From the IMG/VR virus record IMGVR_UViG_3300045988_087130, positions 25,785 to 89,784 of that record: a stretch of DNA of 64,000 nt, one strand, 5' to 3'. Origin of the DNA: a virus. The position numbers and the translations under genes were made by a program. The notes under the pieces are model-generated. The model was not told the origin of the DNA. It saw nothing but the letters and a program-made list of their open reading frames with translations, and searched no databases. Every line of letters starts with the position of its first letter. Positions within the stretch are counted from its first letter, which is position 1. Shown here one piece after another: positions 1 through 64,000 of this stretch.

Positions 1-804
1 ACAAAGTTCATTGGGTTCTTTAACAAGTGGCGCAAGGAGTTAGAATCATATGGATATATCAACTTCGCTAAGGTGGTAAATGCAGCCGACTGCGGTGTTC
101 CTCAGAACAGAAAACGTGTCTTCATGCTCTCTATACGAAATGATGGTGATAAGATAGATTATCATTTTCCGAGAAAGACAAAGCTGGAGAAACACTTGGT
201 AGATGTCTTGGAGGAAAATGTTGAAGAGAAGTTCTATCTTGGTGATGATCTGTTAACAGATGAGTGGGGGTATCTGATGTTTAAAGGAAAGAAGATATTT
301 GAAAGCGGTGTTTGCGCAAGAGAACCTATAAGTGCAGCGTTAAGAACACGTTCCAATGGTAAATGGATAAAAGGTGAAAGGCATGAGCAAAAGGTAGAAT
401 TAGGAAAGAATGTGGCTAATGCTATAACATCGGTGAGTAAGGACTCCTTGGTTGTATTGGGATTTTCGAGAGGAAGGCGAGGCGAAGTAGTGAACTATCA
501 CGAAAAGAAGGTCTCTAACACCATTCATACGTCAAGTGGAAGTGGTGGTAATATGGATGAATTTGTGCTAAACAAAACAAGGTTGCGCATTAGGCGTTTG
601 ACTCCGAGAGAACTCTTCCGTTTGATGGACGTTGACGAAGAATACATAGACCGGATGCTTGAAAGTGGCGTATCGAAGTCAAGTCTTCAAAAAGCTGCTG
701 GAAACTCTATAGTTGTAGCGTGCATGGAAATGATTTTTGAGGAACTTTGGTTTCCCGATAATAATGTTAAGATTGCTGATGATGGTCAGCTGTGTCTATT
801 TTAA
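1..804 (+). CDS. DNA (cytosine-5)-methyltransferase, C-terminal part (5' end lies outside window)
   Basis: Frame is open to the window edge; C5-MTase motif VIII PQNRKRVF and motif X GNSIVV; track start at 73 is a GTG inside a longer frame. Confidence 0.8.
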   Translation, partial: TKFIGFFNKWRKELESYGYINFAKVVNAADCGVPQNRKRVFMLSIRNDGDKIDYHFPRKTKLEKHLVDVLEENVEEKFYLGDDLLTDEWGYLMFKGKKIFESGVCAREPISAALRTRSNGKWIKGERHEQKVELGKNVANAITSVSKDSLVVLGFSRGRRGEVVNYHEKKVSNTIHTSSGSGGNMDEFVLNKTRLRIRRLTPRELFRLMDVDEEYIDRMLESGVSKSSLQKAAGNSIVVACMEMIFEELWFPDNNVKIADDGQLCLF

Positions 805-816
805 AGTTTTGACGAA

Positions 817-1086
817 ATGATGTTTTTGAATAATAAAGAGAAAAAGAAGAAAGTAAATGCTATCTCATACGAGATAGATGAGTTTATCTGGGGAAGAAAG
901 GATTTTGTTACCGATTGTCCCTATGGTGAGAAAGGAAGATATACCAATGCCGTTAATAAGGTCGGTGATTTGGGTTGCAACACTTGCGAATGGCAAGTAA
1001 GACACAACCCAAGAGCGCAAGTTGTGATGTGCTCACATCCAAAGGAGGAGAAGAGCGAGGTTAAGAAACTTTTTAAGGATTTATGA
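817..1086 (+). CDS. hypothetical small Cys-rich protein
   Basis: 89-aa ORF; CPYGEKG...CNTCEW...CSHP cysteine spacing suggests metal binding. Confidence 0.4.
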   Translation: MMFLNNKEKKKKVNAISYEIDEFIWGRKDFVTDCPYGEKGRYTNAVNKVGDLGCNTCEWQVRHNPRAQVVMCSHPKEEKSEVKKLFKDL

Positions 1087-1481
1087 TTATGGATAAGGAA
1101 AAATTAAAGAAAGATTACGAGAATGCTTGCAATGCTTACTTGGAGGCATTTTGTGAGAAGCATGAATTTTACGGATTGGATAATCCGGAGACATATTGGA
1201 TTGATACAGGTGGAATAGCCAATTGCGGTGATTTAACTTTCGATATGGCTACTATTGTAACTGATATTGACAAGGAAGCTCCCGAAGAAGAGTTGTTGAA
1301 GTGGTACGATTATACTATTGAAGCTAGTGAGTTCAATTTGCCTATTCCAAACTTCGATCATTGGCTTATAGGGTGTCCAAGAACACCCAAAAAATGGTTT
1401 GAAGACATGCGAGCAAAGCGCAAGGAGATTGATGATTTATTGAAGGAGGAAAATGAAAGATTGAAAAATGGAAAAGAGTAA
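1083..1481 (+). CDS. hypothetical protein
   Basis: 132-aa ORF, 4-nt overlap with upstream gene, co-directional. Confidence 0.45.
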   Translation: MIMDKEKLKKDYENACNAYLEAFCEKHEFYGLDNPETYWIDTGGIANCGDLTFDMATIVTDIDKEAPEEELLKWYDYTIEASEFNLPIPNFDHWLIGCPRTPKKWFEDMRAKRKEIDDLLKEENERLKNGKE

Positions 1482-1746
1482 CCTTTTTAATTATCTACAG
1501 AGGCTCTTCGATGAGGGTCTCTGTATAAACACTACCGAACTTGAATTCGGTACACTTGAAGTAACGGCAGAGAATCGAAGCCAAGGCAAGCAAATCACAT
1601 TCTTTGCAAAGGGCATGGAGGATGCAAAGCAGAAAGCTGCGGAATGGCAGGCTGGTCAAATACTCTTGAATTGCGAAGATTTCGAGGAGATTGTTATGTT
1701 CTTGGCTCAAAGAAAGAAACTTAAAAAGGAAATGTCAAATGGATAA
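1468..1746 (+). CDS. hypothetical protein
   Basis: 92-aa ORF, co-directional tight packing. Confidence 0.4.
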   Translation: MEKSNLFNYLQRLFDEGLCINTTELEFGTLEVTAENRSQGKQITFFAKGMEDAKQKAAEWQAGQILLNCEDFEEIVMFLAQRKKLKKEMSNG

Positions 1747-2044
1747 GAATTTTAGAAGTTGTTTTTGTTGCGTCCATTTTTTGGAAATACAAAATACAAG
1801 TACAGGAAATATTTTGAAATGCAAGAAAGGTAGCACTACGAAAGTACAAGGGAAGAGACTGACAGAAATTGCTGCAAGATGCAAAAACTACAAAGCGTGA
1901 GGCACACGTTAAAGAACATAGTAAGATGAAACTAAAGTTAAAGGTAATAGACAACAGGGGTATTTGAAAGAGAACGAAATGTGAAAAACTGCAAAACAAA
2001 TAGTAGATTCTATATAGTAAGATTAAAATATATTAATATAGATA

Positions 2045-2156
2045 ATAAACACATTAAATTATTTGCATATTACAATAATTCTTTGTATCTTTGCATCGTA
2101 ATTAAGAAACAAATGTTATTAATTAAAATGGTGAGACACACCACAAAAACTGTAAG
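2045..2156 (+). repeat. promoter-leader cassette, copy A of an intergenic repeat family
   Basis: About 85-90% identical to 7663-7780, 28648-28770, 51505-51630 and partly 35910-35975; carries TTTG(2062)/TAtcTTTG(2086) promoter and GGTGAGACACACC..AAAAACTGT leader 17 nt before ATG 2159. Confidence 0.7.
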
Positions 2157-2158
2157 AC

Positions 2159-2494
2159 ATGATGATTACATCAAATGATTGCTACAAGATTTTTCCAAGT
2201 ATCGAAAAGTTCTTCGAGAAGACCGAAAACAATTCGGTTGAAGAGTTGATTGATAATTTGCACCATGCTTTAGAGCGCAATGGTAATGCTCTTTGTGCAG
2301 ATGCAGTTTTTGACAAGGACAATAAAAAGTCTTTTTCCGTTTGGGTTTGCGGTAAGCATGGTAAGACAATGGATGAGCGAAATGACTTGCATACTTTGGA
2401 TGAAGTTAAACAAGCAGCTATCGAGCTTTCTACTAAGTTTGACTTGAACGATTATACAACGAACAAAATTCGTTATAAGAGTATCTGGGCTTAG
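2159..2494 (+). CDS. hypothetical protein
   Basis: 111-aa ORF directly downstream of cassette promoter. Confidence 0.45.
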   Translation: MMITSNDCYKIFPSIEKFFEKTENNSVEELIDNLHHALERNGNALCADAVFDKDNKKSFSVWVCGKHGKTMDERNDLHTLDEVKQAAIELSTKFDLNDYTTNKIRYKSIWA

Positions 2495-2600
2495 TGCCCA
2501 TACTCTTCAGGAGAAGTTAAATCGGTATTTTGGCGAAGAGGTTTGCCTCCTCGCCAATCTAATAAGGGAAAGGTGAGGCACACCTCAAAAACTGGTGGTA

Positions 2601-2909
2601 ATGACAAAGAAAGAAATTTTAAAAAAATGGCTTGAAGAACCAAAAGTGAGATATGGTAGCAATTCAAATTTCACTTTGGGATATGGTGATGGATGGGATT
2701 GGTGTAAAGATACCCTACGACCAGCTATTACGAAGAATGCGATGTTCCTTAGATTCTTAGAACATGGCTTCCGTGAGATAGAAGAGTTTTTGAAATCAAA
2801 AACCGGAAAGCCGAGCGAAGAGGATTGTTCCTTGTATTCTGTTGGATATAAGGATGGAGTCAAGGATGCCATAATTGCAATTAAGAATAGATTTGAAAAA
2901 TTAAAATAG
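2601..2909 (+). CDS. hypothetical protein
   Basis: ORF 2595-2909; first ATG at 2601; preceded by GGTGAGGCACACC..AAAAACTGG motif. Confidence 0.45.
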   Translation: MTKKEILKKWLEEPKVRYGSNSNFTLGYGDGWDWCKDTLRPAITKNAMFLRFLEHGFREIEEFLKSKTGKPSEEDCSLYSVGYKDGVKDAIIAIKNRFEKLK

Positions 2910-2917
2910 GAGGTTAA

Positions 2918-3208
2918 ATGGATTTAGGAAAGGCGATTAAGACAATTAGGGTAAGCAAAGGCTTGACCCAACGACAACTGAGTAAGGCTATCGGTTGTAG
3001 CGAGACAAACATGTTGTTTATGGAGACCGGAAGAACGTTTCCACGCAAGAGTAAGATTGATGCAATATGCAAGGTATTGGAGATTCCGATGTCTTATTTG
3101 TTGATGTTTGCTATTACACAGGATGATATTCCGGAAGATAAGCAGAGTTTGTACACAAGCATCGTTGAACCGATGCGAAATGAATTTATTAGGGAGTTAC
3201 TGCGATGA
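2918..3208 (+). CDS. XRE-family helix-turn-helix DNA-binding protein
   Basis: N-terminal LTQRQLSKAIGCSETNMLFMETG matches HTH_3 (Cro/CI-type) pattern. Confidence 0.6.
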   Translation: MDLGKAIKTIRVSKGLTQRQLSKAIGCSETNMLFMETGRTFPRKSKIDAICKVLEIPMSYLLMFAITQDDIPEDKQSLYTSIVEPMRNEFIRELLR

Positions 3209-3435
3209 AAAGATACTTTTATTTTTCCGCAAGATTCATTAAGAATGGACGTATGGCGTATTCCGCCGGAATATTAGAATCAGATGATGGGTATTTTGAT
3301 TTTGTTAAGGCCACAAAGGATATTGCACAAGAAGAAGGGGTTGATGTAAAAAAGGTTATCATAGTTTTTTGGACAGAGACCAATTCTATTATGATGGATA
3401 AGTTTAAAGCTTTAAAAGAAGAGGAAAATTGGTAG
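3205..3435 (+). CDS. hypothetical protein
   Basis: 76-aa ORF, ATGA overlap with upstream gene. Confidence 0.4.
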   Translation: MKRYFYFSARFIKNGRMAYSAGILESDDGYFDFVKATKDIAQEEGVDVKKVIIVFWTETNSIMMDKFKALKEEENW

Positions 3436-3617
3436 AATTTTACTTTGAAGGAAATATCATTTGGAAAAATTACGATTTCCATTTTATGCCTTGTGTAGGG
3501 GATAAAGTCGTGATTAACAATCTTACATACAAGATTAAGTCTCGTGTGTTCAAGTGCCAAGGAAAGACAGTTAAAGTTGTTTTAAAAAAGGTTGATAATG
3601 AAAATACGAATAGTTAA
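3429..3617 (+). CDS. hypothetical protein
   Basis: 62-aa ORF. Confidence 0.3.
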   Translation: MVEFYFEGNIIWKNYDFHFMPCVGDKVVINNLTYKIKSRVFKCQGKTVKVVLKKVDNENTNS

Positions 3618-3939
3618 ACATGTTTGTGCCGATGGAGTAGGAAGAGGTATCTTGGAATACCGCAACCATTGGTGGGAGAAATGGAGACCATTGCATCAGG
3701 AAGGCAAGTTGGCTTATGTAGCATATATGGGGGCGAATCCATATAAGTCTTTACAAGAAGAGTGCTTTGATATGCTCGAATTAAATGAAGAGCAGAGAAA
3801 GGTACGTGAACAGATGTTCCGCTACATCTTAGATGCAGAAGAGATATATGTTGGTGCAAGAATTGGTAGCGAGTATCATATCGGCTATGATGCTGAAAAT
3901 GATGAGAGTATGGAGACACTTAGAAATTTGGAGGAATAG
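3592..3939 (+). CDS. hypothetical protein
   Basis: 115-aa ORF. Confidence 0.4.
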   Translation: MIMKIRIVKHVCADGVGRGILEYRNHWWEKWRPLHQEGKLAYVAYMGANPYKSLQEECFDMLELNEEQRKVREQMFRYILDAEEIYVGARIGSEYHIGYDAENDESMETLRNLEE

Positions 3940-3941
3940 TT

Positions 3942-4238
3942 ATGCTCGGAAAGATTTTTTCGGTTATGACCGATATTATATATCGAAGAGAGGAAAGTTT
4001 GAATCTCTTTGAAGGAAAGAAGAAACTTGATAAGGTGGTGTCTGGTCGGGTAATCAGAGAACAAATCAAGTTGTTTGGTTTTACCGTCAGGACAAAGTAT
4101 TTTTATCAGATTTGCTGCCCACAAGTCAATATGAATGATACCCACGAGGTTTGCATATTGAATAAGGTCGAGGATTTGGTAAGAACAGAGTGCTATAACA
4201 AGGTCGTTGAATATTCAAACAGAAAACATCATGTCTAG
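3942..4238 (+). CDS. hypothetical protein
   Basis: 98-aa ORF. Confidence 0.4.
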   Translation: MLGKIFSVMTDIIYRREESLNLFEGKKKLDKVVSGRVIREQIKLFGFTVRTKYFYQICCPQVNMNDTHEVCILNKVEDLVRTECYNKVVEYSNRKHHV

Positions 4239-5055
4239 TGTTAATTGTTTCAGAAGAGTTCTGTTAGATGTCGGTGGCAAGAAGACAATAATCAGTGTTC
4301 CGCATGAAATGTCCGAAACCGAAGTAAATAAGGTTATGGTTGTTACCAGAGCCTATCTACAGCAGTATGTCTATGTCGAAATGATATTGGCAGAGTGTTT
4401 CATTCAGAAAATCGAAAAGAGTATTCTGAAGAAGAAATGCGTTAGGTTTGAAGTTAAGAAGAAGTGGGTGGACTGCAAGAAGAACCTTCGCAAGGTGGTT
4501 AAGTATTATGACGCTTATGTTCCTAATGCAGATTTCAATAACGAATTCGCAATGACGTTTTATGACAAGATTAGTGGAGACTTGTATAAGTTGCGAGATA
4601 AGATTGCGGTGAGGTTACAGAACTTAGGAATTGGTGAAAAATCGGGAGTCTATGCGAATGCAATCATCCTTTATAATCTCACCAACCTTTGTCTGGGAAC
4701 TTATGAGAATATCATCCGTAAGCTGTTTGAAGAATTGCACGTTAACTTAATGCAAGCGTTCAAGGATTTTGCCCCAATACTTGCTTTTGAGAACTCCTAT
4801 GACTTCATGGCGTTAGTGATGGATAAGGATTTCGAGAGACTGGCAGACCATTTGATGACCAAAGAAATTCTTTCTTATTTCGACAAGGTGAGAAAAGGTG
4901 TCTTTGACGAACAGACATTGAATAAGGCTGCTATCAATGCAACGGAAGACTTGAAAGACGATGAGAAGGATTTGCAGCGGACTTATATAGGAATTAATGA
5001 TTTTATGAAGAGTGACTTTCCTTTGGAGAGAACAACATCAAAGAAAGCAAGCTGA
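4231..5055 (+). CDS. hypothetical protein
   Basis: Track ORF 4207-5055 starts at TTG; first ATG at 4231 overlaps upstream stop by 8 nt. Confidence 0.45.
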   Translation: MSSVNCFRRVLLDVGGKKTIISVPHEMSETEVNKVMVVTRAYLQQYVYVEMILAECFIQKIEKSILKKKCVRFEVKKKWVDCKKNLRKVVKYYDAYVPNADFNNEFAMTFYDKISGDLYKLRDKIAVRLQNLGIGEKSGVYANAIILYNLTNLCLGTYENIIRKLFEELHVNLMQAFKDFAPILAFENSYDFMALVMDKDFERLADHLMTKEILSYFDKVRKGVFDEQTLNKAAINATEDLKDDEKDLQRTYIGINDFMKSDFPLERTTSKKAS

Positions 5056-5312
5056 TGAGAATAGAACCTAGTGAGTTCTTGCCGATAGGTAACGAATTTC
5101 AGAAAATCTTCGGTGTAAGCTTTGGAAAGTTTATAGATATGCGGTTTCTTTTGGCAAGAAAAGAACTGGTCTTCAACTTGCTTAAGTTCACGGATTGGCT
5201 TGAAGTGCGTTATCCGGATGAGTGTTTCATTGATGGAGTGAGTTACAATGCAGTTGTCGAGCGAAAGTTTGGCAAGCGAGGGGTTAAACTGATAAAAAAG
5301 TTATTAGGATGA
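5055..5312 (+). CDS. hypothetical protein
   Basis: 85-aa ORF. Confidence 0.4.
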   Translation: MRIEPSEFLPIGNEFQKIFGVSFGKFIDMRFLLARKELVFNLLKFTDWLEVRYPDECFIDGVSYNAVVERKFGKRGVKLIKKLLG

Positions 5313-6034
5313 AATATATGGGCAGCAAAGCGAGAATCGTGCATGAGATATTGCCGATTATGCAGGACAAGGAACATGATACGTTTGTAGATGCTTTCTG
5401 TGGTGGCTGTAGTGTTATTGAGAACGTTCCGGACACGTATCGCAGGATTGCCAACGATAAGAATAAGTATCTTATCGAAATGTGGAAGCATCTTCAGAAT
5501 GGAGGATTTGTCTTCAGTCATATTAGCAAGGAGACGTATGACAAGGCACGAGATTGCTATCACGGAAAGAATAATTTCTTTACGGAAGCTGGTGTAGGAC
5601 TAGTCGGCTTCATGGCAAGCTTTAATGGTCGCTTCTTTGATGGTGGCTATAGCGGACATAATGTTGTCGGCAAGAACGGAAAGGCAAGAGATTACATAAG
5701 GGAGCAGATTGAAAACACTATGCGTGATGTGCCTCTCATTAAAGGTGTTGAGTTCTATAGCGGCAGTTATGATGAACTTGTGATACCGGAGAGGAGTATA
5801 GTGTATTGCGATATACCTTACAAAGCTACGAAAAAGTACGATGTATCAAAGAACTTCGATTATGAAAGTTTCTATATTTGGTGCATGGAAATGGCTAGAA
5901 GAGGTCATAAGGTCTTTATCAGCGAGTACCAGATGCCACAAGAGTTCAGATGTGTTTGGGAAAAGGAAGTAACAAACTCTCTTAACCCGAATATCACAAA
6001 GAGACCAGTCGAAAGGTTGTTTACTATTGATTAG
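5309..6034 (+). CDS. Dam-like (D12-class) DNA N6-adenine methyltransferase
   Basis: N-terminal MKYMGSKARI and FCGGCSV (SAM motif I), downstream catalytic DIPY (DPPY-type) in the alpha-class order. Confidence 0.75.
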   Translation: MKYMGSKARIVHEILPIMQDKEHDTFVDAFCGGCSVIENVPDTYRRIANDKNKYLIEMWKHLQNGGFVFSHISKETYDKARDCYHGKNNFFTEAGVGLVGFMASFNGRFFDGGYSGHNVVGKNGKARDYIREQIENTMRDVPLIKGVEFYSGSYDELVIPERSIVYCDIPYKATKKYDVSKNFDYESFYIWCMEMARRGHKVFISEYQMPQEFRCVWEKEVTNSLNPNITKRPVERLFTID

Positions 6035-6043
6035 AAAGAAGAA

Positions 6044-6202
6044 ATGAAAGAAACTTATTGCTTGGAGGATACGCTTTACAATACAAAGCGTTACTTCACT
6101 ATAGAGAATGGAGTGGTATCAGGAACAGAACTTGCACAGGAAGACTTTAACGTATTTCTTGATCTTGCAAGTCGGCTTGGCTATAAGGTAGTGAAATTAT
6201 GA
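6044..6202 (+). CDS. hypothetical small protein
   Basis: 52-aa ORF found by hand, not in track (<60 aa). Confidence 0.25.
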   Translation: MKETYCLEDTLYNTKRYFTIENGVVSGTELAQEDFNVFLDLASRLGYKVVKL

Positions 6203-6360
6203 CAAGGCGAGTAAACAAGGATTGTCCGTTCACGGCAGAAGAATTGGATGAGTTAAGAGCTGCCTTGTATAATGTGAATACATCTTTTCACTGCTGTAAT
6301 GCAACTCCGGTAGATTGGGCGGCAGGATGGCAGCGGAACGATATAAGAAAGATAAGGTAG
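6199..6360 (+). CDS. hypothetical small Cys-containing protein
   Basis: 53-aa ORF found by hand; ATGA overlap with preceding small ORF. Confidence 0.25.
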   Translation: MTRRVNKDCPFTAEELDELRAALYNVNTSFHCCNATPVDWAAGWQRNDIRKIR

Positions 6361-6810
6361 GAAAGCCATAATCTACCAAATACCCACGTCTCAAAGCCGT
6401 GCGATGTCCAGCGTGGGGGCGGGATTGTAAACTTAGGAGTCGCACGGCTTTATTTGGAAGTTTCCATAACTACAAATAGCCTATCGCTAATGGTTGTTCC
6501 CTTGGGCAAGGAGATAGTTAATACCGCATCGTAAGATGTGAACACTTAAAATTTGCCGACAACCATTGGCAAAAGCCCATCAGTCAGCGACAGAACCCCT
6601 TGGGCAAGGTGGGAATGGTGCACAGTCTTCAAATTCGCATCTGTCGCTGACAAACGGATGAGTGGCATTGGCAACTGAAAGCAATGCGACCCTCGCAAAC
6701 TTGGAGCGGATTTTCTGATTAAACATTCCGTGTACTGAGTCACTGGGGAGGATTTGGCACCAACAAGGGTTTAAATCCCTTGTCATCCACTAATTTTAAA
6801 AGGTTAAATT
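6361..6810. other. ORF-free GC-rich structured element (candidate structured ncRNA or replication origin)
   Basis: No convincing ORF on either strand; perfect inverted repeats AAAGCCGTGCGA/TCGCACGGCTTT and GTCAGCGACAG/CTGTCGCTGAC; direct repeat CCCTTGGGCAAGG x2; GC content above flanks. Confidence 0.3.
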
Positions 6811-7038
6811 ATGAATGAGTATTGTGAGAATTTGATTTCAAATGGAGTTCCTAGCTGGATAGTAGAGGAGGCTTATAAATTTACAATTGAGCCTTTGAAA
6901 TCAACAGAAGGCTTGGTAGGAATTGATAAGGAAAATAGTGAGCTATATAGAAATGTCATTATCGCAGCCTATATTGAGGGTGCTAGTGCTACATTGGTAA
7001 AAGTGCAAAAATATTATGGCGGTGAGGAACATAGTTAG
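6811..7038 (+). CDS. hypothetical protein
   Basis: 75-aa ORF. Confidence 0.4.
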   Translation: MNEYCENLISNGVPSWIVEEAYKFTIEPLKSTEGLVGIDKENSELYRNVIIAAYIEGASATLVKVQKYYGGEEHS

Positions 7039-7255
7039 ACAATGGAACGAGGCAACTGAAGGATATTCGTACCGCTTCAAAGGTGGAGATATTTTCCTCC
7101 GGTTGGTTAAGGCTAATGGTAGTTATGAATTGCGTAACCCTATAGGTTATGGTGTTCAAGTAGTCATATGCAAAGACTTGGATGAAGCAGATGCAAAAGC
7201 CAAGGAAGTGCTAGAAGCGTTTTTTGAAGACAAAGTTAACATAAAAGTTATTTGA
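7016..7255 (+). CDS. hypothetical protein
   Basis: 79-aa ORF overlapping upstream gene by 23 nt; start uncertain. Confidence 0.35.
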   Translation: MAVRNIVRQWNEATEGYSYRFKGGDIFLRLVKANGSYELRNPIGYGVQVVICKDLDEADAKAKEVLEAFFEDKVNIKVI

Positions 7256-7527
7256 TTATGGACTTAGAATTATTGATAGATAAGATAGACTTGAGTCAAG
7301 GTGCAAGGCAGATAGCCAAGCAAGCCTTGGAGTTGGGAATAAAATGCCAAAAGGATAGTGCTTGGCATCCGGTAGAAGAATTACCTGAGCACAACAGACG
7401 CATTGTCGGTCTGACCAAGGTTCGCAAGCGTTTCAAGCATCTGAATTTCTTAGGCGAGGAATGGTGGAAGAAGTTCACGAAGTCAAACGCCATCTATAAA
7501 TGGGCTTATGTTGACGATCTAGTTTGA
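7252..7527 (+). CDS. hypothetical protein
   Basis: 91-aa ORF. Confidence 0.4.
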   Translation: MIMDLELLIDKIDLSQGARQIAKQALELGIKCQKDSAWHPVEELPEHNRRIVGLTKVRKRFKHLNFLGEEWWKKFTKSNAIYKWAYVDDLV

Positions 7528-7572
7528 TAGTAATCGTAGAAATCCATAATGCTATTTTGTTTTAAATGTTTG

Positions 7573-7613
7573 CCCCATCACTATATATAATAATGTAGTG
7601 GTGGGGATTTTTG
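7573..7613 (+). terminator. rho-independent terminator
   Basis: Hairpin CCCCATCACTA-loop-TAGTGGTGGGG followed by ATTTTTGTG. Confidence 0.6.
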
Positions 7614-7662
7614 TGTTAACGTCAGCAAATTACCCGTCTGTATTGTTATAGTATGTCAAATA

Positions 7663-7780
7663 ATAAAAGAAACACATTAAATAACTTGCATATTTCGATA
7701 ATTCTTTGTATCTTTGCATCGTAGTTAAGAAACAAATGTTATTAATTAAAATGGTGAGACACACCATAAAAACTGTAAGT
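7663..7780 (+). repeat. promoter-leader cassette, copy B
   Basis: Near-identical to copies A/C/D; -7 TAtcTTTG at 7709; GGTGAGACACACC at 7753. Confidence 0.7.
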
Positions 7781-7785
7781 TAGAT

Positions 7786-7938
7786 ATGAAACAATCAAAG
7801 TATTATATTGATTACGTAAAGGACGGCATGTACTTTATCTTGGTTCGTAGAAGAGACGAAGCTATCCTCTTTTCGAATAGCTGCTTGACAATGTTATCAA
7901 CGAGGCAAAGACTCGCAACATCAAAGGTTGTGATTGTG
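7786..7938 (+). CDS. hypothetical small protein
   Basis: 50-aa ORF found by hand directly after cassette leader. Confidence 0.2.
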
Positions 7939-7964
7939 TGATTCTTTAACTTTGAGGATTAGTT

Positions 7965-8285
7965 ATGAAAAATAATTCTATCTCATTCAGCGAGTTGGCT
8001 AATTTCAACGATAGCAACTCTTGTGTTATGGTTGCCTTGATTATTAATGATGAAGGCGAAGTTGACGAAATCAATGAATATCTTGCTAATGTGCTTGGAT
8101 TTTCCAAGGGTAAGAAAATCATAGGCTATCATCATATTGATGGCAATGACAATGGACGCAGTGACTATCTCTTTGAGTTTGACCATCCGGAGATTGCTTT
8201 CAATCCTATTGCTAGGTTAAAGTTTCCTGATTTGAAATGGACTAGTGATTTTGTAGATAATTTTGAACTTGATTATTTAATATAA
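7965..8285 (+). CDS. hypothetical protein
   Basis: 106-aa ORF. Confidence 0.45.
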   Translation: MKNNSISFSELANFNDSNSCVMVALIINDEGEVDEINEYLANVLGFSKGKKIIGYHHIDGNDNGRSDYLFEFDHPEIAFNPIARLKFPDLKWTSDFVDNFELDYLI

Positions 8286-8292
8286 AGTAGAT

Positions 8293-8553
8293 ATGGAAAA
8301 GAATAATGCTTATGTAGAGGTGTTGGCAAAGATTGCTAGCCTCATGGGTAGAACAAAGGAGTCTATTCAGATGTCGTCTTCAAATACTCATACGAGTATT
8401 ACGATGTTTACCGAAAACAATAGTAAGATAATTGGAAATTGGTATTTTGATGCTTCCGATAGCAAGGAGTTGATGAATGCCTCGTTCAATGGTCTTAAGA
8501 CTTTGGTTGAGTCTCTTGAGCACAATAAAAGCAATGACGGACAGGCAGCGTAA
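8293..8553 (+). CDS. hypothetical protein
   Basis: 86-aa ORF. Confidence 0.4.
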   Translation: MEKNNAYVEVLAKIASLMGRTKESIQMSSSNTHTSITMFTENNSKIIGNWYFDASDSKELMNASFNGLKTLVESLEHNKSNDGQAA

Positions 8554-8782
8554 GTACATTGAAAGTCTTATCAAGAAAGTGTTTCGTAATGCAGATTCGC
8601 AGAGCGAAATACTTTCCAGATTGGATAGGGTTGAGATTTCAAGCCATCAAGCTTCAGTAATGATACATGCGTTGAAGCTAGAGTGCAACATCGGTCGTTC
8701 CGTTCTGGCATATATGTTAATGGCGAACAATCTAAATCCAAAAATGGATGAGTTCTTTAGTATATTAGGTTACGATGAATGA
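8477..8782 (+). CDS. hypothetical protein (start uncertain, possibly ATG 8534)
   Basis: 101-aa ORF overlapping upstream gene. Confidence 0.35.
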   Translation: MPRSMVLRLWLSLLSTIKAMTDRQRKYIESLIKKVFRNADSQSEILSRLDRVEISSHQASVMIHALKLECNIGRSVLAYMLMANNLNPKMDEFFSILGYDE

Positions 8783-8811
8783 CGGATTCGTCAAGAAGAA
8801 AAGAAGTTGAT

Positions 8812-9087
8812 ATGAAAAAGGTATTTATGATAATTGCCGTTGCCGCTATCTTGGTAGGTTGCAAAGGTAAGGGTACAAGAGTCCAAATCTCGGATTCTGT
8901 TGACAAATTCAAGGTTGAGAAGTTGTTTGTCGCGGATAGTATAACAGTATACAGGTTCTATGACCAAGGAAATGCTATCTATTTCACTAACCGGAAAGGT
9001 AGGGTAGATGCAATACATTCCAAGTACAATCCGGTTACTCGTACATACAATGACGAGGTTAACGAAACTTTATGTGAAGGAGACTGA
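8812..9087 (+). CDS. putative lipoprotein
   Basis: From ATG 8812: MKKVFMIIAVAAILVGC, a signal peptide with LVGC lipobox. Confidence 0.5.
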   Translation: MKKVFMIIAVAAILVGCKGKGTRVQISDSVDKFKVEKLFVADSITVYRFYDQGNAIYFTNRKGRVDAIHSKYNPVTRTYNDEVNETLCEGD

Positions 9088-9090
9088 AAA

Positions 9091-9324
9091 ATGGAAAAGA
9101 GATTAACTAAGGAAGAGTTCCTGAAGGATTTATGGCATCCATACAACAAAGAACCAAGAAATCGTTCTAATATTCTATACTTGAATGCTGATGAAAATAT
9201 TTACGGCAAACAATACACTAAAGAAGACTACAAAGAGGGATGGAGGGATTTTGTATGTTTCTATAGTGTATGGAAATGGGCTTACCAAGATGATTTACTT
9301 CCAAAGGAAGGAGGTGAACAATGA
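9091..9324 (+). CDS. hypothetical protein
   Basis: 77-aa ORF. Confidence 0.4.
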   Translation: MEKRLTKEEFLKDLWHPYNKEPRNRSNILYLNADENIYGKQYTKEDYKEGWRDFVCFYSVWKWAYQDDLLPKEGGEQ

Positions 9325-9509
9325 CTAAATGGTACTCTGCAAAAGAAACTCCAAACTACGAAGAGTGGATTCTTACAGAATGGTATGATAGAGACGATGG
9401 AGGTCTTAAGTACGAAGCTGATTATCTTTACTGTTTTGTTTATTGGAAAGATTATGTAAAGAGAAACAACATCACAAAGTGGTGCTATATTAAAGATATA
9501 AAAGACTAG
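9321..9509 (+). CDS. hypothetical protein
   Basis: 62-aa ORF. Confidence 0.35.
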   Translation: MTKWYSAKETPNYEEWILTEWYDRDDGGLKYEADYLYCFVYWKDYVKRNNITKWCYIKDIKD

Positions 9510-9513
9510 GTGT

Positions 9514-9693
9514 ATGGAAGAATTTGAAATTGGAGAAAAAATTACTCTTGAAATACAAGAAGTAAAAGATATTAGTTGTCCAAGTTGCTTCTTTTGGGAT
9601 GAAGAAATTGGATGTACTAAATCTTGGGTGCAATGCTTTGCTGATAGACGTTCTGATGGTAAGAATGTAATCTTTAAAGAAGTAAAGGAGTAG
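9514..9693 (+). CDS. hypothetical small Cys protein, paralog of 54555-54740
   Basis: 59 aa, found by hand; shares C-terminal ...SDGKNVIFKEVKE with 54555-54740. Confidence 0.4.
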   Translation: MEEFEIGEKITLEIQEVKDISCPSCFFWDEEIGCTKSWVQCFADRRSDGKNVIFKEVKE

Positions 9694-9695
9694 CT

Positions 9696-9929
9696 ATGAG
9701 TAGAAATTTAATGAGAATGGCATTGATAATGGCTGCTACGGCAGCTTATTCACAAGATGATATTTTCGGGTACTCAAGCCATAGACTTGACGCACCAAGC
9801 GGCAATATTCCTTCCGTCAAGCAGAAGTGTCAGCCAAAGGCGCAGCATGAGTTCACCATTAAGGGTGTTAAGATTATGGCAGCTTCAAAGAAAGATGCCA
9901 TCAAAAAGTTTAATCATCGTAAAAAGTAA
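9696..9929 (+). CDS. hypothetical secreted protein
   Basis: N-terminal MRMALIMAATAAYSQ looks like a signal peptide. Confidence 0.4.
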   Translation: MSRNLMRMALIMAATAAYSQDDIFGYSSHRLDAPSGNIPSVKQKCQPKAQHEFTIKGVKIMAASKKDAIKKFNHRKK

Positions 9930-9935
9930 AGAGAT

Positions 9936-10490
9936 ATGTTATACGAAGCAAAGCAAGGAAGCAAGGCTTACGAGTTTATCAAGAACACTCTTGAAGCCGA
10001 AGAGAAAGAATACAAAGCTTACATGGAAAGAGTAAAACAAGCAATAGGCTTTGATTTTGAGAAGTATCAAGGTTATCAGCCTAACCGTAGCCTGCTGCGA
10101 GAGTATCAGATTACCGCCATTTGGATTCTTGCAGAGAAATACGAAGAACTCGATAAGAAAGTTTGGAGAAAAGTAGATTCTATGCGAATGGAAGATGGCT
10201 ATTATATAGCTGTTGCACCTAACAAGCGATGTAAGCAAGGCAAGGAAATAGCTACTGCGCTTACTTCTTATAAGGCTACAGTTAACCATTTTCAGGTAAT
10301 AAGAGAATTGGGCGTAGCAGTACCTGAAAGTAGAAGTTTCTCCATCACGCAACTTCTTCGTCATGGTGATTATATCTTTGTTTATTTGGATGATAGCATC
10401 CGAGCTGAAAAGAAAAATTCCGATTTGAAGGAAATTGCAATGGGTGAATACTGGGATATTGTCAATAGTAACTCAGAAATGGAGGTGTAG
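9936..10490 (+). CDS. hypothetical protein
   Basis: 184-aa ORF. Confidence 0.45.
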   Translation: MLYEAKQGSKAYEFIKNTLEAEEKEYKAYMERVKQAIGFDFEKYQGYQPNRSLLREYQITAIWILAEKYEELDKKVWRKVDSMRMEDGYYIAVAPNKRCKQGKEIATALTSYKATVNHFQVIRELGVAVPESRSFSITQLLRHGDYIFVYLDDSIRAEKKNSDLKEIAMGEYWDIVNSNSEMEV

Positions 10491-10492
10491 GT

Positions 10493-10609
10493 ATGGGCAA
10501 ATATAGCTTGGATATAACATCAAAGAATAAGCCATTTATGAACATAGAAGTTGAAGACGATAGAGTTCTTCTCGGTGCTTACGAAGGTGGGAAGATAGCA
10601 AGAAGGTAG
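10493..10609 (+). pseudogene. truncated copy of gene 54911-55135
   Basis: 38 codons MGKYSLDITSKNKPFMNIEVEDDRVLLGAYEGGKIARR then stop; full 74-aa paralog at 54911. Confidence 0.4.
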
Positions 10610-10648
10610 TGAAAGACCCTAACGCTTTTCGATGGGAGGAGTAAGAAA

Positions 10649-10945
10649 ATGGATGAGAATTTCTTGAATGTGCTCTATATCGAGCACACAGACAAAATAG
10701 GCGTTTTAAAGGATGATAAGGACGAAAGGGTATCAATTATCCTTGGGACGGACAAAACGCTTGTAGAACGCAAAAGAGAGGGCAAAATGTATCTTCTTGT
10801 ACCTTTGGCAAAGTACCACACATTTGTCTGCAAGGGTAATAGTATTGATGTGGATGGTGAGCATATCAAGAGTGAAATCTTCTTCCGTAAGGACGGTGCG
10901 CAGTGGATTGAGATTGACAAAGAAACGTTATCTAAGGTAGCGTAA
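10649..10945 (+). CDS. hypothetical protein (intact paralog of frameshifted 25470-25768)
   Basis: 98-aa ORF; MDENFLNVLYIEHTDKIGVL... aligns with the 25470 copy. Confidence 0.45.
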   Translation: MDENFLNVLYIEHTDKIGVLKDDKDERVSIILGTDKTLVERKREGKMYLLVPLAKYHTFVCKGNSIDVDGEHIKSEIFFRKDGAQWIEIDKETLSKVA

Positions 10946-10975
10946 TATATTATATAGGTTACTTGGCAGCGAGTC

Positions 10976-11000
10976 GTGAGCGGGACACGACAGAAATATA
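10976..11000 (+). promoter_or_regulatory. variant copy of GGTGAG..CACAC element inside a hairpin, followed by a T-run
   Basis: GTGAGCGGGACAC inside stem TTGGCAGC...GCTGCCAA, then TTTTTTGTTT just before the antirepressor ATG. Confidence 0.3.
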
Positions 11001-11060
11001 AACTCCCACTGGTATGCTGCCAATAACCTTTTTTGTTTAACAATATAAATTAGTTTTAAA

Positions 11061-12041
11061 ATGACAGGATTCAAAAGTGAAAATGTCGAATTGGAGGCTT
11101 TGCCAGTAGCCTCATCAGTTTTAAACAACTTCAAAGAAGGAGGTGTTAGAGTTGTAGAAATTATTGAGCATGATGGCAAGCAAGCCGTGAACGCAAGGGA
11201 ACTACACCAAAAGTTGGGAAACAAGAGGCAATTTGCCGATTGGATTAAGCAGCGAATTGAGCAGTATGGATTTGTTGAAAATCAAGACTATGAGGTTTTT
11301 CACAAAATTGTGAAAAACTCAAATGATGTTGAAAATCAAGACTTTTCTTCATCTGATAATTTTGCCAAACGAGAAAAGGGAGGCCGAAGTCGTGTAGAGT
11401 ATGCTCTTTCGCTAGACATGGCTAAGGAGCTGTGCATGGTTGAGAACAACGAGAAAGGCAGGATGATTCGCAAGTACTTCATTGAAGTTGAGAAGAAGGC
11501 TAGAACACAAAATCCATTTACTATTCCTCAGACTTATTCTGAAGCCTTGCTTCTTGCTGCAAACCAAGCAAAGCAAATCGAAAAGCAGCAATTGGCATTG
11601 GAGCAGAAGAAAATTGAGAATGACAAGCTGGTTGCAGATGGTAAGCGCAAGGACGCAACCATAGTACGTATGAAGCCTAAAGAGGTATTCACGGATGCGG
11701 TTGCAGGTAGCAAGGGCAATTGCCTAGTTGGTGAGGTTGCGAAGTTGATAACTCAAAATGGCTACAAGATTGGCGAAAAGCAATTTTTTGCTTGGTTGCG
11801 GGATAATGGCTACCTTGGAAAGAAAGGAGAGCGTTACAATATTCCTAACCAGCAGTATATGGGTAAGAATCCTTTCTTTTATATCAAGAGAGGTGTGCGT
11901 CAGGGTGATAATGGAGTGTTGCACACGACAAGTACAACAATGCTGACACCAAAGGGACAGATTTATTTTGTAAACAAGTTCCTTGGAAAAGGAGGTTTAC
12001 AAGGTGATTTGTTTGCGAATGGTGAGGCACACGATAAATAA
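11061..12041 (+). CDS. phage antirepressor (AntA-like N-terminus, KilAC C-terminal domain)
   Basis: AVNARELHQKLGNKRQFADWIKQRIEQYGFVENQDYEV fits the AntA/AntB pattern; C-terminal GSKGNCLVGEVAKLITQNGYKIGEKQFFAWLRDNGYL fits KilAC/ANT. Confidence 0.7.
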   Translation: MTGFKSENVELEALPVASSVLNNFKEGGVRVVEIIEHDGKQAVNARELHQKLGNKRQFADWIKQRIEQYGFVENQDYEVFHKIVKNSNDVENQDFSSSDNFAKREKGGRSRVEYALSLDMAKELCMVENNEKGRMIRKYFIEVEKKARTQNPFTIPQTYSEALLLAANQAKQIEKQQLALEQKKIENDKLVADGKRKDATIVRMKPKEVFTDAVAGSKGNCLVGEVAKLITQNGYKIGEKQFFAWLRDNGYLGKKGERYNIPNQQYMGKNPFFYIKRGVRQGDNGVLHTTSTTMLTPKGQIYFVNKFLGKGGLQGDLFANGEAHDK

Positions 12042-12046
12042 ACTGT
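12021..12046 (+). promoter_or_regulatory. GGTGAGGCACAC..AAACTGTATTG element overlapping the antirepressor stop
   Basis: Exact motif; encodes C-terminal GEAHDK. Confidence 0.4.
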
Positions 12047-12104
12047 ATTGTTAATAGGTGGGGATGTGGTTTAGGCTACACCTCCACAACAAAAATAAAT
12101 ATAG

Positions 12105-12395
12105 ATGGCAGATATTAATAAATTATCAAGAAGAGGCGGCAAAATATACGTATTAATCACTTCATACCAACATGGATTGGGTGAAGCAGTGGAGGTTGAC
12201 GCAGAAGTCTTCTCTACCATAGATAAGGCAAGAAAAGCGATAAGACACAAAGGGATGAACACTTTGGAGAATTACAAGCGAGTTTTGAATTGCGATGATT
12301 ATCTATGCAATATCTCAGATTCTTTCTTCCATATCTCAGACAGCGAAGGAGAAACGTGGGATAATTTCGACATCGTAGAACAAGAATTAAAATAA
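12105..12395 (+). CDS. hypothetical protein
   Basis: 96-aa ORF. Confidence 0.4.
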   Translation: MADINKLSRRGGKIYVLITSYQHGLGEAVEVDAEVFSTIDKARKAIRHKGMNTLENYKRVLNCDDYLCNISDSFFHISDSEGETWDNFDIVEQELK

Positions 12396-12402
12396 TAAAG
12401 CT

Positions 12403-12651
12403 ATGAAGATTGATGTTGTTAAAAATATTTTAGAAGATGCGAAGGAGTGTGGTTGCCTTGTGACGATTACACTTGCAAATGGACAGATATCTCATGTAAA
12501 CTTCAGTAAGCATATAAAGAAGTTTACTATAACAGATGATGTTATCTTAGATGAGGATGGGCATCTTGTGACAATAATTGATACGGATGGAAGTTGTGAC
12601 TACATTGATAGCGATTCCATCATTCGTATATTTAGTAAAGAAGGTTTATAA
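12403..12651 (+). CDS. hypothetical protein
   Basis: 82-aa ORF. Confidence 0.4.
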   Translation: MKIDVVKNILEDAKECGCLVTITLANGQISHVNFSKHIKKFTITDDVILDEDGHLVTIIDTDGSCDYIDSDSIIRIFSKEGL

Positions 12652-12923
12652 CAATTTATTAGATAAGAATATGGATGTAAATAACGCAGGTCAGCACGAT
12701 GGATGTGCTAAAACCGGATTGGGACAGAATTAGAAAGAAAAGGCGGAAGAGGATTTAACCTCTTACCGTCTTAAGTACAGAAGAAACATACTTGATGGTT
12801 ATTTATCTGAATACATCAAGCAAAAGTGTGTTGAAATATCAGAGAATGCAAATTATTTCAAGATTATTTTTAGAAAAGATGAAAATAAATTAGAGTTTTC
12901 TTGCATTTCTCGAAGGTTTTTAT

Positions 12924-12931
12924 TACCTTTG
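12924..12931 (+). promoter_or_regulatory. -7 element TAccTTTG of a sigma-A-type promoter
   Basis: TAccTTTG 29 nt upstream of ATG 12960. Confidence 0.4.
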
Positions 12932-12959
12932 CGAATGTAAACAACAAAACAATGAGCTT

Positions 12960-13364
12960 ATGAAAGTATTATCAATTCGCCAGCCGTATGCTTGGTTAAT
13001 CTCTATCGGCTGCAAGACCATTGAAAACAGAACCTGGAATAGAAAGTTCCGTGGTCGCTTCCTTATTCATGCTAGCCAAGCCAAACCCGAAAAACTTGAC
13101 GGATGGCAGGAGAGCGCAATGAAGAAATATTGCCAAGAGCATGGTATTGTTATTCCGGACTTCAAAGACTTGCCAACGTCAGCCATTATCGGCAGCGTAG
13201 AGTTGGATGATATTCAATTCCATGAGGCTTATCCGGATGCGTTTGCTGAAGATTTTCAGTATCACTGGTTCTTGAAGAATGCTAAATTGTTCGATGAGCC
13301 GATTAGAAACGTCAAAGGCAAGTTGTTCCTCTGGGATTATGAGTACAATGAAACCGAAAAGTAA
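12960..13364 (+). CDS. ASCH-domain protein
   Basis: N-terminal LSIRQPYAWLISIGCKTIENR matches the ASCH signature. Confidence 0.55.
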   Translation: MKVLSIRQPYAWLISIGCKTIENRTWNRKFRGRFLIHASQAKPEKLDGWQESAMKKYCQEHGIVIPDFKDLPTSAIIGSVELDDIQFHEAYPDAFAEDFQYHWFLKNAKLFDEPIRNVKGKLFLWDYEYNETEK

Positions 13365-13479
13365 AATAACAATACTTCTGTAATAAAAATACAAGTCGTT
13401 GAATGTTAGCATAAAAGTGCTTGTGGGTCTAAGAGGTAAATAAGAAAATAATATAAACATATTGTAAAATATTGAAGTT

Positions 13480-14196
13480 ATGAAGAAGAAATTAATAATT
13501 GCCATCATCGCAGCTATCGTTGTGCTAGGTGGCGGCATTGGTGGATGTGTGTACCATTTCAACCAAGTTAAGGATGAAAAAATGGCTAATTACAAGAAGG
13601 CGTTGTCTGATTATCGCTTCAATAGTAATAGATTGATATATTCTTTGGATTTCATAGCAACGGATTTTATTATCAATTGGAATTCTGCTATAATGAATAA
13701 AAAGGCTATGAACGCAAAGAATGAAATTGTTCCTTGCTCTGATTTTGAAGATGCCGTTTCTTCTCGATATGCCTTCTATGATAAGTATGGTGCATATAAG
13801 ATTTTGGATAGTGTATATGTCTCATTAGGAAAGCATTTGGAAAAGATGCGTGTAAATTCTAATGAAGATCAGCAAAAAATCGTGGAAAGCTGCAATAAGG
13901 AATACAAGGAGTTGAATAATGCTATTGTTTTTGTAAAAAAGCCTTATGGCGCATTGGTGCAATATTCAAAACAGAAAGGAGACTTGTTCTTTAAACTTTA
14001 TGCTTTTGATAGCGAATTGGCTAAAGTTTCCCCATTGGAAGAAGATAAGGGCGATGAGAGAACAAAAGTAATGAATATGGAATTATACGGAACGCATTTG
14101 TTTGTAACGGCTGACTTTGACAAAGAACCGCAAAAGGCAAAAAAGCAAAGTTATACGTTTAGTAACATTTCAACAAATTGGGTTTATTTGAAATGA
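13480..14196 (+). CDS. membrane-anchored hypothetical protein
   Basis: N-terminal hydrophobic helix KKLIIAIIAAIVVLGGGIGGCVY; 238 aa. Confidence 0.45.
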   Translation: MKKKLIIAIIAAIVVLGGGIGGCVYHFNQVKDEKMANYKKALSDYRFNSNRLIYSLDFIATDFIINWNSAIMNKKAMNAKNEIVPCSDFEDAVSSRYAFYDKYGAYKILDSVYVSLGKHLEKMRVNSNEDQQKIVESCNKEYKELNNAIVFVKKPYGALVQYSKQKGDLFFKLYAFDSELAKVSPLEEDKGDERTKVMNMELYGTHLFVTADFDKEPQKAKKQSYTFSNISTNWVYLK

Positions 14197-14280
14197 TATA
14201 TATATATATAAGGTGTAATTTTAAAATTAAGTTTCTAAAAGAAAATAAAGCTTAAAATAATAAAGAAATACACTAAATAA

Positions 14281-14312
14281 TTTGCGTGTTTCAGAATTTA
14301 TGCTTACCTTTG
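14281..14312 (+). promoter_or_regulatory. sigma-A-type promoter (TTTG-N20-TAccTTTG)
   Basis: TTTG 14281, TAccTTTG 14305; about 200-nt structured leader to ATG 14516. Confidence 0.45.
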
Positions 14313-14515
14313 CAAACGAAATCAGAAATGGTTCAACCGTGAAGTCGTGAGCATGGTTACTGGGATAAGAAGAAATTTAGAAGTCTTCGGACTTTTCTAT
14401 ACTTTTAGCCTCGTTCGCTACTCACGACAATAAGCGGACGGGGCTTTTGTTTTGCCCCAAAGGTAAGAGGCATACCTGTAAAACTGCCGTGTTTAATTAA
14501 TAATTATGTAGAGTA

Positions 14516-15118
14516 ATGAAAACGATTTCATTGAAATTGGTAGGCACTAAGCCTTTGATGGTTCACAATCCAAGAGTGGTTGACCCATTCGACAAGTACA
14601 AGAAACTTTTGCAGCCATTGACTAGCAAGAAGACAAAGACGGATGATGATTTATTGGAAATCTGCCGTTTGCAGTTCCTTGCCTCCTTGTATTATCGCAA
14701 TGGTGAGTACGTATTGCCACAATCTCACGTTGAGGGAAGTTTCCAAGCTGCTGCAAAAGAGCGTAAGTTGGGTAAGAAGTTTGAACGTTCCTTTGGTCTT
14801 TATGGTGATGGTGTGTTGCAATTCAAGGACAACAAGAAGACTCCTGAAGAACTTTTTGAGGTTGGGCGCACGAAAGAGGGATATTTTGACCCTAGTACAT
14901 CTTATGTAGATACGAGAGCTTGTGGCATCAAAGGCTCAATCAAAGTACCAGCGACAAGAGCCATCTTTCACGAATGGGAGACCGAGGTTACTTGTTGGTT
15001 TGACGAGACTCAGCTTAACGAGGATGAGGTTTTGCAAGTGGCAGAAGTCGCTGGTCTTCGTTATCACGTTGGTACTTACAGAAAATTGTATGGTGCTTTT
15101 AAAGTAGAAAGAAAATAA
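14516..15118 (+). CDS. hypothetical protein (possible tail assembly component, upstream of tape measure)
   Basis: 200-aa ORF; position only. Confidence 0.4.
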   Translation: MKTISLKLVGTKPLMVHNPRVVDPFDKYKKLLQPLTSKKTKTDDDLLEICRLQFLASLYYRNGEYVLPQSHVEGSFQAAAKERKLGKKFERSFGLYGDGVLQFKDNKKTPEELFEVGRTKEGYFDPSTSYVDTRACGIKGSIKVPATRAIFHEWETEVTCWFDETQLNEDEVLQVAEVAGLRYHVGTYRKLYGAFKVERK

Positions 15119-15230
15119 AATAGTAATTTGTATGATTTGGTGCGGAGAAGTCGGGTGAAGTCGAGTCATGTAAAGAGCGGTGAAGTTTAGTGAAGTGCGG
15201 TGTAGTGTAGTAAGGTATAGTTTAGAAGAA
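15119..15230. repeat. GT-rich degenerate direct-repeat island (GTGAAGT / GTGTAGT / GGTATAGT units)
   Basis: GGTGAAGTCGAGTC, GGTGAAGTTTAGTGAAGTGCGGTGTAGTGTAGTAAGGTATAGTTTAG; no plus-strand ORF. Confidence 0.45.
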
Positions 15231-15273
15231 CACAATGATGGTCATAGGTGAGGTTCGACTCCTCACCATTGTG
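15231..15273 (+). other. tRNA-like minihelix 1 (acceptor stem + T-arm only)
   Basis: CACAAT-GATGGTCATA-GGTGAGG-TTCGACT-CCTCACC-ATTGTG: 6-bp acceptor-like stem enclosing a 7-bp stem with canonical T-loop TTCGACT. Confidence 0.35.
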
Positions 15274-15363
15274 CAAAATATGTGGGGTACGGTACGGTAT
15301 GGTTCTGTCAGGTGGAGTCGAGTATGGTTTAGTACGGTATGGTGAGGTTTGGTAGAGACGAAC

Positions 15364-15406
15364 TCCCTACATGGTGGTTATCTAAGGTTCGATTCCTTGG
15401 TAGGGA
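15364..15406 (+). other. tRNA-like minihelix 2 (acceptor stem + T-arm only)
   Basis: TCCCTAC-ATGGTGGTTATC-TAAGG-TTCGATT-CCTTG-GTAGGGA: 7-bp acceptor-like stem plus T-arm with loop TTCGATT. Confidence 0.35.
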
Positions 15407-15427
15407 GCAATATTAAAAAATGAGGAT

Positions 15428-15907
15428 ATGAAAGAAGATACGAAAAATGTTTTTGATGGTTTTGATGTTTTTGATGGTCTGGAGGAAGAAATTCTTTCTA
15501 CATTTAAAGATGGTCAATTGATTTCGCATGAATGGTTGAAATTAAAGTTTGGTATTACCCCTTTATGTTGGGATGATTACAAGGATATTCAGAAGTTATT
15601 CCAAGCTAAGGATAAGCAGCAGTTTTATTATATGACCTTGGTAGATAAATTGCGTTGGGATATGTTGAAGCGAAAGAAATGCTATCTTAAAAATGTCTAT
15701 AGTTATGGCTATATGATTGTTTCAAAGGAAGAACAGGCTGAATATGGATTCACTCAAACTATGAAGGAAATCAAGGAGTCTTTGCGCAAAGGTGCTTTGA
15801 TAATAGGGAATGTGAGACCTTTGCCAATGTTTGCTGTATCATCCTATAATGATATTAAAAGCCGTTTCAGCACAATAAAAAGCGTGTTATCTTCGTTAAA
15901 GTTATAG
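15428..15907 (+). CDS. hypothetical protein
   Basis: 159-aa ORF immediately before the terminator and tape measure. Confidence 0.45.
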   Translation: MKEDTKNVFDGFDVFDGLEEEILSTFKDGQLISHEWLKLKFGITPLCWDDYKDIQKLFQAKDKQQFYYMTLVDKLRWDMLKRKKCYLKNVYSYGYMIVSKEEQAEYGFTQTMKEIKESLRKGALIIGNVRPLPMFAVSSYNDIKSRFSTIKSVLSSLKL

Positions 15908-15958
15908 GCTGTCGTGATTTGATGGTCTTTATATATAGAAGAAAATAAGTAAGAAATG

Positions 15959-15991
15959 AGCCTTCTGCATGTGAATGTGGAAGGCTTTTTT
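15959..15991 (+). terminator. rho-independent terminator
   Basis: AGCCTTC-loop-GAAGGCT followed by TTTTTT. Confidence 0.5.
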
Positions 15992-16099
15992 GTGTCTATA
16001 CCTTAATCTTTGCACTTAAATCTTTAGTGAAATTGCACGCCCTTATTCTTTCGTTATTCCTTTGATTATTAGCTAATTTTGCCAATAAAATTATAAAAT

Positions 16100-19000
16100 A
16101 TGGCAGAATTAAGATTCGATGTCAAAGCGAATTTCGAGCAGGTTACGAAACTTCGTTCCGAGTGTGAAAAATTGAGGGCTGAGTTGTTGAAGACCAATAA
16201 GTCAACCGACCCAGCTATTGTTGCGGATTTGACGGAAAAATATGCAGATGCAAGTAATCGCTTAAAGGACTTGACACAAGCTGCTTCAAGAGCCGCTTAC
16301 GTGATGTCTTCCGAGTTTAATAAAAGGATGCAGTCAGCATCAAAAGAAGTTTATAGCTATGAACTTCAAATGCAAGCAACAAAAGACCGTATAGAGAAAA
16401 TCCAACAGCAAATCACGAACAAGAGATTAACTCTTGGAGTAACTACGGATAAGTCATCCATAGATTCTTTACAGAAGAATATTGACTATTTGAAAGGTTC
16501 TTTGGCAGGACAAACTGCGCAATTAAAGAACCTAGAAGGAGGTGCTGTCGGTGCTCGTCAGACCTTGGAGAACATGCGGAATGAGTATGTTTTGTATGCA
16601 GGTTCAGCAAATCCGGCAAAAGATGCCACAAATATGTTGACCGATAGCATGAACCAAATGATAGAACGCATGAAGTCTGCTCCTACTGCCGGAGAGGGTA
16701 TGTCTAGCTTGTTTCAAAGGGTAACTGGTGATGCTCACATGCTTTCGGCTGCTTTGCTTGGCGGTTTAGGATTTGAACAACTGGCAAGTAGTATTTTCAA
16801 TACTCGCTCTCAATTCCAACAACTGGAAATATCTTTCAATACCATGCTTGGTAGTGCGGATAAGTCAAAGCAGTTAATGGATGAATTAATCGCTACAGCC
16901 GCAAAAACGCCTTTCGATATGTCCAGCATTACGAGTGGCGCAAAACAACTTTTGGCTTATGGTACGGAAGCGAAAGACGTAAATAAAACTCTAGTCCAGC
17001 TTGGCGATATTGCTTCGGGATTGAATATTCCGCTTGGAGACCTCGTTTACCTTTACGGAACGACCCTCGCACAAGGAAAAGTCTTTACAATGGACTTGCG
17101 TCAGTTCATGGGAAGAGGTGTTCCTTTGGCAGAAGAGTTGGGTAAAATCTTGCACCAAAACACAACGGAGGTTCAAGAGTCTGTTTCCAAGGGTAAGGTG
17201 ACATCAGACATCTTCAAGGAAGCCATCGCTAACATGACGCAAGCTGGCAGTCGCTTCGGAGGCCTGATGGAACAACAATCAAAGACCTTGGAGGGTCAGT
17301 GGAGTAACATTGGCGACTCCATCCAGCAAGCGTTCAACGAAATCGGCAAAAAATCCGAGGGCGTGTTCTCTAGTGGATTGTCAATTATTTCTGCTATGGT
17401 CGAGAATTGGCAGGAAGTCATTAAAGTAATTGGCGTTGCGGTCGTTGCCGTTGGCAGTTATCGTGCATCATTAATGGCGGCTGCTTCTATCCGTAAGGCA
17501 GAAGAGGCTCAGCAAGCCGATGATATGATGAAGGGGATTGATGCTGAAATCAAGCGTTTGCAAGACTTAGAAAACTCAAACTACAAGTCATTGGGTAAGG
17601 ATAAAAAGCAAGAACGAGTAAATAAACAACAAGACTTGGCAAGTGTTGTTGGAGATACCACTGTGTCCGATGATTTTGTAAAGGCAAGATTAGATGCAGC
17701 AGAGCAAGAGGGCATTATTACGGCACAAATGCGTTCCCAATTAGAGATGAAACGTGAACTCTTGCAGGCTCAGCAACAAGCAACAGCACAAAGCCAGATA
17801 GAACTTGACGAAGAAAAGAGGAAGACCGAGGAACTGCGTCAACAAAAAATAGAGTCTCTTAAAGATGATTTGAAGACTACTACAGAGAAAATATCAAATC
17901 TTGATGATAGGGATGTAGAGTTGGCTAGACAATATACAGCAGCCTTGAATGATTTGCAAGATGCCCAAGATGCCTTTGCTGAGGCTCAAAAATTAGTTGA
18001 GGAAACCGCTGATGGTGCAAACTTAGCTTTTGACGCAGAGGGTAATGCCGTGAATGCACTAGAAGCAAAGGAACGTTTGGCCACCGCTGCGAAGAAAGTG
18101 AATACTGCTCAAACAAATGTTTCGACAATTGCAAGTCAGCAAAGAGGAACTGCGCTTATTCGTGAGCAATTACAAGAGAGACAAGCAACACTACAAACGA
18201 AGTTGAATTCTGTTAGTCAAGCTACCAATACGACTACGAAAAAGGCTAGTACTTTAGCTACGGCTGCTTCAACGGTAAAAAATGCCATCCATACTGCAAG
18301 TGTTAAAATAATGACAACTGCTGAATTAATGCTTAGTAATGCTGTAAAATCCACAACTATGGCCTTAAAGGGAATGTGGGCTGCTATGCTTGCAAATCCG
18401 ATTACTGGTATTATAACATTGGTAACAACGCTTGCTAGTGCCGTTGCAATGTTCGGAGGTGAAGAGGAAGATATTTCTATTGACACAAAGCATTTTGGAG
18501 ATTCTGCTGAAAACACAAGGGCGAAAGTTGATGGCTTGCTTAACGTAATGAGGTCTTCTAAGGAAGGAACTGATGCTTACAACAAAGCTAAAGAAGAACT
18601 TATCCAAACATACGAGCAGTTCGGGATTAAGTGTGATGCCGAAAAGGACAATTTAACAACACTAAAAGGAAAGCATGATGAATTTGTTGCAACCTTACAA
18701 TTGGAGAATGCTGAAAGAGAAAAGGCTAATGCTTTAATGTCTGCCACTTCCCAATATACAGAAGCAAGAAACAAAGAAGATGACAATTTTAGCAAAGACT
18801 TATCCGGTCATTGGTATCAAGGTGGGCAACATGTAGATAAGGAAGATATAACATCAATACAAATGATGTATAATTCCATAGCAACAGATGAGGTTTTAGA
18901 TAGGCTGGCTAAGTTGAAGCAAAGAGTAGATGATAGCACATTGTCTTACAAGGAGCATATAGATGCTTTTAATATTTACACAAATGCAGTTAAAAAGACA

Positions 19001-22000
19001 TTTGCGCCTATTGATTCGTTCTTAGAAAAACAACATTACAATATCGCAACTATAGAGAATACTGACCATTCGATATTGGAGCATACGAGTAATCTTTCAA
19101 AATTAAAGATAAGTTATAAAAACGCAGAGGATGCGATAATGAAGGCGGCTGCTGAAAATGTAGATTGGAATAATACACAGGCTAGGTCACAATGGGTAGC
19201 TCAGCAAAATAAACAAAGCATAGATGCCTTAACTTCCTCAACAGACCAGCTTATTTCTATATGGAATCAGGAATATGGATTAAATTTGAAAATCCATTAT
19301 GATGATACAGAAATTCCAAGTTGGATGAAATCTTTAACGGATAAGCAGTTGCAATCTTTGATTAATAGACGTAAGGCAGATTTAAATAGGCAAGAGCAAT
19401 ACCGAACTAATCATAAAGGAAGTAAATTGCTGACAAAGCAAGGAAATCAGCTAAGAGACGAAAATGCCAATAGGCTTGATGTCGCTATGGCTGGTTCTAT
19501 TCTGAAAGATAGAGAGGCGAAAAGAAAAGCCGATGCAAATAAGCCGAAGGAAACGACAAAGAAAGCTACACCTAAGAAAACAGGTGCAACGGATGACCCA
19601 CAAGCAAGAGCGTATGAACGCAAGAAGGCTGAGGAAGACTATTCCAAGTCTATTTCATCCTATTCGGAGAAAGCCAGTGATGAGTTGTCAAAGCGAAGAA
19701 CGGAATTGATTAAGAATGAGACCGAAAAGGAGATTGCTCAAATTAATATGTCTTCAGACAAGGAGAAAAAGGCTATAGAGGATTCGATTGACAAACTCGT
19801 TGAGGCTAAGAAGAAGAAAGACCAGATCGTTTGGGTAAATTCGGGAAAAGGTCGTAAAGCCAACATGTGGAAACAGGGTAAGTCCGATGCGGAATACCGC
19901 AAAGAGGTATTGGGCACACAAATGGTTGACGACAAGGGTAATCATCTTGGGAAGACCATTGGGCAGAACTCAGAAGACCAAATTGCCTTGATTGAGAAAC
20001 AGAGGCAATTAAAGCTGAAGGAAATCCAGCAAGCAGAGATTAAGGACATGTTGGATTTCATGAAGCAATACGGCAGCTTAGAACAACAACGTTATGCTAT
20101 TCTGAAAGAATACACGGACAAGATAGACCTTGCTAGAGAGAAAGGTGATACTTTTGGCGCAGCGAGTGCGGAAATGGAGATGAACGACCAGTTGAAGAAG
20201 TTGAATTTTACGGATTTCAAAGATTCAATCAATTGGGATGTTGTCTTTCAGGATATGAACCGATTGAGTATTCCTTATCTTGAAGACCTTCGCAAGAAGA
20301 TGAAGGAGTTGCTTGGTTCGGGTACGTTGGAAATTGATGATATGAAAACCGTATCTGACCAAATCTACAAGATTGATGATGCGATTTCCGAGCAGAAGGA
20401 TAGATGGGGATTGGTTAATGATGCAGTCCGTGAACATCGTAGGCTTATTGATGAGGCGAAGGATGCGCAAGACCGATTGGCACAAGCTAGAAAGGTGGAG
20501 TTTGATGTCAAGGCTGACAACATGAGCCAAAGGAGAAAAATCCAAGGTGTGTTTGCGGAAAGTGGGATTAATATAGATACCAGTAATATTACTTCTGCCA
20601 ATAAGGACAAACTAATGGGTTCTACCAAGAATCTCAGTGTAAGCCAAACGGAGAAGTTACGTAAGCTTTTTGATGATTTGGCGGTTTCAGAGGTTAAGGT
20701 TGGAAAGGCAACAAAGGAAGTCGGAAAGGCGCAGGAAGAAGCCAAGGTAAAGCAGGATGCCGCAAAGAAGAGCTTGCACGATACTATCGAGGAATGGGCT
20801 GAGGGTTTGAGTAAAATCCAAGAGAAATTGAAAGACCTTCCTGGGTTAGTCGATGCTTTGGGTCTCGGAAACACAGGCTTTGGTAAAGCTGTGAATAACG
20901 GAATGGATGCATTGAACAGTGGAACACAAGCCTTTTCTGATTTTGCAAGCGGAAACTACATAGGTGCGGCTATGAATGGAATAAAAACCATTGGCTCGTT
21001 GGGCAAGATGTTCGGTATTGGTGGAGGTAATGGTGCAGAAGTTGCGAAGAAAACAGAAGAGCTGACCGAGAGCAATGATAGATTAATGTATTCCATTGAT
21101 AAGTTAAAAGAGTCTATTGACAAATCTTCCGGTTATACAGCCGTTAGCAACTATAATGCAGCTTACGATGCTCAAAAGCAGGTTAATACCCAAACGATGG
21201 ATATTCTCAAAACACAGATGGGGTATCATGGGGCACACCATTCAAATGCTTCTTATTGGAATCTTTCTGCACAAGATTATGCGGCAATCAATAAGACTTT
21301 GGCTGAGCAAAGTAAGATAAGGGGTGGTTATACTAATTCTTCGATAAACAAGGTCAATTCCTTGGAGGATATATACAAGCTCACTCCAGAGCAGATGGCT
21401 GACATTCGTACACATAATGCGGATGTATGGAAGAACATGACAGACCAAGGCAAGTATGATAAGACGGAATATTGGGAGCAATATACAGAACTGGCGGGAA
21501 AACTAGAGGAGTTGACGGAGCAAATCAATGAGAATTTGACTCAAACAACCTTTGATTCGATGAAGAGTGACTTCATAAACAATCTTATGGATATGAGCAA
21601 GTCTGCAAAGGATTTTTCTAATGACTTCACTACAATGCTCAACCAGTCGATGCTTAACTTCGCTTTGGGAGACCTTATGAATAAAAAGCTTAAGCCTCTT
21701 TATGATAGCTGGGCAAACAAGATGAAGGAGAATGGAGGAAGGCAGCTCACGCCAACCGAATTGAATAATCTTAAAGAAGAGTATGATAAGATAGTTCAAG
21801 AGGGTTTGGCTATTCGTGATAATATTGCTGATATTACGGGTTACAAGCAATCTTACGAGCAGTCCGCTTCTTCCGGTTCTTTTGAATCAATGAGCCAAGA
21901 TACAGGAGAAGAGTTGAATGGTCGTTTCACAGCGGTACAAATTGCTACAGAGGGAACGTATGAGGAAACAAAGCTCATAAATACCAAGTTGGATGCTATT

Positions 22001-22228
22001 GCGGCTCGTGATGGTGGCACAGAGGGTAGCTTACTAACAGCTAGCGTGAATACTATTATGGGTAATGTGGGTAACATTTGGTTAGCCGTTGATGAGGATA
22101 GGACTATCCTTGCACAAAGCTTGATGTACTTGCAGTCGATTGATGAGCGACAAGAGCGATGGCATAAGCCTATGCTGCAAGCATTCAATGATATTCACGA
22201 ATTAAAAGACAAGATGAGCAGATTGTAA
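16100..22228 (+). CDS. tail tape measure protein
   Basis: 2042-aa ORF, long coiled-coil-prone Q/E/K/A-rich stretches, by far the largest gene; the internal minus-strand ORFs are spurious. Confidence 0.75.
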   Translation: MAELRFDVKANFEQVTKLRSECEKLRAELLKTNKSTDPAIVADLTEKYADASNRLKDLTQAASRAAYVMSSEFNKRMQSASKEVYSYELQMQATKDRIEKIQQQITNKRLTLGVTTDKSSIDSLQKNIDYLKGSLAGQTAQLKNLEGGAVGARQTLENMRNEYVLYAGSANPAKDATNMLTDSMNQMIERMKSAPTAGEGMSSLFQRVTGDAHMLSAALLGGLGFEQLASSIFNTRSQFQQLEISFNTMLGSADKSKQLMDELIATAAKTPFDMSSITSGAKQLLAYGTEAKDVNKTLVQLGDIASGLNIPLGDLVYLYGTTLAQGKVFTMDLRQFMGRGVPLAEELGKILHQNTTEVQESVSKGKVTSDIFKEAIANMTQAGSRFGGLMEQQSKTLEGQWSNIGDSIQQAFNEIGKKSEGVFSSGLSIISAMVENWQEVIKVIGVAVVAVGSYRASLMAAASIRKAEEAQQADDMMKGIDAEIKRLQDLENSNYKSLGKDKKQERVNKQQDLASVVGDTTVSDDFVKARLDAAEQEGIITAQMRSQLEMKRELLQAQQQATAQSQIELDEEKRKTEELRQQKIESLKDDLKTTTEKISNLDDRDVELARQYTAALNDLQDAQDAFAEAQKLVEETADGANLAFDAEGNAVNALEAKERLATAAKKVNTAQTNVSTIASQQRGTALIREQLQERQATLQTKLNSVSQATNTTTKKASTLATAASTVKNAIHTASVKIMTTAELMLSNAVKSTTMALKGMWAAMLANPITGIITLVTTLASAVAMFGGEEEDISIDTKHFGDSAENTRAKVDGLLNVMRSSKEGTDAYNKAKEELIQTYEQFGIKCDAEKDNLTTLKGKHDEFVATLQLENAEREKANALMSATSQYTEARNKEDDNFSKDLSGHWYQGGQHVDKEDITSIQMMYNSIATDEVLDRLAKLKQRVDDSTLSYKEHIDAFNIYTNAVKKTFAPIDSFLEKQHYNIATIENTDHSILEHTSNLSKLKISYKNAEDAIMKAAAENVDWNNTQARSQWVAQQNKQSIDALTSSTDQLISIWNQEYGLNLKIHYDDTEIPSWMKSLTDKQLQSLINRRKADLNRQEQYRTNHKGSKLLTKQGNQLRDENANRLDVAMAGSILKDREAKRKADANKPKETTKKATPKKTGATDDPQARAYERKKAEEDYSKSISSYSEKASDELSKRRTELIKNETEKEIAQINMSSDKEKKAIEDSIDKLVEAKKKKDQIVWVNSGKGRKANMWKQGKSDAEYRKEVLGTQMVDDKGNHLGKTIGQNSEDQIALIEKQRQLKLKEIQQAEIKDMLDFMKQYGSLEQQRYAILKEYTDKIDLAREKGDTFGAASAEMEMNDQLKKLNFTDFKDSINWDVVFQDMNRLSIPYLEDLRKKMKELLGSGTLEIDDMKTVSDQIYKIDDAISEQKDRWGLVNDAVREHRRLIDEAKDAQDRLAQARKVEFDVKADNMSQRRKIQGVFAESGINIDTSNITSANKDKLMGSTKNLSVSQTEKLRKLFDDLAVSEVKVGKATKEVGKAQEEAKVKQDAAKKSLHDTIEEWAEGLSKIQEKLKDLPGLVDALGLGNTGFGKAVNNGMDALNSGTQAFSDFASGNYIGAAMNGIKTIGSLGKMFGIGGGNGAEVAKKTEELTESNDRLMYSIDKLKESIDKSSGYTAVSNYNAAYDAQKQVNTQTMDILKTQMGYHGAHHSNASYWNLSAQDYAAINKTLAEQSKIRGGYTNSSINKVNSLEDIYKLTPEQMADIRTHNADVWKNMTDQGKYDKTEYWEQYTELAGKLEELTEQINENLTQTTFDSMKSDFINNLMDMSKSAKDFSNDFTTMLNQSMLNFALGDLMNKKLKPLYDSWANKMKENGGRQLTPTELNNLKEEYDKIVQEGLAIRDNIADITGYKQSYEQSASSGSFESMSQDTGEELNGRFTAVQIATEGTYEETKLINTKLDAIAARDGGTEGSLLTASVNTIMGNVGNIWLAVDEDRTILAQSLMYLQSIDERQERWHKPMLQAFNDIHELKDKMSRL

Positions 22229-22300
22229 AAGCTATAAAGGGTGTCATATTACGTGATACCCTTTATATCCTTAAATAAATATAAAAGTTTAATATGAATA

Positions 22301-22331
22301 TTTGATTATTAAACTAAATGTTGTATATTTG
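22301..22331 (+). promoter_or_regulatory. sigma-A-type promoter (TTTG-N19-TAtaTTTG)
   Basis: TTTG 22301, TAtaTTTG 22324; 25 nt before ATG 22356. Confidence 0.4.
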
Positions 22332-22355
22332 CAAGCGTAATTAAACTTTTATATT

Positions 22356-23408
22356 ATGAACAGAATAAAGGAAATTTTACAAGAGATAGGAATGTCTCAA
22401 AAAACGTTGGCTGAAAAGATAGGCATGACGGAGGTCGGTGTTAGCAAGATTGTTAATGGCACTTCAACAAAGGAGACCATGAAGAAAATAGCCAATATCC
22501 TAGGTGTTAAGGTCGAAGACCTGTACTATAAAGATAATATGGTTAAATATCGTGGAGAACTTGACTTGAATGGCACCAAGATACCTTGTTATGTTTTGGG
22601 CAACGGAACTAGGGTAATATCTGGTCGTGGAATGCAAGAAGCATTAAAGATGGTAGATACGGAAGATGGTAAGCAAACTGCCGGGACCAGATTAGTGAGA
22701 TATTTAAATCAAAAATCTCTTAACCCTTTTATTTCCAAATACATAGAAATGGACCACTTGTCACCTTTGGTGTGTAACGATAATGGAAAGGTTCTTCATG
22801 GTTATAAGGCAACCGCTTTGGCGGACATCTGTGATGCTTTTTTGGAGGCACGCAAGAACATTCCGTTATCACCTAGACAAGAGATTATAGCCGAGCAATG
22901 CGAAATCCTCATGCGTGCATTCGCTAGGGTTGGTATCATCGCATTGGTAGATGAGGCAACAGGCTTTGATAAGGAAAAGAGCGAGGTTAAGGACAAGCTG
23001 CAAACGTTCTTTAATCAATTCCTCTTAGAGGAGGCTGCGAAGTGGGTTAAGGTGTTCCCCGACCAATTCTTTATGGACATATACAAGATGAGGGGCTGGA
23101 CGTGGCATGAGTCGAGGAATATGCCTGGTGTTATGGGCAATTGGATAAGAGATATTGTCTATGAGCGCATAGCGCCAATTATGGAGGAACTTGACAAGAG
23201 AAATCCAAAGAATGAGCATGGAAACCGTACAAAGAGATTTCATCAGTTCATTAACCAAGAGAAGGGAATACCAAAACTGAAGGAGTATCTCTCTTCCATT
23301 CATGCTTTGGTTGTGGTGTCAGATTATGATTGGGCAAAGTTTATGGATAATCTGAACAAAGTATATCCTAGAACCGACATTGAGTTGTTCTTGGCTTTCG
23401 ATGCATAA
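22356..23408 (+). CDS. XRE-family HTH protein with a large C-terminal domain
   Basis: N-terminal MSQKTLAEKIGMTEVGVSKIVNG HTH; 350 aa; C-terminal domain not recognised. Confidence 0.55.
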   Translation: MNRIKEILQEIGMSQKTLAEKIGMTEVGVSKIVNGTSTKETMKKIANILGVKVEDLYYKDNMVKYRGELDLNGTKIPCYVLGNGTRVISGRGMQEALKMVDTEDGKQTAGTRLVRYLNQKSLNPFISKYIEMDHLSPLVCNDNGKVLHGYKATALADICDAFLEARKNIPLSPRQEIIAEQCEILMRAFARVGIIALVDEATGFDKEKSEVKDKLQTFFNQFLLEEAAKWVKVFPDQFFMDIYKMRGWTWHESRNMPGVMGNWIRDIVYERIAPIMEELDKRNPKNEHGNRTKRFHQFINQEKGIPKLKEYLSSIHALVVVSDYDWAKFMDNLNKVYPRTDIELFLAFDA

Positions 23409-23414
23409 AACAAA

Positions 23415-23450
23415 GAAGAGGAACGTATGATGCGTTCCTCTTTCTTTTTA
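23415..23450. terminator. bidirectional rho-independent terminator between convergent genes
   Basis: AAGAGGAACG-TATGAT-GCGTTCCTCTT flanked by A-run upstream and TTTCTTTTTA downstream. Confidence 0.6.
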
Positions 23451-23921
23451 TAGTTTCTTTTCTTCCAGTAATTCGTCAACTCTCGCTTGAAATGCCAGCT
23501 CTGTCTCTGAAAGGCTGTAGCCAGAGTAGGAATAGCTTGTCCCGATGATGTGGCCATCAAACCTTCCAGTATTGTCATCCTTTGTGAAAGTGCCTTTGTA
23601 ACCCTTGTATTGGAATACTATTTCCTTATTATCCTCCTGCTTGTCCTTGTCGTAAGACTTAGCTATCTTAATCAGGTAACAGAAGCCGAACATGAATAGG
23701 CAAGAGATAAAGGAAGAGATTGAGAATCCAACCATTGCCCATCCTATCGCCTTCGTCTCCTGCTCTCCAAAGAAGCCCATCATCAAGCCGATGGCAAACA
23801 ATAATATAGTTAACCATAGTGCTACTGTACTAATTAACGAGAGAACACGGAATACCGCTGTACCTCTCAAATTGAAAAAATCATTCATAGCCGTAAAAGT
23901 TTTAATTATTAATACTTGCAA
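23448..23921 (-). CDS. small membrane protein (possible superinfection-exclusion-type function)
   Basis: Minus-strand 157-aa ORF with two hydrophobic helices; sits directly downstream of the minus-strand repressor. Confidence 0.45.
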   Translation of the reverse strand: MQVLIIKTFTAMNDFFNLRGTAVFRVLSLISTVALWLTILLFAIGLMMGFFGEQETKAIGWAMVGFSISSFISCLFMFGFCYLIKIAKSYDKDKQEDNKEIVFQYKGYKGTFTKDDNTGRFDGHIIGTSYSYSGYSLSETELAFQARVDELLEEKKL

Positions 23922-23936
23922 GGAATGTTCCTTACG

Positions 23937-24239
23937 TTACTTAACACTTTCCAACTTGTCCAGCACGTCCCTAGCCTCAGCAATGGACGATGCGGAATAC
24001 AACTCACCACCTTGTTTTATTAGGGCGATGAAATCACCCATAGCATCTACTTTGTTCTGCTTATCAAACAATTCTGCTACAGGACAGCCTATAGCGTTTG
24101 CTATTTTTTCGATAGTTGATATACGCAAGTCGTTTTTCTCGCTAAGTAAACGAGAAACCGAAACTCTATTCATACCCATCCGGTCTGCTAAGTCTTGTTG
24201 CGTTACACCATATTTATTAAGAACATCTTTAAATCTCAT
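23937..24239 (-). CDS. CI-like XRE-family repressor
   Basis: Minus strand; N-terminal GVTQQDLADRMGMNRVSVSRLLSEKN HTH; divergent from the rightward genes across an operator-rich intergenic region. Confidence 0.65.
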   Translation of the reverse strand: MRFKDVLNKYGVTQQDLADRMGMNRVSVSRLLSEKNDLRISTIEKIANAIGCPVAELFDKQNKVDAMGDFIALIKQGGELYSASSIAEARDVLDKLESVK

Positions 24240-24440
24240 AATATGTAATACGTTACATTGATATTTTCTTGCAAAGATAAGAATAATATTTGAAATGTAG
24301 CATATATACGTAAAAGTATTAACGAAGTTTAAAGAATAGTACGTTACAAATGAATATCTGTTAATTAACCTAAATACGTTACACTTTCTTTCTAAAATAT
24401 TTTGTAGTGTAACGTAAATATGTTACCTTTGCATTGTGAT
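24240..24440. promoter_or_regulatory. divergent promoter/operator region (ACGTTACA operator repeats)
   Basis: ATACGTTACA 24248, GTACGTTACAAA 24339, ATACGTTACAC 24374, inverted GTGTAACGTAAATA 24407; rightward TTTG 24401/TAccTTTG 24424; leftward -7 CAAAgaTA 24272. Confidence 0.55.
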
Positions 24441-24522
24441 TAAAAAACAAAGGTCACAATAACATTATTAATTTAGCTGAGGTTGCACCTCCGAGTCGGC
24501 ACTCGTAAAACGGTATAGCAAT

Positions 24523-24705
24523 ATGACTACTTCAATGCTAAGAAGAAACTTGATTCAGAAGTTCGTTATGATAGAGTTCGTAAGCAACAGGATAAACACC
24601 CAAAAGGACGTTGATAGAATGTTGAATATGATAACAATAAAGCTCAATATGAACAACGATGAGGCTAAGAGCTTCTTGCGTGAGAGCATCGGACTTGCAA
24701 AGTAA
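24523..24705 (+). CDS. hypothetical protein (first rightward gene of the switch)
   Basis: 60-aa ORF after an 80-nt hairpin-rich leader. Confidence 0.35.
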   Translation: MTTSMLRRNLIQKFVMIEFVSNRINTQKDVDRMLNMITIKLNMNNDEAKSFLRESIGLAK

Positions 24706-24739
24706 GTAATTTAAGTTTAATGTTTAAAATTGAAAGATT

Positions 24740-25075
24740 ATGGCTACTACATTTAAGAATATGATGAGAGAAGTGATGAATATGGCACACAGAGCCTTTC
24801 AGCTTAAAGGTGCTTATATGAGTTGGGCAGAATGCTTGAAGCAAGCTTGGCAGGTTATCAAGCTGAAGGCTCGCATGAAGAAGCAGGTCGTTGAGTTCTA
24901 CTTTCAGAAAATGAATGGTGAGATTCGTCAGGCTTTCGGCACTTTGATGGAGAGTCATATTGACTACACTCCAAACGGCAAGGGTTACGCTTGCAAGGAC
25001 TGCACAAAGTATTGGGATGAAGTCAAGGGAGAGTGGAGACAATTCAAGAACTACAACTTGATTAGAGTTGCTTAA
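24740..25075 (+). CDS. hypothetical protein
   Basis: 111-aa ORF. Confidence 0.45.
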   Translation: MATTFKNMMREVMNMAHRAFQLKGAYMSWAECLKQAWQVIKLKARMKKQVVEFYFQKMNGEIRQAFGTLMESHIDYTPNGKGYACKDCTKYWDEVKGEWRQFKNYNLIRVA

Positions 25076-25108
25076 CAAGGTTATTAACGATTTAAAAAGA
25101 AACTAGAT

Positions 25109-25408
25109 ATGAGCGCAAAGATTATCGTGATGCAAGGCAACATGGTTGCAACCATCGAAGAGACGAACAAGGACACATTTCTCAAGCGTGGAGAGTATAA
25201 AGAGACCGATCTGGACAGACATAAGCGTGAGGTCGATTTCTTGATTACAAGCATCGCTAACCGCTACGAAGTGACATTCAATCACAAGGTAGAGCTGAAG
25301 GAAAGCCGAAGCATCAAGAAAAGCGAATATTTCGATAACATTTACTACGTTACCGAGAATGCATTGAAAAAGCTGAAAAAGCAATACTCATACGAGTGTG
25401 ATTTGTAA
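25109..25408 (+). CDS. hypothetical protein
   Basis: 99-aa ORF. Confidence 0.45.
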   Translation: MSAKIIVMQGNMVATIEETNKDTFLKRGEYKETDLDRHKREVDFLITSIANRYEVTFNHKVELKESRSIKKSEYFDNIYYVTENALKKLKKQYSYECDL

Positions 25409-25416
25409 TAGATTTC

Positions 25417-25439
25417 GTGAGGCACACACTAAACTGCAC
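25417..25439 (+). promoter_or_regulatory. GTGAGGCACACAC..AAACTGCAC element
   Basis: Exact motif 30 nt upstream of ATG 25470. Confidence 0.4.
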
Positions 25440-25469
25440 CGGACTTTGGACATTAAATATTTAAGAGAT

Positions 25470-25768
25470 ATGGATAAGAATTTGATGAATGCTCTTTACG
25501 TTGAGCATGATGGCAAGATTGGCGTTTTAAGCTCAGATGAGCACAAGGTGGTATCACAGGTTATCGGTACGGATTTGACGCTTGTGTACGACAAGAAAGA
25601 GAGTAATACGTACCTTTTATACCATTGACCCAAGCCCACAAGTTCGAGTGCAAGGGTAGCCACATCATTGTGGATGGCAAGCGGTTCGATTCGGACATCT
25701 TTTTTAGAAAGAATGGTTGCCAATGGATTCAGATGCAATCAAAAGAAATGCTATCAATGGTAGCGTAA
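25470..25768 (+). pseudogene. frameshifted paralog of 10649-10945
   Basis: Reads MDKNLMNALYVEHDGKIGVL... in-frame to 25628 (TYLLYH*), then continues in the -1 frame as ...IPLTQAHKFECKGSHIIVDGKRF...; the shift sits at T4 run 25615-18, and one extra T restores the full-length protein. Confidence 0.5.
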
Positions 25769-25778
25769 CAATATATAA

Positions 25779-25805
25779 GGTGAGGCACACCCGAACAACT
25801 GCACA
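25779..25805 (+). promoter_or_regulatory. GGTGAGGCACACC..AACAACTGCAC element
   Basis: Exact motif 10 nt after the 25768 stop. Confidence 0.4.
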
Positions 25806-25955
25806 TTATCTTTGATGTTTAACAATTAAATTCCGTGAATAATGGAAAGAAGAAGTAATGTGCAGCAATGTGCCACGATAGCTGGTCGTGCTGACGAGGA
25901 CAGAAGTCCTCCAAAGCAAAACAAACGTTAATGTTTTAAATTAAACGCTAAAGCG

Positions 25956-25987
25956 TTTGCAAGTTAAAGAAAATAGCATTAACTTTG
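25956..25987 (+). promoter_or_regulatory. sigma-A-type promoter (TTTG-N20-TAacTTTG)
   Basis: TTTG 25956, TAacTTTG 25980; begins a roughly 300-nt structured leader. Confidence 0.4.
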
Positions 25988-26289
25988 CAGCCGAAATAAC
26001 AAGGTTGTGAAGTAAGGCGCACGACTGACTGATATTTGAATAATTTTACAAAATAAATATTTTCATTTGCTCCAAGCGTGGAGCATCGTCATTCCGTTCA
26101 TCGCCTTACATAAGTGGACGGTTGACACAAGCCCTGTCCGCACTCGTGACTTTAGCGGATGGGGCTTTTCGTTTCCACCACAGCCAAATGTAATTATTAA
26201 CAATTTAAATTTGGAGTTACTATGACAGAAAATGTAAACCGAATGATGGGGAATCCGCCAGTGTTCCCATCGGGTATTGTGAAACTGGT

Positions 26290-27060
26290 ATGACAGGTGA
26301 TGGAGAAGAAAGAATCACCTCGTTGGAAATTGCTGAAATGGCAAACAAACGACATTCCGATGTTATGCGCTCTATCCGAAATATGGAGAAAGCATGGCTT
26401 CAAGTTAACGGACGCAATTTTGCGCTCGTTGATTATCAAGACCAAAAAGGAGAACATAGACCATGTTATTCTCTTACAAAGAAAGAAAGCCTTTATATTG
26501 CTACCAAGTTTGATGATGTAATGCGTGCAAAGCTCATCAATCGTTGGGAGGAGTTGGAAATTAAGCATCGTGAGCAGGTGCAATCCGAGCAAATGAAGCC
26601 TCAGCAAAGTTTCTTGCAAGACAAGTTGACGGTTGCCAATTGGGTAATGGACTCGTTGCGATATAGTGATGCCGCACGATTGCAGTTGGTGAGTCAGATA
26701 GCAGAACCTTATGGTGTTCCGGTTCCCGATTACGTCCACGCTCCGAATGGTGCTTCGCACGCAGTCAGTGAATTATTGAAAGAACGTGGTGTTGAGTTAT
26801 CAGCCATCAAGTTCAATAAGCTGGCATTGGCTGCTGGCTTATTGGAAGAGAAGACCCGAAAGGGTACGCACGGCAAGGTTCACAAGTACTATTCCGTCAC
26901 AGAGAAAGGATTGGAGTATGCTTTGAATGACATCTACAAGGATGTGCCTGGACAAACCATTCCAAAGTGGTATGACAACAAGTTTGGGGAGGTGTTGGAA
27001 ATCATCGGTTACAAGCCATCTAGTCAAGGAGATATGTTTGCAAGCGGTGAGACACACTAG
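26290..27060 (+). CDS. Rha-family phage regulatory protein
   Basis: N-terminal ITSLEIAEMANKRHSDVMRSIRNM fits the Phage_pRha signature; C-terminus ...QGDMFASGETH parallels that of 11061-12041; a 23-codon uORF (26222-26293) overlaps the start. Confidence 0.65.
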   Translation: MTGDGEERITSLEIAEMANKRHSDVMRSIRNMEKAWLQVNGRNFALVDYQDQKGEHRPCYSLTKKESLYIATKFDDVMRAKLINRWEELEIKHREQVQSEQMKPQQSFLQDKLTVANWVMDSLRYSDAARLQLVSQIAEPYGVPVPDYVHAPNGASHAVSELLKERGVELSAIKFNKLALAAGLLEEKTRKGTHGKVHKYYSVTEKGLEYALNDIYKDVPGQTIPKWYDNKFGEVLEIIGYKPSSQGDMFASGETH

Positions 27061-27070
27061 AACAACTGTA
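27046..27070 (+). promoter_or_regulatory. GGTGAGACACAC..AACAACTGT element overlapping the Rha stop codon
   Basis: Exact motif; encodes C-terminal GETH. Confidence 0.4.
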
Positions 27071-27188
27071 GTAATATTGATATATAATCGAGAAGGAGGG
27101 GAATGCGTGATGCACTCTCCTCTTTTTTTATGGTGAAAGTTTTTGTTTTTCACAATATAGATAAGTGTTGTTAAACTGAGTGCTAATT

Positions 27189-27220
27189 TTTGGTAGAGTG
27201 GAATATAATAGTTATCTTTG
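27189..27220 (+). promoter_or_regulatory. sigma-A-type promoter (TTTG-N20-TAtcTTTG)
   Basis: TTTG 27189, TAtcTTTG 27213. Confidence 0.45.
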
Positions 27221-27247
27221 TGGTCGAATTTCAAAACTTATAAGGAC

Positions 27248-28144
27248 ATGAAGATATTAGAACCGAGATATGAAATCCTATCCCAAGGTGAGGGCATGGA
27301 TGGAGTTTATAAACAGATAGAGTTGTGCGGTCGCACATGTTATGCGTCAAGTATGAAGATAGATAAAGACAGCGCAAAGCCTTTCGTTGAGCGTATGGTA
27401 AGCAGCAATCATCTTGCCATGTGTGAGCATGGAACAATTTATCTCCATATTGCTTACGATAATGACTTCTTTGTTCCGGAGTCTCTACTGGTCAAACACT
27501 ATCGTGAGAACAAGTATTCCAAGGTGATGCAGATAGGTAACGATTACTATATTACGACCAACTACAGAGTTATAGTAGAGAATGAATGGTTTGATGATTT
27601 GGACTATATCTGCGAGCCTATGGAATGGCATGAGAAGCGAATAACCGTCCGCTTTACAACTCAGATAGCGGTAAGTAGAGAGGCTAACAGACATCGTGTA
27701 GATTCCATAGCGGAACAAAGCACTCGATATTGCAACTATAGCAAGGATAAGTTCGGAGGCGAGATTGCTATCAACAAGCCAAAGTGGGTTAGCGATGATG
27801 ATGCGGTTAATCCATTGTCTTTTGATGGTGGAACATTTGTTGACCTATCAAAGAACATCGGTAGTTATGAGCATTGGAGTCCAGTAGAAAAATGGTGGTT
27901 TGCCAATAGAGTATGCGAAATGATGTATTTGTCTTTGGTCAAGGATGATGGTCTTAAGCCACAGGATGCGAGAACGATACTTCCTCTTGATACCAACACG
28001 GAGTTGATTCATACAGCATTCGTGAGTGATTGGCTTCATTTCTTCGATTTGCGATCAAAAGGAACTACCGGAAAGCCTCATCCAGATATTGAGGTCTTGG
28101 CAACCCCATTGATGAATGAGTTCAAGGAACGAGGTTTGATTTAA
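27248..28144 (+). CDS. thyX: flavin-dependent thymidylate synthase
   Basis: ThyX signature REANRHRVDSIAEQSTRY (RHRx7-8S...RY); first ATG at 27248 (track start 27218 is TTG). Confidence 0.8.
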   Translation: MKILEPRYEILSQGEGMDGVYKQIELCGRTCYASSMKIDKDSAKPFVERMVSSNHLAMCEHGTIYLHIAYDNDFFVPESLLVKHYRENKYSKVMQIGNDYYITTNYRVIVENEWFDDLDYICEPMEWHEKRITVRFTTQIAVSREANRHRVDSIAEQSTRYCNYSKDKFGGEIAINKPKWVSDDDAVNPLSFDGGTFVDLSKNIGSYEHWSPVEKWWFANRVCEMMYLSLVKDDGLKPQDARTILPLDTNTELIHTAFVSDWLHFFDLRSKGTTGKPHPDIEVLATPLMNEFKERGLI

Positions 28145-28150
28145 TCGCTT

Positions 28151-28621
28151 ATGAAGAAGAAAGCCAAGCAAATAGCCAATGTGATGAGCAATGACTCTTT
28201 GGAGGTTGTTGCTCAGATGATTGTTGATGAGGCTAAAGGTGTGCGCTATGAAGTGTATGCTGATGGCTCTAGTAAGAACAACAAGTGTGGTTGCGGTTGG
28301 CTTGTGCTTCATAAGGGAGCGATTATCAAAAGTGGGAAATATACATTTATCACAGCCAAAGTGAACGATTCGGTGAGAGCCGAAATAAGGGCGGTCATTC
28401 AAGCATTGGGTGATTGCCCTCTTTTGTGTTCTGTTGATGTATATGTGGATTGCCAAGTGGCTATAGAGAGAATACAGGCTTGCAAGTTAGGAGACTTACA
28501 GCCTATATATAATAAGGTAGCGAAAGGCAAGGTGATAAGATACCATTGGGTTAAGGCTCATAGAGGTAATATGTATAATGAAATGGTGGATTCTTTGGCT
28601 TTTTCTGCTACAGAAAGTTAA
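28151..28621 (+). CDS. rnhA: ribonuclease H (RNase HI-like)
   Basis: YADGSS...GCGWL, AEIRAVIQAL, VDCQVAIERI, WVKAHRGNMYNEMVDSLA match the RNase HI catalytic layout. Confidence 0.75.
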   Translation: MKKKAKQIANVMSNDSLEVVAQMIVDEAKGVRYEVYADGSSKNNKCGCGWLVLHKGAIIKSGKYTFITAKVNDSVRAEIRAVIQALGDCPLLCSVDVYVDCQVAIERIQACKLGDLQPIYNKVAKGKVIRYHWVKAHRGNMYNEMVDSLAFSATES

Positions 28622-28647
28622 TTTTGCGCCTACATATATAATAAGCG

Positions 28648-28770
28648 TTAAAATGCAAAAGAAATACATTAAATAATTTGCATATTTCGATAATTCTTTG
28701 TATCTTTGCATCGTAATTAAGAAACAAGGTTACTAATTAAAAAGGTGAGACACACCGTAAAAACTGTGAT
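28648..28770 (+). repeat. promoter-leader cassette, copy C
   Basis: Near-identical to copies A/B/D; TAtcTTTG 28701; GGTGAGACACACC 28744; ATG 28776. Confidence 0.7.
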
Positions 28771-28775
28771 TCGTT

Positions 28776-28997
28776 ATGAATACTAGATTGAGTAAGAAAG
28801 AAACAATGGTTTATGGCAATATCGAAGTGATGGCTGATGTAATTGGTGGTAACAAGTACTTTACATTTGCTGAGTTGTATGATTTCGATTTGGATAATAC
28901 CAAGGATGAGTTGAAAGAAATCTTAAACTCTTTGACAGAGAAAGGTTACTTGAAGAGTTTTCACGATTTCTACGAAACTTATCGAGTTTTAAAGTAA
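28776..28997 (+). CDS. hypothetical protein
   Basis: 73-aa ORF driven by cassette C. Confidence 0.4.
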   Translation: MNTRLSKKETMVYGNIEVMADVIGGNKYFTFAELYDFDLDNTKDELKEILNSLTEKGYLKSFHDFYETYRVLK

Positions 28998-29044
28998 GAA
29001 TAACAAAGGGGATATGAAATCCCCTTACAATATAAATTTAGAGC

Positions 29045-29069
29045 GTGAGACACACGTAAAACTGTATTG
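29045..29069 (+). promoter_or_regulatory. GTGAGACACAC..AAAACTGTATTG element
   Basis: Exact motif; the AAACTGTATTG tail is identical to the copy at 12036. Confidence 0.4.
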
Positions 29070-29163
29070 AAACAATGAAAAAGGTATTCACAATTGAGAA
29101 TGCGTTAGCGTTTTTATTTGCTCTTGAAATAGTATCATTAATTTATTTTCTTGGATAGGGCTT

Positions 29164-29382
29164 ATGCAGATTAAGTTTGGTAAGATAAAGTTTACTGCGG
29201 CTAAGTCCGAAAAAGGATGCCGCTTTGATGCTTGCTACAAAGGGGAGCATGTGGTTTTTGAGAGTGAAGATATGTCTTTGTATGATGATGTTTTTTCTGA
29301 TAATAACAGAAGAGCAAAGGCTGCAAAGAGAGTGATTTACGAGAATATTAAGCACAAGTATTATGAGACCCATAGAGATTAG
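29164..29382 (+). CDS. hypothetical protein
   Basis: 72-aa ORF. Confidence 0.35.
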   Translation: MQIKFGKIKFTAAKSEKGCRFDACYKGEHVVFESEDMSLYDDVFSDNNRRAKAAKRVIYENIKHKYYETHRD

Positions 29383-29791
29383 CGATTTCAACGCTGCCGA
29401 TGAATTTGTCGTTGAGGCAATGATGCAAGATGGCAAATTCAAGGTTATCGGCAAGGTTATTATTGATAATAATCTTCTGAATGATGATGATTTGGAAACT
29501 ATCTGGGATTATGCCAACTGGGAGACGAACGGCTATGAAAAGATGGTTGTCTCTAACGGAGTGTACAAAGGCTTGAAAGCATTTAGCGATGGGCGTTTGT
29601 TCTATGTAATTACTGATGATGAGGTTGGAGTGGTAAATGACAATATCATGGTACGTAAGCATTATGATGTCAACAATGGCTATTATATTAAGTCATCAAG
29701 GTTGCACAAGGAACAATCCAGGGACTTATGGTGCTTTGGTAGCCGTGAGACTATTGAGAACGAATATAGGTCAAATAAAAAACTGTTTTAA
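29363..29791 (+). CDS. hypothetical protein
   Basis: 142-aa ORF. Confidence 0.4.
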   Translation: MRPIEISDFNAADEFVVEAMMQDGKFKVIGKVIIDNNLLNDDDLETIWDYANWETNGYEKMVVSNGVYKGLKAFSDGRLFYVITDDEVGVVNDNIMVRKHYDVNNGYYIKSSRLHKEQSRDLWCFGSRETIENEYRSNKKLF

Positions 29792-31026
29792 ATTGAGTAG
29801 TATGATTTCATACAAGTACAAGTTATACCGGACGAAGAAGACGAGGCATTTGGATAAGATGCTCCGAGAGGCTTGCTATGTTTGGAATCATGCGCTTGCC
29901 TTGCAGAAGAGATACTATAAGTTGTATCACAAGTATATTCCTAGATTTATGATGCATCATCATTTTGCTAAACGATATAAGCCAATTTTGCTTAACAGCC
30001 ATACCGTTAGGGAAATCTTGGATAGATTAGATGTAGCTTACAAGCGTTTCTTTAAGCATGATGCAAAGCGTCCACCTAAGTTCAAAAAGATGGTTGAATT
30101 TAGTTCGTTCGTTTTCAAAGATAATGGTTATTCCCTTAGTGGAAACGAGTTTGTGATAAACAAGATAAAGAAGTCCTTCAAGTTCTCTCTGAGCCGTCCT
30201 TACGATGGCAAGGTTAAGAGGGTATCAGTCAAGCGCAACAAGCTGGGCGAGTACTTCATTATCCTTTGCTTGGACAAGCAAGCCGAGCCTTACGGAAAGT
30301 CACACGATGGTGCATCCGTGGGCATCGACTTTGGATTGAAGAAGTACATGACTTTGAGCGATGGTCGTGAGATTGATAATCCTCAGTTCCTTAAAGCTGA
30401 CTTGCAGGAGCTTAGGCGCAGGTCTCGCAACCTCTCGAAGTGCAAGAAGGGCAGCAACAACCGCAAGCGCAAGAAGATGGAATTGGAGCGATTGTATCGG
30501 GATATTGTGAACAAACGTTCCGATTTCCAGTGGAAGCTGGCTCACGAACTTTGCAAGCGTTACGACTTGATTTGCTTGGAGGACTTGAACTTGGAGGTAA
30601 TGGCAAAGCGTTGGGGACGCAAGATGTCTGACTTGGCACATAGCGATTTCGTTGTGAAGTTGGAGCACGTAGCGAAGAAGTATGGCGTTAAGGTTCATAA
30701 GATAGACCGCTTCTTCCCATCGAGCCGCCTTTGCACTTGTGGTTATAAGAACGATAAGCTGTCATTGGGTGATAGGATTTGGACTTGCCCTAGTTGTGGT
30801 GCTGTTCATCCTAGAGACCTCTTCGCAGCTGAGAATATACTTCGGCAGGGCATTGCCGAATTGGGGAGTGGTAGTAAGTCACCCAAGCACTCGCAAGGGC
30901 GCAGCCACGTTAACAACCCAACAATCCCTTGTAAATAGCAATGGAGTGTGCCATGTATGCAATAGACTTAGCTCAACGCAAGCAACTTGAAGGATAAAAA
31001 CAAAATACAAAATTAAGAATAAGCAT
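29780..31026 (+). mobile_element. putative IS1341-like element (TnpB only); ends not defined
   Basis: Single tnpB with an 88-bp 3' flank before the next gene; compositional island. Confidence 0.4.
29802..30938 (+). CDS. tnpB: IS200/IS605-family TnpB (OrfB, IS1341-type), no TnpA partner
   Basis: N-terminal YKYKLYRTKKTRHLDKMLREACYVWNHALAL (OrfB_IS605 N-terminus) and C-terminal zinc ribbon CTCGYKNDKLSLGDRIWTCPSCGAVHPRD; GC-richer than its surroundings. Confidence 0.8.
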   Translation: MISYKYKLYRTKKTRHLDKMLREACYVWNHALALQKRYYKLYHKYIPRFMMHHHFAKRYKPILLNSHTVREILDRLDVAYKRFFKHDAKRPPKFKKMVEFSSFVFKDNGYSLSGNEFVINKIKKSFKFSLSRPYDGKVKRVSVKRNKLGEYFIILCLDKQAEPYGKSHDGASVGIDFGLKKYMTLSDGREIDNPQFLKADLQELRRRSRNLSKCKKGSNNRKRKKMELERLYRDIVNKRSDFQWKLAHELCKRYDLICLEDLNLEVMAKRWGRKMSDLAHSDFVVKLEHVAKKYGVKVHKIDRFFPSSRLCTCGYKNDKLSLGDRIWTCPSCGAVHPRDLFAAENILRQGIAELGSGSKSPKHSQGRSHVNNPTIPCK

Positions 31027-31377
31027 ATGGAAGAATTAAGAGGTGTTTACACATTACCCGTCTTGTATAATGAACAAAGTGGTAGAAATGTAGGTGTATC
31101 TGTAAGAAGAGAACTTGGAGTAGTTGTTGCAATCGACAATGAAGATGAGTTTAAGGGTGTTTTTTCAAAGGATGGTGAGGTGGATGTATTCAAGCAGTTA
31201 CTATCACAAGAAGTGTATCGTTACTATACAGAACACAATGCATTCCCTATTGAGCCTTTGATTTCTTACAAGATGGATGGCGATATTATCTTTGACTATG
31301 TTGAAGTAACTATCGGAAAGATGTACGGCGGTTATGTATATATCGTGCATTACAACTTTGCAAGCACGGCATCATAA
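31027..31377 (+). CDS. hypothetical protein
   Basis: 116-aa ORF. Confidence 0.4.
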   Translation: MEELRGVYTLPVLYNEQSGRNVGVSVRRELGVVVAIDNEDEFKGVFSKDGEVDVFKQLLSQEVYRYYTEHNAFPIEPLISYKMDGDIIFDYVEVTIGKMYGGYVYIVHYNFASTAS

Positions 31378-31392
31378 TAAATAAGATAGACT

Positions 31393-31524
31393 ATGACGGT
31401 AGTAGATAGAATTAGAATTACGGCTCAGATTGCAGTATTGAAGGAGATTGCTCTTGACTATAAGGGAAAGACAATAGATAACATCATCCAACAGCTAGAA
31501 GCAAGATTGAGTGTACCGAAATAA
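31393..31524 (+). CDS. hypothetical small protein, paralog of 56564-56704
   Basis: 43 aa found by hand; ...DYKGKTIDNIIQQLEARL closely matches ...DYQGKTIDNIIQQMEARL. Confidence 0.3.
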   Translation: MTVVDRIRITAQIAVLKEIALDYKGKTIDNIIQQLEARLSVPK

Positions 31525-31550
31525 GTTCAAATTTCAATAGTTGGAAGATT

Positions 31551-31907
31551 ATGAGTGGTGGACGTTTTGATTATGCCCAGTATAGGATTGCTGACATATA
31601 CACAAAGATAGAAGATTATGTTGATGGTCATCCATTGGATGAGGAAGATGAAAGATGTTTCCTCGAAGACCGATGGTTGGAGGAGGATGAAGACAAGTAT
31701 GTTAGAAAGCATCATCATACGATGCCTAATAGATATGGCTTATCTAAAGAGACTATCAAGGAATTCAAAAAGGGTATTGAACTTCTGAAGAAAGCTCAGG
31801 TTTATGCCCAAAGAATTGATTGGCTTCTTTCCGGTGATGATGGAGAAGATAATTTCCATCTACGTTTGAAAGAGGATTTGGCAAATTTAAAAAGTAAAAA
31901 AGGGTAG
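31551..31907 (+). CDS. hypothetical protein
   Basis: 118-aa ORF. Confidence 0.4.
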   Translation: MSGGRFDYAQYRIADIYTKIEDYVDGHPLDEEDERCFLEDRWLEEDEDKYVRKHHHTMPNRYGLSKETIKEFKKGIELLKKAQVYAQRIDWLLSGDDGEDNFHLRLKEDLANLKSKKG

Positions 31908-31910
31908 ATT

Positions 31911-32405
31911 ATGAGTTGGAATTATCGTTTAGATACACCTATGATGCAATTAGCTGAAGAGGTGAATAAGAAATATGATACCGATGCTGGTAAGATGCTT
32001 CTTTGCACTTATCTCTTTATGGTATCAAGTGAAGAGGTCAAGGACAAGCAAGCTTTCTTTGATTGGGTAGAAGAATTGAGTAAGTCTAGCAAGTGTGATG
32101 CGGTAAGGGAGTACGTGAAAATCAAGGACAAAGCCGATTGGCTGCATGGTGGATTCTGTAAGCCGATTTACCGCCACTACAAGGGCAATTTCTATGAGTA
32201 TCTTGGAGAGGTTACTGATAGCGAGACTTCTGAAGCTAAGGTTGCGTATCAAGCAGTGTGCGGACAACATGAAGTTTGGGTGCGACCAAAGGAAATGTTC
32301 TTTGGTAATGTTGAGGTAGATGGTAAGTCTGTTTCTAGATTTGAGAAAATAGATTTAAAGGACTTAGAGAAAAAAGCAGAGATTAATGGACAGAGAAAAG
32401 ATTAA
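31911..32405 (+). CDS. DUF1653-like domain protein
   Basis: C-terminal IYRHYKGNFYEYLGEVTDSETSEAKVAYQAVCGQHEVWVRPKEMF resembles the DUF1653 YRHYKGG..Y core. Confidence 0.45.
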   Translation: MSWNYRLDTPMMQLAEEVNKKYDTDAGKMLLCTYLFMVSSEEVKDKQAFFDWVEELSKSSKCDAVREYVKIKDKADWLHGGFCKPIYRHYKGNFYEYLGEVTDSETSEAKVAYQAVCGQHEVWVRPKEMFFGNVEVDGKSVSRFEKIDLKDLEKKAEINGQRKD

Positions 32406-32547
32406 GAGCTTGTTAGGTCAAGCAATCTTGCGAGTTAATGAAGTCGTACCGGATTTCGAAGACTTGGATAAGGTTCTTCCTTTGCTTAGACAGGCGATTG
32501 ATGAATTAGATAAGTCAGAATCGGGTTCAGTTTAGAAAGGGTGAAAA

Positions 32548-33075
32548 ATGGCAAATAGGCAGACGATAAAACCAAAGGTAGTTCCATTTGAGATAGCCAA
32601 ACTTCTGAAGGAGGTTGGCTACGATGAGAAGATAGCCGAATTTTGGGCTTATGCTAGTCCTTGGACAGCAAAGGGTGGCATTCGTAAGGGTGGAAAATAT
32701 AATGAGCATTACGGCAGTTATATCGCTTATTCAAATTCCGAGTGGGAGAAATCCAATATTGAGTTTTCTGCTGCCTTAAAGTTGAATAGTAAGCATCCGG
32801 CAATATCCGCTCCGAACTATGATATGGTGTTAGATTGGCTTTTAGAGCATTTCGGTTACTATATTTGTGTTGCAAATATTTCGAAAGGTAAGTTCTGTTG
32901 GCAAACTACATCATGGTGTGTAGAGGAAGGCTTGTGTCATACGGATGGTAAGGAATATTCCAGTAGATACGAGGCAATGGATGCCGCTTTCAAGAGTATC
33001 TTAAAGGCACGTTTGAAGTATGAAAATGATGAGAAACTGCAAACGTTTCTCAAAAGAATTAAAATGGAAAATTAA
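32548..33075 (+). CDS. hypothetical protein
   Basis: 175-aa ORF. Confidence 0.4.
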   Translation: MANRQTIKPKVVPFEIAKLLKEVGYDEKIAEFWAYASPWTAKGGIRKGGKYNEHYGSYIAYSNSEWEKSNIEFSAALKLNSKHPAISAPNYDMVLDWLLEHFGYYICVANISKGKFCWQTTSWCVEEGLCHTDGKEYSSRYEAMDAAFKSILKARLKYENDEKLQTFLKRIKMEN

Positions 33076-33076
33076 G

Positions 33077-34294
33077 ATGAACAAACAGAAAATGATAGAG
33101 TGGATAGCCACTTGTGATACTGGTATCTCTTCTAAAACCATGTGGAGTGCATTGATGGGGGTAAAGCGAAAGAAAGATTTGAATATTCCTAAAGACAATA
33201 GTGACTTCCGTAGATGCTATGACATGGTAGAATACGGACACGTAACCTTGGATGAGCTACAGGTTGTAAAGAAGCAATATCCTTGGTTTGCTCCTGTTGT
33301 TGACAATTGGAAGGAATTGTCTCTTTTGTTTGAAGAAGAGCTGGACAAACGCTTGTATATGCGTATTCGTCAGCTATGTGAAGAGTCAGACATTATCCGG
33401 TATGAGAAAAGGGGAGAACTTTATTATGAGAGGAATTTTTGGTATAATATCACAATAATCAAATTAAGAATGAAGAAAATTATCTTAATGTTTTGTATTG
33501 CGATACTCGGCATGAGTGCGCTTACAAGTTGTCATTCGGTTTCTCCTGATGCAGACGAAGAAGCCGTAATCGTAAAGAAGCCTTGGTTTATTGGGCATGG
33601 AGGTGTTGAACAGCAAGCAGTGCAGACTGGTCTCACTTGGTGCTGGTGGTCAACGAGTGGTTATTACTTCAAGATTGTTCCAGTCCGTCACGAGATTACC
33701 TTAGATGATTTGTTTAGTGACGATAACACGCCACTTGACTTCCATACTGTAATCATTACTCAGATTGAGCAAGGCAAGTCCCCAATTCTTTTGCAGAATT
33801 ATGGTGAGAAATGGTTTGATACTAATCTCAACAATTATTTCTGCAATCTGGTTCGAGACCATATTTCTCAGCATTCCCCATTTGACTTGATGTCGAATCG
33901 GCAAGTGCTTAATCAGATTGACACCAAGATACGCAAGCAGATGCAGGACTATGTGAACGCTCTATCAAAGAAAAAGCAGATGCCTATCATCATAAAGGAG
34001 GTTATCATTGGTAAAGCTACACCAAACAAGGAACAGCTTAATGAAATGAACCGCACGGCAAAGGTCGTGCAAGCCAAGCAGACACAAGAACGTGAATATG
34101 AAGTGCAGATAGCAAGAGAAAAGGCTGAGCGACAAAAGGCAAAGGCAGATAAGGCATATATGGAAGAAATGAATCTTTCCGCTGGTCAGTTTATCAACCT
34201 TAAGTGGATTGAGACAGTAGCAAATAAGCAAGGAGCAAATATTGATGTTATGGTTGGCCCTGCGGAAAGCATGTGGAATATAAGACGCAATTAA
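33077..34294 (+). CDS. membrane-anchored SPFH/band-7-like domain protein (possibly two fused genes)
   Basis: Continuous frame; internal MKKIILMFCIAILGMSALTSC lipoprotein-type signal at about 33469; the downstream region resembles an SPFH domain followed by a coiled coil. Confidence 0.4.
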   Translation: MNKQKMIEWIATCDTGISSKTMWSALMGVKRKKDLNIPKDNSDFRRCYDMVEYGHVTLDELQVVKKQYPWFAPVVDNWKELSLLFEEELDKRLYMRIRQLCEESDIIRYEKRGELYYERNFWYNITIIKLRMKKIILMFCIAILGMSALTSCHSVSPDADEEAVIVKKPWFIGHGGVEQQAVQTGLTWCWWSTSGYYFKIVPVRHEITLDDLFSDDNTPLDFHTVIITQIEQGKSPILLQNYGEKWFDTNLNNYFCNLVRDHISQHSPFDLMSNRQVLNQIDTKIRKQMQDYVNALSKKKQMPIIIKEVIIGKATPNKEQLNEMNRTAKVVQAKQTQEREYEVQIAREKAERQKAKADKAYMEEMNLSAGQFINLKWIETVANKQGANIDVMVGPAESMWNIRRN

Positions 34295-34320
34295 TTAATT
34301 TTCAAATCGAGTAAACAAGA

Positions 34321-34671
34321 ATGAACAAAGACAAATTAAAGGTCAGCTTTGAGATTGACCGTTACAAGGTGATTGGTATGCTTTCACGTAATTGTGAGAA
34401 TGCTGAAGAGTACAACGAGATTATGGAAATCCTTGAAGGCAAGAATGAGTTTGTGCGTGATGCGAATGGTAACGAGGAGCTTGCAAGCCGCATTTGCAAT
34501 TATGCTTTGGACTCTATCTTGGTAGAGAATCCAGACTTGACTCTTCGTAAGCGTTTGGATAAGGAACAGAAAGACGAGGATGTTCCTGATTCCAATGTCA
34601 TCGAAATCAAAGGTGATGACGCAAAAAAACTTGTAGAAACCCTCTGTGGTATTCTTCGCAAGGATAAATGA
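34321..34671 (+). CDS. hypothetical protein
   Basis: 116-aa ORF. Confidence 0.4.
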   Translation: MNKDKLKVSFEIDRYKVIGMLSRNCENAEEYNEIMEILEGKNEFVRDANGNEELASRICNYALDSILVENPDLTLRKRLDKEQKDEDVPDSNVIEIKGDDAKKLVETLCGILRKDK

Positions 34672-34711
34672 TGTAAAAATCATCAAAAGAGTTTAAATAA
34701 ACACTAAAACA

Positions 34712-34743
34712 TTTGCAAGTGTGAAATAAAATGCTTATCTTTG
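34712..34743 (+). promoter_or_regulatory. sigma-A-type promoter of the tRNA operon (TTTG-N20-TAtcTTTG)
   Basis: TTTG 34712, TAtcTTTG 34736; about 140-nt leader before tRNA-Glu. Confidence 0.45.
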
Positions 34744-34888
34744 CATCGTGTTTGAAACAGATGGCCTTCAATGAGGTTTCTTCTACCATAATAAGTCAAG
34801 ACTTAGGAGTTTACGGCATGGTTTCCAGGTTATCCTGCCCAGCTAGACTATAACAAGGCAACTCTAATTAGGGTGAGAATCCCTAGAT

Positions 34889-34961
34889 GCTGCATTAGAC
34901 AAGTGGTTAAGTCGCCAGTTTTTCACGCTGGTATTCAAAGGTTCGAATCCTTTATGCAGTA
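34889..34961 (+). tRNA. tRNA-Glu (anticodon TTC)
   Basis: Hand-folded: acceptor GCTGCAT/ATGCAGT, anticodon stem CCAGT/GCTGG with loop TTTTCAC, T-arm AAAGG-TTCGAAT-CCTTT. Confidence 0.6.
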
Positions 34962-34967
34962 CAAATT

Positions 34968-35038
34968 TGCCCTATGGTGTAATGGCAACACTACAGGTTT
35001 TGGTTCTGTCATTAGTGGTTCGAATCCGCTTGGGGCAA
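34968..35038 (+). tRNA. tRNA-Gln (anticodon TTG)
   Basis: Acceptor TGCCCTA/TGGGGCA, anticodon stem ACAGG/TCTGT with loop TTTTGGT, T-loop TTCGAAT. Confidence 0.55.
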
Positions 35039-35069
35039 CAAGGTGATATTTGATATGTATTCCACAAAT

Positions 35070-35154
35070 GGTGCAATATTCAAGCGGCTAAAGAAGACTG
35101 ACTGTAAATCAGTTCCCATTGCGGGTTCGGTGAGTTCGAATCTCTCTTGCACCA
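35070..35154 (+). tRNA. tRNA-Tyr (anticodon GTA), type II with long variable arm
   Basis: Acceptor GGTGCAA/TTGCACC; D-loop AGCGGCTAAA; anticodon loop CTGTAAA; variable arm CCC-ATTGC-GGG; T-loop TTCGAAT; 85 nt. Confidence 0.65.
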
Positions 35155-35178
35155 CAAGAGTAACTTTGTCAGATTACG

Positions 35179-35250
35179 GGGAATGTAGCTCAGAAGTAGA
35201 GCACTTGGTTCGTAACCAAGGGGGCATTGGTGCAACTCCAATCATTCCTT
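35179..35250 (+). tRNA. tRNA-Thr (anticodon CGT)
   Basis: Acceptor GGGAATG/CATTCCT, D-arm GCTC-AGAAGTA-GAGC, anticodon stem CTTGG/CCAAG with loop TTCGTAA; unusual T-loop TGCAACT. Confidence 0.5.
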
Positions 35251-35253
35251 TAC

Positions 35254-35325
35254 GCTTTCGTAGCTCAGTGGCAGAGCATAGGATTTTTAATCCTAGGGTC
35301 GAAGGTTCGAATCCTTCCGTTGGCA
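35254..35325 (+). tRNA. tRNA-Lys (anticodon TTT)
   Basis: D-arm TAGCTCAGTGGCAGAGC, anticodon stem TAGGA/TCCTA with loop TTTTTAA, T-arm GAAGG-TTCGAAT-CCTTC; acceptor stem has two internal mismatches, so ends are uncertain. Confidence 0.5.
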
Positions 35326-35498
35326 CAATGATACACAAGAAGAGAGCCGTGATGTTTGTTCTGTTGGAATCTCGGACATCTGTCAACGGATAACGTAGGA
35401 AGCAGATGGGGCGAATAAAGTTGTGAATAAGCTTATGAACTAGGGAAGCAAGCGGAATGGCCTCTTTTTTGTGCTTCATTTGATGGTTTAACGAAAAA

Positions 35499-35777
35499 TT
35501 GAAGAATATGAAAAGTCCGTTAAGAATGGCAGTCGCTTTAGAAAAGAACAACAAGGTATATCCAAAAGATGTACGGAAGTTCTTGATGGGATTGTACGCC
35601 ACGCTGCATTTGACAGATAACGCAACGGCTAAAGATATGGAAAAGCTGGTATATTATGCTTTTCGGAACGGTTACCTGCTAGGTGTCAAGTCTGAAGGAG
35701 GTGATGACCAAAAAGCGTATGACCGACTGCCGGATTTGGGAGTAGAAGAAGATATTGGTGATGATTCAAGAAGATAG
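35499..35777 (+). CDS. hypothetical protein
   Basis: 92-aa ORF after the tRNA cluster. Confidence 0.35.
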   Translation: MKNMKSPLRMAVALEKNNKVYPKDVRKFLMGLYATLHLTDNATAKDMEKLVYYAFRNGYLLGVKSEGGDDQKAYDRLPDLGVEEDIGDDSRR

Positions 35778-35813
35778 TTGATAAAATTTGGTAATTAGTT
35801 AGTAAAGTTTTTT

Positions 35814-35846
35814 AGGCTTTGGTGTGTGAACATCGAAGCCTTTTTA
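35814..35846 (+). terminator. rho-independent terminator
   Basis: AGGCTT-TGGTGTGTGAACATCG-AAGCCT followed by TTTT. Confidence 0.55.
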
Positions 35847-35909
35847 TATATAATAAGGTAAAATAAAAGCTGAAATGTTAACAAGACCCATATATCAGTT
35901 ACGAAAGGT

Positions 35910-35975
35910 TAAAATACAAAAGAAAAACATTAAATAACTTGCATATTTCAAAACTTATTCGTATCTTTGCATCGT
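35910..35975 (+). repeat. promoter cassette, partial copy E
   Basis: AAAATACAAAAGAAAAACATTAAATAACTTGCATATTTC..TAtcTTTGCATCG shared with copies A-D; the leader is diverged. Confidence 0.55.
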
Positions 35976-36025
35976 CAATCAAGATAAGTTGGTTGATTTG
36001 CCGAGTGACAAGTTTCACTCAATAA

Positions 36026-36068
36026 GGTGAGAGCGACACCAAGGGGTAAGACCCGAAACAACTAGCAC
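36026..36068 (+). promoter_or_regulatory. variant GGTGAGAGCGACACC...AAACAACTAGCAC element
   Basis: Motif variant with an inserted GCG, 9 nt upstream of ATG 36077. Confidence 0.35.
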
Positions 36069-36076
36069 AATTGATT

Positions 36077-37006
36077 ATGTCTAAGCAGACTGGTTTTTCA
36101 TTCGCAAGTTCAAAGAAGTCATTAATCGAGACTATTGACGAAATCAAGAAGTCAAAGATGCCTCGCAACGAAAAGATTGTTGCATTGAAGGCTTGCGGTC
36201 TTCGTGAGAAAGAAATCTCCGATATGTTGAAGGTTTGTGTACCAAGCGGTTCAACTTCAACGAGATTCGTTTATACATTCGGTGTTGAGATTGAATGTGT
36301 TCATGCCGAGCGCAATGCCTTGATAGAGGCGGGTCGTCAGAATGGTGTTGATATTCATTCTGAGGGCTATAACCACACCGACAACAAGAGTTATTTCAAG
36401 ATTGTTAGTGATTCTTCAGTTGGTGGTGATGTTGACCCTAACGAGGTTGTAAGTCCGGTATTGAATGGCAATACAAATGGTATGGCAACTTTGAAGAAGG
36501 CTATCAAGTCTTTGGATGCCGTAGGTGCAAGAGTAAATTCTACTTGTGGCCTTCACGTTCATATCGGTGCAGCAAAGTTGACAGGTGAGCAATATGTTAA
36601 CGTCTTCAAGAATTATCAGAAGCTTGAAAGATTGATTGATAGCTTCATGGCTCCTTCAAGAAGAGGCAATTGCCGTTGGGCAGCCAGCTTGCTTGACAAA
36701 GATTTCTCTAATTGCCGTGGCAATTACGATATTAGACGTAATGTATTTCATGGAGACAGATATTACAAGGTCAATGCAGAGAGTTTTGCACGTCACAAGA
36801 CTATCGAGTTTCGCCAGCATCAAGGTTCAACTAATTACAAGAAGATTGAAATGTGGGTTAAGTTCTGCGCAAAGCTTGTCGGTTGGTCTCGTAACAATGT
36901 CTTCACTAGTGAGGTTATGAACATCGAAGATATACCTTTCTTGAATAAAGAAGAAAAGGCTTTCTTCCAGAGCCGTAAGGATGCATTTGCAGCCAATAAC
37001 GACTAA
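36077..37006 (+). CDS. putative amidoligase (Amidoligase_2 family, glutamine-synthetase-like fold)
   Basis: FGVEIEC (E-x-E metal site) and CGLHVHIGA motifs typical of the phage Amidoligase_2 family; first ATG at 36077. Confidence 0.55.
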   Translation: MSKQTGFSFASSKKSLIETIDEIKKSKMPRNEKIVALKACGLREKEISDMLKVCVPSGSTSTRFVYTFGVEIECVHAERNALIEAGRQNGVDIHSEGYNHTDNKSYFKIVSDSSVGGDVDPNEVVSPVLNGNTNGMATLKKAIKSLDAVGARVNSTCGLHVHIGAAKLTGEQYVNVFKNYQKLERLIDSFMAPSRRGNCRWAASLLDKDFSNCRGNYDIRRNVFHGDRYYKVNAESFARHKTIEFRQHQGSTNYKKIEMWVKFCAKLVGWSRNNVFTSEVMNIEDIPFLNKEEKAFFQSRKDAFAANND

Positions 37007-37080
37007 TTGATGTAGTCCTAGGGTAAAACCCCTAGGACACAAAAATCAAGTATTACTAAGAAAAAAGAAAGGGTAAAGAT

Positions 37081-37614
37081 ATGTGTGTTATTATTGTATG
37101 TCCGAAAGGTACTACTTTGCCATCCGTTGATGAGCTGAAGGCAGCGTATATGAGAAATCCCGATGGTTGCGGATTTGTGAGTGAGTCTGACCATTATAAG
37201 AGCTTGCATTTCTCTACATTTATACGTAGATTGATGAAGCGAGATATAAATGAGAATGTAATCATACATTTTAGATTTGCTACTCATGGTTCTGTCTGTG
37301 TCAAGAATTGTCATCCGTTCTACAAGGCTGGTTATTGGTTCGCCCATAATGGAGTGCTCCCGATCTGCTCCGAGCATGATAAAACGGATAGTCAGATTTG
37401 CTTTGAACGTTTCATTTATCCTACTATCAAGAAATATGGTTGGGGTTCTGATGAACATATGAAAGAAATGAATAAATGGACAGCTCATGGTTCTAAGTTT
37501 GCAATGTTGCATAATGGTGAGATTTTGAAGTCCGGTAAATTCATAGAGCGTGATGGACGGTTCTATTCTAATTTGAATCATTTGGGTTATATGAGAAATG
37601 TCATAAACTTTTAG
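37081..37614 (+). CDS. class-II (Ntn) glutamine amidotransferase domain protein
   Basis: N-terminal MC (Cys2 nucleophile) and HFRFATHGSVCVKNCHPF matching the GlmS-type H.R.AT.G....N.HPF motif. Confidence 0.55.
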   Translation: MCVIIVCPKGTTLPSVDELKAAYMRNPDGCGFVSESDHYKSLHFSTFIRRLMKRDINENVIIHFRFATHGSVCVKNCHPFYKAGYWFAHNGVLPICSEHDKTDSQICFERFIYPTIKKYGWGSDEHMKEMNKWTAHGSKFAMLHNGEILKSGKFIERDGRFYSNLNHLGYMRNVINF

Positions 37615-37839
37615 ATATTTTAATGTTTAGGTTCTTTTTAATTCGACAAGCGTCAGATGTCCGTGAGGATATTTGGCGTTTTTTTTTGTTATATAAGGCG
37701 TTTTATTTTGTGTTGCAATTAATTATTCATTTTTGTGATAAAATAGCCTTAAATCGCTTATAAATACCCTTATTACTCACTTTTAACCAAAAGTGAGATA
37801 CCTGCAAACGCTTTAATGCATTAATTGCTTTTTTCGTAT

Positions 37840-37847
37840 TATCTTTG
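37840..37847 (+). promoter_or_regulatory. -7 element TAtcTTTG of a sigma-A-type promoter
   Basis: TAtcTTTG 29 nt upstream of ATG 37876. Confidence 0.4.
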
Positions 37848-37875
37848 CACTAGTTTTAACAAATATATCGAAAGA

Positions 37876-38733
37876 ATGAAAGATAAAATTTTCCAGTTAC
37901 TAAAACAAGAGTATAAGTCTCTTGGGTTAGGTGATGAAGTTCTTCAGGCACATGCTGAAATGCTTGACAAGATGGGGCTTGTTACTGATGACAACATCGA
38001 GACAGTGGTTGCTAGTCAAAAGAGTTTTTTGGAGTCCTTGCAAAAGGACAATGACCGCAGAGTTACCGATGCCAAGAAAAAGTTCGAGGAGGCACAGAAG
38101 GCTAAAGAAGATGCTGAACGCAAGGCTGCTGAAGAAGAAGCTAAGAAGAAAGCTGACGAAGAAGCCAAGAAAGCCGCTGAAGAAGCCGAAAAGAAACGTT
38201 TGGAGGAATTGGCAAAGAAAAACGAAATGCCGGACTATCTCAAAAAGTACTTTGAAGAGCAGACAGCAGAGAAGAAAGCTTCTGAGGAAGCAAGAACCAA
38301 GGAACGTGAAGAGTTTAAGAAACTCGTTGAGACCTTGACTCAGAAAAATACAGACCAAGCCAAGGCTTACAACGAACAGATGGAGGAGCAAAGCAAGACC
38401 ATTAAGGAATTGCAAGAAACAATCCAAAAGCAAGCTGATGAGGCTAAGGCTAAGGAAGAGGCTGCTGCAAAGGCAAAGGCAAAGGCAGACCACGATGCGA
38501 AGATTTTATCGAAGGCTAAGAAGTTGGGCATTCCCGATAGTCGTATTGACGAGGGTTTCAATCTGAGCGATGATGCTACAGATGAAGCTATCGATACATA
38601 CCTCTCAAAGGTAGCGAACAACTACAAGGCGTTGCAACAACCACAATTCGGGGGCAGCTATCGTGCAAGCGAAGGTGAGCCAACAAAGGAGGAAGTTGAC
38701 AATGTAGCCGCATCATTAGTTCAGTCACTTTAA
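37876..38733 (+). CDS. putative head scaffolding protein
   Basis: E/K/A-rich coiled-coil protein directly upstream of the capsid-like genes; internal ORFs 37927-38493(-) and 37931-38338(+) are low-complexity artefacts. Confidence 0.5.
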   Translation: MKDKIFQLLKQEYKSLGLGDEVLQAHAEMLDKMGLVTDDNIETVVASQKSFLESLQKDNDRRVTDAKKKFEEAQKAKEDAERKAAEEEAKKKADEEAKKAAEEAEKKRLEELAKKNEMPDYLKKYFEEQTAEKKASEEARTKEREEFKKLVETLTQKNTDQAKAYNEQMEEQSKTIKELQETIQKQADEAKAKEEAAAKAKAKADHDAKILSKAKKLGIPDSRIDEGFNLSDDATDEAIDTYLSKVANNYKALQQPQFGGSYRASEGEPTKEEVDNVAASLVQSL

Positions 38734-38745
38734 AAATTGAAAAAC

Positions 38746-39198
38746 ATGAATCAGGAATTGAAGACTACGAAAAAGCAAATTGTCTTTGGTGAGGATTCCG
38801 TCATTATCCAGAAATGGGAAGGCGACATCAAGGGCGGTCGTGCTTTGGATTGGACAGGTGTAAACGATGAAGTTCTTTACGCAGGTCGTGTTATCGTGAC
38901 AGATGATAAGGGAACTTACAAGCCATTGCCTATCGAAGCAGGCAATTATAAGGCTTTGGGTACAGCCAGTGACCCATTGGAGCATTACAAGTATGCAGGT
39001 GTTCTCTATCGTTCCATTCTGAACGGTGAGCCAGCGGCAATTATGACTGCTGGACAAGTAAACAAGGTAGCAGCTAAGGCTGCGAATGGTGCAGACTATC
39101 CGGATGCGTTCCTTACAGCTATGCCAAAGATTGCTTTGGTTAGCGATGAGGATGCTAACAAGTTCGATGAGTCTGATGCAACTATGGATAAAGACTAA
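38746..39198 (+). CDS. hypothetical head protein
   Basis: ORF 38737-39198 with ATG at 38746; sits between the scaffold and the capsid candidate. Confidence 0.4.
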   Translation: MNQELKTTKKQIVFGEDSVIIQKWEGDIKGGRALDWTGVNDEVLYAGRVIVTDDKGTYKPLPIEAGNYKALGTASDPLEHYKYAGVLYRSILNGEPAAIMTAGQVNKVAAKAANGADYPDAFLTAMPKIALVSDEDANKFDESDATMDKD

Positions 39199-39215
39199 AA
39201 GAAGGAGGATAACAG

Positions 39216-40304
39216 ATGGGAAAATCACTTTATTTTCAGTTGGTCAATAAATACTTCCCACAACTTGTTGCAAGTGTAGTAGAGAAGTTGAACGGCAAGA
39301 ATCAGACCACATTGACCTATATGTACCGAGACCACTTGACTAACACATATAGTCAGGACGGACGATGGGCATCAATTACTGCGGAATATACACGAGTTGC
39401 TGCTGACGTTGTATCAATGGATGCAGAACTCCCATTGAAGAGCCGTGATAAGGTTTCAACCGCTGAGGGGCAAATCCCAAAGGTTGGTATGAAGCTTTAC
39501 ATGACAGAGAAGCAGCTTAAGGATTTGGATAACATGATTGCGCAACGTTTGCCTCAACCACAGATTTTGCGTAACTTGTTTGCAGACCTTCCTCGTTGTA
39601 TTCAGGCGGTTTACGAGCGTATTGAAGATATGTTCCTCAGTGAGCTGTCAACAGGTGTAGCTTTGGCAACTCGTTCCGGTGGTACTGGTGTCCGAGTTGA
39701 TGTAGGTTTTGCCGAGAAAAATAAGTTTGGTCACGGTGCTAAGGCTTGGGATGCAGAGGACGCAACCCCACTTGATGATATTCAATTGGTTTACGACAAG
39801 GCGATGGAAGACCAAAACACCATCACTACTTGTTACCTTGATGATTACACAATCAAATTGCTTGGCAAGAACAAGCAGGTTCGTGCTCAGTTTGCCTTCA
39901 ATCAAGGCATTGCAATTAATAGTAATAGCAATATTCCTATTTTGAGCTTTGAGCAGATTGCGTCTATCTTTAGAAATAAGTGGCAGACCAACTTGGTACG
40001 TGTAGCCCGTACAATCAAGACCGAGCTTAATGGCAAGAAGGGAACACACAATCCTTGGGCTAAGGGTCACATGACCTTTACATGCTATGATAACCTTGGT
40101 GATTTGTTCTGGACTAACGTAGCCGAAGCTACAAGACCAGTTGCAGGTGTTACTTATCAGTCAGCCGATGAGTATATCTTGGCTAGCCGTTATTCTACTA
40201 ACGACCCACTCCGTGAGTTCACTAGCTCACAAGCAATGGTTGTTCCTATCTTGAATAACGTTGATGCCATCTACTCTTTGGACTCAACACAAGCAGTAGG
40301 TTAG
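39216..40304 (+). CDS. putative major capsid protein
   Basis: 362-aa ORF following the scaffold; assigned by size and position only. Confidence 0.4.
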   Translation: MGKSLYFQLVNKYFPQLVASVVEKLNGKNQTTLTYMYRDHLTNTYSQDGRWASITAEYTRVAADVVSMDAELPLKSRDKVSTAEGQIPKVGMKLYMTEKQLKDLDNMIAQRLPQPQILRNLFADLPRCIQAVYERIEDMFLSELSTGVALATRSGGTGVRVDVGFAEKNKFGHGAKAWDAEDATPLDDIQLVYDKAMEDQNTITTCYLDDYTIKLLGKNKQVRAQFAFNQGIAINSNSNIPILSFEQIASIFRNKWQTNLVRVARTIKTELNGKKGTHNPWAKGHMTFTCYDNLGDLFWTNVAEATRPVAGVTYQSADEYILASRYSTNDPLREFTSSQAMVVPILNNVDAIYSLDSTQAVG

Positions 40305-40308
40305 GCTT

Positions 40309-40767
40309 ATGAGAGGTGAGGTAATTAGTCCGTTCCGTGATAAGTTCCATTTTAACACCATCTATGAAGTTGGTGCAATCTTGGACTTTGACGAAGAACG
40401 TATGAACTCCCTTATCGAGCGTAAGCTTTGCAAGATGTTGGAGGTGCAGGATGATAATCATTCTGCATCTCCAGAAGACGATAAGGAAATTAAAGATACT
40501 CCTAAAAAGGAAGTCTTGAATGATGGGAAGGTAAATCCTGTAAAGGAAGAAGAAAAGAAATCAGAAGAGACACCCAAGAAGGAAGTCTTGAAGGAGAAGA
40601 AGGAGAGTAAGCCTAAAAAGGAGAAAAACAGCAAAAAGGATGCTGCCGAGTCAACCGAAGAGACTTCTGAAAAGGAGAATGTAGAAAATGAACTTGACGA
40701 AAAAGCAAAGAGCGAGCAGGAGGCTGCAAAGAAAATCGCTGAGGCTATGAGTCAGGCTCAGAAATAA
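40309..40767 (+). CDS. hypothetical Lys/Glu-rich protein
   Basis: 152 aa with KKEVL...KKE repeats. Confidence 0.4.
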   Translation: MRGEVISPFRDKFHFNTIYEVGAILDFDEERMNSLIERKLCKMLEVQDDNHSASPEDDKEIKDTPKKEVLNDGKVNPVKEEEKKSEETPKKEVLKEKKESKPKKEKNSKKDAAESTEETSEKENVENELDEKAKSEQEAAKKIAEAMSQAQK

Positions 40768-40776
40768 TGATGTCAC

Positions 40777-41112
40777 ATGAAGATAAGAGAATACATTTCG
40801 CAGAAGTTGCGTGCTTGGAATATTACCGATGCCCAATTGGAAGATATTTCGTCAGGTATAGACCTTGACGAAGAATATACGTCTGATAATTCGCAGGTTG
40901 TAGGCAAGGCGATGATTTCCGTAATCGAGGAACTTATGCTTGCTCCATATATGAGCAATGTGAATGAAAATGGATTCTCTGTCTCTTGGGACTACTCTAG
41001 GATAGGACAATACTATATGTGGCTTTGCCGAAAATATGGTGTTGCTCCGGATAATGAAGTGGTGGCAGCTTTAGGGCTTTCCACTATCACGGATAAGTCT
41101 GATATTTGGTAA
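40777..41112 (+). CDS. hypothetical structural protein
   Basis: 111-aa ORF. Confidence 0.4.
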   Translation: MKIREYISQKLRAWNITDAQLEDISSGIDLDEEYTSDNSQVVGKAMISVIEELMLAPYMSNVNENGFSVSWDYSRIGQYYMWLCRKYGVAPDNEVVAALGLSTITDKSDIW

Positions 41113-41123
41113 ATGTCTAGGTT

Positions 41124-41438
41124 ATGTTATATTCCCCTCATATATTAAAGAAGAAGTTCGTGAATAAGGTTGTCAACAAGTACAACGAGGTCATTAGCTC
41201 TTCTGAGGAATGGAAAGAAATGGGGCGTTGTCGATGCGATGACAACTCTACCGAGCATTTCACTACCGATAATGGTAGCATATATACACCGAAATATCAC
41301 ATTGTTTGTGACAAGTGCCAGATTTCCGAAGGTGATGAAGTCAAGGTCTATTCCAATGATGGAAGCTACCGAGGAGGTGGAAAGGTCTATAATGCCCCTA
41401 AGTGCAATTATCTTGGTTATATGAGTATCTATGTCTGA
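41124..41438 (+). CDS. hypothetical protein
   Basis: 104-aa ORF. Confidence 0.4.
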   Translation: MLYSPHILKKKFVNKVVNKYNEVISSSEEWKEMGRCRCDDNSTEHFTTDNGSIYTPKYHIVCDKCQISEGDEVKVYSNDGSYRGGGKVYNAPKCNYLGYMSIYV

Positions 41439-41721
41439 TGTTATAAAGGATGAGCTAGACGCTTTCTTTGCGCAGGGAGAAAGGGAAGTTGATGAGTTTC
41501 TTGACAGGTTAGGTAAAACAGCCGTTGAGCTTGATAAGACTAACGGAAACTACCGAAACCGCACAGGTAATCTCAGAAGGTCTAACTATAGTAAAGTACA
41601 TGACCACACCTTGACCCTTGGCAACAAAGCGGAATATGCGTCAGATGTTTCCTCTAGGGGATATGATGTTATAGATTCGGGTATTCAGTATATCAAGAAA
41701 GAAATCGAGGATATGCGATGA
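41431..41721 (+). CDS. hypothetical protein
   Basis: 96-aa ORF with 8-nt overlap. Confidence 0.4.
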   Translation: MSDVIKDELDAFFAQGEREVDEFLDRLGKTAVELDKTNGNYRNRTGNLRRSNYSKVHDHTLTLGNKAEYASDVSSRGYDVIDSGIQYIKKEIEDMR

Positions 41722-42146
41722 TAACAGAAATAGATGCTGGTCATGTAATCTATGATGACTTGGAGCTTATGGGAATGGAACGAAGACTGAAAGGACATCT
41801 GAAAAAGGGTGGACTTGATGGGGAAGAACCTATGGTCGGTGAGAAGATTCCCGATGATGGCATGATAGTCATCATCCCTAAGCGTATGAGTGCAGACAAG
41901 ACATATTTCAATGATTGTACTATAGAGGTAAATATATTGCTCAAAGATATAGAGGGCGAGGCTAATCCTCAGTTGAACGAGCTTTTAAAGAAGGCTATTG
42001 AAATCCTGTCCGACAATGAAGTCGGAAAAGCAGAGGATGTATGGTATCGTTATTCTATCCGATCCCACGGCATAGAGCAAGAGAGTAGGTTTAGTTGCCA
42101 TTACGCAAACATTACTATTGATTTTGAAACATTAAACGTAAGATAA
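41718..42146 (+). CDS. hypothetical protein
   Basis: 142-aa ORF with ATGA overlap. Confidence 0.4.
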   Translation: MITEIDAGHVIYDDLELMGMERRLKGHLKKGGLDGEEPMVGEKIPDDGMIVIIPKRMSADKTYFNDCTIEVNILLKDIEGEANPQLNELLKKAIEILSDNEVGKAEDVWYRYSIRSHGIEQESRFSCHYANITIDFETLNVR

Positions 42147-42147
42147 G

Positions 42148-42705
42148 ATGAAACCATTTATTGGAATCAAGAGAATTTGGTATGGTGCTCCTCTTACCGA
42201 GGCAAATACACCTGCTAAGTTGGCTACATGGTTGAAAACCGCTACAGAGGTCTTGAACAGCCATGAGGGAACATGGGGATATTCTCAGGATGACCCTAGT
42301 GTTACCGAGTACAAGAACGAGCTGAACGGACAGGTTTACTATCGTGACAAGACCGATGAGGGTGCTAAGACTATTACATTCTCTATTGGTGTCTTCTCAT
42401 GGAAGAACAAGGTTGACCTTCAAGGTGGTAAGATGTACGATTCAACCGGAGCAGCGACTACAACGGAGGCGAACGCAGTAGGTTGGTCTTCTAGTCAAGA
42501 TTTGGAAAACATCAACAAGTGTATTGTTGCTCAGACCAAGACAGGAAACTACATCGTTTTCTCAAATGCGGCTATCGTAGCCAAGGGAGACCAGCAGGAC
42601 AAGAATATCACTTTGGGTATTTCTGCCGTTGCCATGGAAAGTGAGACCGATGGTGTGGCTGGCGAGTACCAATGGGAAGGTTCTGCAGTTGTGGAACAGG
42701 AATAA
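42148..42705 (+). CDS. hypothetical structural protein (possible major tail protein)
   Basis: 185 aa; last gene before a strong terminator; position only. Confidence 0.35.
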   Translation: MKPFIGIKRIWYGAPLTEANTPAKLATWLKTATEVLNSHEGTWGYSQDDPSVTEYKNELNGQVYYRDKTDEGAKTITFSIGVFSWKNKVDLQGGKMYDSTGAATTTEANAVGWSSSQDLENINKCIVAQTKTGNYIVFSNAAIVAKGDQQDKNITLGISAVAMESETDGVAGEYQWEGSAVVEQE

Positions 42706-42725
42706 GGTATAAACGACAAATGATA

Positions 42726-42760
42726 GAGGGGGATGGTATTACTGCCGTTCCCTTTTTTTA
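42726..42760 (+). terminator. rho-independent terminator
   Basis: GGGGGATGG-TATTACT-GCCGTTCCC (with wobble pairs) followed by TTTTTTT. Confidence 0.5.
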
Positions 42761-42771
42761 TATTAAGAACT

Positions 42772-43155
42772 ATGAGTAAGGCAAGTAAATTAGTTGCGGA
42801 TGCTATTCTTGGGAAGGATTCCGTAACAACAATGGTGAATGGAAAGACTTATTGTATTTCACCGCCAACTATTATAAAATTGGTAAAGGCGGCTAAATAC
42901 CTTGACCGTTTTGAGGAAGGCAAATCGCCAGGGGAAATCTTATGGATGATGAAAGATTTAGGTGACGCTTGCAAGGCATTATCTGTGTTTATACAAGGCG
43001 ATGAATCCATTAGTGATGAATTATCTAAAGGAACACTAGAAGATGTTGTCAATGGCTTGCAAATGGCTTATTCTCTAATTTCAATAAAGGATTTTCAGAA
43101 GCTATCAATTTTGGCGAAGAGTGCGGCAAGGATGATAGCAAAACCACGACCATAG
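42772..43155 (+). CDS. hypothetical protein
   Basis: Track ORF 42733 starts inside the terminator; first ATG after it is at 42772. Confidence 0.35.
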   Translation: MSKASKLVADAILGKDSVTTMVNGKTYCISPPTIIKLVKAAKYLDRFEEGKSPGEILWMMKDLGDACKALSVFIQGDESISDELSKGTLEDVVNGLQMAYSLISIKDFQKLSILAKSAARMIAKPRP

Positions 43156-43387
43156 GAAACGATACACTCTTAGGCATGATTGCATCTTTTATGGATAGTC
43201 TGCATTTGTCGTACCAAGAGGTCGTGAGAGAAATACCTTATAGGAACTTGCTACTGATGGTAAAAGACAAGCAAAGAGTAGCATATGGTGATGTAATGTA
43301 TGAGGTAACGGAAGAAGAGTTTGGAATGAACTTCAAAAAAGGATAAGTTTAAAATTATGCAAATAAAACATTAAAAGCACTAAAACG

Positions 43388-43419
43388 TTTGCAAGTTAGA
43401 GAAATATTATTTATCTTTG
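43388..43419 (+). promoter_or_regulatory. sigma-A-type promoter (TTTG-N20-TAtcTTTG)
   Basis: TTTG 43388, TAtcTTTG 43412. Confidence 0.45.
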
Positions 43420-43477
43420 CAAGCGCAGAACAAAAAGGATAAATAGCGAATTAAGATATTGAATAAGATATTAGAGA

Positions 43478-43562
43478 CACGAAACCCGATGGACTATACC
43501 GAAAGGCAGTCCGAGTCACTATTCCTTTGACTTTGCAATCGGTAGTTTCGTGTTTTTGTGTT
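43478..43562 (+). promoter_or_regulatory. leader hairpin plus U-run (attenuator-like) before gene 43572
   Basis: ACACGAAAC...(60 nt containing GGACT-loop-AGTCC)...GTTTCGTGT followed by TTTTGTGTTT, 10 nt before the ATG. Confidence 0.35.
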
Positions 43563-43571
43563 TAAAATAAG

Positions 43572-43874
43572 ATGCAAGACGTAAGGTTAATATTCGAGAT
43601 ACTTGTTTCCATGTTGCTTTGCGTTTGTCTCATATTGCTTGCTGTAAGTAGATATAGGCAAAAGAAAAAGCGTGAAGAACCGGAGCGAAAGGAAATGGAC
43701 TTGATAGACTTCTTTTCTTTGGGAGGAGTTGCCTATTATTGGAACAAAGGTGGTAAGCAGCAGAAATGCTACACATACGAAGAATTTCTGAAAATCAAGG
43801 CTGACTACGTGGAGCTTTGGCTGAATCAGAATAGATATATTTTTAACTCTCAATTAGATAGCGATGATATATAA
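43572..43874 (+). CDS. small membrane protein
   Basis: N-terminal hydrophobic helix IFEILVSMLLCVCLILLAV. Confidence 0.4.
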   Translation: MQDVRLIFEILVSMLLCVCLILLAVSRYRQKKKREEPERKEMDLIDFFSLGGVAYYWNKGGKQQKCYTYEEFLKIKADYVELWLNQNRYIFNSQLDSDDI

Positions 43875-44094
43875 AGTATTAGTTTTGTTGCCGACAATAG
43901 TTGTATCAGATGGCATTGTTGGTATAGCTTGGCTAGGAAAAGTCTTTAGCTGGCGATATGGAAAGAACAAGAAAAAGAGCAAGAATGTGTCCTTAATGAT
44001 AGGATATAATACAGGAATGTCTCTTAAGTCGAAAATAGACGATAACGCTGCGGATGATTATTTAAGACGCATTGCCGAAGAAAACAGAATCTAA
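43864..44094 (+). CDS. small membrane protein
   Basis: N-terminal hydrophobic VLVLLPTIVVSDGIVGIAWL; 76 aa. Confidence 0.4.
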   Translation: MIYKVLVLLPTIVVSDGIVGIAWLGKVFSWRYGKNKKKSKNVSLMIGYNTGMSLKSKIDDNAADDYLRRIAEENRI

Positions 44095-44106
44095 ATTCAA
44101 GGGTTA

Positions 44107-44127
44107 GAAGCCCTTTTTACAACCATA
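44107..44127 (+). terminator. rho-independent terminator
   Basis: AAGGG-TTAGAA-GCCCTT followed by TTTT. Confidence 0.5.
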
Positions 44128-44265
44128 TTACTTGTGGTTATTTTTATACATCGGTTTTTATTAACGATTGTTTTTTATGGTAGATAAATGTATAAAAACG
44201 AGCACAAGTTCCCTTATAGATGGACTAAAAAAGATGCTAATTTCACAAAAGACAAAGGTAAGGTA

Positions 44266-45295
44266 ATGTCTTGCTTCTGTTGCGGAGGTGGCAGTTCCTT
44301 TGGTTATAAGTTAGCTGGCTACGATGTTGTAGCCTGTAACGAGATAGACCCAAAGGTTATGAAGATGTACTTGAAGAATCACGATGTCAAGTATTCTTTC
44401 AATTGTGATATTCGTGAGCTGATTGCCAATATCAATATAGGGGGGGCATATTATGAAAGAAGAGTTGCATAATCTGGATATATTGGATGCTAGTTTCCCA
44501 TGTTCGGTATTCAGTATTGCAGGTGACCGCCAAAAGGCTTGGGGAAAGGAAAAAGTATTCCGAGAAGGTCAGAAAGCACAAAGGCTTGACGATTTGGCTT
44601 TTTACTCAATCGCCCTCGCTCAAGAACTACAACCAAAGGTAGTGGTTTTTGAGAATGTCCAAGGTTTGTTGCAAGGTGAAGCTATCGAGTACGTGAAAGA
44701 GATTTACAGGCAGATGGATAATGCCGGATATATCTTGCAGCATTGGTTGCTTAATGCACGTAATATGGGTGTTCCTCAGAATCGACCTAGGGTGTTCTTT
44801 CTAGGATTACGCAAAGACCTTTGCAAGCCGTTTATGGTTCAGAAGGATTTGTTCGAGCGAGTGCCTAAGATAGATATGGACTTCAACGAGAAAGAAATTG
44901 TCTTGGATGAGTTTTCGGACTATAGTGGAAGACAGATTCCAAAAGGAGTGATGAAGTATTGGGAGCATAGAAACGAGAAAGACAATTCTATCGGTGATAT
45001 TGTCAAACGGATGGATAATCGTCTTTCTATGTTCAATAATATGTTTCTTAAAAAGGATAAAGTATGCAATACTATATCAGCAATGGAAGATAGGCTTGTG
45101 TATTTTGATAATCCAAGTTATATTTCAGCGCATGATACGATTTTAGCATCAACATTCCCGATGGATTATGACTTTAATGGCATGAAACCTTGGTTTGCTT
45201 GCGGAATGTGTGTTCCTCCAGTTATGATGGCTAATGTAGCTACGAGAATCTGGGATTGTTGGTTGTCAAAGATTAAAAAGGAGGAATGCGCATGA
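44266..45295 (+). CDS. DNA (cytosine-5)-methyltransferase interrupted by a frameshift at a G7 tract
   Basis: Motif I FCCGGGSS in ORF 44188-44472; motifs IV FPCSVFSIAG, VI ENVQGLL, VIII QNRPRVFF in ORF 44453-45295; the frames join if the G run 44440-44446 has 6 or 9 G. Confidence 0.7.
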
Positions 45296-46029
45296 TAACA
45301 GCAAGTATGAATTCGGGTGAGATGCGTAGGGTACGAAACTTAGATGAAGCTAGAATCTATGAGTTTCAGATGCGAAAAGCTAATGAGCTTAAACGTGAAA
45401 TGAGAAAGCAGAGTGTAAGACAGATAACCAAGACATACGAATTGGTTACACGGAATGCCGATTATTTCATCGTTGTAGGTGTAAAGCATGGAGGTGTCTT
45501 TGTCTCAGGTGTATTCATTTATCTGAAGGAAACTAACGAGTATATTCCTATGAGCAGAAATGAGGGGTATAGCGAGGATTGTTTTGCTATGAGCGTTCAT
45601 TTTCTGAAGAGATATGCAGAAAGGTATTTGAAAAAGGATTTGCCGATAGCAAAGATATTACAAAAGATATATACATCGTTTACAGGTGCGGTTCAGCTTT
45701 ATAGTGACGACAAGACAAAAAGGGTGGTGTTTGCTATTCCGGAAGGGCTTATACTCACAGAATACGAGCAAGAAAAGCGTATCATCCACTACAAAACCTT
45801 TGTAAGCATGGATATGCTAAAGAAGACACAAATGCAAAGTTACGAGAAGATTAGTGCATTTCTAATGGAATCATGTCAGCAAATAGCTATGGCAAGAGAA
45901 GCAGGAAATGACGAAAAGCTGGGCGTTGTGTACAGAAGGTTTTATGATGATATTGATTTGATAGATACAAAGGAGGCGCAAGCCATATATTCAAGTTTCT
46001 TCGAAAAAGGAGGTAACAATGAAAGATAA
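45286..46029 (+). CDS. hypothetical protein overlapping the C5-MTase stop (candidate restriction partner, unproven)
   Basis: 247-aa ORF starting 10 nt inside the MTase gene end; no recognisable motif. Confidence 0.4.
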   Translation: MRMITASMNSGEMRRVRNLDEARIYEFQMRKANELKREMRKQSVRQITKTYELVTRNADYFIVVGVKHGGVFVSGVFIYLKETNEYIPMSRNEGYSEDCFAMSVHFLKRYAERYLKKDLPIAKILQKIYTSFTGAVQLYSDDKTKRVVFAIPEGLILTEYEQEKRIIHYKTFVSMDMLKKTQMQSYEKISAFLMESCQQIAMAREAGNDEKLGVVYRRFYDDIDLIDTKEAQAIYSSFFEKGGNNER

Positions 46030-46522
46030 ATGTATAACAAGGTTTCTAGGTGATATTAAGCCTATAGAGAATTACGAAAGGTATTATGTTAGCAAGCTGG
46101 GACATGTCTTTACTATTGGGAGAACGTCTCAATTAAAGGAAATCGCACCTTGCAAGACACCAAAAGGTTATTTGAAGGTATGGCTTTACAAGAACGGAAA
46201 GCGAAAGATGTTCTATGTTCATCGTTTGGTAGCGCAGGCATTCTTGGAGAATCCAGATGCGTTGCCGATGGTGAATCATAAGGATTTCGACAAGACGAAT
46301 AACGATGTAGATAACTTGGAGTATTGTACCGCAAGATACAATGTGATTTATTCTGCTATAGCAAAGAAAACCTCTTCCGAATACTTGGGTGTGACTTGGA
46401 ATAAGAGTGTAAGAAAATGGCAAGCTCAGTACCAGGTAGGTAAGAAGAAAACTTATATCGGATGCTTTGGTACGCAAGAAGAGGCTCACGAAGCTTATGT
46501 TAACGCTATAAAAGAGATTTGA
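46019..46522 (+). CDS. HNH homing endonuclease (HNH_3) with AP2 DNA-binding domain
   Basis: VNHKDFDKTNNDVDNLEY (H-x-D...NN...NLE HNH_3 core) and YLGVTWNKSVRKWQAQYQVGKKKTYIGCFGTQEEAHEAY (AP2). Confidence 0.65.
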   Translation: MKDKCITRFLGDIKPIENYERYYVSKLGHVFTIGRTSQLKEIAPCKTPKGYLKVWLYKNGKRKMFYVHRLVAQAFLENPDALPMVNHKDFDKTNNDVDNLEYCTARYNVIYSAIAKKTSSEYLGVTWNKSVRKWQAQYQVGKKKTYIGCFGTQEEAHEAYVNAIKEI

Positions 46523-46523
46523 C

Positions 46524-47237
46524 ATGCTTAAATTTGATAGAATATACAATTCCGACTGTATAGAAGGAATGAAGCAAATAGGGAGTGGGGATGTCAATTT
46601 AATTGTTACTGACCCACCATATTGTATCTCCTATAAGACCGGATGGAGAGCAGACGACCATCGTTTTTCGAAGGAAATACTCAATGACGATAATGAGCAA
46701 TTGATTATTGATTATATGAGCGAATGCTACCGGATATTGAAGGATGATAGTGCCGCTTACGTCTTTTGTTCAGCTAAGACCTTGGACTTTTTTATGCAAC
46801 AAGCTAGGAACGCAGGGTTTACCATTAAGAATGTGCTCATTTGGCGAAAGAACAACCATACGGCTGGAGATTTAGAGGCGCAATATGGGCAATGTTACGA
46901 GCCAATCCTGTACTTGAATAAAGGCAGACGAACCATAAACGGAAAGCGTTTGGAGGACGTATGGGACTTTGATAGAGTTCCATCTGATAAATTGGTACAT
47001 CAGAATGAGAAACCAATTCCCTTGCTTATGCAATGCATCTTGAAATCATCGGACGAAGGAGATTTGGTATTTGATGGTTTTATGGGTTCAGCAAGTACTG
47101 CTCTGGCTTGTATGCGTACAAACAGGAATTTCCTTGGCTTTGAGTTAGACGGGGAATATTTCAAGGTAGCACAAAAAAGAATCAAAGAAGAAATGTTTAA
47201 TCAAAAAGATATGTTTGGATATGCTGGAGATAGATAA
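46524..47237 (+). CDS. beta-class N6-adenine/N4-cytosine DNA methyltransferase
   Basis: N-terminal catalytic TDPPY, C-terminal SAM site FDGFMGSASTALAC. Confidence 0.75.
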   Translation: MLKFDRIYNSDCIEGMKQIGSGDVNLIVTDPPYCISYKTGWRADDHRFSKEILNDDNEQLIIDYMSECYRILKDDSAAYVFCSAKTLDFFMQQARNAGFTIKNVLIWRKNNHTAGDLEAQYGQCYEPILYLNKGRRTINGKRLEDVWDFDRVPSDKLVHQNEKPIPLLMQCILKSSDEGDLVFDGFMGSASTALACMRTNRNFLGFELDGEYFKVAQKRIKEEMFNQKDMFGYAGDR

Positions 47238-47967
47238 GATTTATCAAGTTGATTGTCTGGATGGTATGAGCAAGATTGATGACAAGTCCGTCTCGCTTAT
47301 ACTCACAGACCCTCCATATGAAATTTCAAGGGATTCCAATTATGCAAAGTCCGCTCCTACTGGTAAAGATACTGATAGATTCCGCATATCTATCGACTTT
47401 GGAGACTGGGATAAACAGGAAGCATTTGATATAGGCTCTATGATAAAAGAATCCTACAGGTGCTTGAAAGATGGTGGATATATAGTTTGTTTCTATGATT
47501 TGTGGAAGATTGGGGTCGTAAAGGATGCGATGATTAATGTCGGATTTAAACAAATTAGATTTATAGAATGGATAAAAACAAATCCTGTTCCAATAAATAG
47601 TAAGACAAACTATCTCACAAACGCAAGAGAGGTCGCTGTGTGTGGGGTGAAAGGTAAAAATCCTATCTTTAAAAGCGAATATGACAATGGAGTATATAGC
47701 TTTCCAATCTGTCGTGATAAGGGGAGATTTCATCCTACCCAGAAGCCTGTTAGTCTTTTCAGAAGCATTATAAACAAGCATTCCTGCAAAGGAGATATTG
47801 TACTAGATTGCTGTATAGGTAGTGGAACTACGGCTATTGCGTGTATTCAAGAAAATCGTAATTTTATTGGTTTTGAAACTAATAGAGAGTTTTACGACAA
47901 AGCAAACGAGAGAATAGAAAATGAATTAATGATAAAGCAAGATAGTTTATTTAGTAATGAAAGTTAG
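47215..47967 (+). CDS. beta-class N6-adenine/N4-cytosine DNA methyltransferase
   Basis: TDPPY motif; C-terminal LDCCIGSGTTAIAC. Confidence 0.75.
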   Translation: MDMLEIDKIYQVDCLDGMSKIDDKSVSLILTDPPYEISRDSNYAKSAPTGKDTDRFRISIDFGDWDKQEAFDIGSMIKESYRCLKDGGYIVCFYDLWKIGVVKDAMINVGFKQIRFIEWIKTNPVPINSKTNYLTNAREVAVCGVKGKNPIFKSEYDNGVYSFPICRDKGRFHPTQKPVSLFRSIINKHSCKGDIVLDCCIGSGTTAIACIQENRNFIGFETNREFYDKANERIENELMIKQDSLFSNES

Positions 47968-48692
47968 TGGGTGATATGATGGAGCTAAATAGAATTTATC
48001 AAGGTGATTGCCGAAAGCTTCTAAAGCAGCTAGACGATGAATGTATAGACCTAGTATGCTCTGATGTTGCTTATCCGGTACAAGCTAGAGGTGGGCGCAG
48101 TAGTATGAGTGGATATTGGACGGATTCTCAAACTAGAAAAGGTAAGATATTCAAGAGTAATGACATAGATATTTCGGAGTATATCAACGAACTATATCGA
48201 GTACTAAAGGATAAGACTCATTGCTATCTTATGTGTAACGACTATAATCTGATGCACTTTCTAAATGAGATAGGACGGAGTGAGTTTCACTTCACAAAGT
48301 GTTTAATATGGGATAAATGCACTAAGGTGTGTGGAACGTATTATATGAACCAAAAAGAGTATATCATTATGCTTCGTAAGGGAGGTGGAAAGCCAATTAA
48401 TGAGTTTGGCACATCTGACATTCTGAGTGTTCCTATTCCAACCAACAAACGCAGGGATAAAGAAGGATTGATCAATCAGACCGAAAAACCAGTTAAGTTG
48501 ATGGAGATTCTAATCAGAAACTCAACAAATGTAGGTGATGTTGTTCTTGACCCATTTATGGGGAGTGGCACAACAGCAAGGGCTTGCGTTAATCTTGAAA
48601 GAAAGTATATAGGCTTCGAAATAGACCAGCGGCAAGTAGATTTTTCCAATAACGAATTAAAGAGCATGAGTAGGCAATTAAGTCTGTTTTAA
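47967..48692 (+). CDS. beta-class DNA methyltransferase homolog with atypical catalytic motif SDVAY
   Basis: Aligns with its neighbours (CSDVAY in place of TDPPY); C-terminal LDPFMGSGTTARAC is intact. Confidence 0.6.
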   Translation: MGDMMELNRIYQGDCRKLLKQLDDECIDLVCSDVAYPVQARGGRSSMSGYWTDSQTRKGKIFKSNDIDISEYINELYRVLKDKTHCYLMCNDYNLMHFLNEIGRSEFHFTKCLIWDKCTKVCGTYYMNQKEYIIMLRKGGGKPINEFGTSDILSVPIPTNKRRDKEGLINQTEKPVKLMEILIRNSTNVGDVVLDPFMGSGTTARACVNLERKYIGFEIDQRQVDFSNNELKSMSRQLSLF

Positions 48693-48696
48693 AACA

Positions 48697-48921
48697 ATGG
48701 ATATGAGTATGGTTATTCAATGTAACACAGTTGTAAGAAATGGGAATAAAGAGATAACGGATGCTCTTATAAAAGCCATTAAGGATGAAGCCTCGAAGCG
48801 TGGGTTGGTACGTGATGAATTGGTTGAATATTGCAACCAATTGTTAAGGAAAGGCGAAATCAAGGCTTGTATTAAGAATTTGTTTTATAATTTCAAACGT
48901 TATTTTTGGAGGTATTATTGA
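48697..48921 (+). CDS. hypothetical protein
   Basis: 74-aa ORF. Confidence 0.35.
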   Translation: MDMSMVIQCNTVVRNGNKEITDALIKAIKDEASKRGLVRDELVEYCNQLLRKGEIKACIKNLFYNFKRYFWRYY

Positions 48922-48922
48922 T

Positions 48923-49552
48923 ATGAGAAGAAGAAAGTTGAACAAGTCTCCAGTGTTAGGATTCTGCGGATTTGTTATCGGTTACGAGTGCAAGGAAAAG
49001 GGAATAAAGCTGATGGAGTGCGATAAGGCGCAAGCAGATGCAATCATAGTTCCTCATCACTTTTCACACAAGGTAACGAAGAATAGTTGCTTGAATCTTT
49101 TGGTATTGTATAAGGATAAGATAAGGGGTGCAATGCAAATAGGGTATGGAATCCGACCGCACATCAAGACTGAAAAGGGCGAAGTGTTGGATTACCATCA
49201 AGTGAGGGAATTTGACAGAATGTGGTTGTCTGATGATATGCCAAAGTTTAGTGAGACGATTTGCCTATCTCTTTTGCATAAGTATATTAGGGCAACACAT
49301 AAGGAAATCAAGTACCTTATATCTTATGCCGATACGTCCATAGGTAACAAGGGAACTATATATAAAGCAGCAAACTATGAGCATATTGATACCATTAAGG
49401 CAGATTTCTATGTGTTACCAAGTGGTGAGCGTGTGCATCCGGTTACTATGTGGCATCGGCACAAGACAAGAGCATGGGAGGTTCTAACGGAACTATACCC
49501 AGGAATAAAAAAGGCAGAAGGGTTTCAACTTAAATTTCTAAAGAAGTTATGA
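48923..49552 (+). CDS. hypothetical protein embedded in the methyltransferase array
   Basis: 209 aa; no recognised motif; sits between MTase paralogs. Confidence 0.4.
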   Translation: MRRRKLNKSPVLGFCGFVIGYECKEKGIKLMECDKAQADAIIVPHHFSHKVTKNSCLNLLVLYKDKIRGAMQIGYGIRPHIKTEKGEVLDYHQVREFDRMWLSDDMPKFSETICLSLLHKYIRATHKEIKYLISYADTSIGNKGTIYKAANYEHIDTIKADFYVLPSGERVHPVTMWHRHKTRAWEVLTELYPGIKKAEGFQLKFLKKL

Positions 49553-49764
49553 AGAAAAGAAATAAATATATTCCTTGTCATTTGCATCCAGATTCTGAGC
49601 ATTGGGTTAGAAAGGGGGACTCTTGGAAAGCAAAGATTGCTTACGAATCCGAGGAGGATGCTTGGGAGTTTCTGAACCAGCGATCCGAACTGAAGGCGAT
49701 TGGGTATGTGGCGTATCAATGTAAGACTTGCCATTTCTGGCACGTGGGGAGAAAACTATCGTGA
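49549..49764 (+). CDS. small zinc-ribbon-like protein
   Basis: CHLH...H and a C-terminal CKTCHFWH Cys/His pair. Confidence 0.35.
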   Translation: MKKRNKYIPCHLHPDSEHWVRKGDSWKAKIAYESEEDAWEFLNQRSELKAIGYVAYQCKTCHFWHVGRKLS

Positions 49765-49798
49765 AATGGTTTAACTGATAGAAATAGATTTATAGAAG

Positions 49799-50569
49799 AT
49801 GGAATTAAATAAGATATATAATGAGGATTGTCTAGTGGGAATGAAACAGATTCCGGACGCAAGTGTGGATTGTATTATCTGCGATTTGCCGTATGGTGCT
49901 CTCAATAAAAAGAGTGAGGGCGGTGGCTGGGATAGCATTATTCCGTTTGAACCATTGTGGAAGGAATATCTGCGCATAACCAAACCAAATGCAGCCATTA
50001 TTCTTTTCTGTCAAGGTATGTTTACCGCACAGCTTATGATGTCGCAGCCGAAACTCTGGAAATATAATCTTATTTGGAGCAAGCAGCGGGTAACAGGCTT
50101 TTTGAATGCCAACAAGATGCCTCTGCGCTCACATGAGGATATTGCAGTATTCTATCGGAAACAACCTATCTACAATCCTCAGATGGTAAAATGTGCGCCA
50201 CATCAAAGGAATCATCGAAGGGGCGATGGCTCTCATAGTTTGAAGCGAGGTTGTTATGGCGATCATAAAGAAGTGCCTACTATCATATCAGATGAGAAAT
50301 TCCCAAAGAGCATTATCTGCTTCGACAAAGAACATTCTGCCAACACCTTCCACCCCACTCAAAAGCCAGTCGCTCTTATTCAGTACCTCATCCGTACCTA
50401 CTCCAACGAGGGCGACACCATCTTAGACAACTGCATGGGCAGCGGTACTACCGCTATCGCAGCCATCCGTGAAAAGCGAAATTTCATCGGGTTCGAGTTA
50501 AATAAAGAATATTACGACAAGGCTTGTAAGCGCATTAAGTTAGAAATTATGCAACCCAGCCTATTCTAA
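49799..50569 (+). CDS. beta-class N6-adenine/N4-cytosine DNA methyltransferase
   Basis: CDLPY catalytic motif; C-terminal LDNCMGSGTTAIAA. Confidence 0.75.
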   Translation: MELNKIYNEDCLVGMKQIPDASVDCIICDLPYGALNKKSEGGGWDSIIPFEPLWKEYLRITKPNAAIILFCQGMFTAQLMMSQPKLWKYNLIWSKQRVTGFLNANKMPLRSHEDIAVFYRKQPIYNPQMVKCAPHQRNHRRGDGSHSLKRGCYGDHKEVPTIISDEKFPKSIICFDKEHSANTFHPTQKPVALIQYLIRTYSNEGDTILDNCMGSGTTAIAAIREKRNFIGFELNKEYYDKACKRIKLEIMQPSLF

Positions 50570-50588
50570 AATGTAAATAGTTGAGAAT

Positions 50589-50975
50589 ATGAAAAAAGAA
50601 GATAGACTTAAAATATATCGCAAATACGATGGGCATTGTGCTTATTGCGGCAAGAGTATAGAGTATAAGGATATGCAGGTTGACCATCTTGTTCCGAAGA
50701 ATCGAGGTTGTTACTCTCGGTGGAGCGACAAGGAGGGAAGGTTTGTCGTTTTTCATGGCGATGACTGTATGGAGAACTATATGCCATCTTGCAGGTCTTG
50801 TAATCTTCGTAAGCGTGATATGAGTTTGGAACAATTTCGCTCAGAGATTACTAGACAGGCTAAAGGATTGCTTAATGGTAAGGCTTCTTTCCAAGTAAAG
50901 ATGTCGCTCGCTTATGGCTTAATAGAAGAGCACTTTGATAAACAAATTGAGTTCTATTTTGAGAAATTTAAATAG
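50589..50975 (+). CDS. HNH endonuclease (paralog of 63110-63520)
   Basis: CAYCG...DHLVPKNRG...CRSCNLRKRD HNH zinc-finger core; about 60% identical to 63110-63520. Confidence 0.6.
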   Translation: MKKEDRLKIYRKYDGHCAYCGKSIEYKDMQVDHLVPKNRGCYSRWSDKEGRFVVFHGDDCMENYMPSCRSCNLRKRDMSLEQFRSEITRQAKGLLNGKASFQVKMSLAYGLIEEHFDKQIEFYFEKFK

Positions 50976-50983
50976 TTGAGGAT

Positions 50984-51391
50984 ATGAAGAAGAAAGGATA
51001 TTACGAATACGACCCTGTTATCTATCCAAGAAGGTTATGTGTCGCTATTGGAATGAACCAAGAGGATGCCAACAAGTGTTTTGAAGGTAGAAATGGCGAG
51101 GTTTTGAGGGTTGATTTCTCTAATTCTGACGCAGCAACCTACGATAACGTTAGAGAAAAGGCGAATAATAAGCTTTGTTCATTTGTTAATTTTGCAAGCA
51201 AGGATTCTATGAGGATGGGGACTTGTTGTCATGAAGCTTCTCACGTCTGCGATGCCATCGAGGATGCTATTGATATGAAGCACGGCGGCGAGCCTTCTGC
51301 CTACTTGATAGGTTGGATTGCATCTTGCATCAACAAGGCTCGTTTGGGTATTGGTGATTTCGTTGAAATTAAAGATAAGGAAGAAAAGTAG
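50984..51391 (+). CDS. hypothetical protein
   Basis: 135-aa ORF. Confidence 0.4.
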   Translation: MKKKGYYEYDPVIYPRRLCVAIGMNQEDANKCFEGRNGEVLRVDFSNSDAATYDNVREKANNKLCSFVNFASKDSMRMGTCCHEASHVCDAIEDAIDMKHGGEPSAYLIGWIASCINKARLGIGDFVEIKDKEEK

Positions 51392-51421
51392 CTCAAAGAC
51401 AAAATACCTTTGAGTGCTTTA

Positions 51422-51462
51422 CCCCATCACTATATATAATAATGTAGTAGTGGGGATTTTTG
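51422..51462 (+). terminator. rho-independent terminator (copy of 7573-7613)
   Basis: CCCCATCACTA-loop-TAGTAGTGGGG followed by ATTTTTGTG. Confidence 0.6.
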
Positions 51463-51504
51463 TGTTAACATCAGCAAATTATTTGCTCATATTATTATAG
51501 TGTG

Positions 51505-51630
51505 TTAAAAGATAAAAGAAATACATTAAATAACTTGCATATTTCGATAAATCTTTGTATCTTTGCATCGTAATTAAGAAACAAGGTTATTAATTAAAAA
51601 TGGTGAGACACACCATAAAAACTGTAATAA
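51505..51630 (+). repeat. promoter-leader cassette, copy D
   Basis: TAtcTTTG 51558; GGTGAGACACACC 51602; together with the terminator forms a roughly 210-bp repeat matching 7573-7780. Confidence 0.7.
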
Positions 51631-51634
51631 GAAA

Positions 51635-52009
51635 ATGAAAAAGTTTTTTGAAAACTTATCTGAAAAGATTAATGATGCGGCTTTTGAGGCGCAGCTTGAT
51701 GATTTCGCTTGCGAGTTTGATGCTATTGACAAACCTGCCGAAATCGTGGTGTCTGTTAAGAGTAGAAAGGTTATCCATTCAGATGGAAATATTTCTTCTT
51801 ATCCATATTATAATGTAGATAAGATTAATATCTATGATGAAGACGGAGAAGACGTTTCTTCAAAATATCCTTTGTTCTGCAAAAGAGTTAAGGATTGCGT
51901 GCCTTCTTATAAAGATGTTGAGAAAGACTTGATGGAGGCAAATATGAGCGATACCGAGCTTTATTTTGGCTCAGAAGCTAATTATTTGCGTTATAAGTAT
52001 GGTAACTAA
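51635..52009 (+). CDS. hypothetical protein
   Basis: 124-aa ORF driven by cassette D. Confidence 0.4.
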   Translation: MKKFFENLSEKINDAAFEAQLDDFACEFDAIDKPAEIVVSVKSRKVIHSDGNISSYPYYNVDKINIYDEDGEDVSSKYPLFCKRVKDCVPSYKDVEKDLMEANMSDTELYFGSEANYLRYKYGN

Positions 52010-52167
52010 ATTGTTTGGATATGGAGTACGAAAATAAGTTTGTAGGTCTTTCATCTGTAACGAGTCACGACCTTGAAATATTAAGGTATGAACTAGAGTA
52101 TGGATGGAAATTGGCTCTTATGCCAAATGATGTATGGTACAACTAATTACATTTAAGATTTCAAATT

Positions 52168-52407
52168 ATGGCATATTATAAAGTTAGTGTAGATGTATCG
52201 GATTTATTCGATGATATGCTCGTCCAAACACAGAAGAGTTTTCTTATTGACAAGTTTTGCTCTTTAGCAACAGACCAGCAGATAGAGGTAGTAAGCGAAA
52301 TGCTGGAGAACCTTAATGGCGATCAGACAGCTAAAGTTATTGAAGATGCTTTTGACAACTTGCATGAGCAAGCCCAGGAGCACGTAATTAACTATGTGAA
52401 AGGATAA
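52168..52407 (+). CDS. hypothetical protein
   Basis: 79-aa ORF. Confidence 0.4.
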   Translation: MAYYKVSVDVSDLFDDMLVQTQKSFLIDKFCSLATDQQIEVVSEMLENLNGDQTAKVIEDAFDNLHEQAQEHVINYVKG

Positions 52408-52411
52408 AGCT

Positions 52412-52603
52412 ATGATGTTTATAAAACGCAAGTGTTTGTTGACTCTTGAAGGAGGTTATCAGATTCAAGCCATCCTTACCATCCCTAAGCCGATAAAGCC
52501 CATCTTTCCAAAGGAAATGGAGCGTCAGTTTGTAAAGCAATTCAATGAATCGCAGCCAAATGCGGTTCACAAGGTTATTAAGTGTCACATAATGAGAAAT
52601 TAA
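52412..52603 (+). CDS. hypothetical protein
   Basis: 63-aa ORF. Confidence 0.3.
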   Translation: MMFIKRKCLLTLEGGYQIQAILTIPKPIKPIFPKEMERQFVKQFNESQPNAVHKVIKCHIMRN

Positions 52604-52776
52604 TGATATGGAAAAGAAAGAATATTCTGTTGTCGAATTTATTCAACATCTTAAAGATAAGCCATATATTAAGCTTTATAAAGCTGCTCGTTTAGCTGAA
52701 ATTAAGATAAGAAGAGAAATGAGAATATTATGGCGAGGAGTTTATGTAGATAGAGAATAGATGTATAAAGCATAAA

Positions 52777-53037
52777 ATGAAGGTTATGGTTACAGCAAAT
52801 TTTGAAATTGGAAATAAAGAGTTTGAGGTACGTTTCATACGAGAATCAGGTTATCCTCCAACAAAGAATGAACGTGGTTCTTCATTGGTTGAGTATGATG
52901 TAACGACATACAAAGATAATCAGCCAATGATGAAGAAGTTCAATCAAAAGAAACGTGTTTATTTCGACCTTGAAGGTAATGTTTACAAAAGTAAACAGAG
53001 TAATAAGGTATGGTTTAATCTTTATAAAGCAAGTTAA
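52777..53037 (+). CDS. hypothetical protein
   Basis: 86-aa ORF. Confidence 0.4.
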   Translation: MKVMVTANFEIGNKEFEVRFIRESGYPPTKNERGSSLVEYDVTTYKDNQPMMKKFNQKKRVYFDLEGNVYKSKQSNKVWFNLYKAS

Positions 53038-54047
53038 TGGTTATGGAAGAAAAAATTAATATAGCGGAAATCCTTAAGGATAAGCCGCAAGGAACTAAGT
53101 TATATGACTTGTTATATAATATAGATGTAGAGTTAGATACCATCAGTACTACTGATACAGAAACAGTAGCTTGGTGTACAAATGAGACTGATAATAATAC
53201 TACTTGCCATCGTGGTTATTCCGAATTTGGTACTGTAAGAGGAGGACTTAATGGCTTACAGATTCTCCTTCCTTCTAAGGAGATGCGTGACTGGGGCAAG
53301 TTCGCCTGGAAGAAAGGCGATGTATTGGTTTGCACAGATGGCAAAGCAGAGGTTATCTTTGAGAGATTTGATGATGACAATTACACTTCATTTGTCGGTA
53401 AGCACTATCTTGAGAGTTATGGTAAAGATGGCGATTTGCTAGATTATGAGCAGGAACATCTCTGTGATACGGCTAATTACACCAAAGAATCCGATGAGAC
53501 TGTTCAATGCTACATCAACACTATTGAGGAACGTTTGGGTGGCAAACTCAATCGTAAGACCCTTGAAGTAGAGAAGGCTCAGCCAGAGTTCAAGGATGGG
53601 GATATAGCTTTTGCTGATTTTGGTAATACACAAGCTGTATTTATAGTATCAGGCAAAACTGACTTATCAGAAGGTTATAACTCGTTTATTGCTTTAGATT
53701 TAAGAGGCTTAACTTTGGATATGGGATGTATGAGTTTCTTTAAGAAAGACCTTTGTAAACTTCGCCTTGCCACAGATGAAGAGAAGCAGCAACTCTTTGA
53801 TGCCCTCACCGAAGAAGGCAAGGCTTGGGATGCCGAGAAGAAAGAAGTTGTTGGCTTGAAGCCAAAGGTTGAGCTGAAACCATTTGACAAAGTGTTAGTC
53901 AAAGATAACCCTTATGGAAGTTGGGAGCCAGCTCTCTTTTGGAAGAAAGTAGATGCAATAGACCTTCATCCCTATATGGTTATAGGAGGTAAAAGGTATA
54001 GATTTTGCGAACCTTACGAAGGCAACGAGCACTTTTTGAACGACTAA
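53037..54047 (+). CDS. hypothetical protein with internal repeats
   Basis: 336 aa; recurring G-D-hydrophobic blocks (KKGDVLVCTDGKAEVIF / FKDGDIAFADFGNTQAVF / FDKVLVKDNPYGSW). Confidence 0.45.
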   Translation: MVMEEKINIAEILKDKPQGTKLYDLLYNIDVELDTISTTDTETVAWCTNETDNNTTCHRGYSEFGTVRGGLNGLQILLPSKEMRDWGKFAWKKGDVLVCTDGKAEVIFERFDDDNYTSFVGKHYLESYGKDGDLLDYEQEHLCDTANYTKESDETVQCYINTIEERLGGKLNRKTLEVEKAQPEFKDGDIAFADFGNTQAVFIVSGKTDLSEGYNSFIALDLRGLTLDMGCMSFFKKDLCKLRLATDEEKQQLFDALTEEGKAWDAEKKEVVGLKPKVELKPFDKVLVKDNPYGSWEPALFWKKVDAIDLHPYMVIGGKRYRFCEPYEGNEHFLND

Positions 54048-54065
54048 ACATGTGGAGGGTTAGGT

Positions 54066-54392
54066 ATGAAAGAGCTTAAAGATTTGGTTGCTGGTGATGA
54101 AGTACTAGTTACAGGTACATTTCACAGACGTATCGCCAAGGTTGATAAAGTGACAAAGACTCAAATTATTATTGATAACGCTAGATTCAGAAGAGATTCG
54201 GGCTGGCAATGCGGTAGTGATAGATGGAATGTTAGAATAATATCTGTTCCTACAGAAAAGGAAATATCAGATATTAAAGAAGAGAATTTTCGCAAGGAGC
54301 TCCTCTATGCTATCAGTTCTTTTGATTTCAAACGCTTATCAACAGATGAGTTAAAACAAGTGTACAATATTGTAAAAGGCAAAGAAAAATGA
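54066..54392 (+). CDS. hypothetical protein
   Basis: 108-aa ORF. Confidence 0.4.
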   Translation: MKELKDLVAGDEVLVTGTFHRRIAKVDKVTKTQIIIDNARFRRDSGWQCGSDRWNVRIISVPTEKEISDIKEENFRKELLYAISSFDFKRLSTDELKQVYNIVKGKEK

Positions 54393-54554
54393 AAAAGAAT
54401 AAATACTCATTAAAGATAAGTCGTAGTTTCTTTGGTGAAACTACCCTTGATGGTTATCCTATAGATATATATTCGAATGACGAATTGAAGATTCTGAAGA
54501 ACCTGCTAACAAAGGTTTTGGGTGAAGTAAATGAATATATAAAAGACTAGGCGT

Positions 54555-54740
54555 ATGAAAGAGCTTAAAGTTGGAGAAAGAGTAACCATTACTCTTGAAG
54601 CTGTTGAACATGACACTTGTGAAGGATGCTTCTTTAAAGGAGTGGCTGGCTATTGTGGCGCAGCTCCACTTGGATTGAAGTGTCTTCCTAAATATCGTTC
54701 AGACAAAAAGAATGTAATCTTTAAAGAAGTAAAGGAGTAA
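54555..54740 (+). CDS. hypothetical small Cys protein (paralog of 9514-9693)
   Basis: 61 aa; C-terminal ...SDKKNVIFKEVKE. Confidence 0.4.
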   Translation: MKELKVGERVTITLEAVEHDTCEGCFFKGVAGYCGAAPLGLKCLPKYRSDKKNVIFKEVKE

Positions 54741-54746
54741 AAGTGT

Positions 54747-54908
54747 ATGTATTTTGAATATAGAATAGTCAAGATTGAGAAAGGTCTTTTTCTTATAGAG
54801 TATAAGACCGCTCCTTATGGAGTTTGGCATGAAGTAAAAAACAAACAGTTCAAGACTAAGCCAAAGGCAGAAGCTTGGGCTAGAAAGAACTTAGAAATGG
54901 AGGTGTAG
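54747..54908 (+). CDS. hypothetical small protein
   Basis: 53-aa ORF found by hand; C-terminal ...EMEV plus the junction repeats the end of 9936-10490. Confidence 0.25.
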   Translation: MYFEYRIVKIEKGLFLIEYKTAPYGVWHEVKNKQFKTKPKAEAWARKNLEMEV

Positions 54909-54910
54909 GT

Positions 54911-55135
54911 ATGAGCAAATATAGCTTGGATATAACGTCAAAGGATAAGCCCTTTATAAACATAGAAGTTGAAGACGATAGAGTTCTTCTCGGTGCTTAC
55001 GAAGGTGGGAAGATAGCAAGAAGATTGTTCTTTATCAACAAAGAACAGTTGGGACTTCTCATAGATGGTTTAAGGGCTGCAAACATCCTTATTCACAATG
55101 AGGTGGATTTAAGTCAGTTTATAATACATAAATAG
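54911..55135 (+). CDS. hypothetical protein (full-length copy of truncated 10493-10609)
   Basis: 74 aa MSKYSLDITSKDKPFINIEVEDDRVLLGAYEGGKIARR... Confidence 0.4.
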   Translation: MSKYSLDITSKDKPFINIEVEDDRVLLGAYEGGKIARRLFFINKEQLGLLIDGLRAANILIHNEVDLSQFIIHK

Positions 55136-55173
55136 CTGTTTAACCATCCCTTATGGGATAAAATATAAGTAAT

Positions 55174-55419
55174 ATGAATAAAAAAGTAAGTGAATTTGTG
55201 CGTAAGTATGTTGAGGAGCACTTGGATAAGAGTGACCCAAAACAAGAGTTTGAGGTGTTTGTAGTATGGCAGTGCTACATTCTTGGTAATGCGAAGTGGT
55301 TGTTATCAACAACGCTTCCAGATGGTATGTACTACGAGGTGACATACAACAAAGTCAAGAATGAGTTCTATCTCGATGCTTACAAGAAATTTGAGAATCG
55401 TTGCATTCCAAACAAGTAA
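55174..55419 (+). CDS. hypothetical protein
   Basis: 81-aa ORF. Confidence 0.4.
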   Translation: MNKKVSEFVRKYVEEHLDKSDPKQEFEVFVVWQCYILGNAKWLLSTTLPDGMYYEVTYNKVKNEFYLDAYKKFENRCIPNK

Positions 55420-55520
55420 CTAACCACCCTCTCCTGTAAAAGGGAGAGGGTGAAAAGAAGATAAAAGCGTTCTTTGACTTAGTGGATTACCGCAAATAAT
55501 AATTAAAATATAGAAATATA

Positions 55521-55552
55521 TTTGGCTATATGAAAATATTGTTTTACCTTTG
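55521..55552 (+). promoter_or_regulatory. sigma-A-type promoter (TTTG-N20-TAccTTTG)
   Basis: TTTG 55521, TAccTTTG 55545; the track ORF start 55550 lies inside the promoter, so ATG 55598 is taken as the start. Confidence 0.45.
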
Positions 55553-55597
55553 CACAATAAAAAATGGCATATATGGAATAATAAAAACAATCAACTT

Positions 55598-56128
55598 ATG
55601 AAGACGGACGCATTAGCTGTAGCCAATTACTTTATAGAATTGGCACAGAAAGAAGATAAGCCTATACATTTGTTAGGCTTGGTTAAACGTGTGTATATAG
55701 CGCACGGTTTTTCTCTTGCTTTGAATCATAGGGGATTGATAAATCCTAGATTTGACAAGGTTGAAGCATGGAAGTATGGTCCTGTTATACCATCTGTGTA
55801 TCATACATTCAAGCAACAACAACATACAGCAAATGAAATCAAGGATTTTGCTACAAATATGGTTTGGGACGAGAATAATTTCAAGCCAGATTGGGTTACT
55901 CCAAAGCTAGAAAATACAGAAGACAAAAAGGTTGTAGAGCTTGTGTGGAAAAGATACAAGAGTTTTAGTGATTCTGAATTAGTATCTCTAACACATAAAA
56001 AGGGTACTCCATGGTTTCTATGCTACATTGAGAATGAAAATGTGCCAATTCCAGACGAATTGACTACAGTTTATTACAAGCAATTAATTGAAAATATAGT
56101 TAATGCGCATGAAAGAAAATCTGTATGA
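55598..56128 (+). CDS. Panacea-domain (DUF4065/SocA-like) protein, putative antitoxin
   Basis: LGLVKRVYIAHGFSLALNHRGLINPRFDKVEAWKYGPVIPSVYHTFK fits the DUF4065 core (K..KLlYy..gw.La..g.pLF.e.feAW..GPV.p.vY). Confidence 0.6.
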   Translation: MKTDALAVANYFIELAQKEDKPIHLLGLVKRVYIAHGFSLALNHRGLINPRFDKVEAWKYGPVIPSVYHTFKQQQHTANEIKDFATNMVWDENNFKPDWVTPKLENTEDKKVVELVWKRYKSFSDSELVSLTHKKGTPWFLCYIENENVPIPDELTTVYYKQLIENIVNAHERKSV

Positions 56129-56480
56129 TATTCTGTCTGCTGATAACAAAAGCACAGAAAAGCTAGAGGAACTAAACACATCCATTGGCGGCAAACCTTT
56201 GGAAGAAACAATTGCATACCAACGTGCTGTAATAGACAAAATGCGTGAAGAAATAGAAGGTCTAAAGCAGGACAGAAAACAACGTAAGATATTTGGATAT
56301 TGCATATTTGGTTTTATGTGTGCTTATATGGCAGCTGCAATAGTTATTGTATTTTTCTGTGGCTTTGGTTTAATATACCTTTCAGATAAGGTTATATTAA
56401 CATTGATTGGCAGTACTCTTGTCGAAGTTATAGGAGTTTTCGCATTTGTAGCTAGATACCTATTCCATAAGAAAGATTAA
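56103..56480 (+). CDS. small two-helix membrane protein, putative toxin partner
   Basis: Starts 26 nt inside the upstream gene (ATG 56103 or 56109); C-terminal IFGYCIFGFMCAYMAAAIVIVFF and VILTLIGSTLVEVIGVFAFVA hydrophobic helices. Confidence 0.45.
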   Translation: MRMKENLYDILSADNKSTEKLEELNTSIGGKPLEETIAYQRAVIDKMREEIEGLKQDRKQRKIFGYCIFGFMCAYMAAAIVIVFFCGFGLIYLSDKVILTLIGSTLVEVIGVFAFVARYLFHKKD

Positions 56481-56505
56481 TAAAAATAATTTAGTATATT
56501 ACGTA

Positions 56506-56538
56506 AGCGGTAATCCACAAGTTGGGTTGCCGCTTTTT
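56506..56538 (+). terminator. rho-independent terminator
   Basis: AGCGGTAA-loop-TTGCCGCT followed by TTTTTGT. Confidence 0.5.
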
Positions 56539-56563
56539 GTATTCAACAATTTAAAAGAAGAAT

Positions 56564-56704
56564 ATGATAGACAGATTCAGACTTACATCACAGTTAGCCA
56601 TCCTTCAAGAGGTAGCTGCCGACTATCAAGGCAAGACAATAGATAATATCATTCAGCAGATGGAGGCAAGGTTGGATGAAGTAATTAAACAAGAAACAAT
56701 ATAG
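56564..56704 (+). CDS. hypothetical small protein (paralog of 31393-31524)
   Basis: 46-aa ORF found by hand. Confidence 0.3.
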   Translation: MIDRFRLTSQLAILQEVAADYQGKTIDNIIQQMEARLDEVIKQETI

Positions 56705-56708
56705 AAGT

Positions 56709-57014
56709 ATGGATAAGAAAGAGAAATCAATCAATAGTCATATTGATAAGGCTATAGGCTATTCAGATAAGGCTCATGACGAGTTGCAAATTGCTCTGAA
56801 TATAGCTTTGGAAGGAAAAGGGATTAGTAACGAGGAAAAGGAACTTCTAAGCGTTGGATTTGCAACAGGAACAGAAGAAGCCGTAGAGCGTGTTGCTGAT
56901 GGTAGTTGTAATGATGAACATATCAGTGCATGGGATAGCCCAATTAGAGACTGCCGAATATCTGAGGTATATCGCATGACAGGTGAGCAGATACGTGAAT
57001 ATTTTAATTTATAA
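56709..57014 (+). CDS. hypothetical protein
   Basis: 101-aa ORF. Confidence 0.4.
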   Translation: MDKKEKSINSHIDKAIGYSDKAHDELQIALNIALEGKGISNEEKELLSVGFATGTEEAVERVADGSCNDEHISAWDSPIRDCRISEVYRMTGEQIREYFNL

Positions 57015-57016
57015 CT

Positions 57017-57379
57017 ATGGATAAGAAGAAAGTTAAAGAGCTGATTGAGCAGATACAGAAGTATTGCGACCAAGCTTATAGCCCTAATTGGCAGTCAAAG
57101 TCATTTGAGGAGTTTGTTAAGTTAGGCAACATCTGTAGAGAAGCTATCAAGGAGCTATCCAAGTCAGACTGGGTATCTGTTGAGGATGGGTTGCCCGAGT
57201 ATGGCGAGAATGTTCTTGCTATATCAAAAGATGGGGATATGAATGTGTCTTACAGACGTAAGATTCCAAGAGATAAAATTAGTAGAGAGGTTATGGATGA
57301 TAACGGATTCATTCTAAACTTCAATTTGTGTTGTAGCACTATCACTCATTGGAAACCTATTGAAAAGTTGGAGGAATAA
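57017..57379 (+). CDS. hypothetical protein
   Basis: 120-aa ORF. Confidence 0.4.
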   Translation: MDKKKVKELIEQIQKYCDQAYSPNWQSKSFEEFVKLGNICREAIKELSKSDWVSVEDGLPEYGENVLAISKDGDMNVSYRRKIPRDKISREVMDDNGFILNFNLCCSTITHWKPIEKLEE

Positions 57380-57852
57380 ATCGCAAGTCTTGTGAGTTGT
57401 ATGAACCAAAGTAAAAAGGGGTAGTTGCCGCTACCCCGAAAAAGATTCATTCTGCTTATACTAAGAAAGAAAAGCAAGTCCCATTTTTGGGATAGATGCG
57501 CTTTCCGTTCCTAATGATGTACTTGCAGAAAACACGAACCTTGTTGTCATTTGGATTCTTTTCCATCAAAAGTCCCTCCATCGTTTATCCAGACTTCTCT
57601 ATCTGGGGGAATACTGCCCACTACAAAGCAGTACAAGAAAAAAGCCCCTAAGCGGCAACTAAGGGGCTTTGTAATCTCCTTGAACAGAGGAAGAACGGCG
57701 TGTAGTGTCGCCGATGGGGGACTATGATGTCCTAGAATCCGAGTGCAAAGGTAATCATTTATATGATTATATAAACAATAACAATGTTAATGTGTTTTAA
57801 ATATGTTCTAATTTAGACTACTCTAAAATAATATATAAATTTATAGTTAATT

Positions 57853-58260
57853 ATGGACAGAAATCAAGCTAAAGAATTTTATCCTATTCTGCAAGCTTTT
57901 GCAGAAGGAAGAGTGATTGAGTGTAGGACAAAACCGAGTGCCGTAAAAGGTACAAGTGTCCCGAATGAATGGACGGAAATGAAAGAGATTGAGTACTGGA
58001 ATAATACAGAGTATCGCATTAAGCCAGAGGTGAAGTTTCGCCCATTCAAGGATGCAGAAGAGTGCTGGAATGAAATGCTCAAACATGAACCATTTGGGTT
58101 TACGAAATTTAAAAATGCAAAAGGTGGATATTATATGGTTACGTTTATCGCAAGTGGTGTAATAGTTGGCATGAATAATACTCCATTTAGTTATGAAAAT
58201 ATGTTTGATGGTTATACATTTGCCGATGGAACTCCATTCGGTGTAAAAGTGGAGGAATAG
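57853..58260 (+). CDS. hypothetical protein
   Basis: 135-aa ORF after a 470-bp ORF-free region. Confidence 0.4.
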   Translation: MDRNQAKEFYPILQAFAEGRVIECRTKPSAVKGTSVPNEWTEMKEIEYWNNTEYRIKPEVKFRPFKDAEECWNEMLKHEPFGFTKFKNAKGGYYMVTFIASGVIVGMNNTPFSYENMFDGYTFADGTPFGVKVEE

Positions 58261-58262
58261 TT

Positions 58263-58475
58263 ATGGCAGCATGGTTAGCAGTTGATAAAAATGGTACAGA
58301 ATGTATCTATGCAGTAAAGAAACCTATTAGAGGTAAAGACAAGTGGGGTCCAGATTCATGGGACTATCGTTATGACTATGCTTTCTATGATTTCGTTGAA
58401 CTCCCCAAAGGCAGCATTAAGAAACTCATCGGAAGAGGGCTTACTTGGAGTGATGAACCAGTAGAATTAAAATAA
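58263..58475 (+). CDS. hypothetical protein
   Basis: 70-aa ORF. Confidence 0.4.
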   Translation: MAAWLAVDKNGTECIYAVKKPIRGKDKWGPDSWDYRYDYAFYDFVELPKGSIKKLIGRGLTWSDEPVELK

Positions 58476-58940
58476 AAAAGGAGGTGTCTCCAGTGAGCAC
58501 CTCCCCGAAAGAGTTAAAACGTAAGCTTACGATTTACTTGTTGATAAAGAAGTGGAATGGTTTACCATGAGCGTACTCAATAGTACCATCCTTTCTGCGA
58601 CGAGACCAACAGAAAACTTCAGTACCACTCTCTTTCTTTTGCAAATTAGAAAACATATGAGGCAACAACCTCCTTTCTGGCATTATACCCAAAAGCGGAA
58701 TTGCTTTGAGCACCTTGCATGGAGCCGCCATACAAAGAAAAACCCCAGCACTGGACTGGGGAAAATGTCTTTCGAGCGGAGGGCTAGGAGACTTTTATTG
58801 TTGGCGATTTCGCCAGGAGGCTGTTTACCTCGTTTCTAATTTGCGCTGCAAAGGTAGTGATTATTTTAATAACAATATCAATAACAAAGTTAATAAAGTA
58901 AAAACAACAGTCTATTTAGACTTTATATAAACATATAAAT

Positions 58941-59327
58941 ATGAAAGTAGAAAATATCAAGTTCAAGGCTAAGCGTCTTGATGGCAAAGGATGGGTTGAA
59001 GGTAGTCTAATCAGAAGTACTACTGGGATAAAGGAAAGAGCCTACATAGTAGATAACTTTAGCAGTATGAGCGATTATAGTGTTATTGGTGTTGACCCTT
59101 CTACTGTCTGTCAGTTCACAGGGCTGAAAGACTGTGAGGGCAAAGAGATTTGGGAAGGAGACATAGTGGAGCGTGTGATATATGACCTATGTAAGGGTTC
59201 TGCCAAGGTAAAAGCAGTAATCGAATATTTGGACGGAGCATTTGTAGCTATTACTGATGGAATACCTTATTCTTTATACTTTAAGTATATTAAGGTAGTT
59301 GGCAATAAATTCGGTAAGGAGGAGTAG
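58941..59327 (+). CDS. hypothetical protein
   Basis: 128-aa ORF. Confidence 0.4.
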   Translation: MKVENIKFKAKRLDGKGWVEGSLIRSTTGIKERAYIVDNFSSMSDYSVIGVDPSTVCQFTGLKDCEGKEIWEGDIVERVIYDLCKGSAKVKAVIEYLDGAFVAITDGIPYSLYFKYIKVVGNKFGKEE

Positions 59328-59330
59328 CGT

Positions 59331-59591
59331 ATGATAAAAACAATATTAGAAAAAGTATCTAAAAAGCTGAATGCTTTAGCTGCTAAGGTGTTTAAGAAAG
59401 AGACTTATCCGTATCCTCCTCTTTCAAGAAGAGAACGAAGAAAGTTTGAACGTGACAACAAAAAGGCTGAGAAGAATATAGCATTATGTCGTAGATGTAT
59501 GAAGGATGCTCCTAGTTGGTGGTGTCCAGGAGAACGTTGTTATTTCTTCCCTTACCGAAAACATGTATTATTTGGAGACAAAAATAAGTAG
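59331..59591 (+). CDS. hypothetical basic protein
   Basis: 86 aa; R/K-rich with CRRC..C..C cysteines. Confidence 0.4.
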   Translation: MIKTILEKVSKKLNALAAKVFKKETYPYPPLSRRERRKFERDNKKAEKNIALCRRCMKDAPSWWCPGERCYFFPYRKHVLFGDKNK

Positions 59592-59594
59592 CGT

Positions 59595-59897
59595 ATGGAA
59601 AAGAAGTTTGAAGAGATAGTTGCGGAAGGCAATATAGTTGTGATAGATGATTGTGGTTATTGGATTGTGTTATGCAAATGTTGGAAACCAGAATACCACA
59701 ATCTGTTCTGCTATCTTTATCTCAGTAAGAATAGTAAAAATTTGATGGTAGGTTCTCATTTTACAATGACAGAGGATAAAAAGAAATCTACTCGGTTGGC
59801 TACCAACGAGGAGCGTCTTATGCTTTTTGAAGAAATGTTCAAGTATGGCATTGCTCTCAATAAGCAAGAGCATCATCTGATAGGTAAGTTGTGGTAA
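59595..59897 (+). CDS. hypothetical protein
   Basis: 100-aa ORF. Confidence 0.4.
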   Translation: MEKKFEEIVAEGNIVVIDDCGYWIVLCKCWKPEYHNLFCYLYLSKNSKNLMVGSHFTMTEDKKKSTRLATNEERLMLFEEMFKYGIALNKQEHHLIGKLW

Positions 59898-59916
59898 TTG
59901 AAAGATAAAATAGCGT

Positions 59917-60219
59917 ATGAAGATTAGATTGGCAAAGAAAATAATGAAGCATAAATGTACTTTCCTCGATTTAGAAGAGAAGTACAAAAAGAAAGGGTAT
60001 AATGTCAAGTGGTTGCTTGCAATGGCATCTTACGATAAAAGAAAGAGGTGTCGGAATGCCTTACCATTCGACCACCGCATCACAAAGGCGATAAACCTTA
60101 GCGCAAAGTGCAAAGCAAGGGATATTCTTCACGATATAGAGAAGAACGGTTGCCGAACTCCTTTTAACCAAAAGAATGTAGAATCTTGCAGACGTAAGGT
60201 TGAAGGTTATAAAGTTTAA
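59917..60219 (+). CDS. hypothetical protein
   Basis: 100-aa ORF. Confidence 0.4.
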   Translation: MKIRLAKKIMKHKCTFLDLEEKYKKKGYNVKWLLAMASYDKRKRCRNALPFDHRITKAINLSAKCKARDILHDIEKNGCRTPFNQKNVESCRRKVEGYKV

Positions 60220-60239
60220 CAATTAAAAAGAAATGAGAT

Positions 60240-61442
60240 ATGAATGAGTTTACAAAGGTCTTTGCAAAGACAATAGAAGATGAAGCTATCAAGCAGATAG
60301 AAGTTCTATCCAATAGCGATGCTTACTCTGGTTGTGAAATAAGAATAATGCCAGATTGTCACGCAGGTAAAGGCTGTACTATTGGCACGGTGATAGAGCT
60401 GGACAAAAGAGTAGTTCCTAACACCGTAGGAGTAGATATAGGTTGCGGAATGAAAGTCGTTAGACTTGGTAAAGTTAATATTAATCTACAGAAATTTGAC
60501 GAAGCAGTCAATACGTTGATTCCGTCTGGTTTTAATATCAACGAAGAAGCTTCTGCATACATACATGGATTAGTTGACGGCAATATGTTTGGTAAATTTC
60601 GTTCTTGGGATAGTATTAATGGGATGGATATAGTATATCGTTCTGTTGGTTCTCTTGGCGGTGGCAATCACTTTATTGAGTTAGATGCAAATGAAGAAGG
60701 AGAGAAGTTTCTTGTGATACATACAGGAAGTAGAAACCTTGGTGTTAGGGTATGCAACTATTACCAAAAACTTGCCTACGAGTATTGTCGTAAGAAAATA
60801 GCAGATAAGTCTGAGGTTATTGCCAAGTTGAAAAGCGAAGGAAGAGAAAAGGAAATACAGAGTGCTATAAAGTTGTTAGGTACTAGAGATATTAGCAAGG
60901 AACTTTCTTACTTGGAGGGCGATTTGCTTGATGATTACTTAAATGATATGCGTATAGTTCAGAAGTATGCCGAGCATAATAGAAGAATTATAGCTAACAG
61001 ACTCGTCAATGCTCTAGGTGTGGATATTGACCCAAATTCAGACAAGCATTCTTTTACAACTATTCACAACTATATAGATACAGACAAGGGCATATTGCGA
61101 AAAGGAGCTATCAGTGCAAAGAAAGACGAGATTGTCATTATTCCTATGAATATGCGTGACGGTTCTCTTATCTGTAAAGGTAAAGGAAACAAGGAATGGT
61201 TATGCTCAGCCCCACATGGCGCAGGTAGATTAATGTCTCGTACACAGGCAAAGAAAGAGTTATCTATGGATTCTTACAAGAATGAAATGAATGGTATCTA
61301 TTCCACATCAGTTTGTGAAGAAACCATTGATGAAGCACCTATGGCATACAAACCAACCGAAGAGATTGTTGAGCTAATAAAACCTACGGTTGATGTGATA
61401 GATGTTATTAAACCAATTTACAACTTTAAAGCAAAATTATAA
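60240..61442 (+). CDS. rtcB: RtcB-family RNA ligase (short form)
   Basis: RtcB hallmarks MPDCHAGKG, VGVDIGCGM, GGGNHFIEL, HNYID, SAPHGAGR all present. Confidence 0.75.
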   Translation: MNEFTKVFAKTIEDEAIKQIEVLSNSDAYSGCEIRIMPDCHAGKGCTIGTVIELDKRVVPNTVGVDIGCGMKVVRLGKVNINLQKFDEAVNTLIPSGFNINEEASAYIHGLVDGNMFGKFRSWDSINGMDIVYRSVGSLGGGNHFIELDANEEGEKFLVIHTGSRNLGVRVCNYYQKLAYEYCRKKIADKSEVIAKLKSEGREKEIQSAIKLLGTRDISKELSYLEGDLLDDYLNDMRIVQKYAEHNRRIIANRLVNALGVDIDPNSDKHSFTTIHNYIDTDKGILRKGAISAKKDEIVIIPMNMRDGSLICKGKGNKEWLCSAPHGAGRLMSRTQAKKELSMDSYKNEMNGIYSTSVCEETIDEAPMAYKPTEEIVELIKPTVDVIDVIKPIYNFKAKL

Positions 61443-61645
61443 TGAGCAAGGAAACATTTGACTTCTCGGAGGCTCTGAGAAGAATGAAGGAAGGGAAGAA
61501 AGTGAGAAGGGTAATTTGGGAAGAATGTGGAGCTTATATCCATATTGTCTCTGAGACTATTGTGGCTGTATGCGATGGGCAATTCTTTCCTTGTGTTTTC
61601 AAAGATTCTGAGGATATACTTGCAACAGACTGGGAGGAGGTGTAA
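61442..61645 (+). CDS. hypothetical protein
   Basis: 67-aa ORF. Confidence 0.35.
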   Translation: MSKETFDFSEALRRMKEGKKVRRVIWEECGAYIHIVSETIVAVCDGQFFPCVFKDSEDILATDWEEV

Positions 61646-61647
61646 GG

Positions 61648-61713
61648 ATGAAAAAGAAAGTATTGACCCTCACCGTCAGCAAGCAGTGGTTCGACATGAT
61701 AGTAGTATTATGA
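61648..61713 (+). pseudogene. 21-codon 5' fragment duplicating the start of ASCH-like gene 62362
   Basis: MKKKVLTLTVSKQWFDMIVVL* against MKKILTLTVNKEWFSRILLGEK... at 62362; the HNH gene lies between them. Confidence 0.4.
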
Positions 61714-62360
61714 TAAAAGGAACAGAAGTAAATATCATACAAGGTGAAATTTGGAAGCCCATAAAAGGTTACGAAGGTTTATATTTTATTAGTAATCTTA
61801 GCAGGGTGAAAAGGATTACACCCAGAGGTAAGTTTAAGGAACGTTTATTGTACAAGAGACAAAATGATGCAGGTTATTGGTGCGTGTCACTTTGTAAGAA
61901 CGGAAAAGCAAAATGTAAGCGTGTACATAGATTGGTTGCTGAAGCGTTTATTCCTAATCCCGAGAATAAAACACAAGTTGGGCATAAAGACGAGACTCGG
62001 ACTAATGATTCTATCGAAAACTTAGAATGGGTAACTCCGAAAGAAAATTGCAATATGCCGTTACATAAACTGCGTATTGCTAACTCACAAACTGGGAAAA
62101 AGGATAGTTTGGAAACTAAACTAAAGAAACGCAATGCACAATTGGGAGAAAAAAGTCATTTATACGGCAAGAGGGGTAAAGATAATAGGTTTTCTAAACC
62201 CATATTGCAATACAATAAAAATGGCGAACTAATGAAGGAATACGAAAATGCTGAAGAAGCGTATAGAATTACGGGAATAGCAAGTTCGCATATCAGAGAA
62301 TGTTGCAACGGTTTAAGAAAAACCTCTGGTGGATATTGTTGGAAATTTAAAAATAAATAA
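61710..62360 (+). CDS. HNH homing endonuclease (NUMOD4 + HNH_3)
   Basis: IKGYEGLYFISNLSRVKRI (NUMOD4) and VGHKDETRTNDSIENLEWVTPKEN (HNH_3); the long track ORF 61527 begins upstream, but ATG 61710 follows the fragment stop. Confidence 0.65.
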   Translation: MIKGTEVNIIQGEIWKPIKGYEGLYFISNLSRVKRITPRGKFKERLLYKRQNDAGYWCVSLCKNGKAKCKRVHRLVAEAFIPNPENKTQVGHKDETRTNDSIENLEWVTPKENCNMPLHKLRIANSQTGKKDSLETKLKKRNAQLGEKSHLYGKRGKDNRFSKPILQYNKNGELMKEYENAEEAYRITGIASSHIRECCNGLRKTSGGYCWKFKNK

Positions 62361-62361
62361 A

Positions 62362-62733
62362 ATGAAGAAGATTTTAACACTTACAGTAAACAAAGAATGG
62401 TTTTCTCGTATTTTGCTGGGTGAAAAGACGGAAGAGTATCGTGAGATTAAGCCGTATTGGGTAGCACGATTGTTTCAAAACAATAGCAATATTGTTGATG
62501 TGCAATATTTAGCTTCAGGTTTAGTAGGGCGCACGGATTTGCTTAAAGGCTATATTGACGCACAGAGAATTGTGTTAAAACAATATACCCACGTCCTCTT
62601 CATCAATGGCTACCGCAAGGATAGCCCACGAATTGAGAAGGAGATTGAGAGTATTACCATCGGCAAGCCTAAGAAAGGCTTATGCCCCGACAAGTGGCTT
62701 GATACTGAGTTTTTTATCATTAAATTTAAGTGA
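62362..62733 (+). CDS. ASCH-like domain protein
   Basis: LTLTVNKEWFSRILLGEKTEEYREIKPYW resembles the ASCH N-terminal signature. Confidence 0.45.
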   Translation: MKKILTLTVNKEWFSRILLGEKTEEYREIKPYWVARLFQNNSNIVDVQYLASGLVGRTDLLKGYIDAQRIVLKQYTHVLFINGYRKDSPRIEKEIESITIGKPKKGLCPDKWLDTEFFIIKFK

Positions 62734-62734
62734 T

Positions 62735-63106
62735 ATGAAAGTAAAGAATTTACCAAAGAAGATTTACCTCAATATCTGTAGCAATAAAAAAGAGGTTGAT
62801 TTTAACGACTGTGATATTGTAACATATTGCACGAAAAAGATTGATGATACTGATTGCAATACAGAAAACGTTCCTTACGTGAATGCGGCATCATTATGGC
62901 ACGACCTAAAAGAAGAGAAGCCTCCATTAAGAAAGTGGGTGATGTTCCGATATAGTGGAGGTGGCGTAAATCCTACTGCTCTTTACTATGGAGCGATGAG
63001 TGATGACGTATGGCTTGTCACTAGAGGAGACGGAACACAGCGTATAGAAGTTCTGTACGAGTGTTACGATAAGATTGAGTGGTTTGATTTTGACGAACTG
63101 AAATAA
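62735..63106 (+). CDS. hypothetical protein
   Basis: Track ORF 62606-63106; ATG 62735 follows the upstream stop. Confidence 0.4.
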   Translation: MKVKNLPKKIYLNICSNKKEVDFNDCDIVTYCTKKIDDTDCNTENVPYVNAASLWHDLKEEKPPLRKWVMFRYSGGGVNPTALYYGAMSDDVWLVTRGDGTQRIEVLYECYDKIEWFDFDELK

Positions 63107-63109
63107 GTT

Positions 63110-63520
63110 ATGAAGAAGGAAGATAGAATCAAAGTTTGGGAGAAATACGACCATCATTGCGCATACTGTGGAAGAGAAATAAAACTCGAAGATATGCAAA
63201 TCGACCATTTCATTCCAAAGAATCGTGGAAACTATTCACGTTGGAGTGATAAAGAAGGTAAGTATATCGTTTCTCATGGTGAGGATAGTATGGAGAATTA
63301 TATGCCTTCTTGCCGAGCTTGTAACTTTCGAAAGCGAGATATGAGTATAGGTCAATTCCGTGAAGCTATCAAGGAACAGGCGAAAGGTTTGCTTAAAGGT
63401 GCTGCAAAGTTTCAGGTAAGCATGAGTATCGCTTATGGTCTGCTCAACCCTGCTTTTGACAAGCCTATAGTATTCTATTTTGAGAAGTTTAAAAAGAATG
63501 ATAAAAAGTACAACAAATGA
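63110..63520 (+). CDS. HNH endonuclease (paralog of 50589-50975)
   Basis: CAYCG...DHFIPKNRG...CRACNFRKRD HNH core. Confidence 0.6.
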   Translation: MKKEDRIKVWEKYDHHCAYCGREIKLEDMQIDHFIPKNRGNYSRWSDKEGKYIVSHGEDSMENYMPSCRACNFRKRDMSIGQFREAIKEQAKGLLKGAAKFQVSMSIAYGLLNPAFDKPIVFYFEKFKKNDKKYNK

Positions 63521-63888
63521 AAGAATATAAATATACAAATAAAGAGGAAAGACCCATTCCAAAATATAAGAATGGTGATATTGCTTGGTATATAGATAGT
63601 TGGTTTGAACATCCGCAACGCTGTATAGTAAAGGGGTGTTGCAAAGTATCTTGGTTTGAAGGGAATAAATTTAATTCTTCGGGTTGGTGGATAGATTATA
63701 GATACAAACCCGACCATTGTAAACGAACCGTACAGCATACAATTAGAGAAGAAGAGCTTTTTGATACCGAGCAAGAGGCTTTAATTGCATTGTTCGAGGA
63801 GTTTAAAGATAAAGTAAAAACAAAAATAGACTTCTTTAGCAAAGAGGCAAAAAGACTAGGCATAAAACAGCAGTTGTTATTACAATAA
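63517..63888 (+). CDS. hypothetical protein
   Basis: 123-aa ORF. Confidence 0.4.
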   Translation: MKEYKYTNKEERPIPKYKNGDIAWYIDSWFEHPQRCIVKGCCKVSWFEGNKFNSSGWWIDYRYKPDHCKRTVQHTIREEELFDTEQEALIALFEEFKDKVKTKIDFFSKEAKRLGIKQQLLLQ

Positions 63889-63893
63889 TAAGA

Positions 63894-63923
63894 AAGGGTA
63901 GGGCAAAAGCTCTACCCCTTTTG
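63894..63923 (+). terminator. rho-independent terminator
   Basis: AAGGGTAGG-GCAAAAGCT-CTACCCCTT followed by TTGC; bulged stem. Confidence 0.45.
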
Positions 63924-64000
63924 CTAAAAAACTATTTTTTAGCCCCATCCATCGACCAGTCTTGGTATGACAAGGCAATGCGTTGGGTTGACCCTGACTG

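Follow-up and report, generated by a model that had tools for sequence, protein, structure and literature searches.

What does a phage carry in a pair of small overlapping genes, one for a Panacea-domain protein and one for a small membrane protein? We analyzed such a pair in a 64,000-nucleotide stretch of DNA (herein the window; positions 25,785 through 89,784 of IMG/VR virus record IMGVR_UViG_3300045988_087130). A first-pass annotation, made from the letters alone, had proposed that the two genes form a self-contained PanA-PanT toxin-antitoxin (TA) or defense pair. With a probability of roughly three in four (about 0.77), we read the region as a PanAT type II TA module that a large tailed gut Bacteroidales phage carries as an accessory cassette (moron). 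In silico evidence speaks strongly for a PanA-PanT pair, with a putative Panacea antitoxin and a putative small membrane toxin; it comprises a Pfam match above threshold, absolute synteny of the two genes between unrelated flanks, their overlap, and homology to the validated PanT of Escherichia coli.

The upstream gene, panA (positions 55598 through 56128, + strand), encodes a protein of 176 aa that is assigned as a standalone Panacea-domain antitoxin on the basis of PF13274. The ORF had been read as DUF4065/Panacea from a short peptide, which is present, and the Pfam search bears the reading out: SocA_Panacea (PF13274) matches the product with 66 bits (gathering score, 25.7; E = 7e-18; model positions 1 through 112 of 113). 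The domain occupies residues 28 through 139, and Pfam detects no other domain and no N-terminal accessory domain. The product also matches phrog_1281 (E = 7e-32) and has 705 homologs at E ≤ 1e-10; the length among the matches listed is 169 to 201 aa, mostly 171 to 177. AlphaFold2 models PanA with a pLDDT of 91.9, and neither a sequence search nor a Foldseek search with this model found a solved Panacea structure in the PDB. Against the NCBIfam SocA equivalog NF047745 the protein scores 85.4 bits, below the cutoff of 190. A DNA-binding domain is missing from PanA, so the autoregulation that usually marks type II systems is not apparent. A more upstream start codon for panA, TTG 55550, was rejected: it sits inside the −7 box of the promoter described below (55545 through 55552), so that the start would lie upstream of any transcription start from that promoter, and it is also disfavored by the lengths of the homologs.

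The downstream gene, panT (56103 through 56480, + strand; alternative start ATG 56109), encodes a candidate membrane toxin of 125 aa. It begins 26 nt inside panA (20 nt from ATG 56109), whose TGA stop codon is 56126 through 56128; the overlapping ORF is thus found exactly where the first-pass annotation had placed it. The protein consists of a variable soluble N terminus, a conserved juxtamembrane helix (EEIEGLKQDRKQRK), and two transmembrane (TM) helices in a C-terminal hairpin. The two hydrophobic C-terminal helices had been noticed before, and both TM checks recover them as a two-helix hairpin: Kyte-Doolittle windows exceed 1.6 at residues ∼63 through 92 and 96 through 118, and AlphaFold2 predicts a helix at 33 through 88, a loop at 89 through 94, and a helix at 95 through 121. 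PanT has 25 close homologs within a wider family of 2925 cluster representatives. The exact protein occurs in 39 index blocks of the contig collection, and all its close relatives (≥47% identity) stem from metagenome data (Logan, ENA, JGI). A tblastn search of PanT against the GenBank phage and PLSDB plasmid collections, run with low-complexity filtering that may have hidden the TM segments, gave no match.

PanT has no match above threshold in Pfam, NCBIfam, or PADLOC, and PADLOC-DB v2 has no family at E ≤ 1 for either PanA or PanT. The one weak match is to Phage_holin_3_6 (PF07332; E = 0.005), and at 17.2 bits it falls below the gathering score of 28.4. It invites the reading that the pair is a lysis module, with PanT as a holin or pinholin-like lysis timer and the Panacea protein as an antiholin or regulator, and pore formation by the E. 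coli PanT homolog is indeed holin-like in effect. However, no lysis genes lie beside the pair in the window.

The link to a validated toxin was established by profile comparison. The PanT family profile aligns with the E. coli PanT family profile in hhalign with probabilities of 97.4% (E = 1e-11) and 98.4% (E = 5e-15), and an HMM built from 149 PanT representatives scores E. coli PanT at 37.5 bits, a value reached by 0 of 2000 segment-preserving shuffles. For 22 close PanT sequences compared with the single E. coli PanT, the evidence is moderate: hhalign gives 62.7% and the HMM 16.4 bits, which 2 of 2000 shuffles reach. It is the use of family profiles, built from hydrophobic proteins, that makes the link strong. 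The E. coli toxin allele used here is WP_000019186/187-like rather than WP_000019185.1 itself and adjoins WP_000287252.1; this PanA, encoded at the locus compared, is the validated antitoxin of cluster T3 in Table 1 of Kurata et al. 2022 (PMC8832971), with the antitoxin before the toxin and no N-terminal domain. This E. coli pair is also annotated as PanA/PanT in Escherichia phage PhiR47_1. E. coli PanT is toxic, depolarizes and permeabilizes the membrane, and is neutralized by PanA; T3 also includes Bacteroidales (Porphyromonas, Paraprevotella), with overlaps of −4 and −11 nt (PMC8832971). The window pair has the T3 architecture, namely a Panacea-only antitoxin, a two-TM toxin, and the same gene order (hydropathy, AlphaFold2, and Pfam); its kinship with T3 was judged by profile-profile homology, while T3 itself is defined by FlaGs/jackhmmer clustering. 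The earlier interpretation therefore holds in part: the PanA-PanT identity stands, but the suggestion of a possibly undescribed pairing of a Panacea domain with a two-TM protein is not supported, as this pairing is that of T3 and had been described (Kurata et al. 2022).

The two genes are framed by regulatory elements of their own. A predicted Bacteroidota sigma-A-type promoter (55521 through 55552, + strand) fits the consensus with a −33 TTTG, a 20-nt spacer, and a −7 TAccTTTG (55545 through 55552). Searched as TTTG-N18-22-TAnnTTTG, this motif is found 16 times in the window (shuffle expectation, 2.6), and 13 of the 16 are on the coding strand. An intrinsic terminator follows the pair (56505 through 56540, + strand; 13-bp stem with 6 G-C pairs, then a T run, at 56505 through 56535). 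Both elements had been proposed from the letters, together with the idea of an autonomous module, for which comparisons of phages with and without the pair provide independent support. Across contexts, the −7 box lies 26 to 81 nt upstream of panA in 11 of 12, and a near-identical terminator hairpin also stands 3′ of the pair in two further loci (L005 and L121), indicating that the terminator travels with the cassette. We define the mobile PanAT cassette as 55467 through 56538 (+ strand; about 1.07 kb), comprising promoter, panA, panT, and terminator; its neighbors in the window are small DUF6275 and DUF551 genes. The left insertion boundary, outside the cassette, is a G+C-rich hairpin (55422 through 55455, + strand) 3′ of the DUF6275 gene (55174 through 55419). 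This hairpin is present once in the window, is also conserved where related phages have no cassette, and matches other gut phage records as well. Base composition shows no sharp contrast between cassette and flanks.

Comparison with other phages shows that this unit moves. The segment 55467 through 56538 has 84 to 88% nucleotide homology to positions 3312 through 4433 of L121, which belongs to an unrelated phage; the promoter-to-terminator unit is kept there, including the bipartite promoter motif. Near a shared marker gene, none of 80 related phage loci has the cassette, and one collinear phage (L043) preserves a precise empty site, in which the hairpin is followed directly by sequence homologous to the window from 56694 onward. 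Recurrence in an unrelated phage and absence from related ones identify the pair as a mobile accessory cassette. The L121-type copies (L121 through L124) also speak for the lysis reading, as the cassette is directly flanked by a Phage_lysozyme gene on one side and, on the other, by a gene for a u-spanin-like protein with a lipobox and a C-terminal TM segment. Yet a lysozyme neighbor is seen only in these copies, the L121 cassette has its own promoter and terminator, and a candidate holin with one TM segment already precedes the lysozyme gene; the arrangement is consistent with insertion of a moron into a hotspot at the lysis cassette. Absence from all 80 related loci argues against a core lysis function, and the pair also occurs in chromosomes among housekeeping genes without phage context. 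Given the subthreshold PF07332 match, the nonlysis neighbors in the window, and these chromosomal copies, we rejected a holin/antiholin pair as the main explanation and consider it very improbable.

The association of the two genes is strict. A PanA ortholog (59 to 77% identity) lies directly upstream in 26 of 26 loci retrieved via PanT, which fall into at least nine mutually unrelated flanking contexts (blastn) from phages and Bacteroidales chromosomes. PanA also precedes PanT in the further contexts L030, L033, and L121 and in two distant family members (E ∼1e-22), so that the co-occurrence sought as a check on the first annotation was found in every relative examined. Taken together, these loci represent at least 10 unrelated contexts. 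The genes overlap by 1 to 35 nt in all 12 distinct contexts, with the antitoxin-first order kept throughout, and the divergences of PanA and PanT are correlated (r = 0.80, Mantel p ∼2e-4). The pair displays the pattern by which FlaGs recognizes TA pairs (two genes ≤100 nt apart, conserved in ≥2 genomes, with flanks that are not conserved), and the relation is reciprocal, in that the toxin relatives themselves adjoin PanA. The pairing of panA and panT is not due to chance.

The chromosomal copies bear on two further explanations. Some lie amid housekeeping genes (rpiB, GHMP kinase, LptE, SecG); in Bacteroidales chromosomes (L001 through L004), homologous PanAT pairs occupy islands with several Panacea genes, and the PanA there is 63% identical to the phage PanA. 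Such pairs would allow an antidefense role, in which the phage PanA mainly neutralizes related host-chromosomal PanTs that would otherwise abort infection and the phage PanT is kept only as an addiction element or cognate partner. Counterdefense functions abound in the phage (at least seven DNA methyltransferases, Mom, and RtcB), and a few mutations can widen PanA specificity, but PanAs are reported to be naturally specific for their cognate toxins (PMC8832971). The N-terminal part of PanT diverges fast (34% mean identity), which argues for pair-specific recognition, and every phage copy has kept a conserved panT without disruption, which a pure antidote would not need. We regard the antidefense role as improbable.

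In Alistipes, the chromosomal copy has an intact PanA and a PanT with one nonsense mutation at the invariant Q56, as would be expected of a decaying toxin gene. Inactivation of the toxin gene alone speaks against the second explanation, that the pair is not a TA system and PanT is a nontoxic membrane factor, for example one for superinfection exclusion or receptor masking, with the Panacea protein as a chaperone or sensor. About a third of the putative PanTs tested in E. coli (8 of 25) were not toxic, and some PanAs failed to neutralize their partner (PMC8832971); a sensor function of Panacea has been proposed by the NetFlax authors (PMC10440598), and Pfam, NCBIfam, and PADLOC detect no known toxin domain in PanT. 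Set against this are homology to a family with a toxic E. coli member in a cluster whose Vibrio cholerae member is toxic too (PMC8832971), the antitoxin-first overlapping order conserved in all contexts, and the selfish, patchy distribution of the pair. A nontoxic role thus appears unlikely, and a PanAT TA module remains our preferred reading.

For such a module, the following mechanism can be proposed. The Bacteroidota-type promoter would drive a bicistronic transcript with panA first, and panT would be translationally coupled to panA through the 20- to 26-nt overlap; by this coupling, the antitoxin would be made before the toxin and at least as abundantly. PanT is expected to form an N-in/C-in helical hairpin in the inner membrane, with its basic KQDRKQRK and HKKD flanks on the cytoplasmic side. 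By analogy with the E. coli homolog, free PanT may oligomerize and depolarize or permeabilize the membrane, and by analogy with the Bartonella PanT:PanA pair, PanA may neutralize it by binding the cytoplasmic N-terminal region and the helix before the first TM segment. Loss of PanA, its degradation, or a trigger-induced release would then free PanT and lead to cell arrest or death. The most likely benefit would be retention of the element, abortive infection-type exclusion of competing phages, or both. More speculatively, and with rather low probability, the cassette could be a trigger-sensing abortive-infection/superinfection-exclusion device of gut Bacteroidales phages, in which Panacea would serve as sensor and PanT as membrane effector; in the L121-type arrangement PanT may even modulate lysis timing. 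If true, such a co-option of PanT would amount to a functional connection between holins and the membrane toxins of TA systems.

Validated PanAT systems come mainly from Proteobacteria, Firmicutes, and Actinobacteria. The window cassette provides a clean, precisely delimited example from gut Bacteroidales phages, and its ∼1.07 kb move as a single unit, from promoter to terminator, among unrelated phages and chromosomes. Three natural comparisons are thereby available for asking what phage-borne membrane-toxin TAs do: isogenic-like phages with and without the cassette, the L121-type copy inside a lysis cassette, and the Alistipes chromosomal copy with a nonsense mutation in the toxin alone.

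Among known systems, the window pair shares the Pfam domain of its antitoxin with SocAB of Caulobacter, the founding SocA/Panacea system. SocA is a ClpXP adaptor for a DnaN-binding toxin, so that both mechanism and toxin differ from those of PanAT; the window partner is a two-TM protein rather than SocB-like, and the pair falls outside the type VI TA class of SocAB. As small membrane-depolarizing toxins on mobile elements, HokB and RmrT (RosmerTA of Gordonia phage Kita) are alike in kind; RmrTA, itself carried by a phage, confers defense against others (PMC10440598). Unlike in the window, the Hok antitoxin is an RNA and RmrA is an ImmA-protease/HTH protein, and no sequence relationship was detected.

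Closer likenesses are found among the PanATs. The PanT:PanA pair of Bartonella apis/choladocola (T12, NetFlax D11) has a membrane-depolarizing toxin with a charged N terminus followed by TM helices, and this toxin is neutralized directly, the standalone Panacea protein contacting its N-terminal region and a short helix before the TM segment (PMC10440598); T12 was compared with the window PanT by description only, and its authors call it only possibly homologous to T3. In Helicobacter sp. 13S00482-2 (T4), PanT has a coiled-coil-like N-terminal region and C-terminal TM helices, and the antitoxin gene again comes first, with an overlap of 11 nt; the toxin depolarizes the membrane without SYTOX permeabilization (PMC8832971). 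This toxin, likewise compared by description only, differs from the window PanT in its SCP-1-like coiled coil and belongs to the separate cluster T4.

The nearest validated relative is the PanA-PanT pair of E. coli STEC O31 (WP_000287252.1/WP_000019185.1), which shares with the window pair a standalone Panacea antitoxin, the antitoxin-first order, and a toxin with a charged soluble N terminus and a C-terminal two-TM hairpin. The two toxins have a TM2 motif in common (LLGTSTISIVGLVGFVxxxLF versus LIGSTLVEVIGVFAFVARYLF), the window PanA is 34% identical to the E. coli prophage PanA, and both systems are prophage- or phage-borne. They differ in that the window PanT has 125 aa versus 182 aa, with an N-terminal region unrelated in sequence; the window genes overlap by 26 nt, whereas the E. 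coli genes lie 22 nt apart; and the window lineage is that of gut Bacteroidales, with a Bacteroidota-type promoter. The window system is not a new kind of system but a new member of a TA class already described and tested in E. coli.

The antitoxin gene of the pair, panA (ORF1), runs on the plus strand from an ATG at 55598 to a TGA at 56126-56128 and encodes 176 residues. The Pfam model PF13274 (SocA_Panacea) is matched over its whole length (E = 7e-18; 66 bits, gathering score 25.7), bearing out the Panacea/DUF4065 call of the first-pass annotation; phrog_1281 is matched in PHROGs (E = 7e-32), and the NCBIfam SocA equivalog falls below its cutoff (85 bits vs. 190). PanA is a standalone Panacea domain with 705 homologs at E ≤ 1e-10, and AlphaFold2 predicts seven helices plus β-strands (pLDDT 91.9). 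The candidate toxin gene, panT (ORF2; 56103-56480, same strand), encodes 125 residues and starts 26 nt within panA, or 20 nt if the second in-frame ATG at 56109 is used; the coordinates, overlap, and length read earlier all hold against the sequence and ORF list. PanT has no above-threshold family in Pfam, PHROGs, NCBIfam, or PADLOC. The two C-terminal hydrophobic helices first read from the sequence are recovered both by hydropathy (residues about 63 through 92 and 96 through 118) and by an AlphaFold2 model built on a 22-sequence alignment, in which a long helix (33 through 88) is joined through a loop of six residues to another helix (95 through 121), the two forming a hairpin (pLDDT 75 to 86). 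Basic residues flank this hairpin (KQDRKQRK ahead, HKKD behind), so that by the positive-inside rule PanT would adopt an N-in/C-in topology with its soluble 60 residues in the cytoplasm.

The pair has its own expression signals, as originally proposed. The window holds 16 matches to the consensus TTTG-N18-22-TAnnTTTG (2.6 ± 1.5 in shuffles), 13 of them on the strand bearing all genes, and one match (55521-55552, plus strand) precedes panA; a terminator with a 13-bp stem and a T run lies at 56505-56535 (plus strand). Across 12 distinct genomic contexts the panA-panT overlap ranges from 1 to 35 nt, and a TAnnTTTG box lies 26 to 81 nt 5′ of panA in 11. The pair is trailed by a strong hairpin-plus-T terminator in the window and also, among the fetched comparison loci representing these contexts, in L005, L007, L009, L028, and L030; the same is true of L121. 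Given the antitoxin-first order and obligatory overlap, translation of panT would be coupled to that of panA.

The surrounding genome is that of a tailed phage whose long ORFs all share one strand. It encodes a tape measure protein (2042 residues), a major head protein, RtcB, Thy1, several DNA methyltransferases, Mom, an HNH-NUMOD endonuclease, five tRNAs, and the temperate-type regulators Ant (an anti-repressor), Rha, and an HTH/P63C protein. A Bacteroidales host is indicated by enrichment of the Bacteroidota promoter motif and by the assemblies in which the pair turns up, those of Prevotella, Duncaniella, and Alistipes. Small genes adjoin the cassette: DUF6275 on the 5′ side, and a 46-aa ORF, a 101-aa ORF, and DUF551 on the 3′ side. 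Elsewhere, DNA-modification genes are unusually dense, with five N6/N4-type or related methyltransferase genes within 44453-50569 (44453-45295, 46524-47237, 47215-47967, 47967-48692, and 49799-50569), a Mom-family gene (48923-49552), a D12/Dam-type methyltransferase gene (5309-6034), and a truncated C5 methylase gene at the window start (73-804); the set is likely an anti-restriction arsenal. The RtcB RNA ligase gene adjoins the HNH-NUMOD homing-endonuclease gene, and the tRNAs (Glu, Gln, Tyr, Thr, Lys) form a cluster (coordinates for the three jointly, 60240-61442, 34889-35326 and 61527-62360); as a set these could counter host defenses that cleave tRNA. An IS605 OrfB/TnpB gene with a Cas12f-like TNB domain lies at 29637-30938.

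Close homologs of PanT number 25 (47 to 98% identity), all metagenome-derived (Logan, ENA, JGI). The 26 loci fetched through PanT homologs comprise chromosome-like contigs (carrying LptE, SecG, and a sigma-54 activator), elements (Thy1, MazG, PcfJ/K), 17 IMG/VR viral contigs, and two GTDB metagenome-assembled genomes. A PanA ortholog (59 to 77% identity) lies directly 5′ of PanT in all 26, and by DNA comparison their flanking sequences form at least 9 mutually unrelated sets; the synteny anticipated for the pair is thus present. Three PanA homologs at about 60% identity were also sampled from the 705; in L030 and L033 an overlapping gene of 121 to 128 codons 3′ of PanA scores 157 to 161 bits against the PanT HMM. 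An exhaustive profile search extends the PanT family to 2925 representatives of 50%-identity clusters at E ≤ 1e-3 (888 at E ≤ 1e-10), mostly of 105 to 150 residues, and a PF13274 gene lies directly 5′ in each of two remote members taken as samples (E about 1e-22). Pairwise identities of PanA and PanT are correlated (r = 0.80; Mantel p about 2e-4). Judged by these loci, the pairing is not due to chance.

Two further matches stand apart. P0147, a protein of 4561 residues, hits the PanT profile 41 times along its length, each time at about the last 29 positions (TM2); presumably it is no relative but a hydrophobic protein full of repeats, or an artifact of assembly or gene calling. The Pseudomonas phage vB_Pae_CF183a (MK510977.1; L037) encodes a PanA homolog at 1501-1935 (36% identity, E = 5e-17) that is unannotated on its own strand, a 198-nt opposite-strand "hypothetical protein" being annotated there instead; the same apparently applies to about a dozen sibling records. 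The 129-aa ORF 3′ of this homolog has no match to the PanT-family HMMs.

We compared 80 IMG/VR loci, each with a homolog (44 to 64% identity) of the 336-aa protein encoded at 53037-54047; many share other small neighbor genes with the window. In none of the 80 does PanA or PanT occur within 7 kb of that homolog. In the collinear related phage L043, a conserved hairpin (window 55415-55456) joins directly to the homolog of window position 56694, and the window therefore holds an extra 1.24 kb (55457-56693). Conversely, an unrelated phage (L121-L124; PanT 95% identical) has nucleotide homology to the window over 55467-56538 only, a stretch that opens just 5′ of the bipartite promoter and closes with the terminator hairpin, both of them conserved. 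In the contig collection, 39 index blocks list the exact window PanT protein (24 contigs read), some of its contigs being 82 to 125 kb long. On these comparisons 55467-56538 is a discrete mobile cassette, in keeping with the autonomous module first proposed. The hairpin itself (G+C-rich, 55422-55455, CACCCTCTCC-loop-GGAGAGGGTG) is conserved, at 83 to 96% identity, both in related phages and in other phages of the gut (MT835597, L043, L094, L095, L112), with gene content differing at its junction; besides being a terminator, it may be a hotspot for module boundaries or recombination. The 46-aa ORF (56564-56704) directly 3′ of the cassette terminator is absent from L043 and lies outside the unit shared with L121; in L125-L128 it again comes after the cassette, the two being separated by an additional 137 bp in L127 and L128, and a sequence elsewhere in L066 matches it at 60%.

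In L121-L124 the cassette sits between a Phage_lysozyme gene, preceded by a gene for a 141-aa single-TM coiled-coil protein, and a gene for a u-spanin-like 161-aa protein with an N-terminal lipobox and C-terminal TM segment (L121 2349-4931), so that its terminator would lie within the lysis cassette. This position beside a lysozyme gene, and a sub-threshold holin-family match, would suit a holin-like PanT restrained by PanA as antiholin; that reading is contradicted by the pair's self-contained promoter and terminator, its location in the window apart from all identified lysis genes, its absence from the 80 related phage loci, and its presence in non-phage chromosomal contexts. The cassette's own promoter and accessory distribution and the phage's temperate-type regulators are compatible with a moron whose expression does not depend on the lytic program.

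The third of the sampled PanA homologs belongs to a chromosomal copy. Between the housekeeping genes rpiB and GHMP kinase in Alistipes (L027-L029, including GCA_949427125.1), the panT homolog (frame from 3015) carries a single CAA/CAG-to-TAA change at family-invariant Q56, the Gln of LKQDR (codon 54 of the frame); the rest of the frame and PanA are intact, and the toxin alone looks to have been inactivated recently. Such a toxin-only nonsense allele, and a toxin gene otherwise conserved, intact, and co-inherited, fit less well with phage PanA serving as an antidote to a host PanT, and also less well with PanT as a non-toxic membrane factor. Another chromosomal copy (L001-L004, about 6900-12400, minus strand) lies in what appears to be a TA/defense island with two more Panacea genes: one, for a 142-aa PanA, overlaps by 1 nt the next gene, whose 151-aa product is not a membrane protein, and the other encodes a 328-aa Panacea protein; L004 also has a Gp49/HTH (HigBA-like) pair.

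We favor, at roughly three chances in four, a PanAT toxin-antitoxin module that works by direct neutralization of a membrane toxin. For a Bartonella membrane PanT, a standalone Panacea domain neutralizes directly, contacting the toxin's unstructured N terminus and the short helix before the TM region, and Y56A and H120E substitutions abolish neutralization (NetFlax, PMC10440598). The window PanA is likewise standalone, and its PanT has an equivalent N-terminal region and conserved juxtamembrane helix; by homology, PanA would neutralize PanT directly at these cytoplasmic elements. Mean identity is 34% in the N-terminal part of PanT vs. 64% in the C-terminal 78 residues; this fast divergence, with the correlated divergence of the partners, is consistent with the N terminus as the site of pair-specific recognition. 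The module may act as an addiction element, may exclude other phages in the manner of abortive infection, or may do neither.

The study that defined PanAT systems (Kurata et al. 2022, PMC8832971) validated nine pairs, of which three have a membrane toxin. Among these three, the E. coli STEC O31 pair (WP_000287252.1, PanA; WP_000019185.1, PanT), whose toxin depolarizes and permeabilizes the membrane, belongs to cluster T3, with A|T gene order and a PanA lacking an N-terminal domain (Dataset S1, PMC8832971), as in the window pair. By tblastn against phage records, the window PanA matches E. coli prophages at 34 to 35% identity, including PhiR47_1, annotated PanA/PanT. PhiR47_1-type loci in 79 complete E. 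coli genomes pair WP_000287252.1 with WP_000019186.1 or WP_000019187.1, the alleles compared here; as the loci are 97.7 to 100% identical in DNA and the accession numbers consecutive, both toxins presumably represent alleles almost identical to the validated one. An HMM built from 149 sequences that represent the window PanT family gives this E. coli PanT 37.5 bits, a score reached by 0 of 2000 shuffles keeping composition per segment (maximum 21.5). Profile-profile hhalign against the E. coli PanT family (63 homologs plus the PhiR47_1 sequence) gives 97.4% (E = 1e-11) with 22 close window-PanT sequences and 98.4% (E = 5e-15) with a 150-sequence alignment, spanning the juxtamembrane and both TM helices; the single-sequence comparison is weaker (62.7%). 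On this evidence we place the window PanT in the superfamily of the validated T3 toxin; each protein of the pair is homologous to its counterpart in a known, tested PanAT system. The PanA-PanT identification of the first-pass annotation accordingly stands on the PF13274 match, synteny, and T3 homology; its suggestion of an undescribed pairing does not, since T3 is known from Proteobacteria, Deinococcus, and Bacteroidetes, the last including Porphyromonas catoniae (-11 nt), Paraprevotella xylaniphila (-4 nt), and many Flavobacteriia (-8 to -26 nt) (PMC8832971). By homology, the window pair is a new Bacteroidales-phage addition to the T3-like PanAT class, to which it brings local detail: exact cassette boundaries, movement between phages and chromosomes, insertion inside the lysis cassette of one phage, and a toxin-only pseudogene.

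Follow-up and report, generated by a model that had tools for sequence, protein, structure and literature searches.

Background

The closest precedent for the locus described here is provided by the mobile ORFs (mORFs) of fungal mitochondria, which form 'gene hybrids' in atp6 of Allomyces macrogynus and in atp6, atp9, cox2 and nad3 of Glomus sp. (PMC3630166). The native remnant at these sites is 91-98% identical at the DNA level to relatives, compared with 64-81% to the inserted copy, and the differences are mostly synonymous (PMC3630166). The phage element that we analysed shares the essentials of this arrangement. In both systems an endonuclease ORF lies inside a host gene together with a foreign copy of the displaced terminal segment, which completes the gene, and the native terminus is kept alongside, being closer to relatives than to the inserted copy, with similar identity figures. 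The differences concern orientation and enzyme type. In mORFs the C-terminus is replaced and the unexpressed remnant lies downstream, whereas in the phage element the N-terminus is replaced, for which reason the element needs its own start codon, and the remnant lies upstream, coupled to the endonuclease ORF. The mORF enzymes are of the LAGLIDADG or GIY-YIG type and reside in mitochondria, while ours is an HNH enzyme in a temperate phage of Bacteroidota. The foreign part of the phage element is trimmed to 57 nt, and the element as a whole is an N-terminal mirror image of the mORFs.

That free-standing endonuclease genes can home is established for T4-like and other phages (PMC2988022, PMC2790892, PMC12724721). 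In the 'intronless homing' of T4 SegF and MobE, break repair spreads the endonuclease gene and flanking markers are co-converted; like the element studied here, these genes are free-standing, sporadically distributed and directed at a neighbouring conserved gene (PMC2988022, PMC2790892). However, the T4 examples lie between genes and have a variable co-converted flank, whereas the present element lies inside an ORF and carries a fixed, minimal recoded segment of 57 nt. I-HmuI and I-HmuII of the Bacillus phages SPO1 and SP82 (PDB 1U3E) have the same domain order, i.e. an N-terminal NUMOD4-type domain, HNH_3 and a C-terminal helix-turn-helix. They are located in group I introns of DNA polymerase genes, where splicing restores the host gene, a role taken at our locus by the recoded segment. 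The combination of a gene-targeting nuclease and a recoded, cleavage-resistant rescue in one cassette is also found in HomeR drives, but these are synthetic, based on Cas9 and built for a diploid animal, and the likeness is functional only (PMC7968924). Among the papers searched, we found no phage precedent for N-terminal replacement, which is no proof of absence.

We propose that a free-standing HNH homing endonuclease gene of the I-HmuI type has, with high probability, inserted inside an ASCH-like gene while supplying it with a recoded replacement start. Two ways are already known in which such a gene can reside in an ORF without destroying it, namely self-splicing elements and splitting of the gene; the population-level sequence evidence given below shows a third.

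Organization of the locus

The analysed stretch of DNA (hereafter the window) comprises 64,000 nt of IMG/VR record IMGVR_UViG_3300045988_087130, positions 25,785 to 89,784. All features considered here lie on the plus strand. A Tad2-like gene (61442-61645; Pfam PF11195, E 1.7e-10) is directly followed by a stub ORF of 21 codons (61648-61713) encoding MKKKVLTLTVSKQWFDMIVVL*, which is composed of native ASCH-like codons 1-19 (61648-61704), then GTA TTA and a TGA stop. This TGA (61711-61713) overlaps the ATG at 61710 of an intact endonuclease ORF of 216 aa (61710-62360) with the domain order NUMOD4, HNH_3 and C-terminal NUMOD1/HTH. A single nucleotide (62361) separates the endonuclease stop from the ATG at 62362 of an intact ASCH-like gene of 123 aa (62362-62733), which starts with MKKILTLTVNKEWFSRILLGEKTEEYR. 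The sequence-only reading of this stretch had given the same coordinates for the stub, the endonuclease and the ASCH-like gene, and all of them hold. As argued below, the ASCH-like gene is composed of two parts: an imported recoded segment (62362-62418; MKKILTLTVNKEWFSRILL), which replaces native codons 1-20 and encodes beta1 and alpha1, and a resident part running from the GEKTEEYR motif to the stop (62419-62733), colinear with alleles that lack the endonuclease. The genes flanking the locus are highly mosaic and the region is hypervariable. A promoter and terminator scan, based on the E. coli consensus, yielded nothing informative for this Bacteroidota phage.

The earlier assignment of the endonuclease to the NUMOD4 + HNH_3 type was borne out by above-threshold Pfam matches (NUMOD4, E 3.8e-13; HNH_3, E 1.4e-9), while the matches to NUMOD1 and I-HmuI_NUMOD-like stayed below their cut-offs. 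The ORF is also homologous to the characterised homing nickase I-HmuI (PDB 1U3E, E 2.7e-15), its HNH motif being intact and the conserved residues of the motif aligned. It is an ordinary, free-standing member of the I-HmuI-like HNH family.

I-HmuI itself is an intron-encoded enzyme, and on this background the endonuclease gene might have been expected inside a group I intron or an intein, with the stub and the ASCH-like gene as exons to be spliced. This was examined and rejected. The Rfam search at E <= 1 returned a spurious snoRNA match only, with no ribozyme core, and the endonuclease gene is flanked by nothing more than 8 to 13 nt upstream and 1 nt downstream. The endonuclease ORF starts and stops at its own codons. 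The neighbouring gene likewise begins with an ATG of its own and is complete at the N-terminus, because of which splicing would duplicate beta1-alpha1. We therefore give an intron or intein next to no chance.

The assignment of the target gene to the ASCH-like fold was less direct. Its best scores against Pfam ASCH (PF04266; PUA-like fold) were 16.7-19.2 bits, below the cut-off of 21.2, such weak matches were seen in 9 of 18 alleles, and profile searches against the PDB gave nothing relevant. However, the AlphaFold model based on a diverse alignment (a run with a shallow alignment reached pLDDT 47.5) has a predicted beta-barrel of the ASCH/PUA-like type. The protein also contains the GxKxxExR-type sequence G20-E-K22-T-E-E25-Y-R27, which we take to be the ASCH signature motif; K22, E24, E25, Y26 and R27 were invariant in the 18 alleles. 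The insertion point lies immediately before GEKTEEYR, between codon 19/20 and the codons of this motif. In the predicted structure, the replaced codons encode beta1 and alpha1 of the fold, and for that reason a replacement would be needed for function. Although the gene is conserved in its 5' block, its 3' block is conserved to no lesser degree. Conservation alone is therefore no marker of the target, and uniquely conserved synonymous sites were dropped as a mark of the target, the two blocks being about equally conserved.

Relatives with and without the endonuclease gene

We sampled 80 IMG/VR loci containing the ASCH-like gene, together with further loci from JGI metagenomes, ENA, Logan and GTDB genomes. 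A 17-mer scan of metagenome contigs yielded about eight relevant loci; the pattern was too short, and most of the matches listed were chance occurrences in unrelated environments. Genome matches were obtained in Segatella copri (including an isolate chromosome), Prevotella merdae and Leyella stercorea, all of them without the endonuclease gene. The host phages are temperate phages of Segatella/Prevotella (Bacteroidota) from the human gut.

In HNH-less loci, the ASCH-like gene comes directly after the Tad2-like gene, starting 2-5 nt past it, and its protein begins with M(K/E)KK(V/I)LTLTVSKQWFDMI...; the same gene order was found in L094, L104, L122 and others. The DNA of this resident gene start is nearly invariant (TTGACCCTCACCGTCAGCAAGCARTGGTTCGAYATGATWG). 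At every locus containing this HNH gene, the intact gene starts in a recoded form, ...TTAACACTTACAGTAAACAAAGAATGGTTTTCTCGTATTTT... (NKEWFSRIL), and a resident-type stub ending at codon 19/20 was present in 13 of the 14 such loci whose upstream region is represented. We tallied 95 distinct gene starts, of which 76 were of the resident type without HNH and 15 were recoded with HNH directly upstream. The remaining four were recoded-type starts without HNH, namely three hybrids and a locus truncated at its end, and a resident-type full-length start with HNH directly upstream occurred in none of the 95. The association between recoded start and HNH gave 3.5e-14 in Fisher's test, computed on metagenomic contigs, which are not independent samples.

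The same linkage was seen with other probes. Within IMG/VR, the exact recoded 23-mer was confined to contigs with the HNH gene, and four additional NKEWFSRIL proteins all had HNH and stub upstream. Neither the IMG/VR contigs, nor 1940 close homologues, nor 150 family representatives included a lineage that has the full NKEWFSRIL start and no HNH gene. The corresponding helix motif, WFDMI, is conserved across the whole family representatives, and WFSRIL occurs in HNH-linked alleles only.

The sequence-only reading had expected HNH-less relatives to carry a single uninterrupted ASCH-like gene at this place, and this is what the 76 distinct resident-type starts represent. An HNH-less relative with both the stub and the full gene, which would have spoken against that reading, was encountered at no locus.

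Origin of the stub and of the recoded gene start

Within the window, the stub was the sole six-frame match to the N-terminus of the ASCH-like protein, with 11 of 18 residues identical (61% at the protein level; tblastn E 2e-4 to 5e-3, next best matches E > 1). Taken alone, this similarity would be modest. A repeat finder run on the DNA left the stub and the recoded copy unpaired, the two being too diverged; their similarity is therefore mainly at the protein level, and a direct DNA repeat was rejected as a description of them. The stub was much closer to the gene starts of HNH-less relatives, with 84-100% identity in protein and about 91% in DNA (a range of 91-100% was also obtained). All 18 aa were identical to those of L104, and by inspection the stub is nearly identical to the gene starts of L094, L104 and L122. 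In L001 (GenBank gut phage MT835597), which is HNH-less here and has one uninterrupted gene, the gene start is 91% identical to the stub region of the window (61645-61700) and the gene end is 91% identical to positions 62587-62731.

The recoded copy presents the opposite picture. It differs from the resident consensus at about 17 of 45 aligned nt. By inspection, seven conserved degenerate codons were switched, all to A/T-ending synonyms; the resident codons have frequencies of 0.8-0.9 at the conserved codons. The amino-acid changes were S to N, Q to E and DM to SR, and the GC content was 32% in the recoded segment and 42% in the stub. From GGT GAA AAG on, the ASCH-like gene is ordinary resident sequence. 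The comparison with relatives settles that the stub is the original start of the ASCH-like gene, hardly altered, and not a decayed copy. The intact gene is a chimera, in which the first 19 codons were imported with the HNH gene and heavily recoded while the remainder is resident-type. The earlier description of the stub as a diverged duplicate of the downstream gene start was thus right as to the similarity and reversed as to polarity, the stub being the native sequence and the gene start the imported one.

Two similar N-terminal coding segments in tandem could also have arisen in situ, by duplication of the gene start, divergence of the copies and later insertion of the HNH gene between them. 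Such a duplication was present in no HNH-less genome, however, and the divergence ends abruptly at codon 20. Moreover, it is the functional copy that is saturated at synonymous sites, while the stub is nearly unchanged relative to other genomes; a decaying duplicate should show the reverse. Contradicted by both the HNH-less genomes and the unchanged stub, tandem duplication was rejected as very improbable.

Mobility and boundaries of the cassette

Comparison of about 90 related sequences indicates that the cassette moves between genomes. The clearest instance is L169 (Logan SRR29134260), a phage contig otherwise unrelated to the window. The two are identical over 722 nt (61702-62423, 0 mismatches), including the HNH gene and the recoded segment. 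Mismatches restart at 61701 on the left and at 62424 on the right. Beyond these limits, 5 of the 54 nt of stub are mismatched, identity falls to 88% in the remainder of the gene, and the outer flanks show no relationship. We take 61702-62423, comprising the linker, the HNH gene and the recoded N-terminal codons, as the largest extent of the mobile cassette. The same contrast was obtained in four further pairs (L087/L203, L087/L241, L002/L284 and L203/L294), in which 650 nt of HNH sequence contained 0-5 mismatches and the recoded 60 nt contained none, against a divergence of 7-21% for the stub and of 13-40% for the remainder of the gene. In L002, an HNH gene 98% alike is located within a paralogous ASCH allele of 131 aa that is just 60% identical.

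The insertion codon was the same in at least 13 contigs with differing backbones. When the cassette was removed in silico, the two sides of the junction in the window could be aligned without interruption to L104/L094 (91%, about 580 nt) and to L122 (87%, 750 nt). The left junction occurs in three forms, A, B and a stub-less form (L165), which fits either several events or later indels. Empty sites, the fixed insertion codon and cassettes up to 100% identical between unrelated contigs together support the homing interpretation given in the sequence-only reading. Part of that interpretation needs revision, though: the duplication had been seen as a footprint of homing and repair, whereas it belongs permanently to the architecture of the element, in which the stub serves as left homology arm and the recoded copy is cargo, and does not arise afresh as a repair scar whenever the element moves.

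The spread of the cassette might also be explained by ordinary short-homology recombination, with the HNH gene as passive cargo that is uninvolved or acts on another target. Non-endonuclease small genes beside the ASCH-like gene are also flanked by duplicated gene-boundary sequence (L001, L082). Since these genes show them, boundary duplications can evidently be created here by recombination without a homing endonuclease, and the mosaicism of the flanking genes points the same way. Against this, the exchange boundaries coincide with the ends of the cassette within a few nt in several independent pairs, and the insertion codon is identical in at least 13 contigs. Whereas the boundary repeats at the non-endonuclease insertions are near-identical, the duplicate here has been strongly recoded. 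Linkage between the recoded start and HNH is complete, and the enzyme belongs to a known homing family. We consider passive spread unlikely and prefer homing by the endonuclease.

Proposed mechanism

Homing would take place in a cell holding both an HNH-containing and an HNH-less genome. The endonuclease would nick or cut the conserved target ...TGGTTCGAYATGATWGYN|GGYGARAAG... around codon 20 of the HNH-less allele. The break would then be repaired from the HNH-containing genome. The stub together with the DNA preceding it would provide the left arm and the ASCH sequence beginning at codon 21 the right arm, and the repair would copy the linker, the HNH gene and the recoded segment into the HNH-less allele. 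Because the 3' end of the element carries a start codon and the recoded 19-20 displaced codons, the full-length ASCH-like protein should still be made. The stub is thereby the left homology arm of the element, and it is probably also a translational coupling leader for the HNH gene.

The contiguous target did not occur in HNH-containing genomes. The stub lacks its right half, and in the recoded copy the left half is altered. As neither of them restores the contiguous target, the element may be self-immune. A replacement that was not recoded would presumably rebuild the target beside the right half-site, and on this account the recoding would be needed.

Homing may also be real while the recoding is not adaptive. 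The 19 codons could then be the remnant of a divergent donor allele, left after trimming of the co-conversion tract, and cleavage might take place at another position within the gene or close to it. All synonymous changes are towards A/T, the phage's own compositional bias, and in the metallo-beta-lactamase-fold example described in the last section the downstream gene is a whole foreign allele of 69% identity, resembling an untrimmed stage. On the other hand, a neutral remnant is difficult to reconcile with the lack of lineages having the full NKEWFSRIL start and no HNH (in IMG/VR contigs, 1940 homologues and 150 representatives) or with S-R in place of the family-wide D-M. In addition, the HNH gene has been recombinationally separated from everything beyond codon 20 and never from codons 1-19. 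We regard non-adaptive recoding as rather improbable, although a more serious competitor than passive spread, and retain a recoding that would confer resistance to cleavage.

Decayed, fused and hybrid states

The HNH gene was intact in the window and in L169, L002, L087, L186, L203, L241 and L294-L297. In other cases it contained mutations indicative of decay, namely a 7-nt deletion in L083 and a 5' truncation with a frameshift in L255. In L284 it is fused with the ASCH-like gene by a frameshift. L165 has lost the stub by a deletion at a microhomology, and its HNH gene is joined to the long-form leader of the ASCH-like gene.

The three HNH-less hybrids (L166-L168) consist of a resident left half up to AGCAAG followed by recoded GAATGGTTTTCTCGTATYTTATC, joined in GAATGGTT. 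One cluster of hybrid-allele proteins has 94 members. Hybrids of this kind would be the expected product of recombination between diverged direct repeats, or of endonuclease-free repair. Alternatively, L166-L168 could be ancestors rather than products of HNH loss. If the hybrids resist cutting, the specificity of the HNH enzyme maps to nt 40-60 of the gene. Together, the exchange boundaries, sharp to within a few nt, and the HNH-less hybrids lead to a testable prediction of a recognition region of about 20 bp for an uncharacterised I-HmuI-like enzyme.

Decayed and HNH-less hybrid states are as expected from the life cycle of homing endonucleases. One gene family contains every stage of the homing cycle: sites that are empty, occupied, decayed, or have lost the element with an altered site left behind. 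The family from Segatella/Prevotella gut phages is therefore well suited to studying how homing endonuclease genes spread and decay in nature. As for phylogenetic use, the chimeric gene starts can mislead.

Occurrence at other loci

We screened 79 loci of other I-HmuI-like HNH genes for flanking protein-level duplicates and detected them in two, L030 and L059. The HNH gene of L030 is preceded by a 42-aa stub of a metallo-beta-lactamase-fold gene and followed by the full gene. In this family, 77 of 80 relatives were HNH-less and contained a single gene with the stub-type start. The three loci with HNH had the stub, and their downstream gene was a foreign allele, 69% identical throughout. L030, which belongs to an unrelated phage family, thus has a layout that resembles the same process before trimming.

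It is conceivable, though we put it slightly below even chances, that free-standing endonucleases of the I-HmuI type have a general, undescribed way of invading genes without intron or intein. In such a natural 'home-and-rescue', a recoded, self-immune N-terminal replacement would complete the gene and the native start would be recycled as left arm and translational leader, the window, with 57 nt of rescue, representing a minimal and trimmed form and L030, with its whole foreign allele, an early one. For annotation, short 'orphan' ORFs that precede HNH genes and echo the start of the next gene can serve as markers of insertion sites. In L059, the duplicate is C-terminal.

Allelic variation at the ASCH-like locus

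In the alignment of ASCH-like alleles (A1), two conserved blocks, the 5' ~35 codons and the 3' ~50 codons, enclosed a hypervariable middle with many indels (window 62470-62590). Allele lengths ranged from 104 to 146 aa, some alleles carried an N-terminal extension (MERLTKVMDKYL...), and two ASCH-like paralogues per locus were present in L109, L110 and L112. Upstream lie an RtcB RNA ligase gene and then a Tad2-like (anti-Thoeris) gene (window 60240-61645); the Tad2-like alleles of relatives were only 44-97% identical, their ends being conserved and the middle replaced.

Hybrid ASCH-like alleles were detected at HNH-less loci (L166, 3040-3120; L167 and L168, 3020-3100). The left half of these alleles has the resident spelling and the right half the recoded one otherwise carried with the HNH gene (SKEWFSRIL), with the junction located within GAATGGTT. 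The hybrid allele is common, since a single protein cluster comprised 94 member sequences. Sometimes, frameshifts had produced fusion ORFs: in L284 (1222-2246), HNH residues 1-204 run on into the ASCH-like gene, and in L165 (5500-6204) the HNH is fused to a long-form ASCH leader, MERLTKVMDKYLKKAVADY, the stub being absent.

Boundary duplications were also observed where an endonuclease is not involved. Small accessory genes, encoding a 75-aa product in L001 (5150-5455) and a Cys-rich 56-aa product in L082 (4355-4575), were inserted between the ASCH-like gene and its next gene, with near-identical copies of the gene boundary, (A/G)TT(T/C)AAG(T/G)GATATGAA, on both sides. In L001, L131 and L148, the duplicated boundary includes the last ~20 ASCH codons.

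Related layouts at other loci

The architecture of the window's ASCH-like locus recurred in another phage family, represented by L030 (IMGVR_UViG_3300008130_000094, 3865-5153). Here, the full copy of a metallo-beta-lactamase-fold gene is preceded by an I-HmuI-like HNH that shares 39% identity with the HNH under study, and upstream of this HNH lies a 42-aa stub of the gene's N-terminus. The HNH was missing from 77 of the 80 relatives (L306-L385), which possessed one metallo-beta-lactamase-fold gene with a start of the stub type. At the three HNH-positive loci of this family, the entire gene downstream of the HNH was a foreign allele, 69% identical.

A C-terminal version of this layout was found in L059 (IMGVR_UViG_3300045988_155784, 3930-4631). 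A 209-aa gene ending in ...QSNPYVFVYEFNLIK is followed by an I-HmuI-like HNH and a remnant, ...QSNPFVFVYEFKLID, which overlaps the HNH 3' end in a different frame.

Other endonuclease genes in the window

A second small HNH gene (PF01844, 136 aa; window 63110-63520), unrelated to the one studied, is flanked by two 123-aa genes. Among relatives it was either missing or located at any of three positions, namely behind the first 123-aa gene, immediately downstream of the ASCH-like gene, or ahead of RtcB. Its paralogue, 69.5% identical, occupies window 50589-50972. A third endonuclease gene (NUMOD4/HNH_3, window 46019-46522; 43% identical to the studied HNH) lies immediately upstream of adjacent genes encoding 237 aa (46524-47237) and 250 aa (47215-47967), whose products look like DNA methyltransferases on sequence inspection only.

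Hosts and lifestyle

Copies of the locus were present inside genomes of Segatella copri, Prevotella merdae and Leyella stercorea, which indicates that the phages bearing it are a temperate group of gut Prevotellaceae. In L296 (3335-5192) and in L302, the Segatella copri N016-9 chromosome, the sequence 1-2 kb downstream of the locus holds a phage integrase gene together with bacterial cstA. In the window, five tRNA genes (Glu, Gln, Tyr, Thr, Lys) are clustered at 34889-35326.
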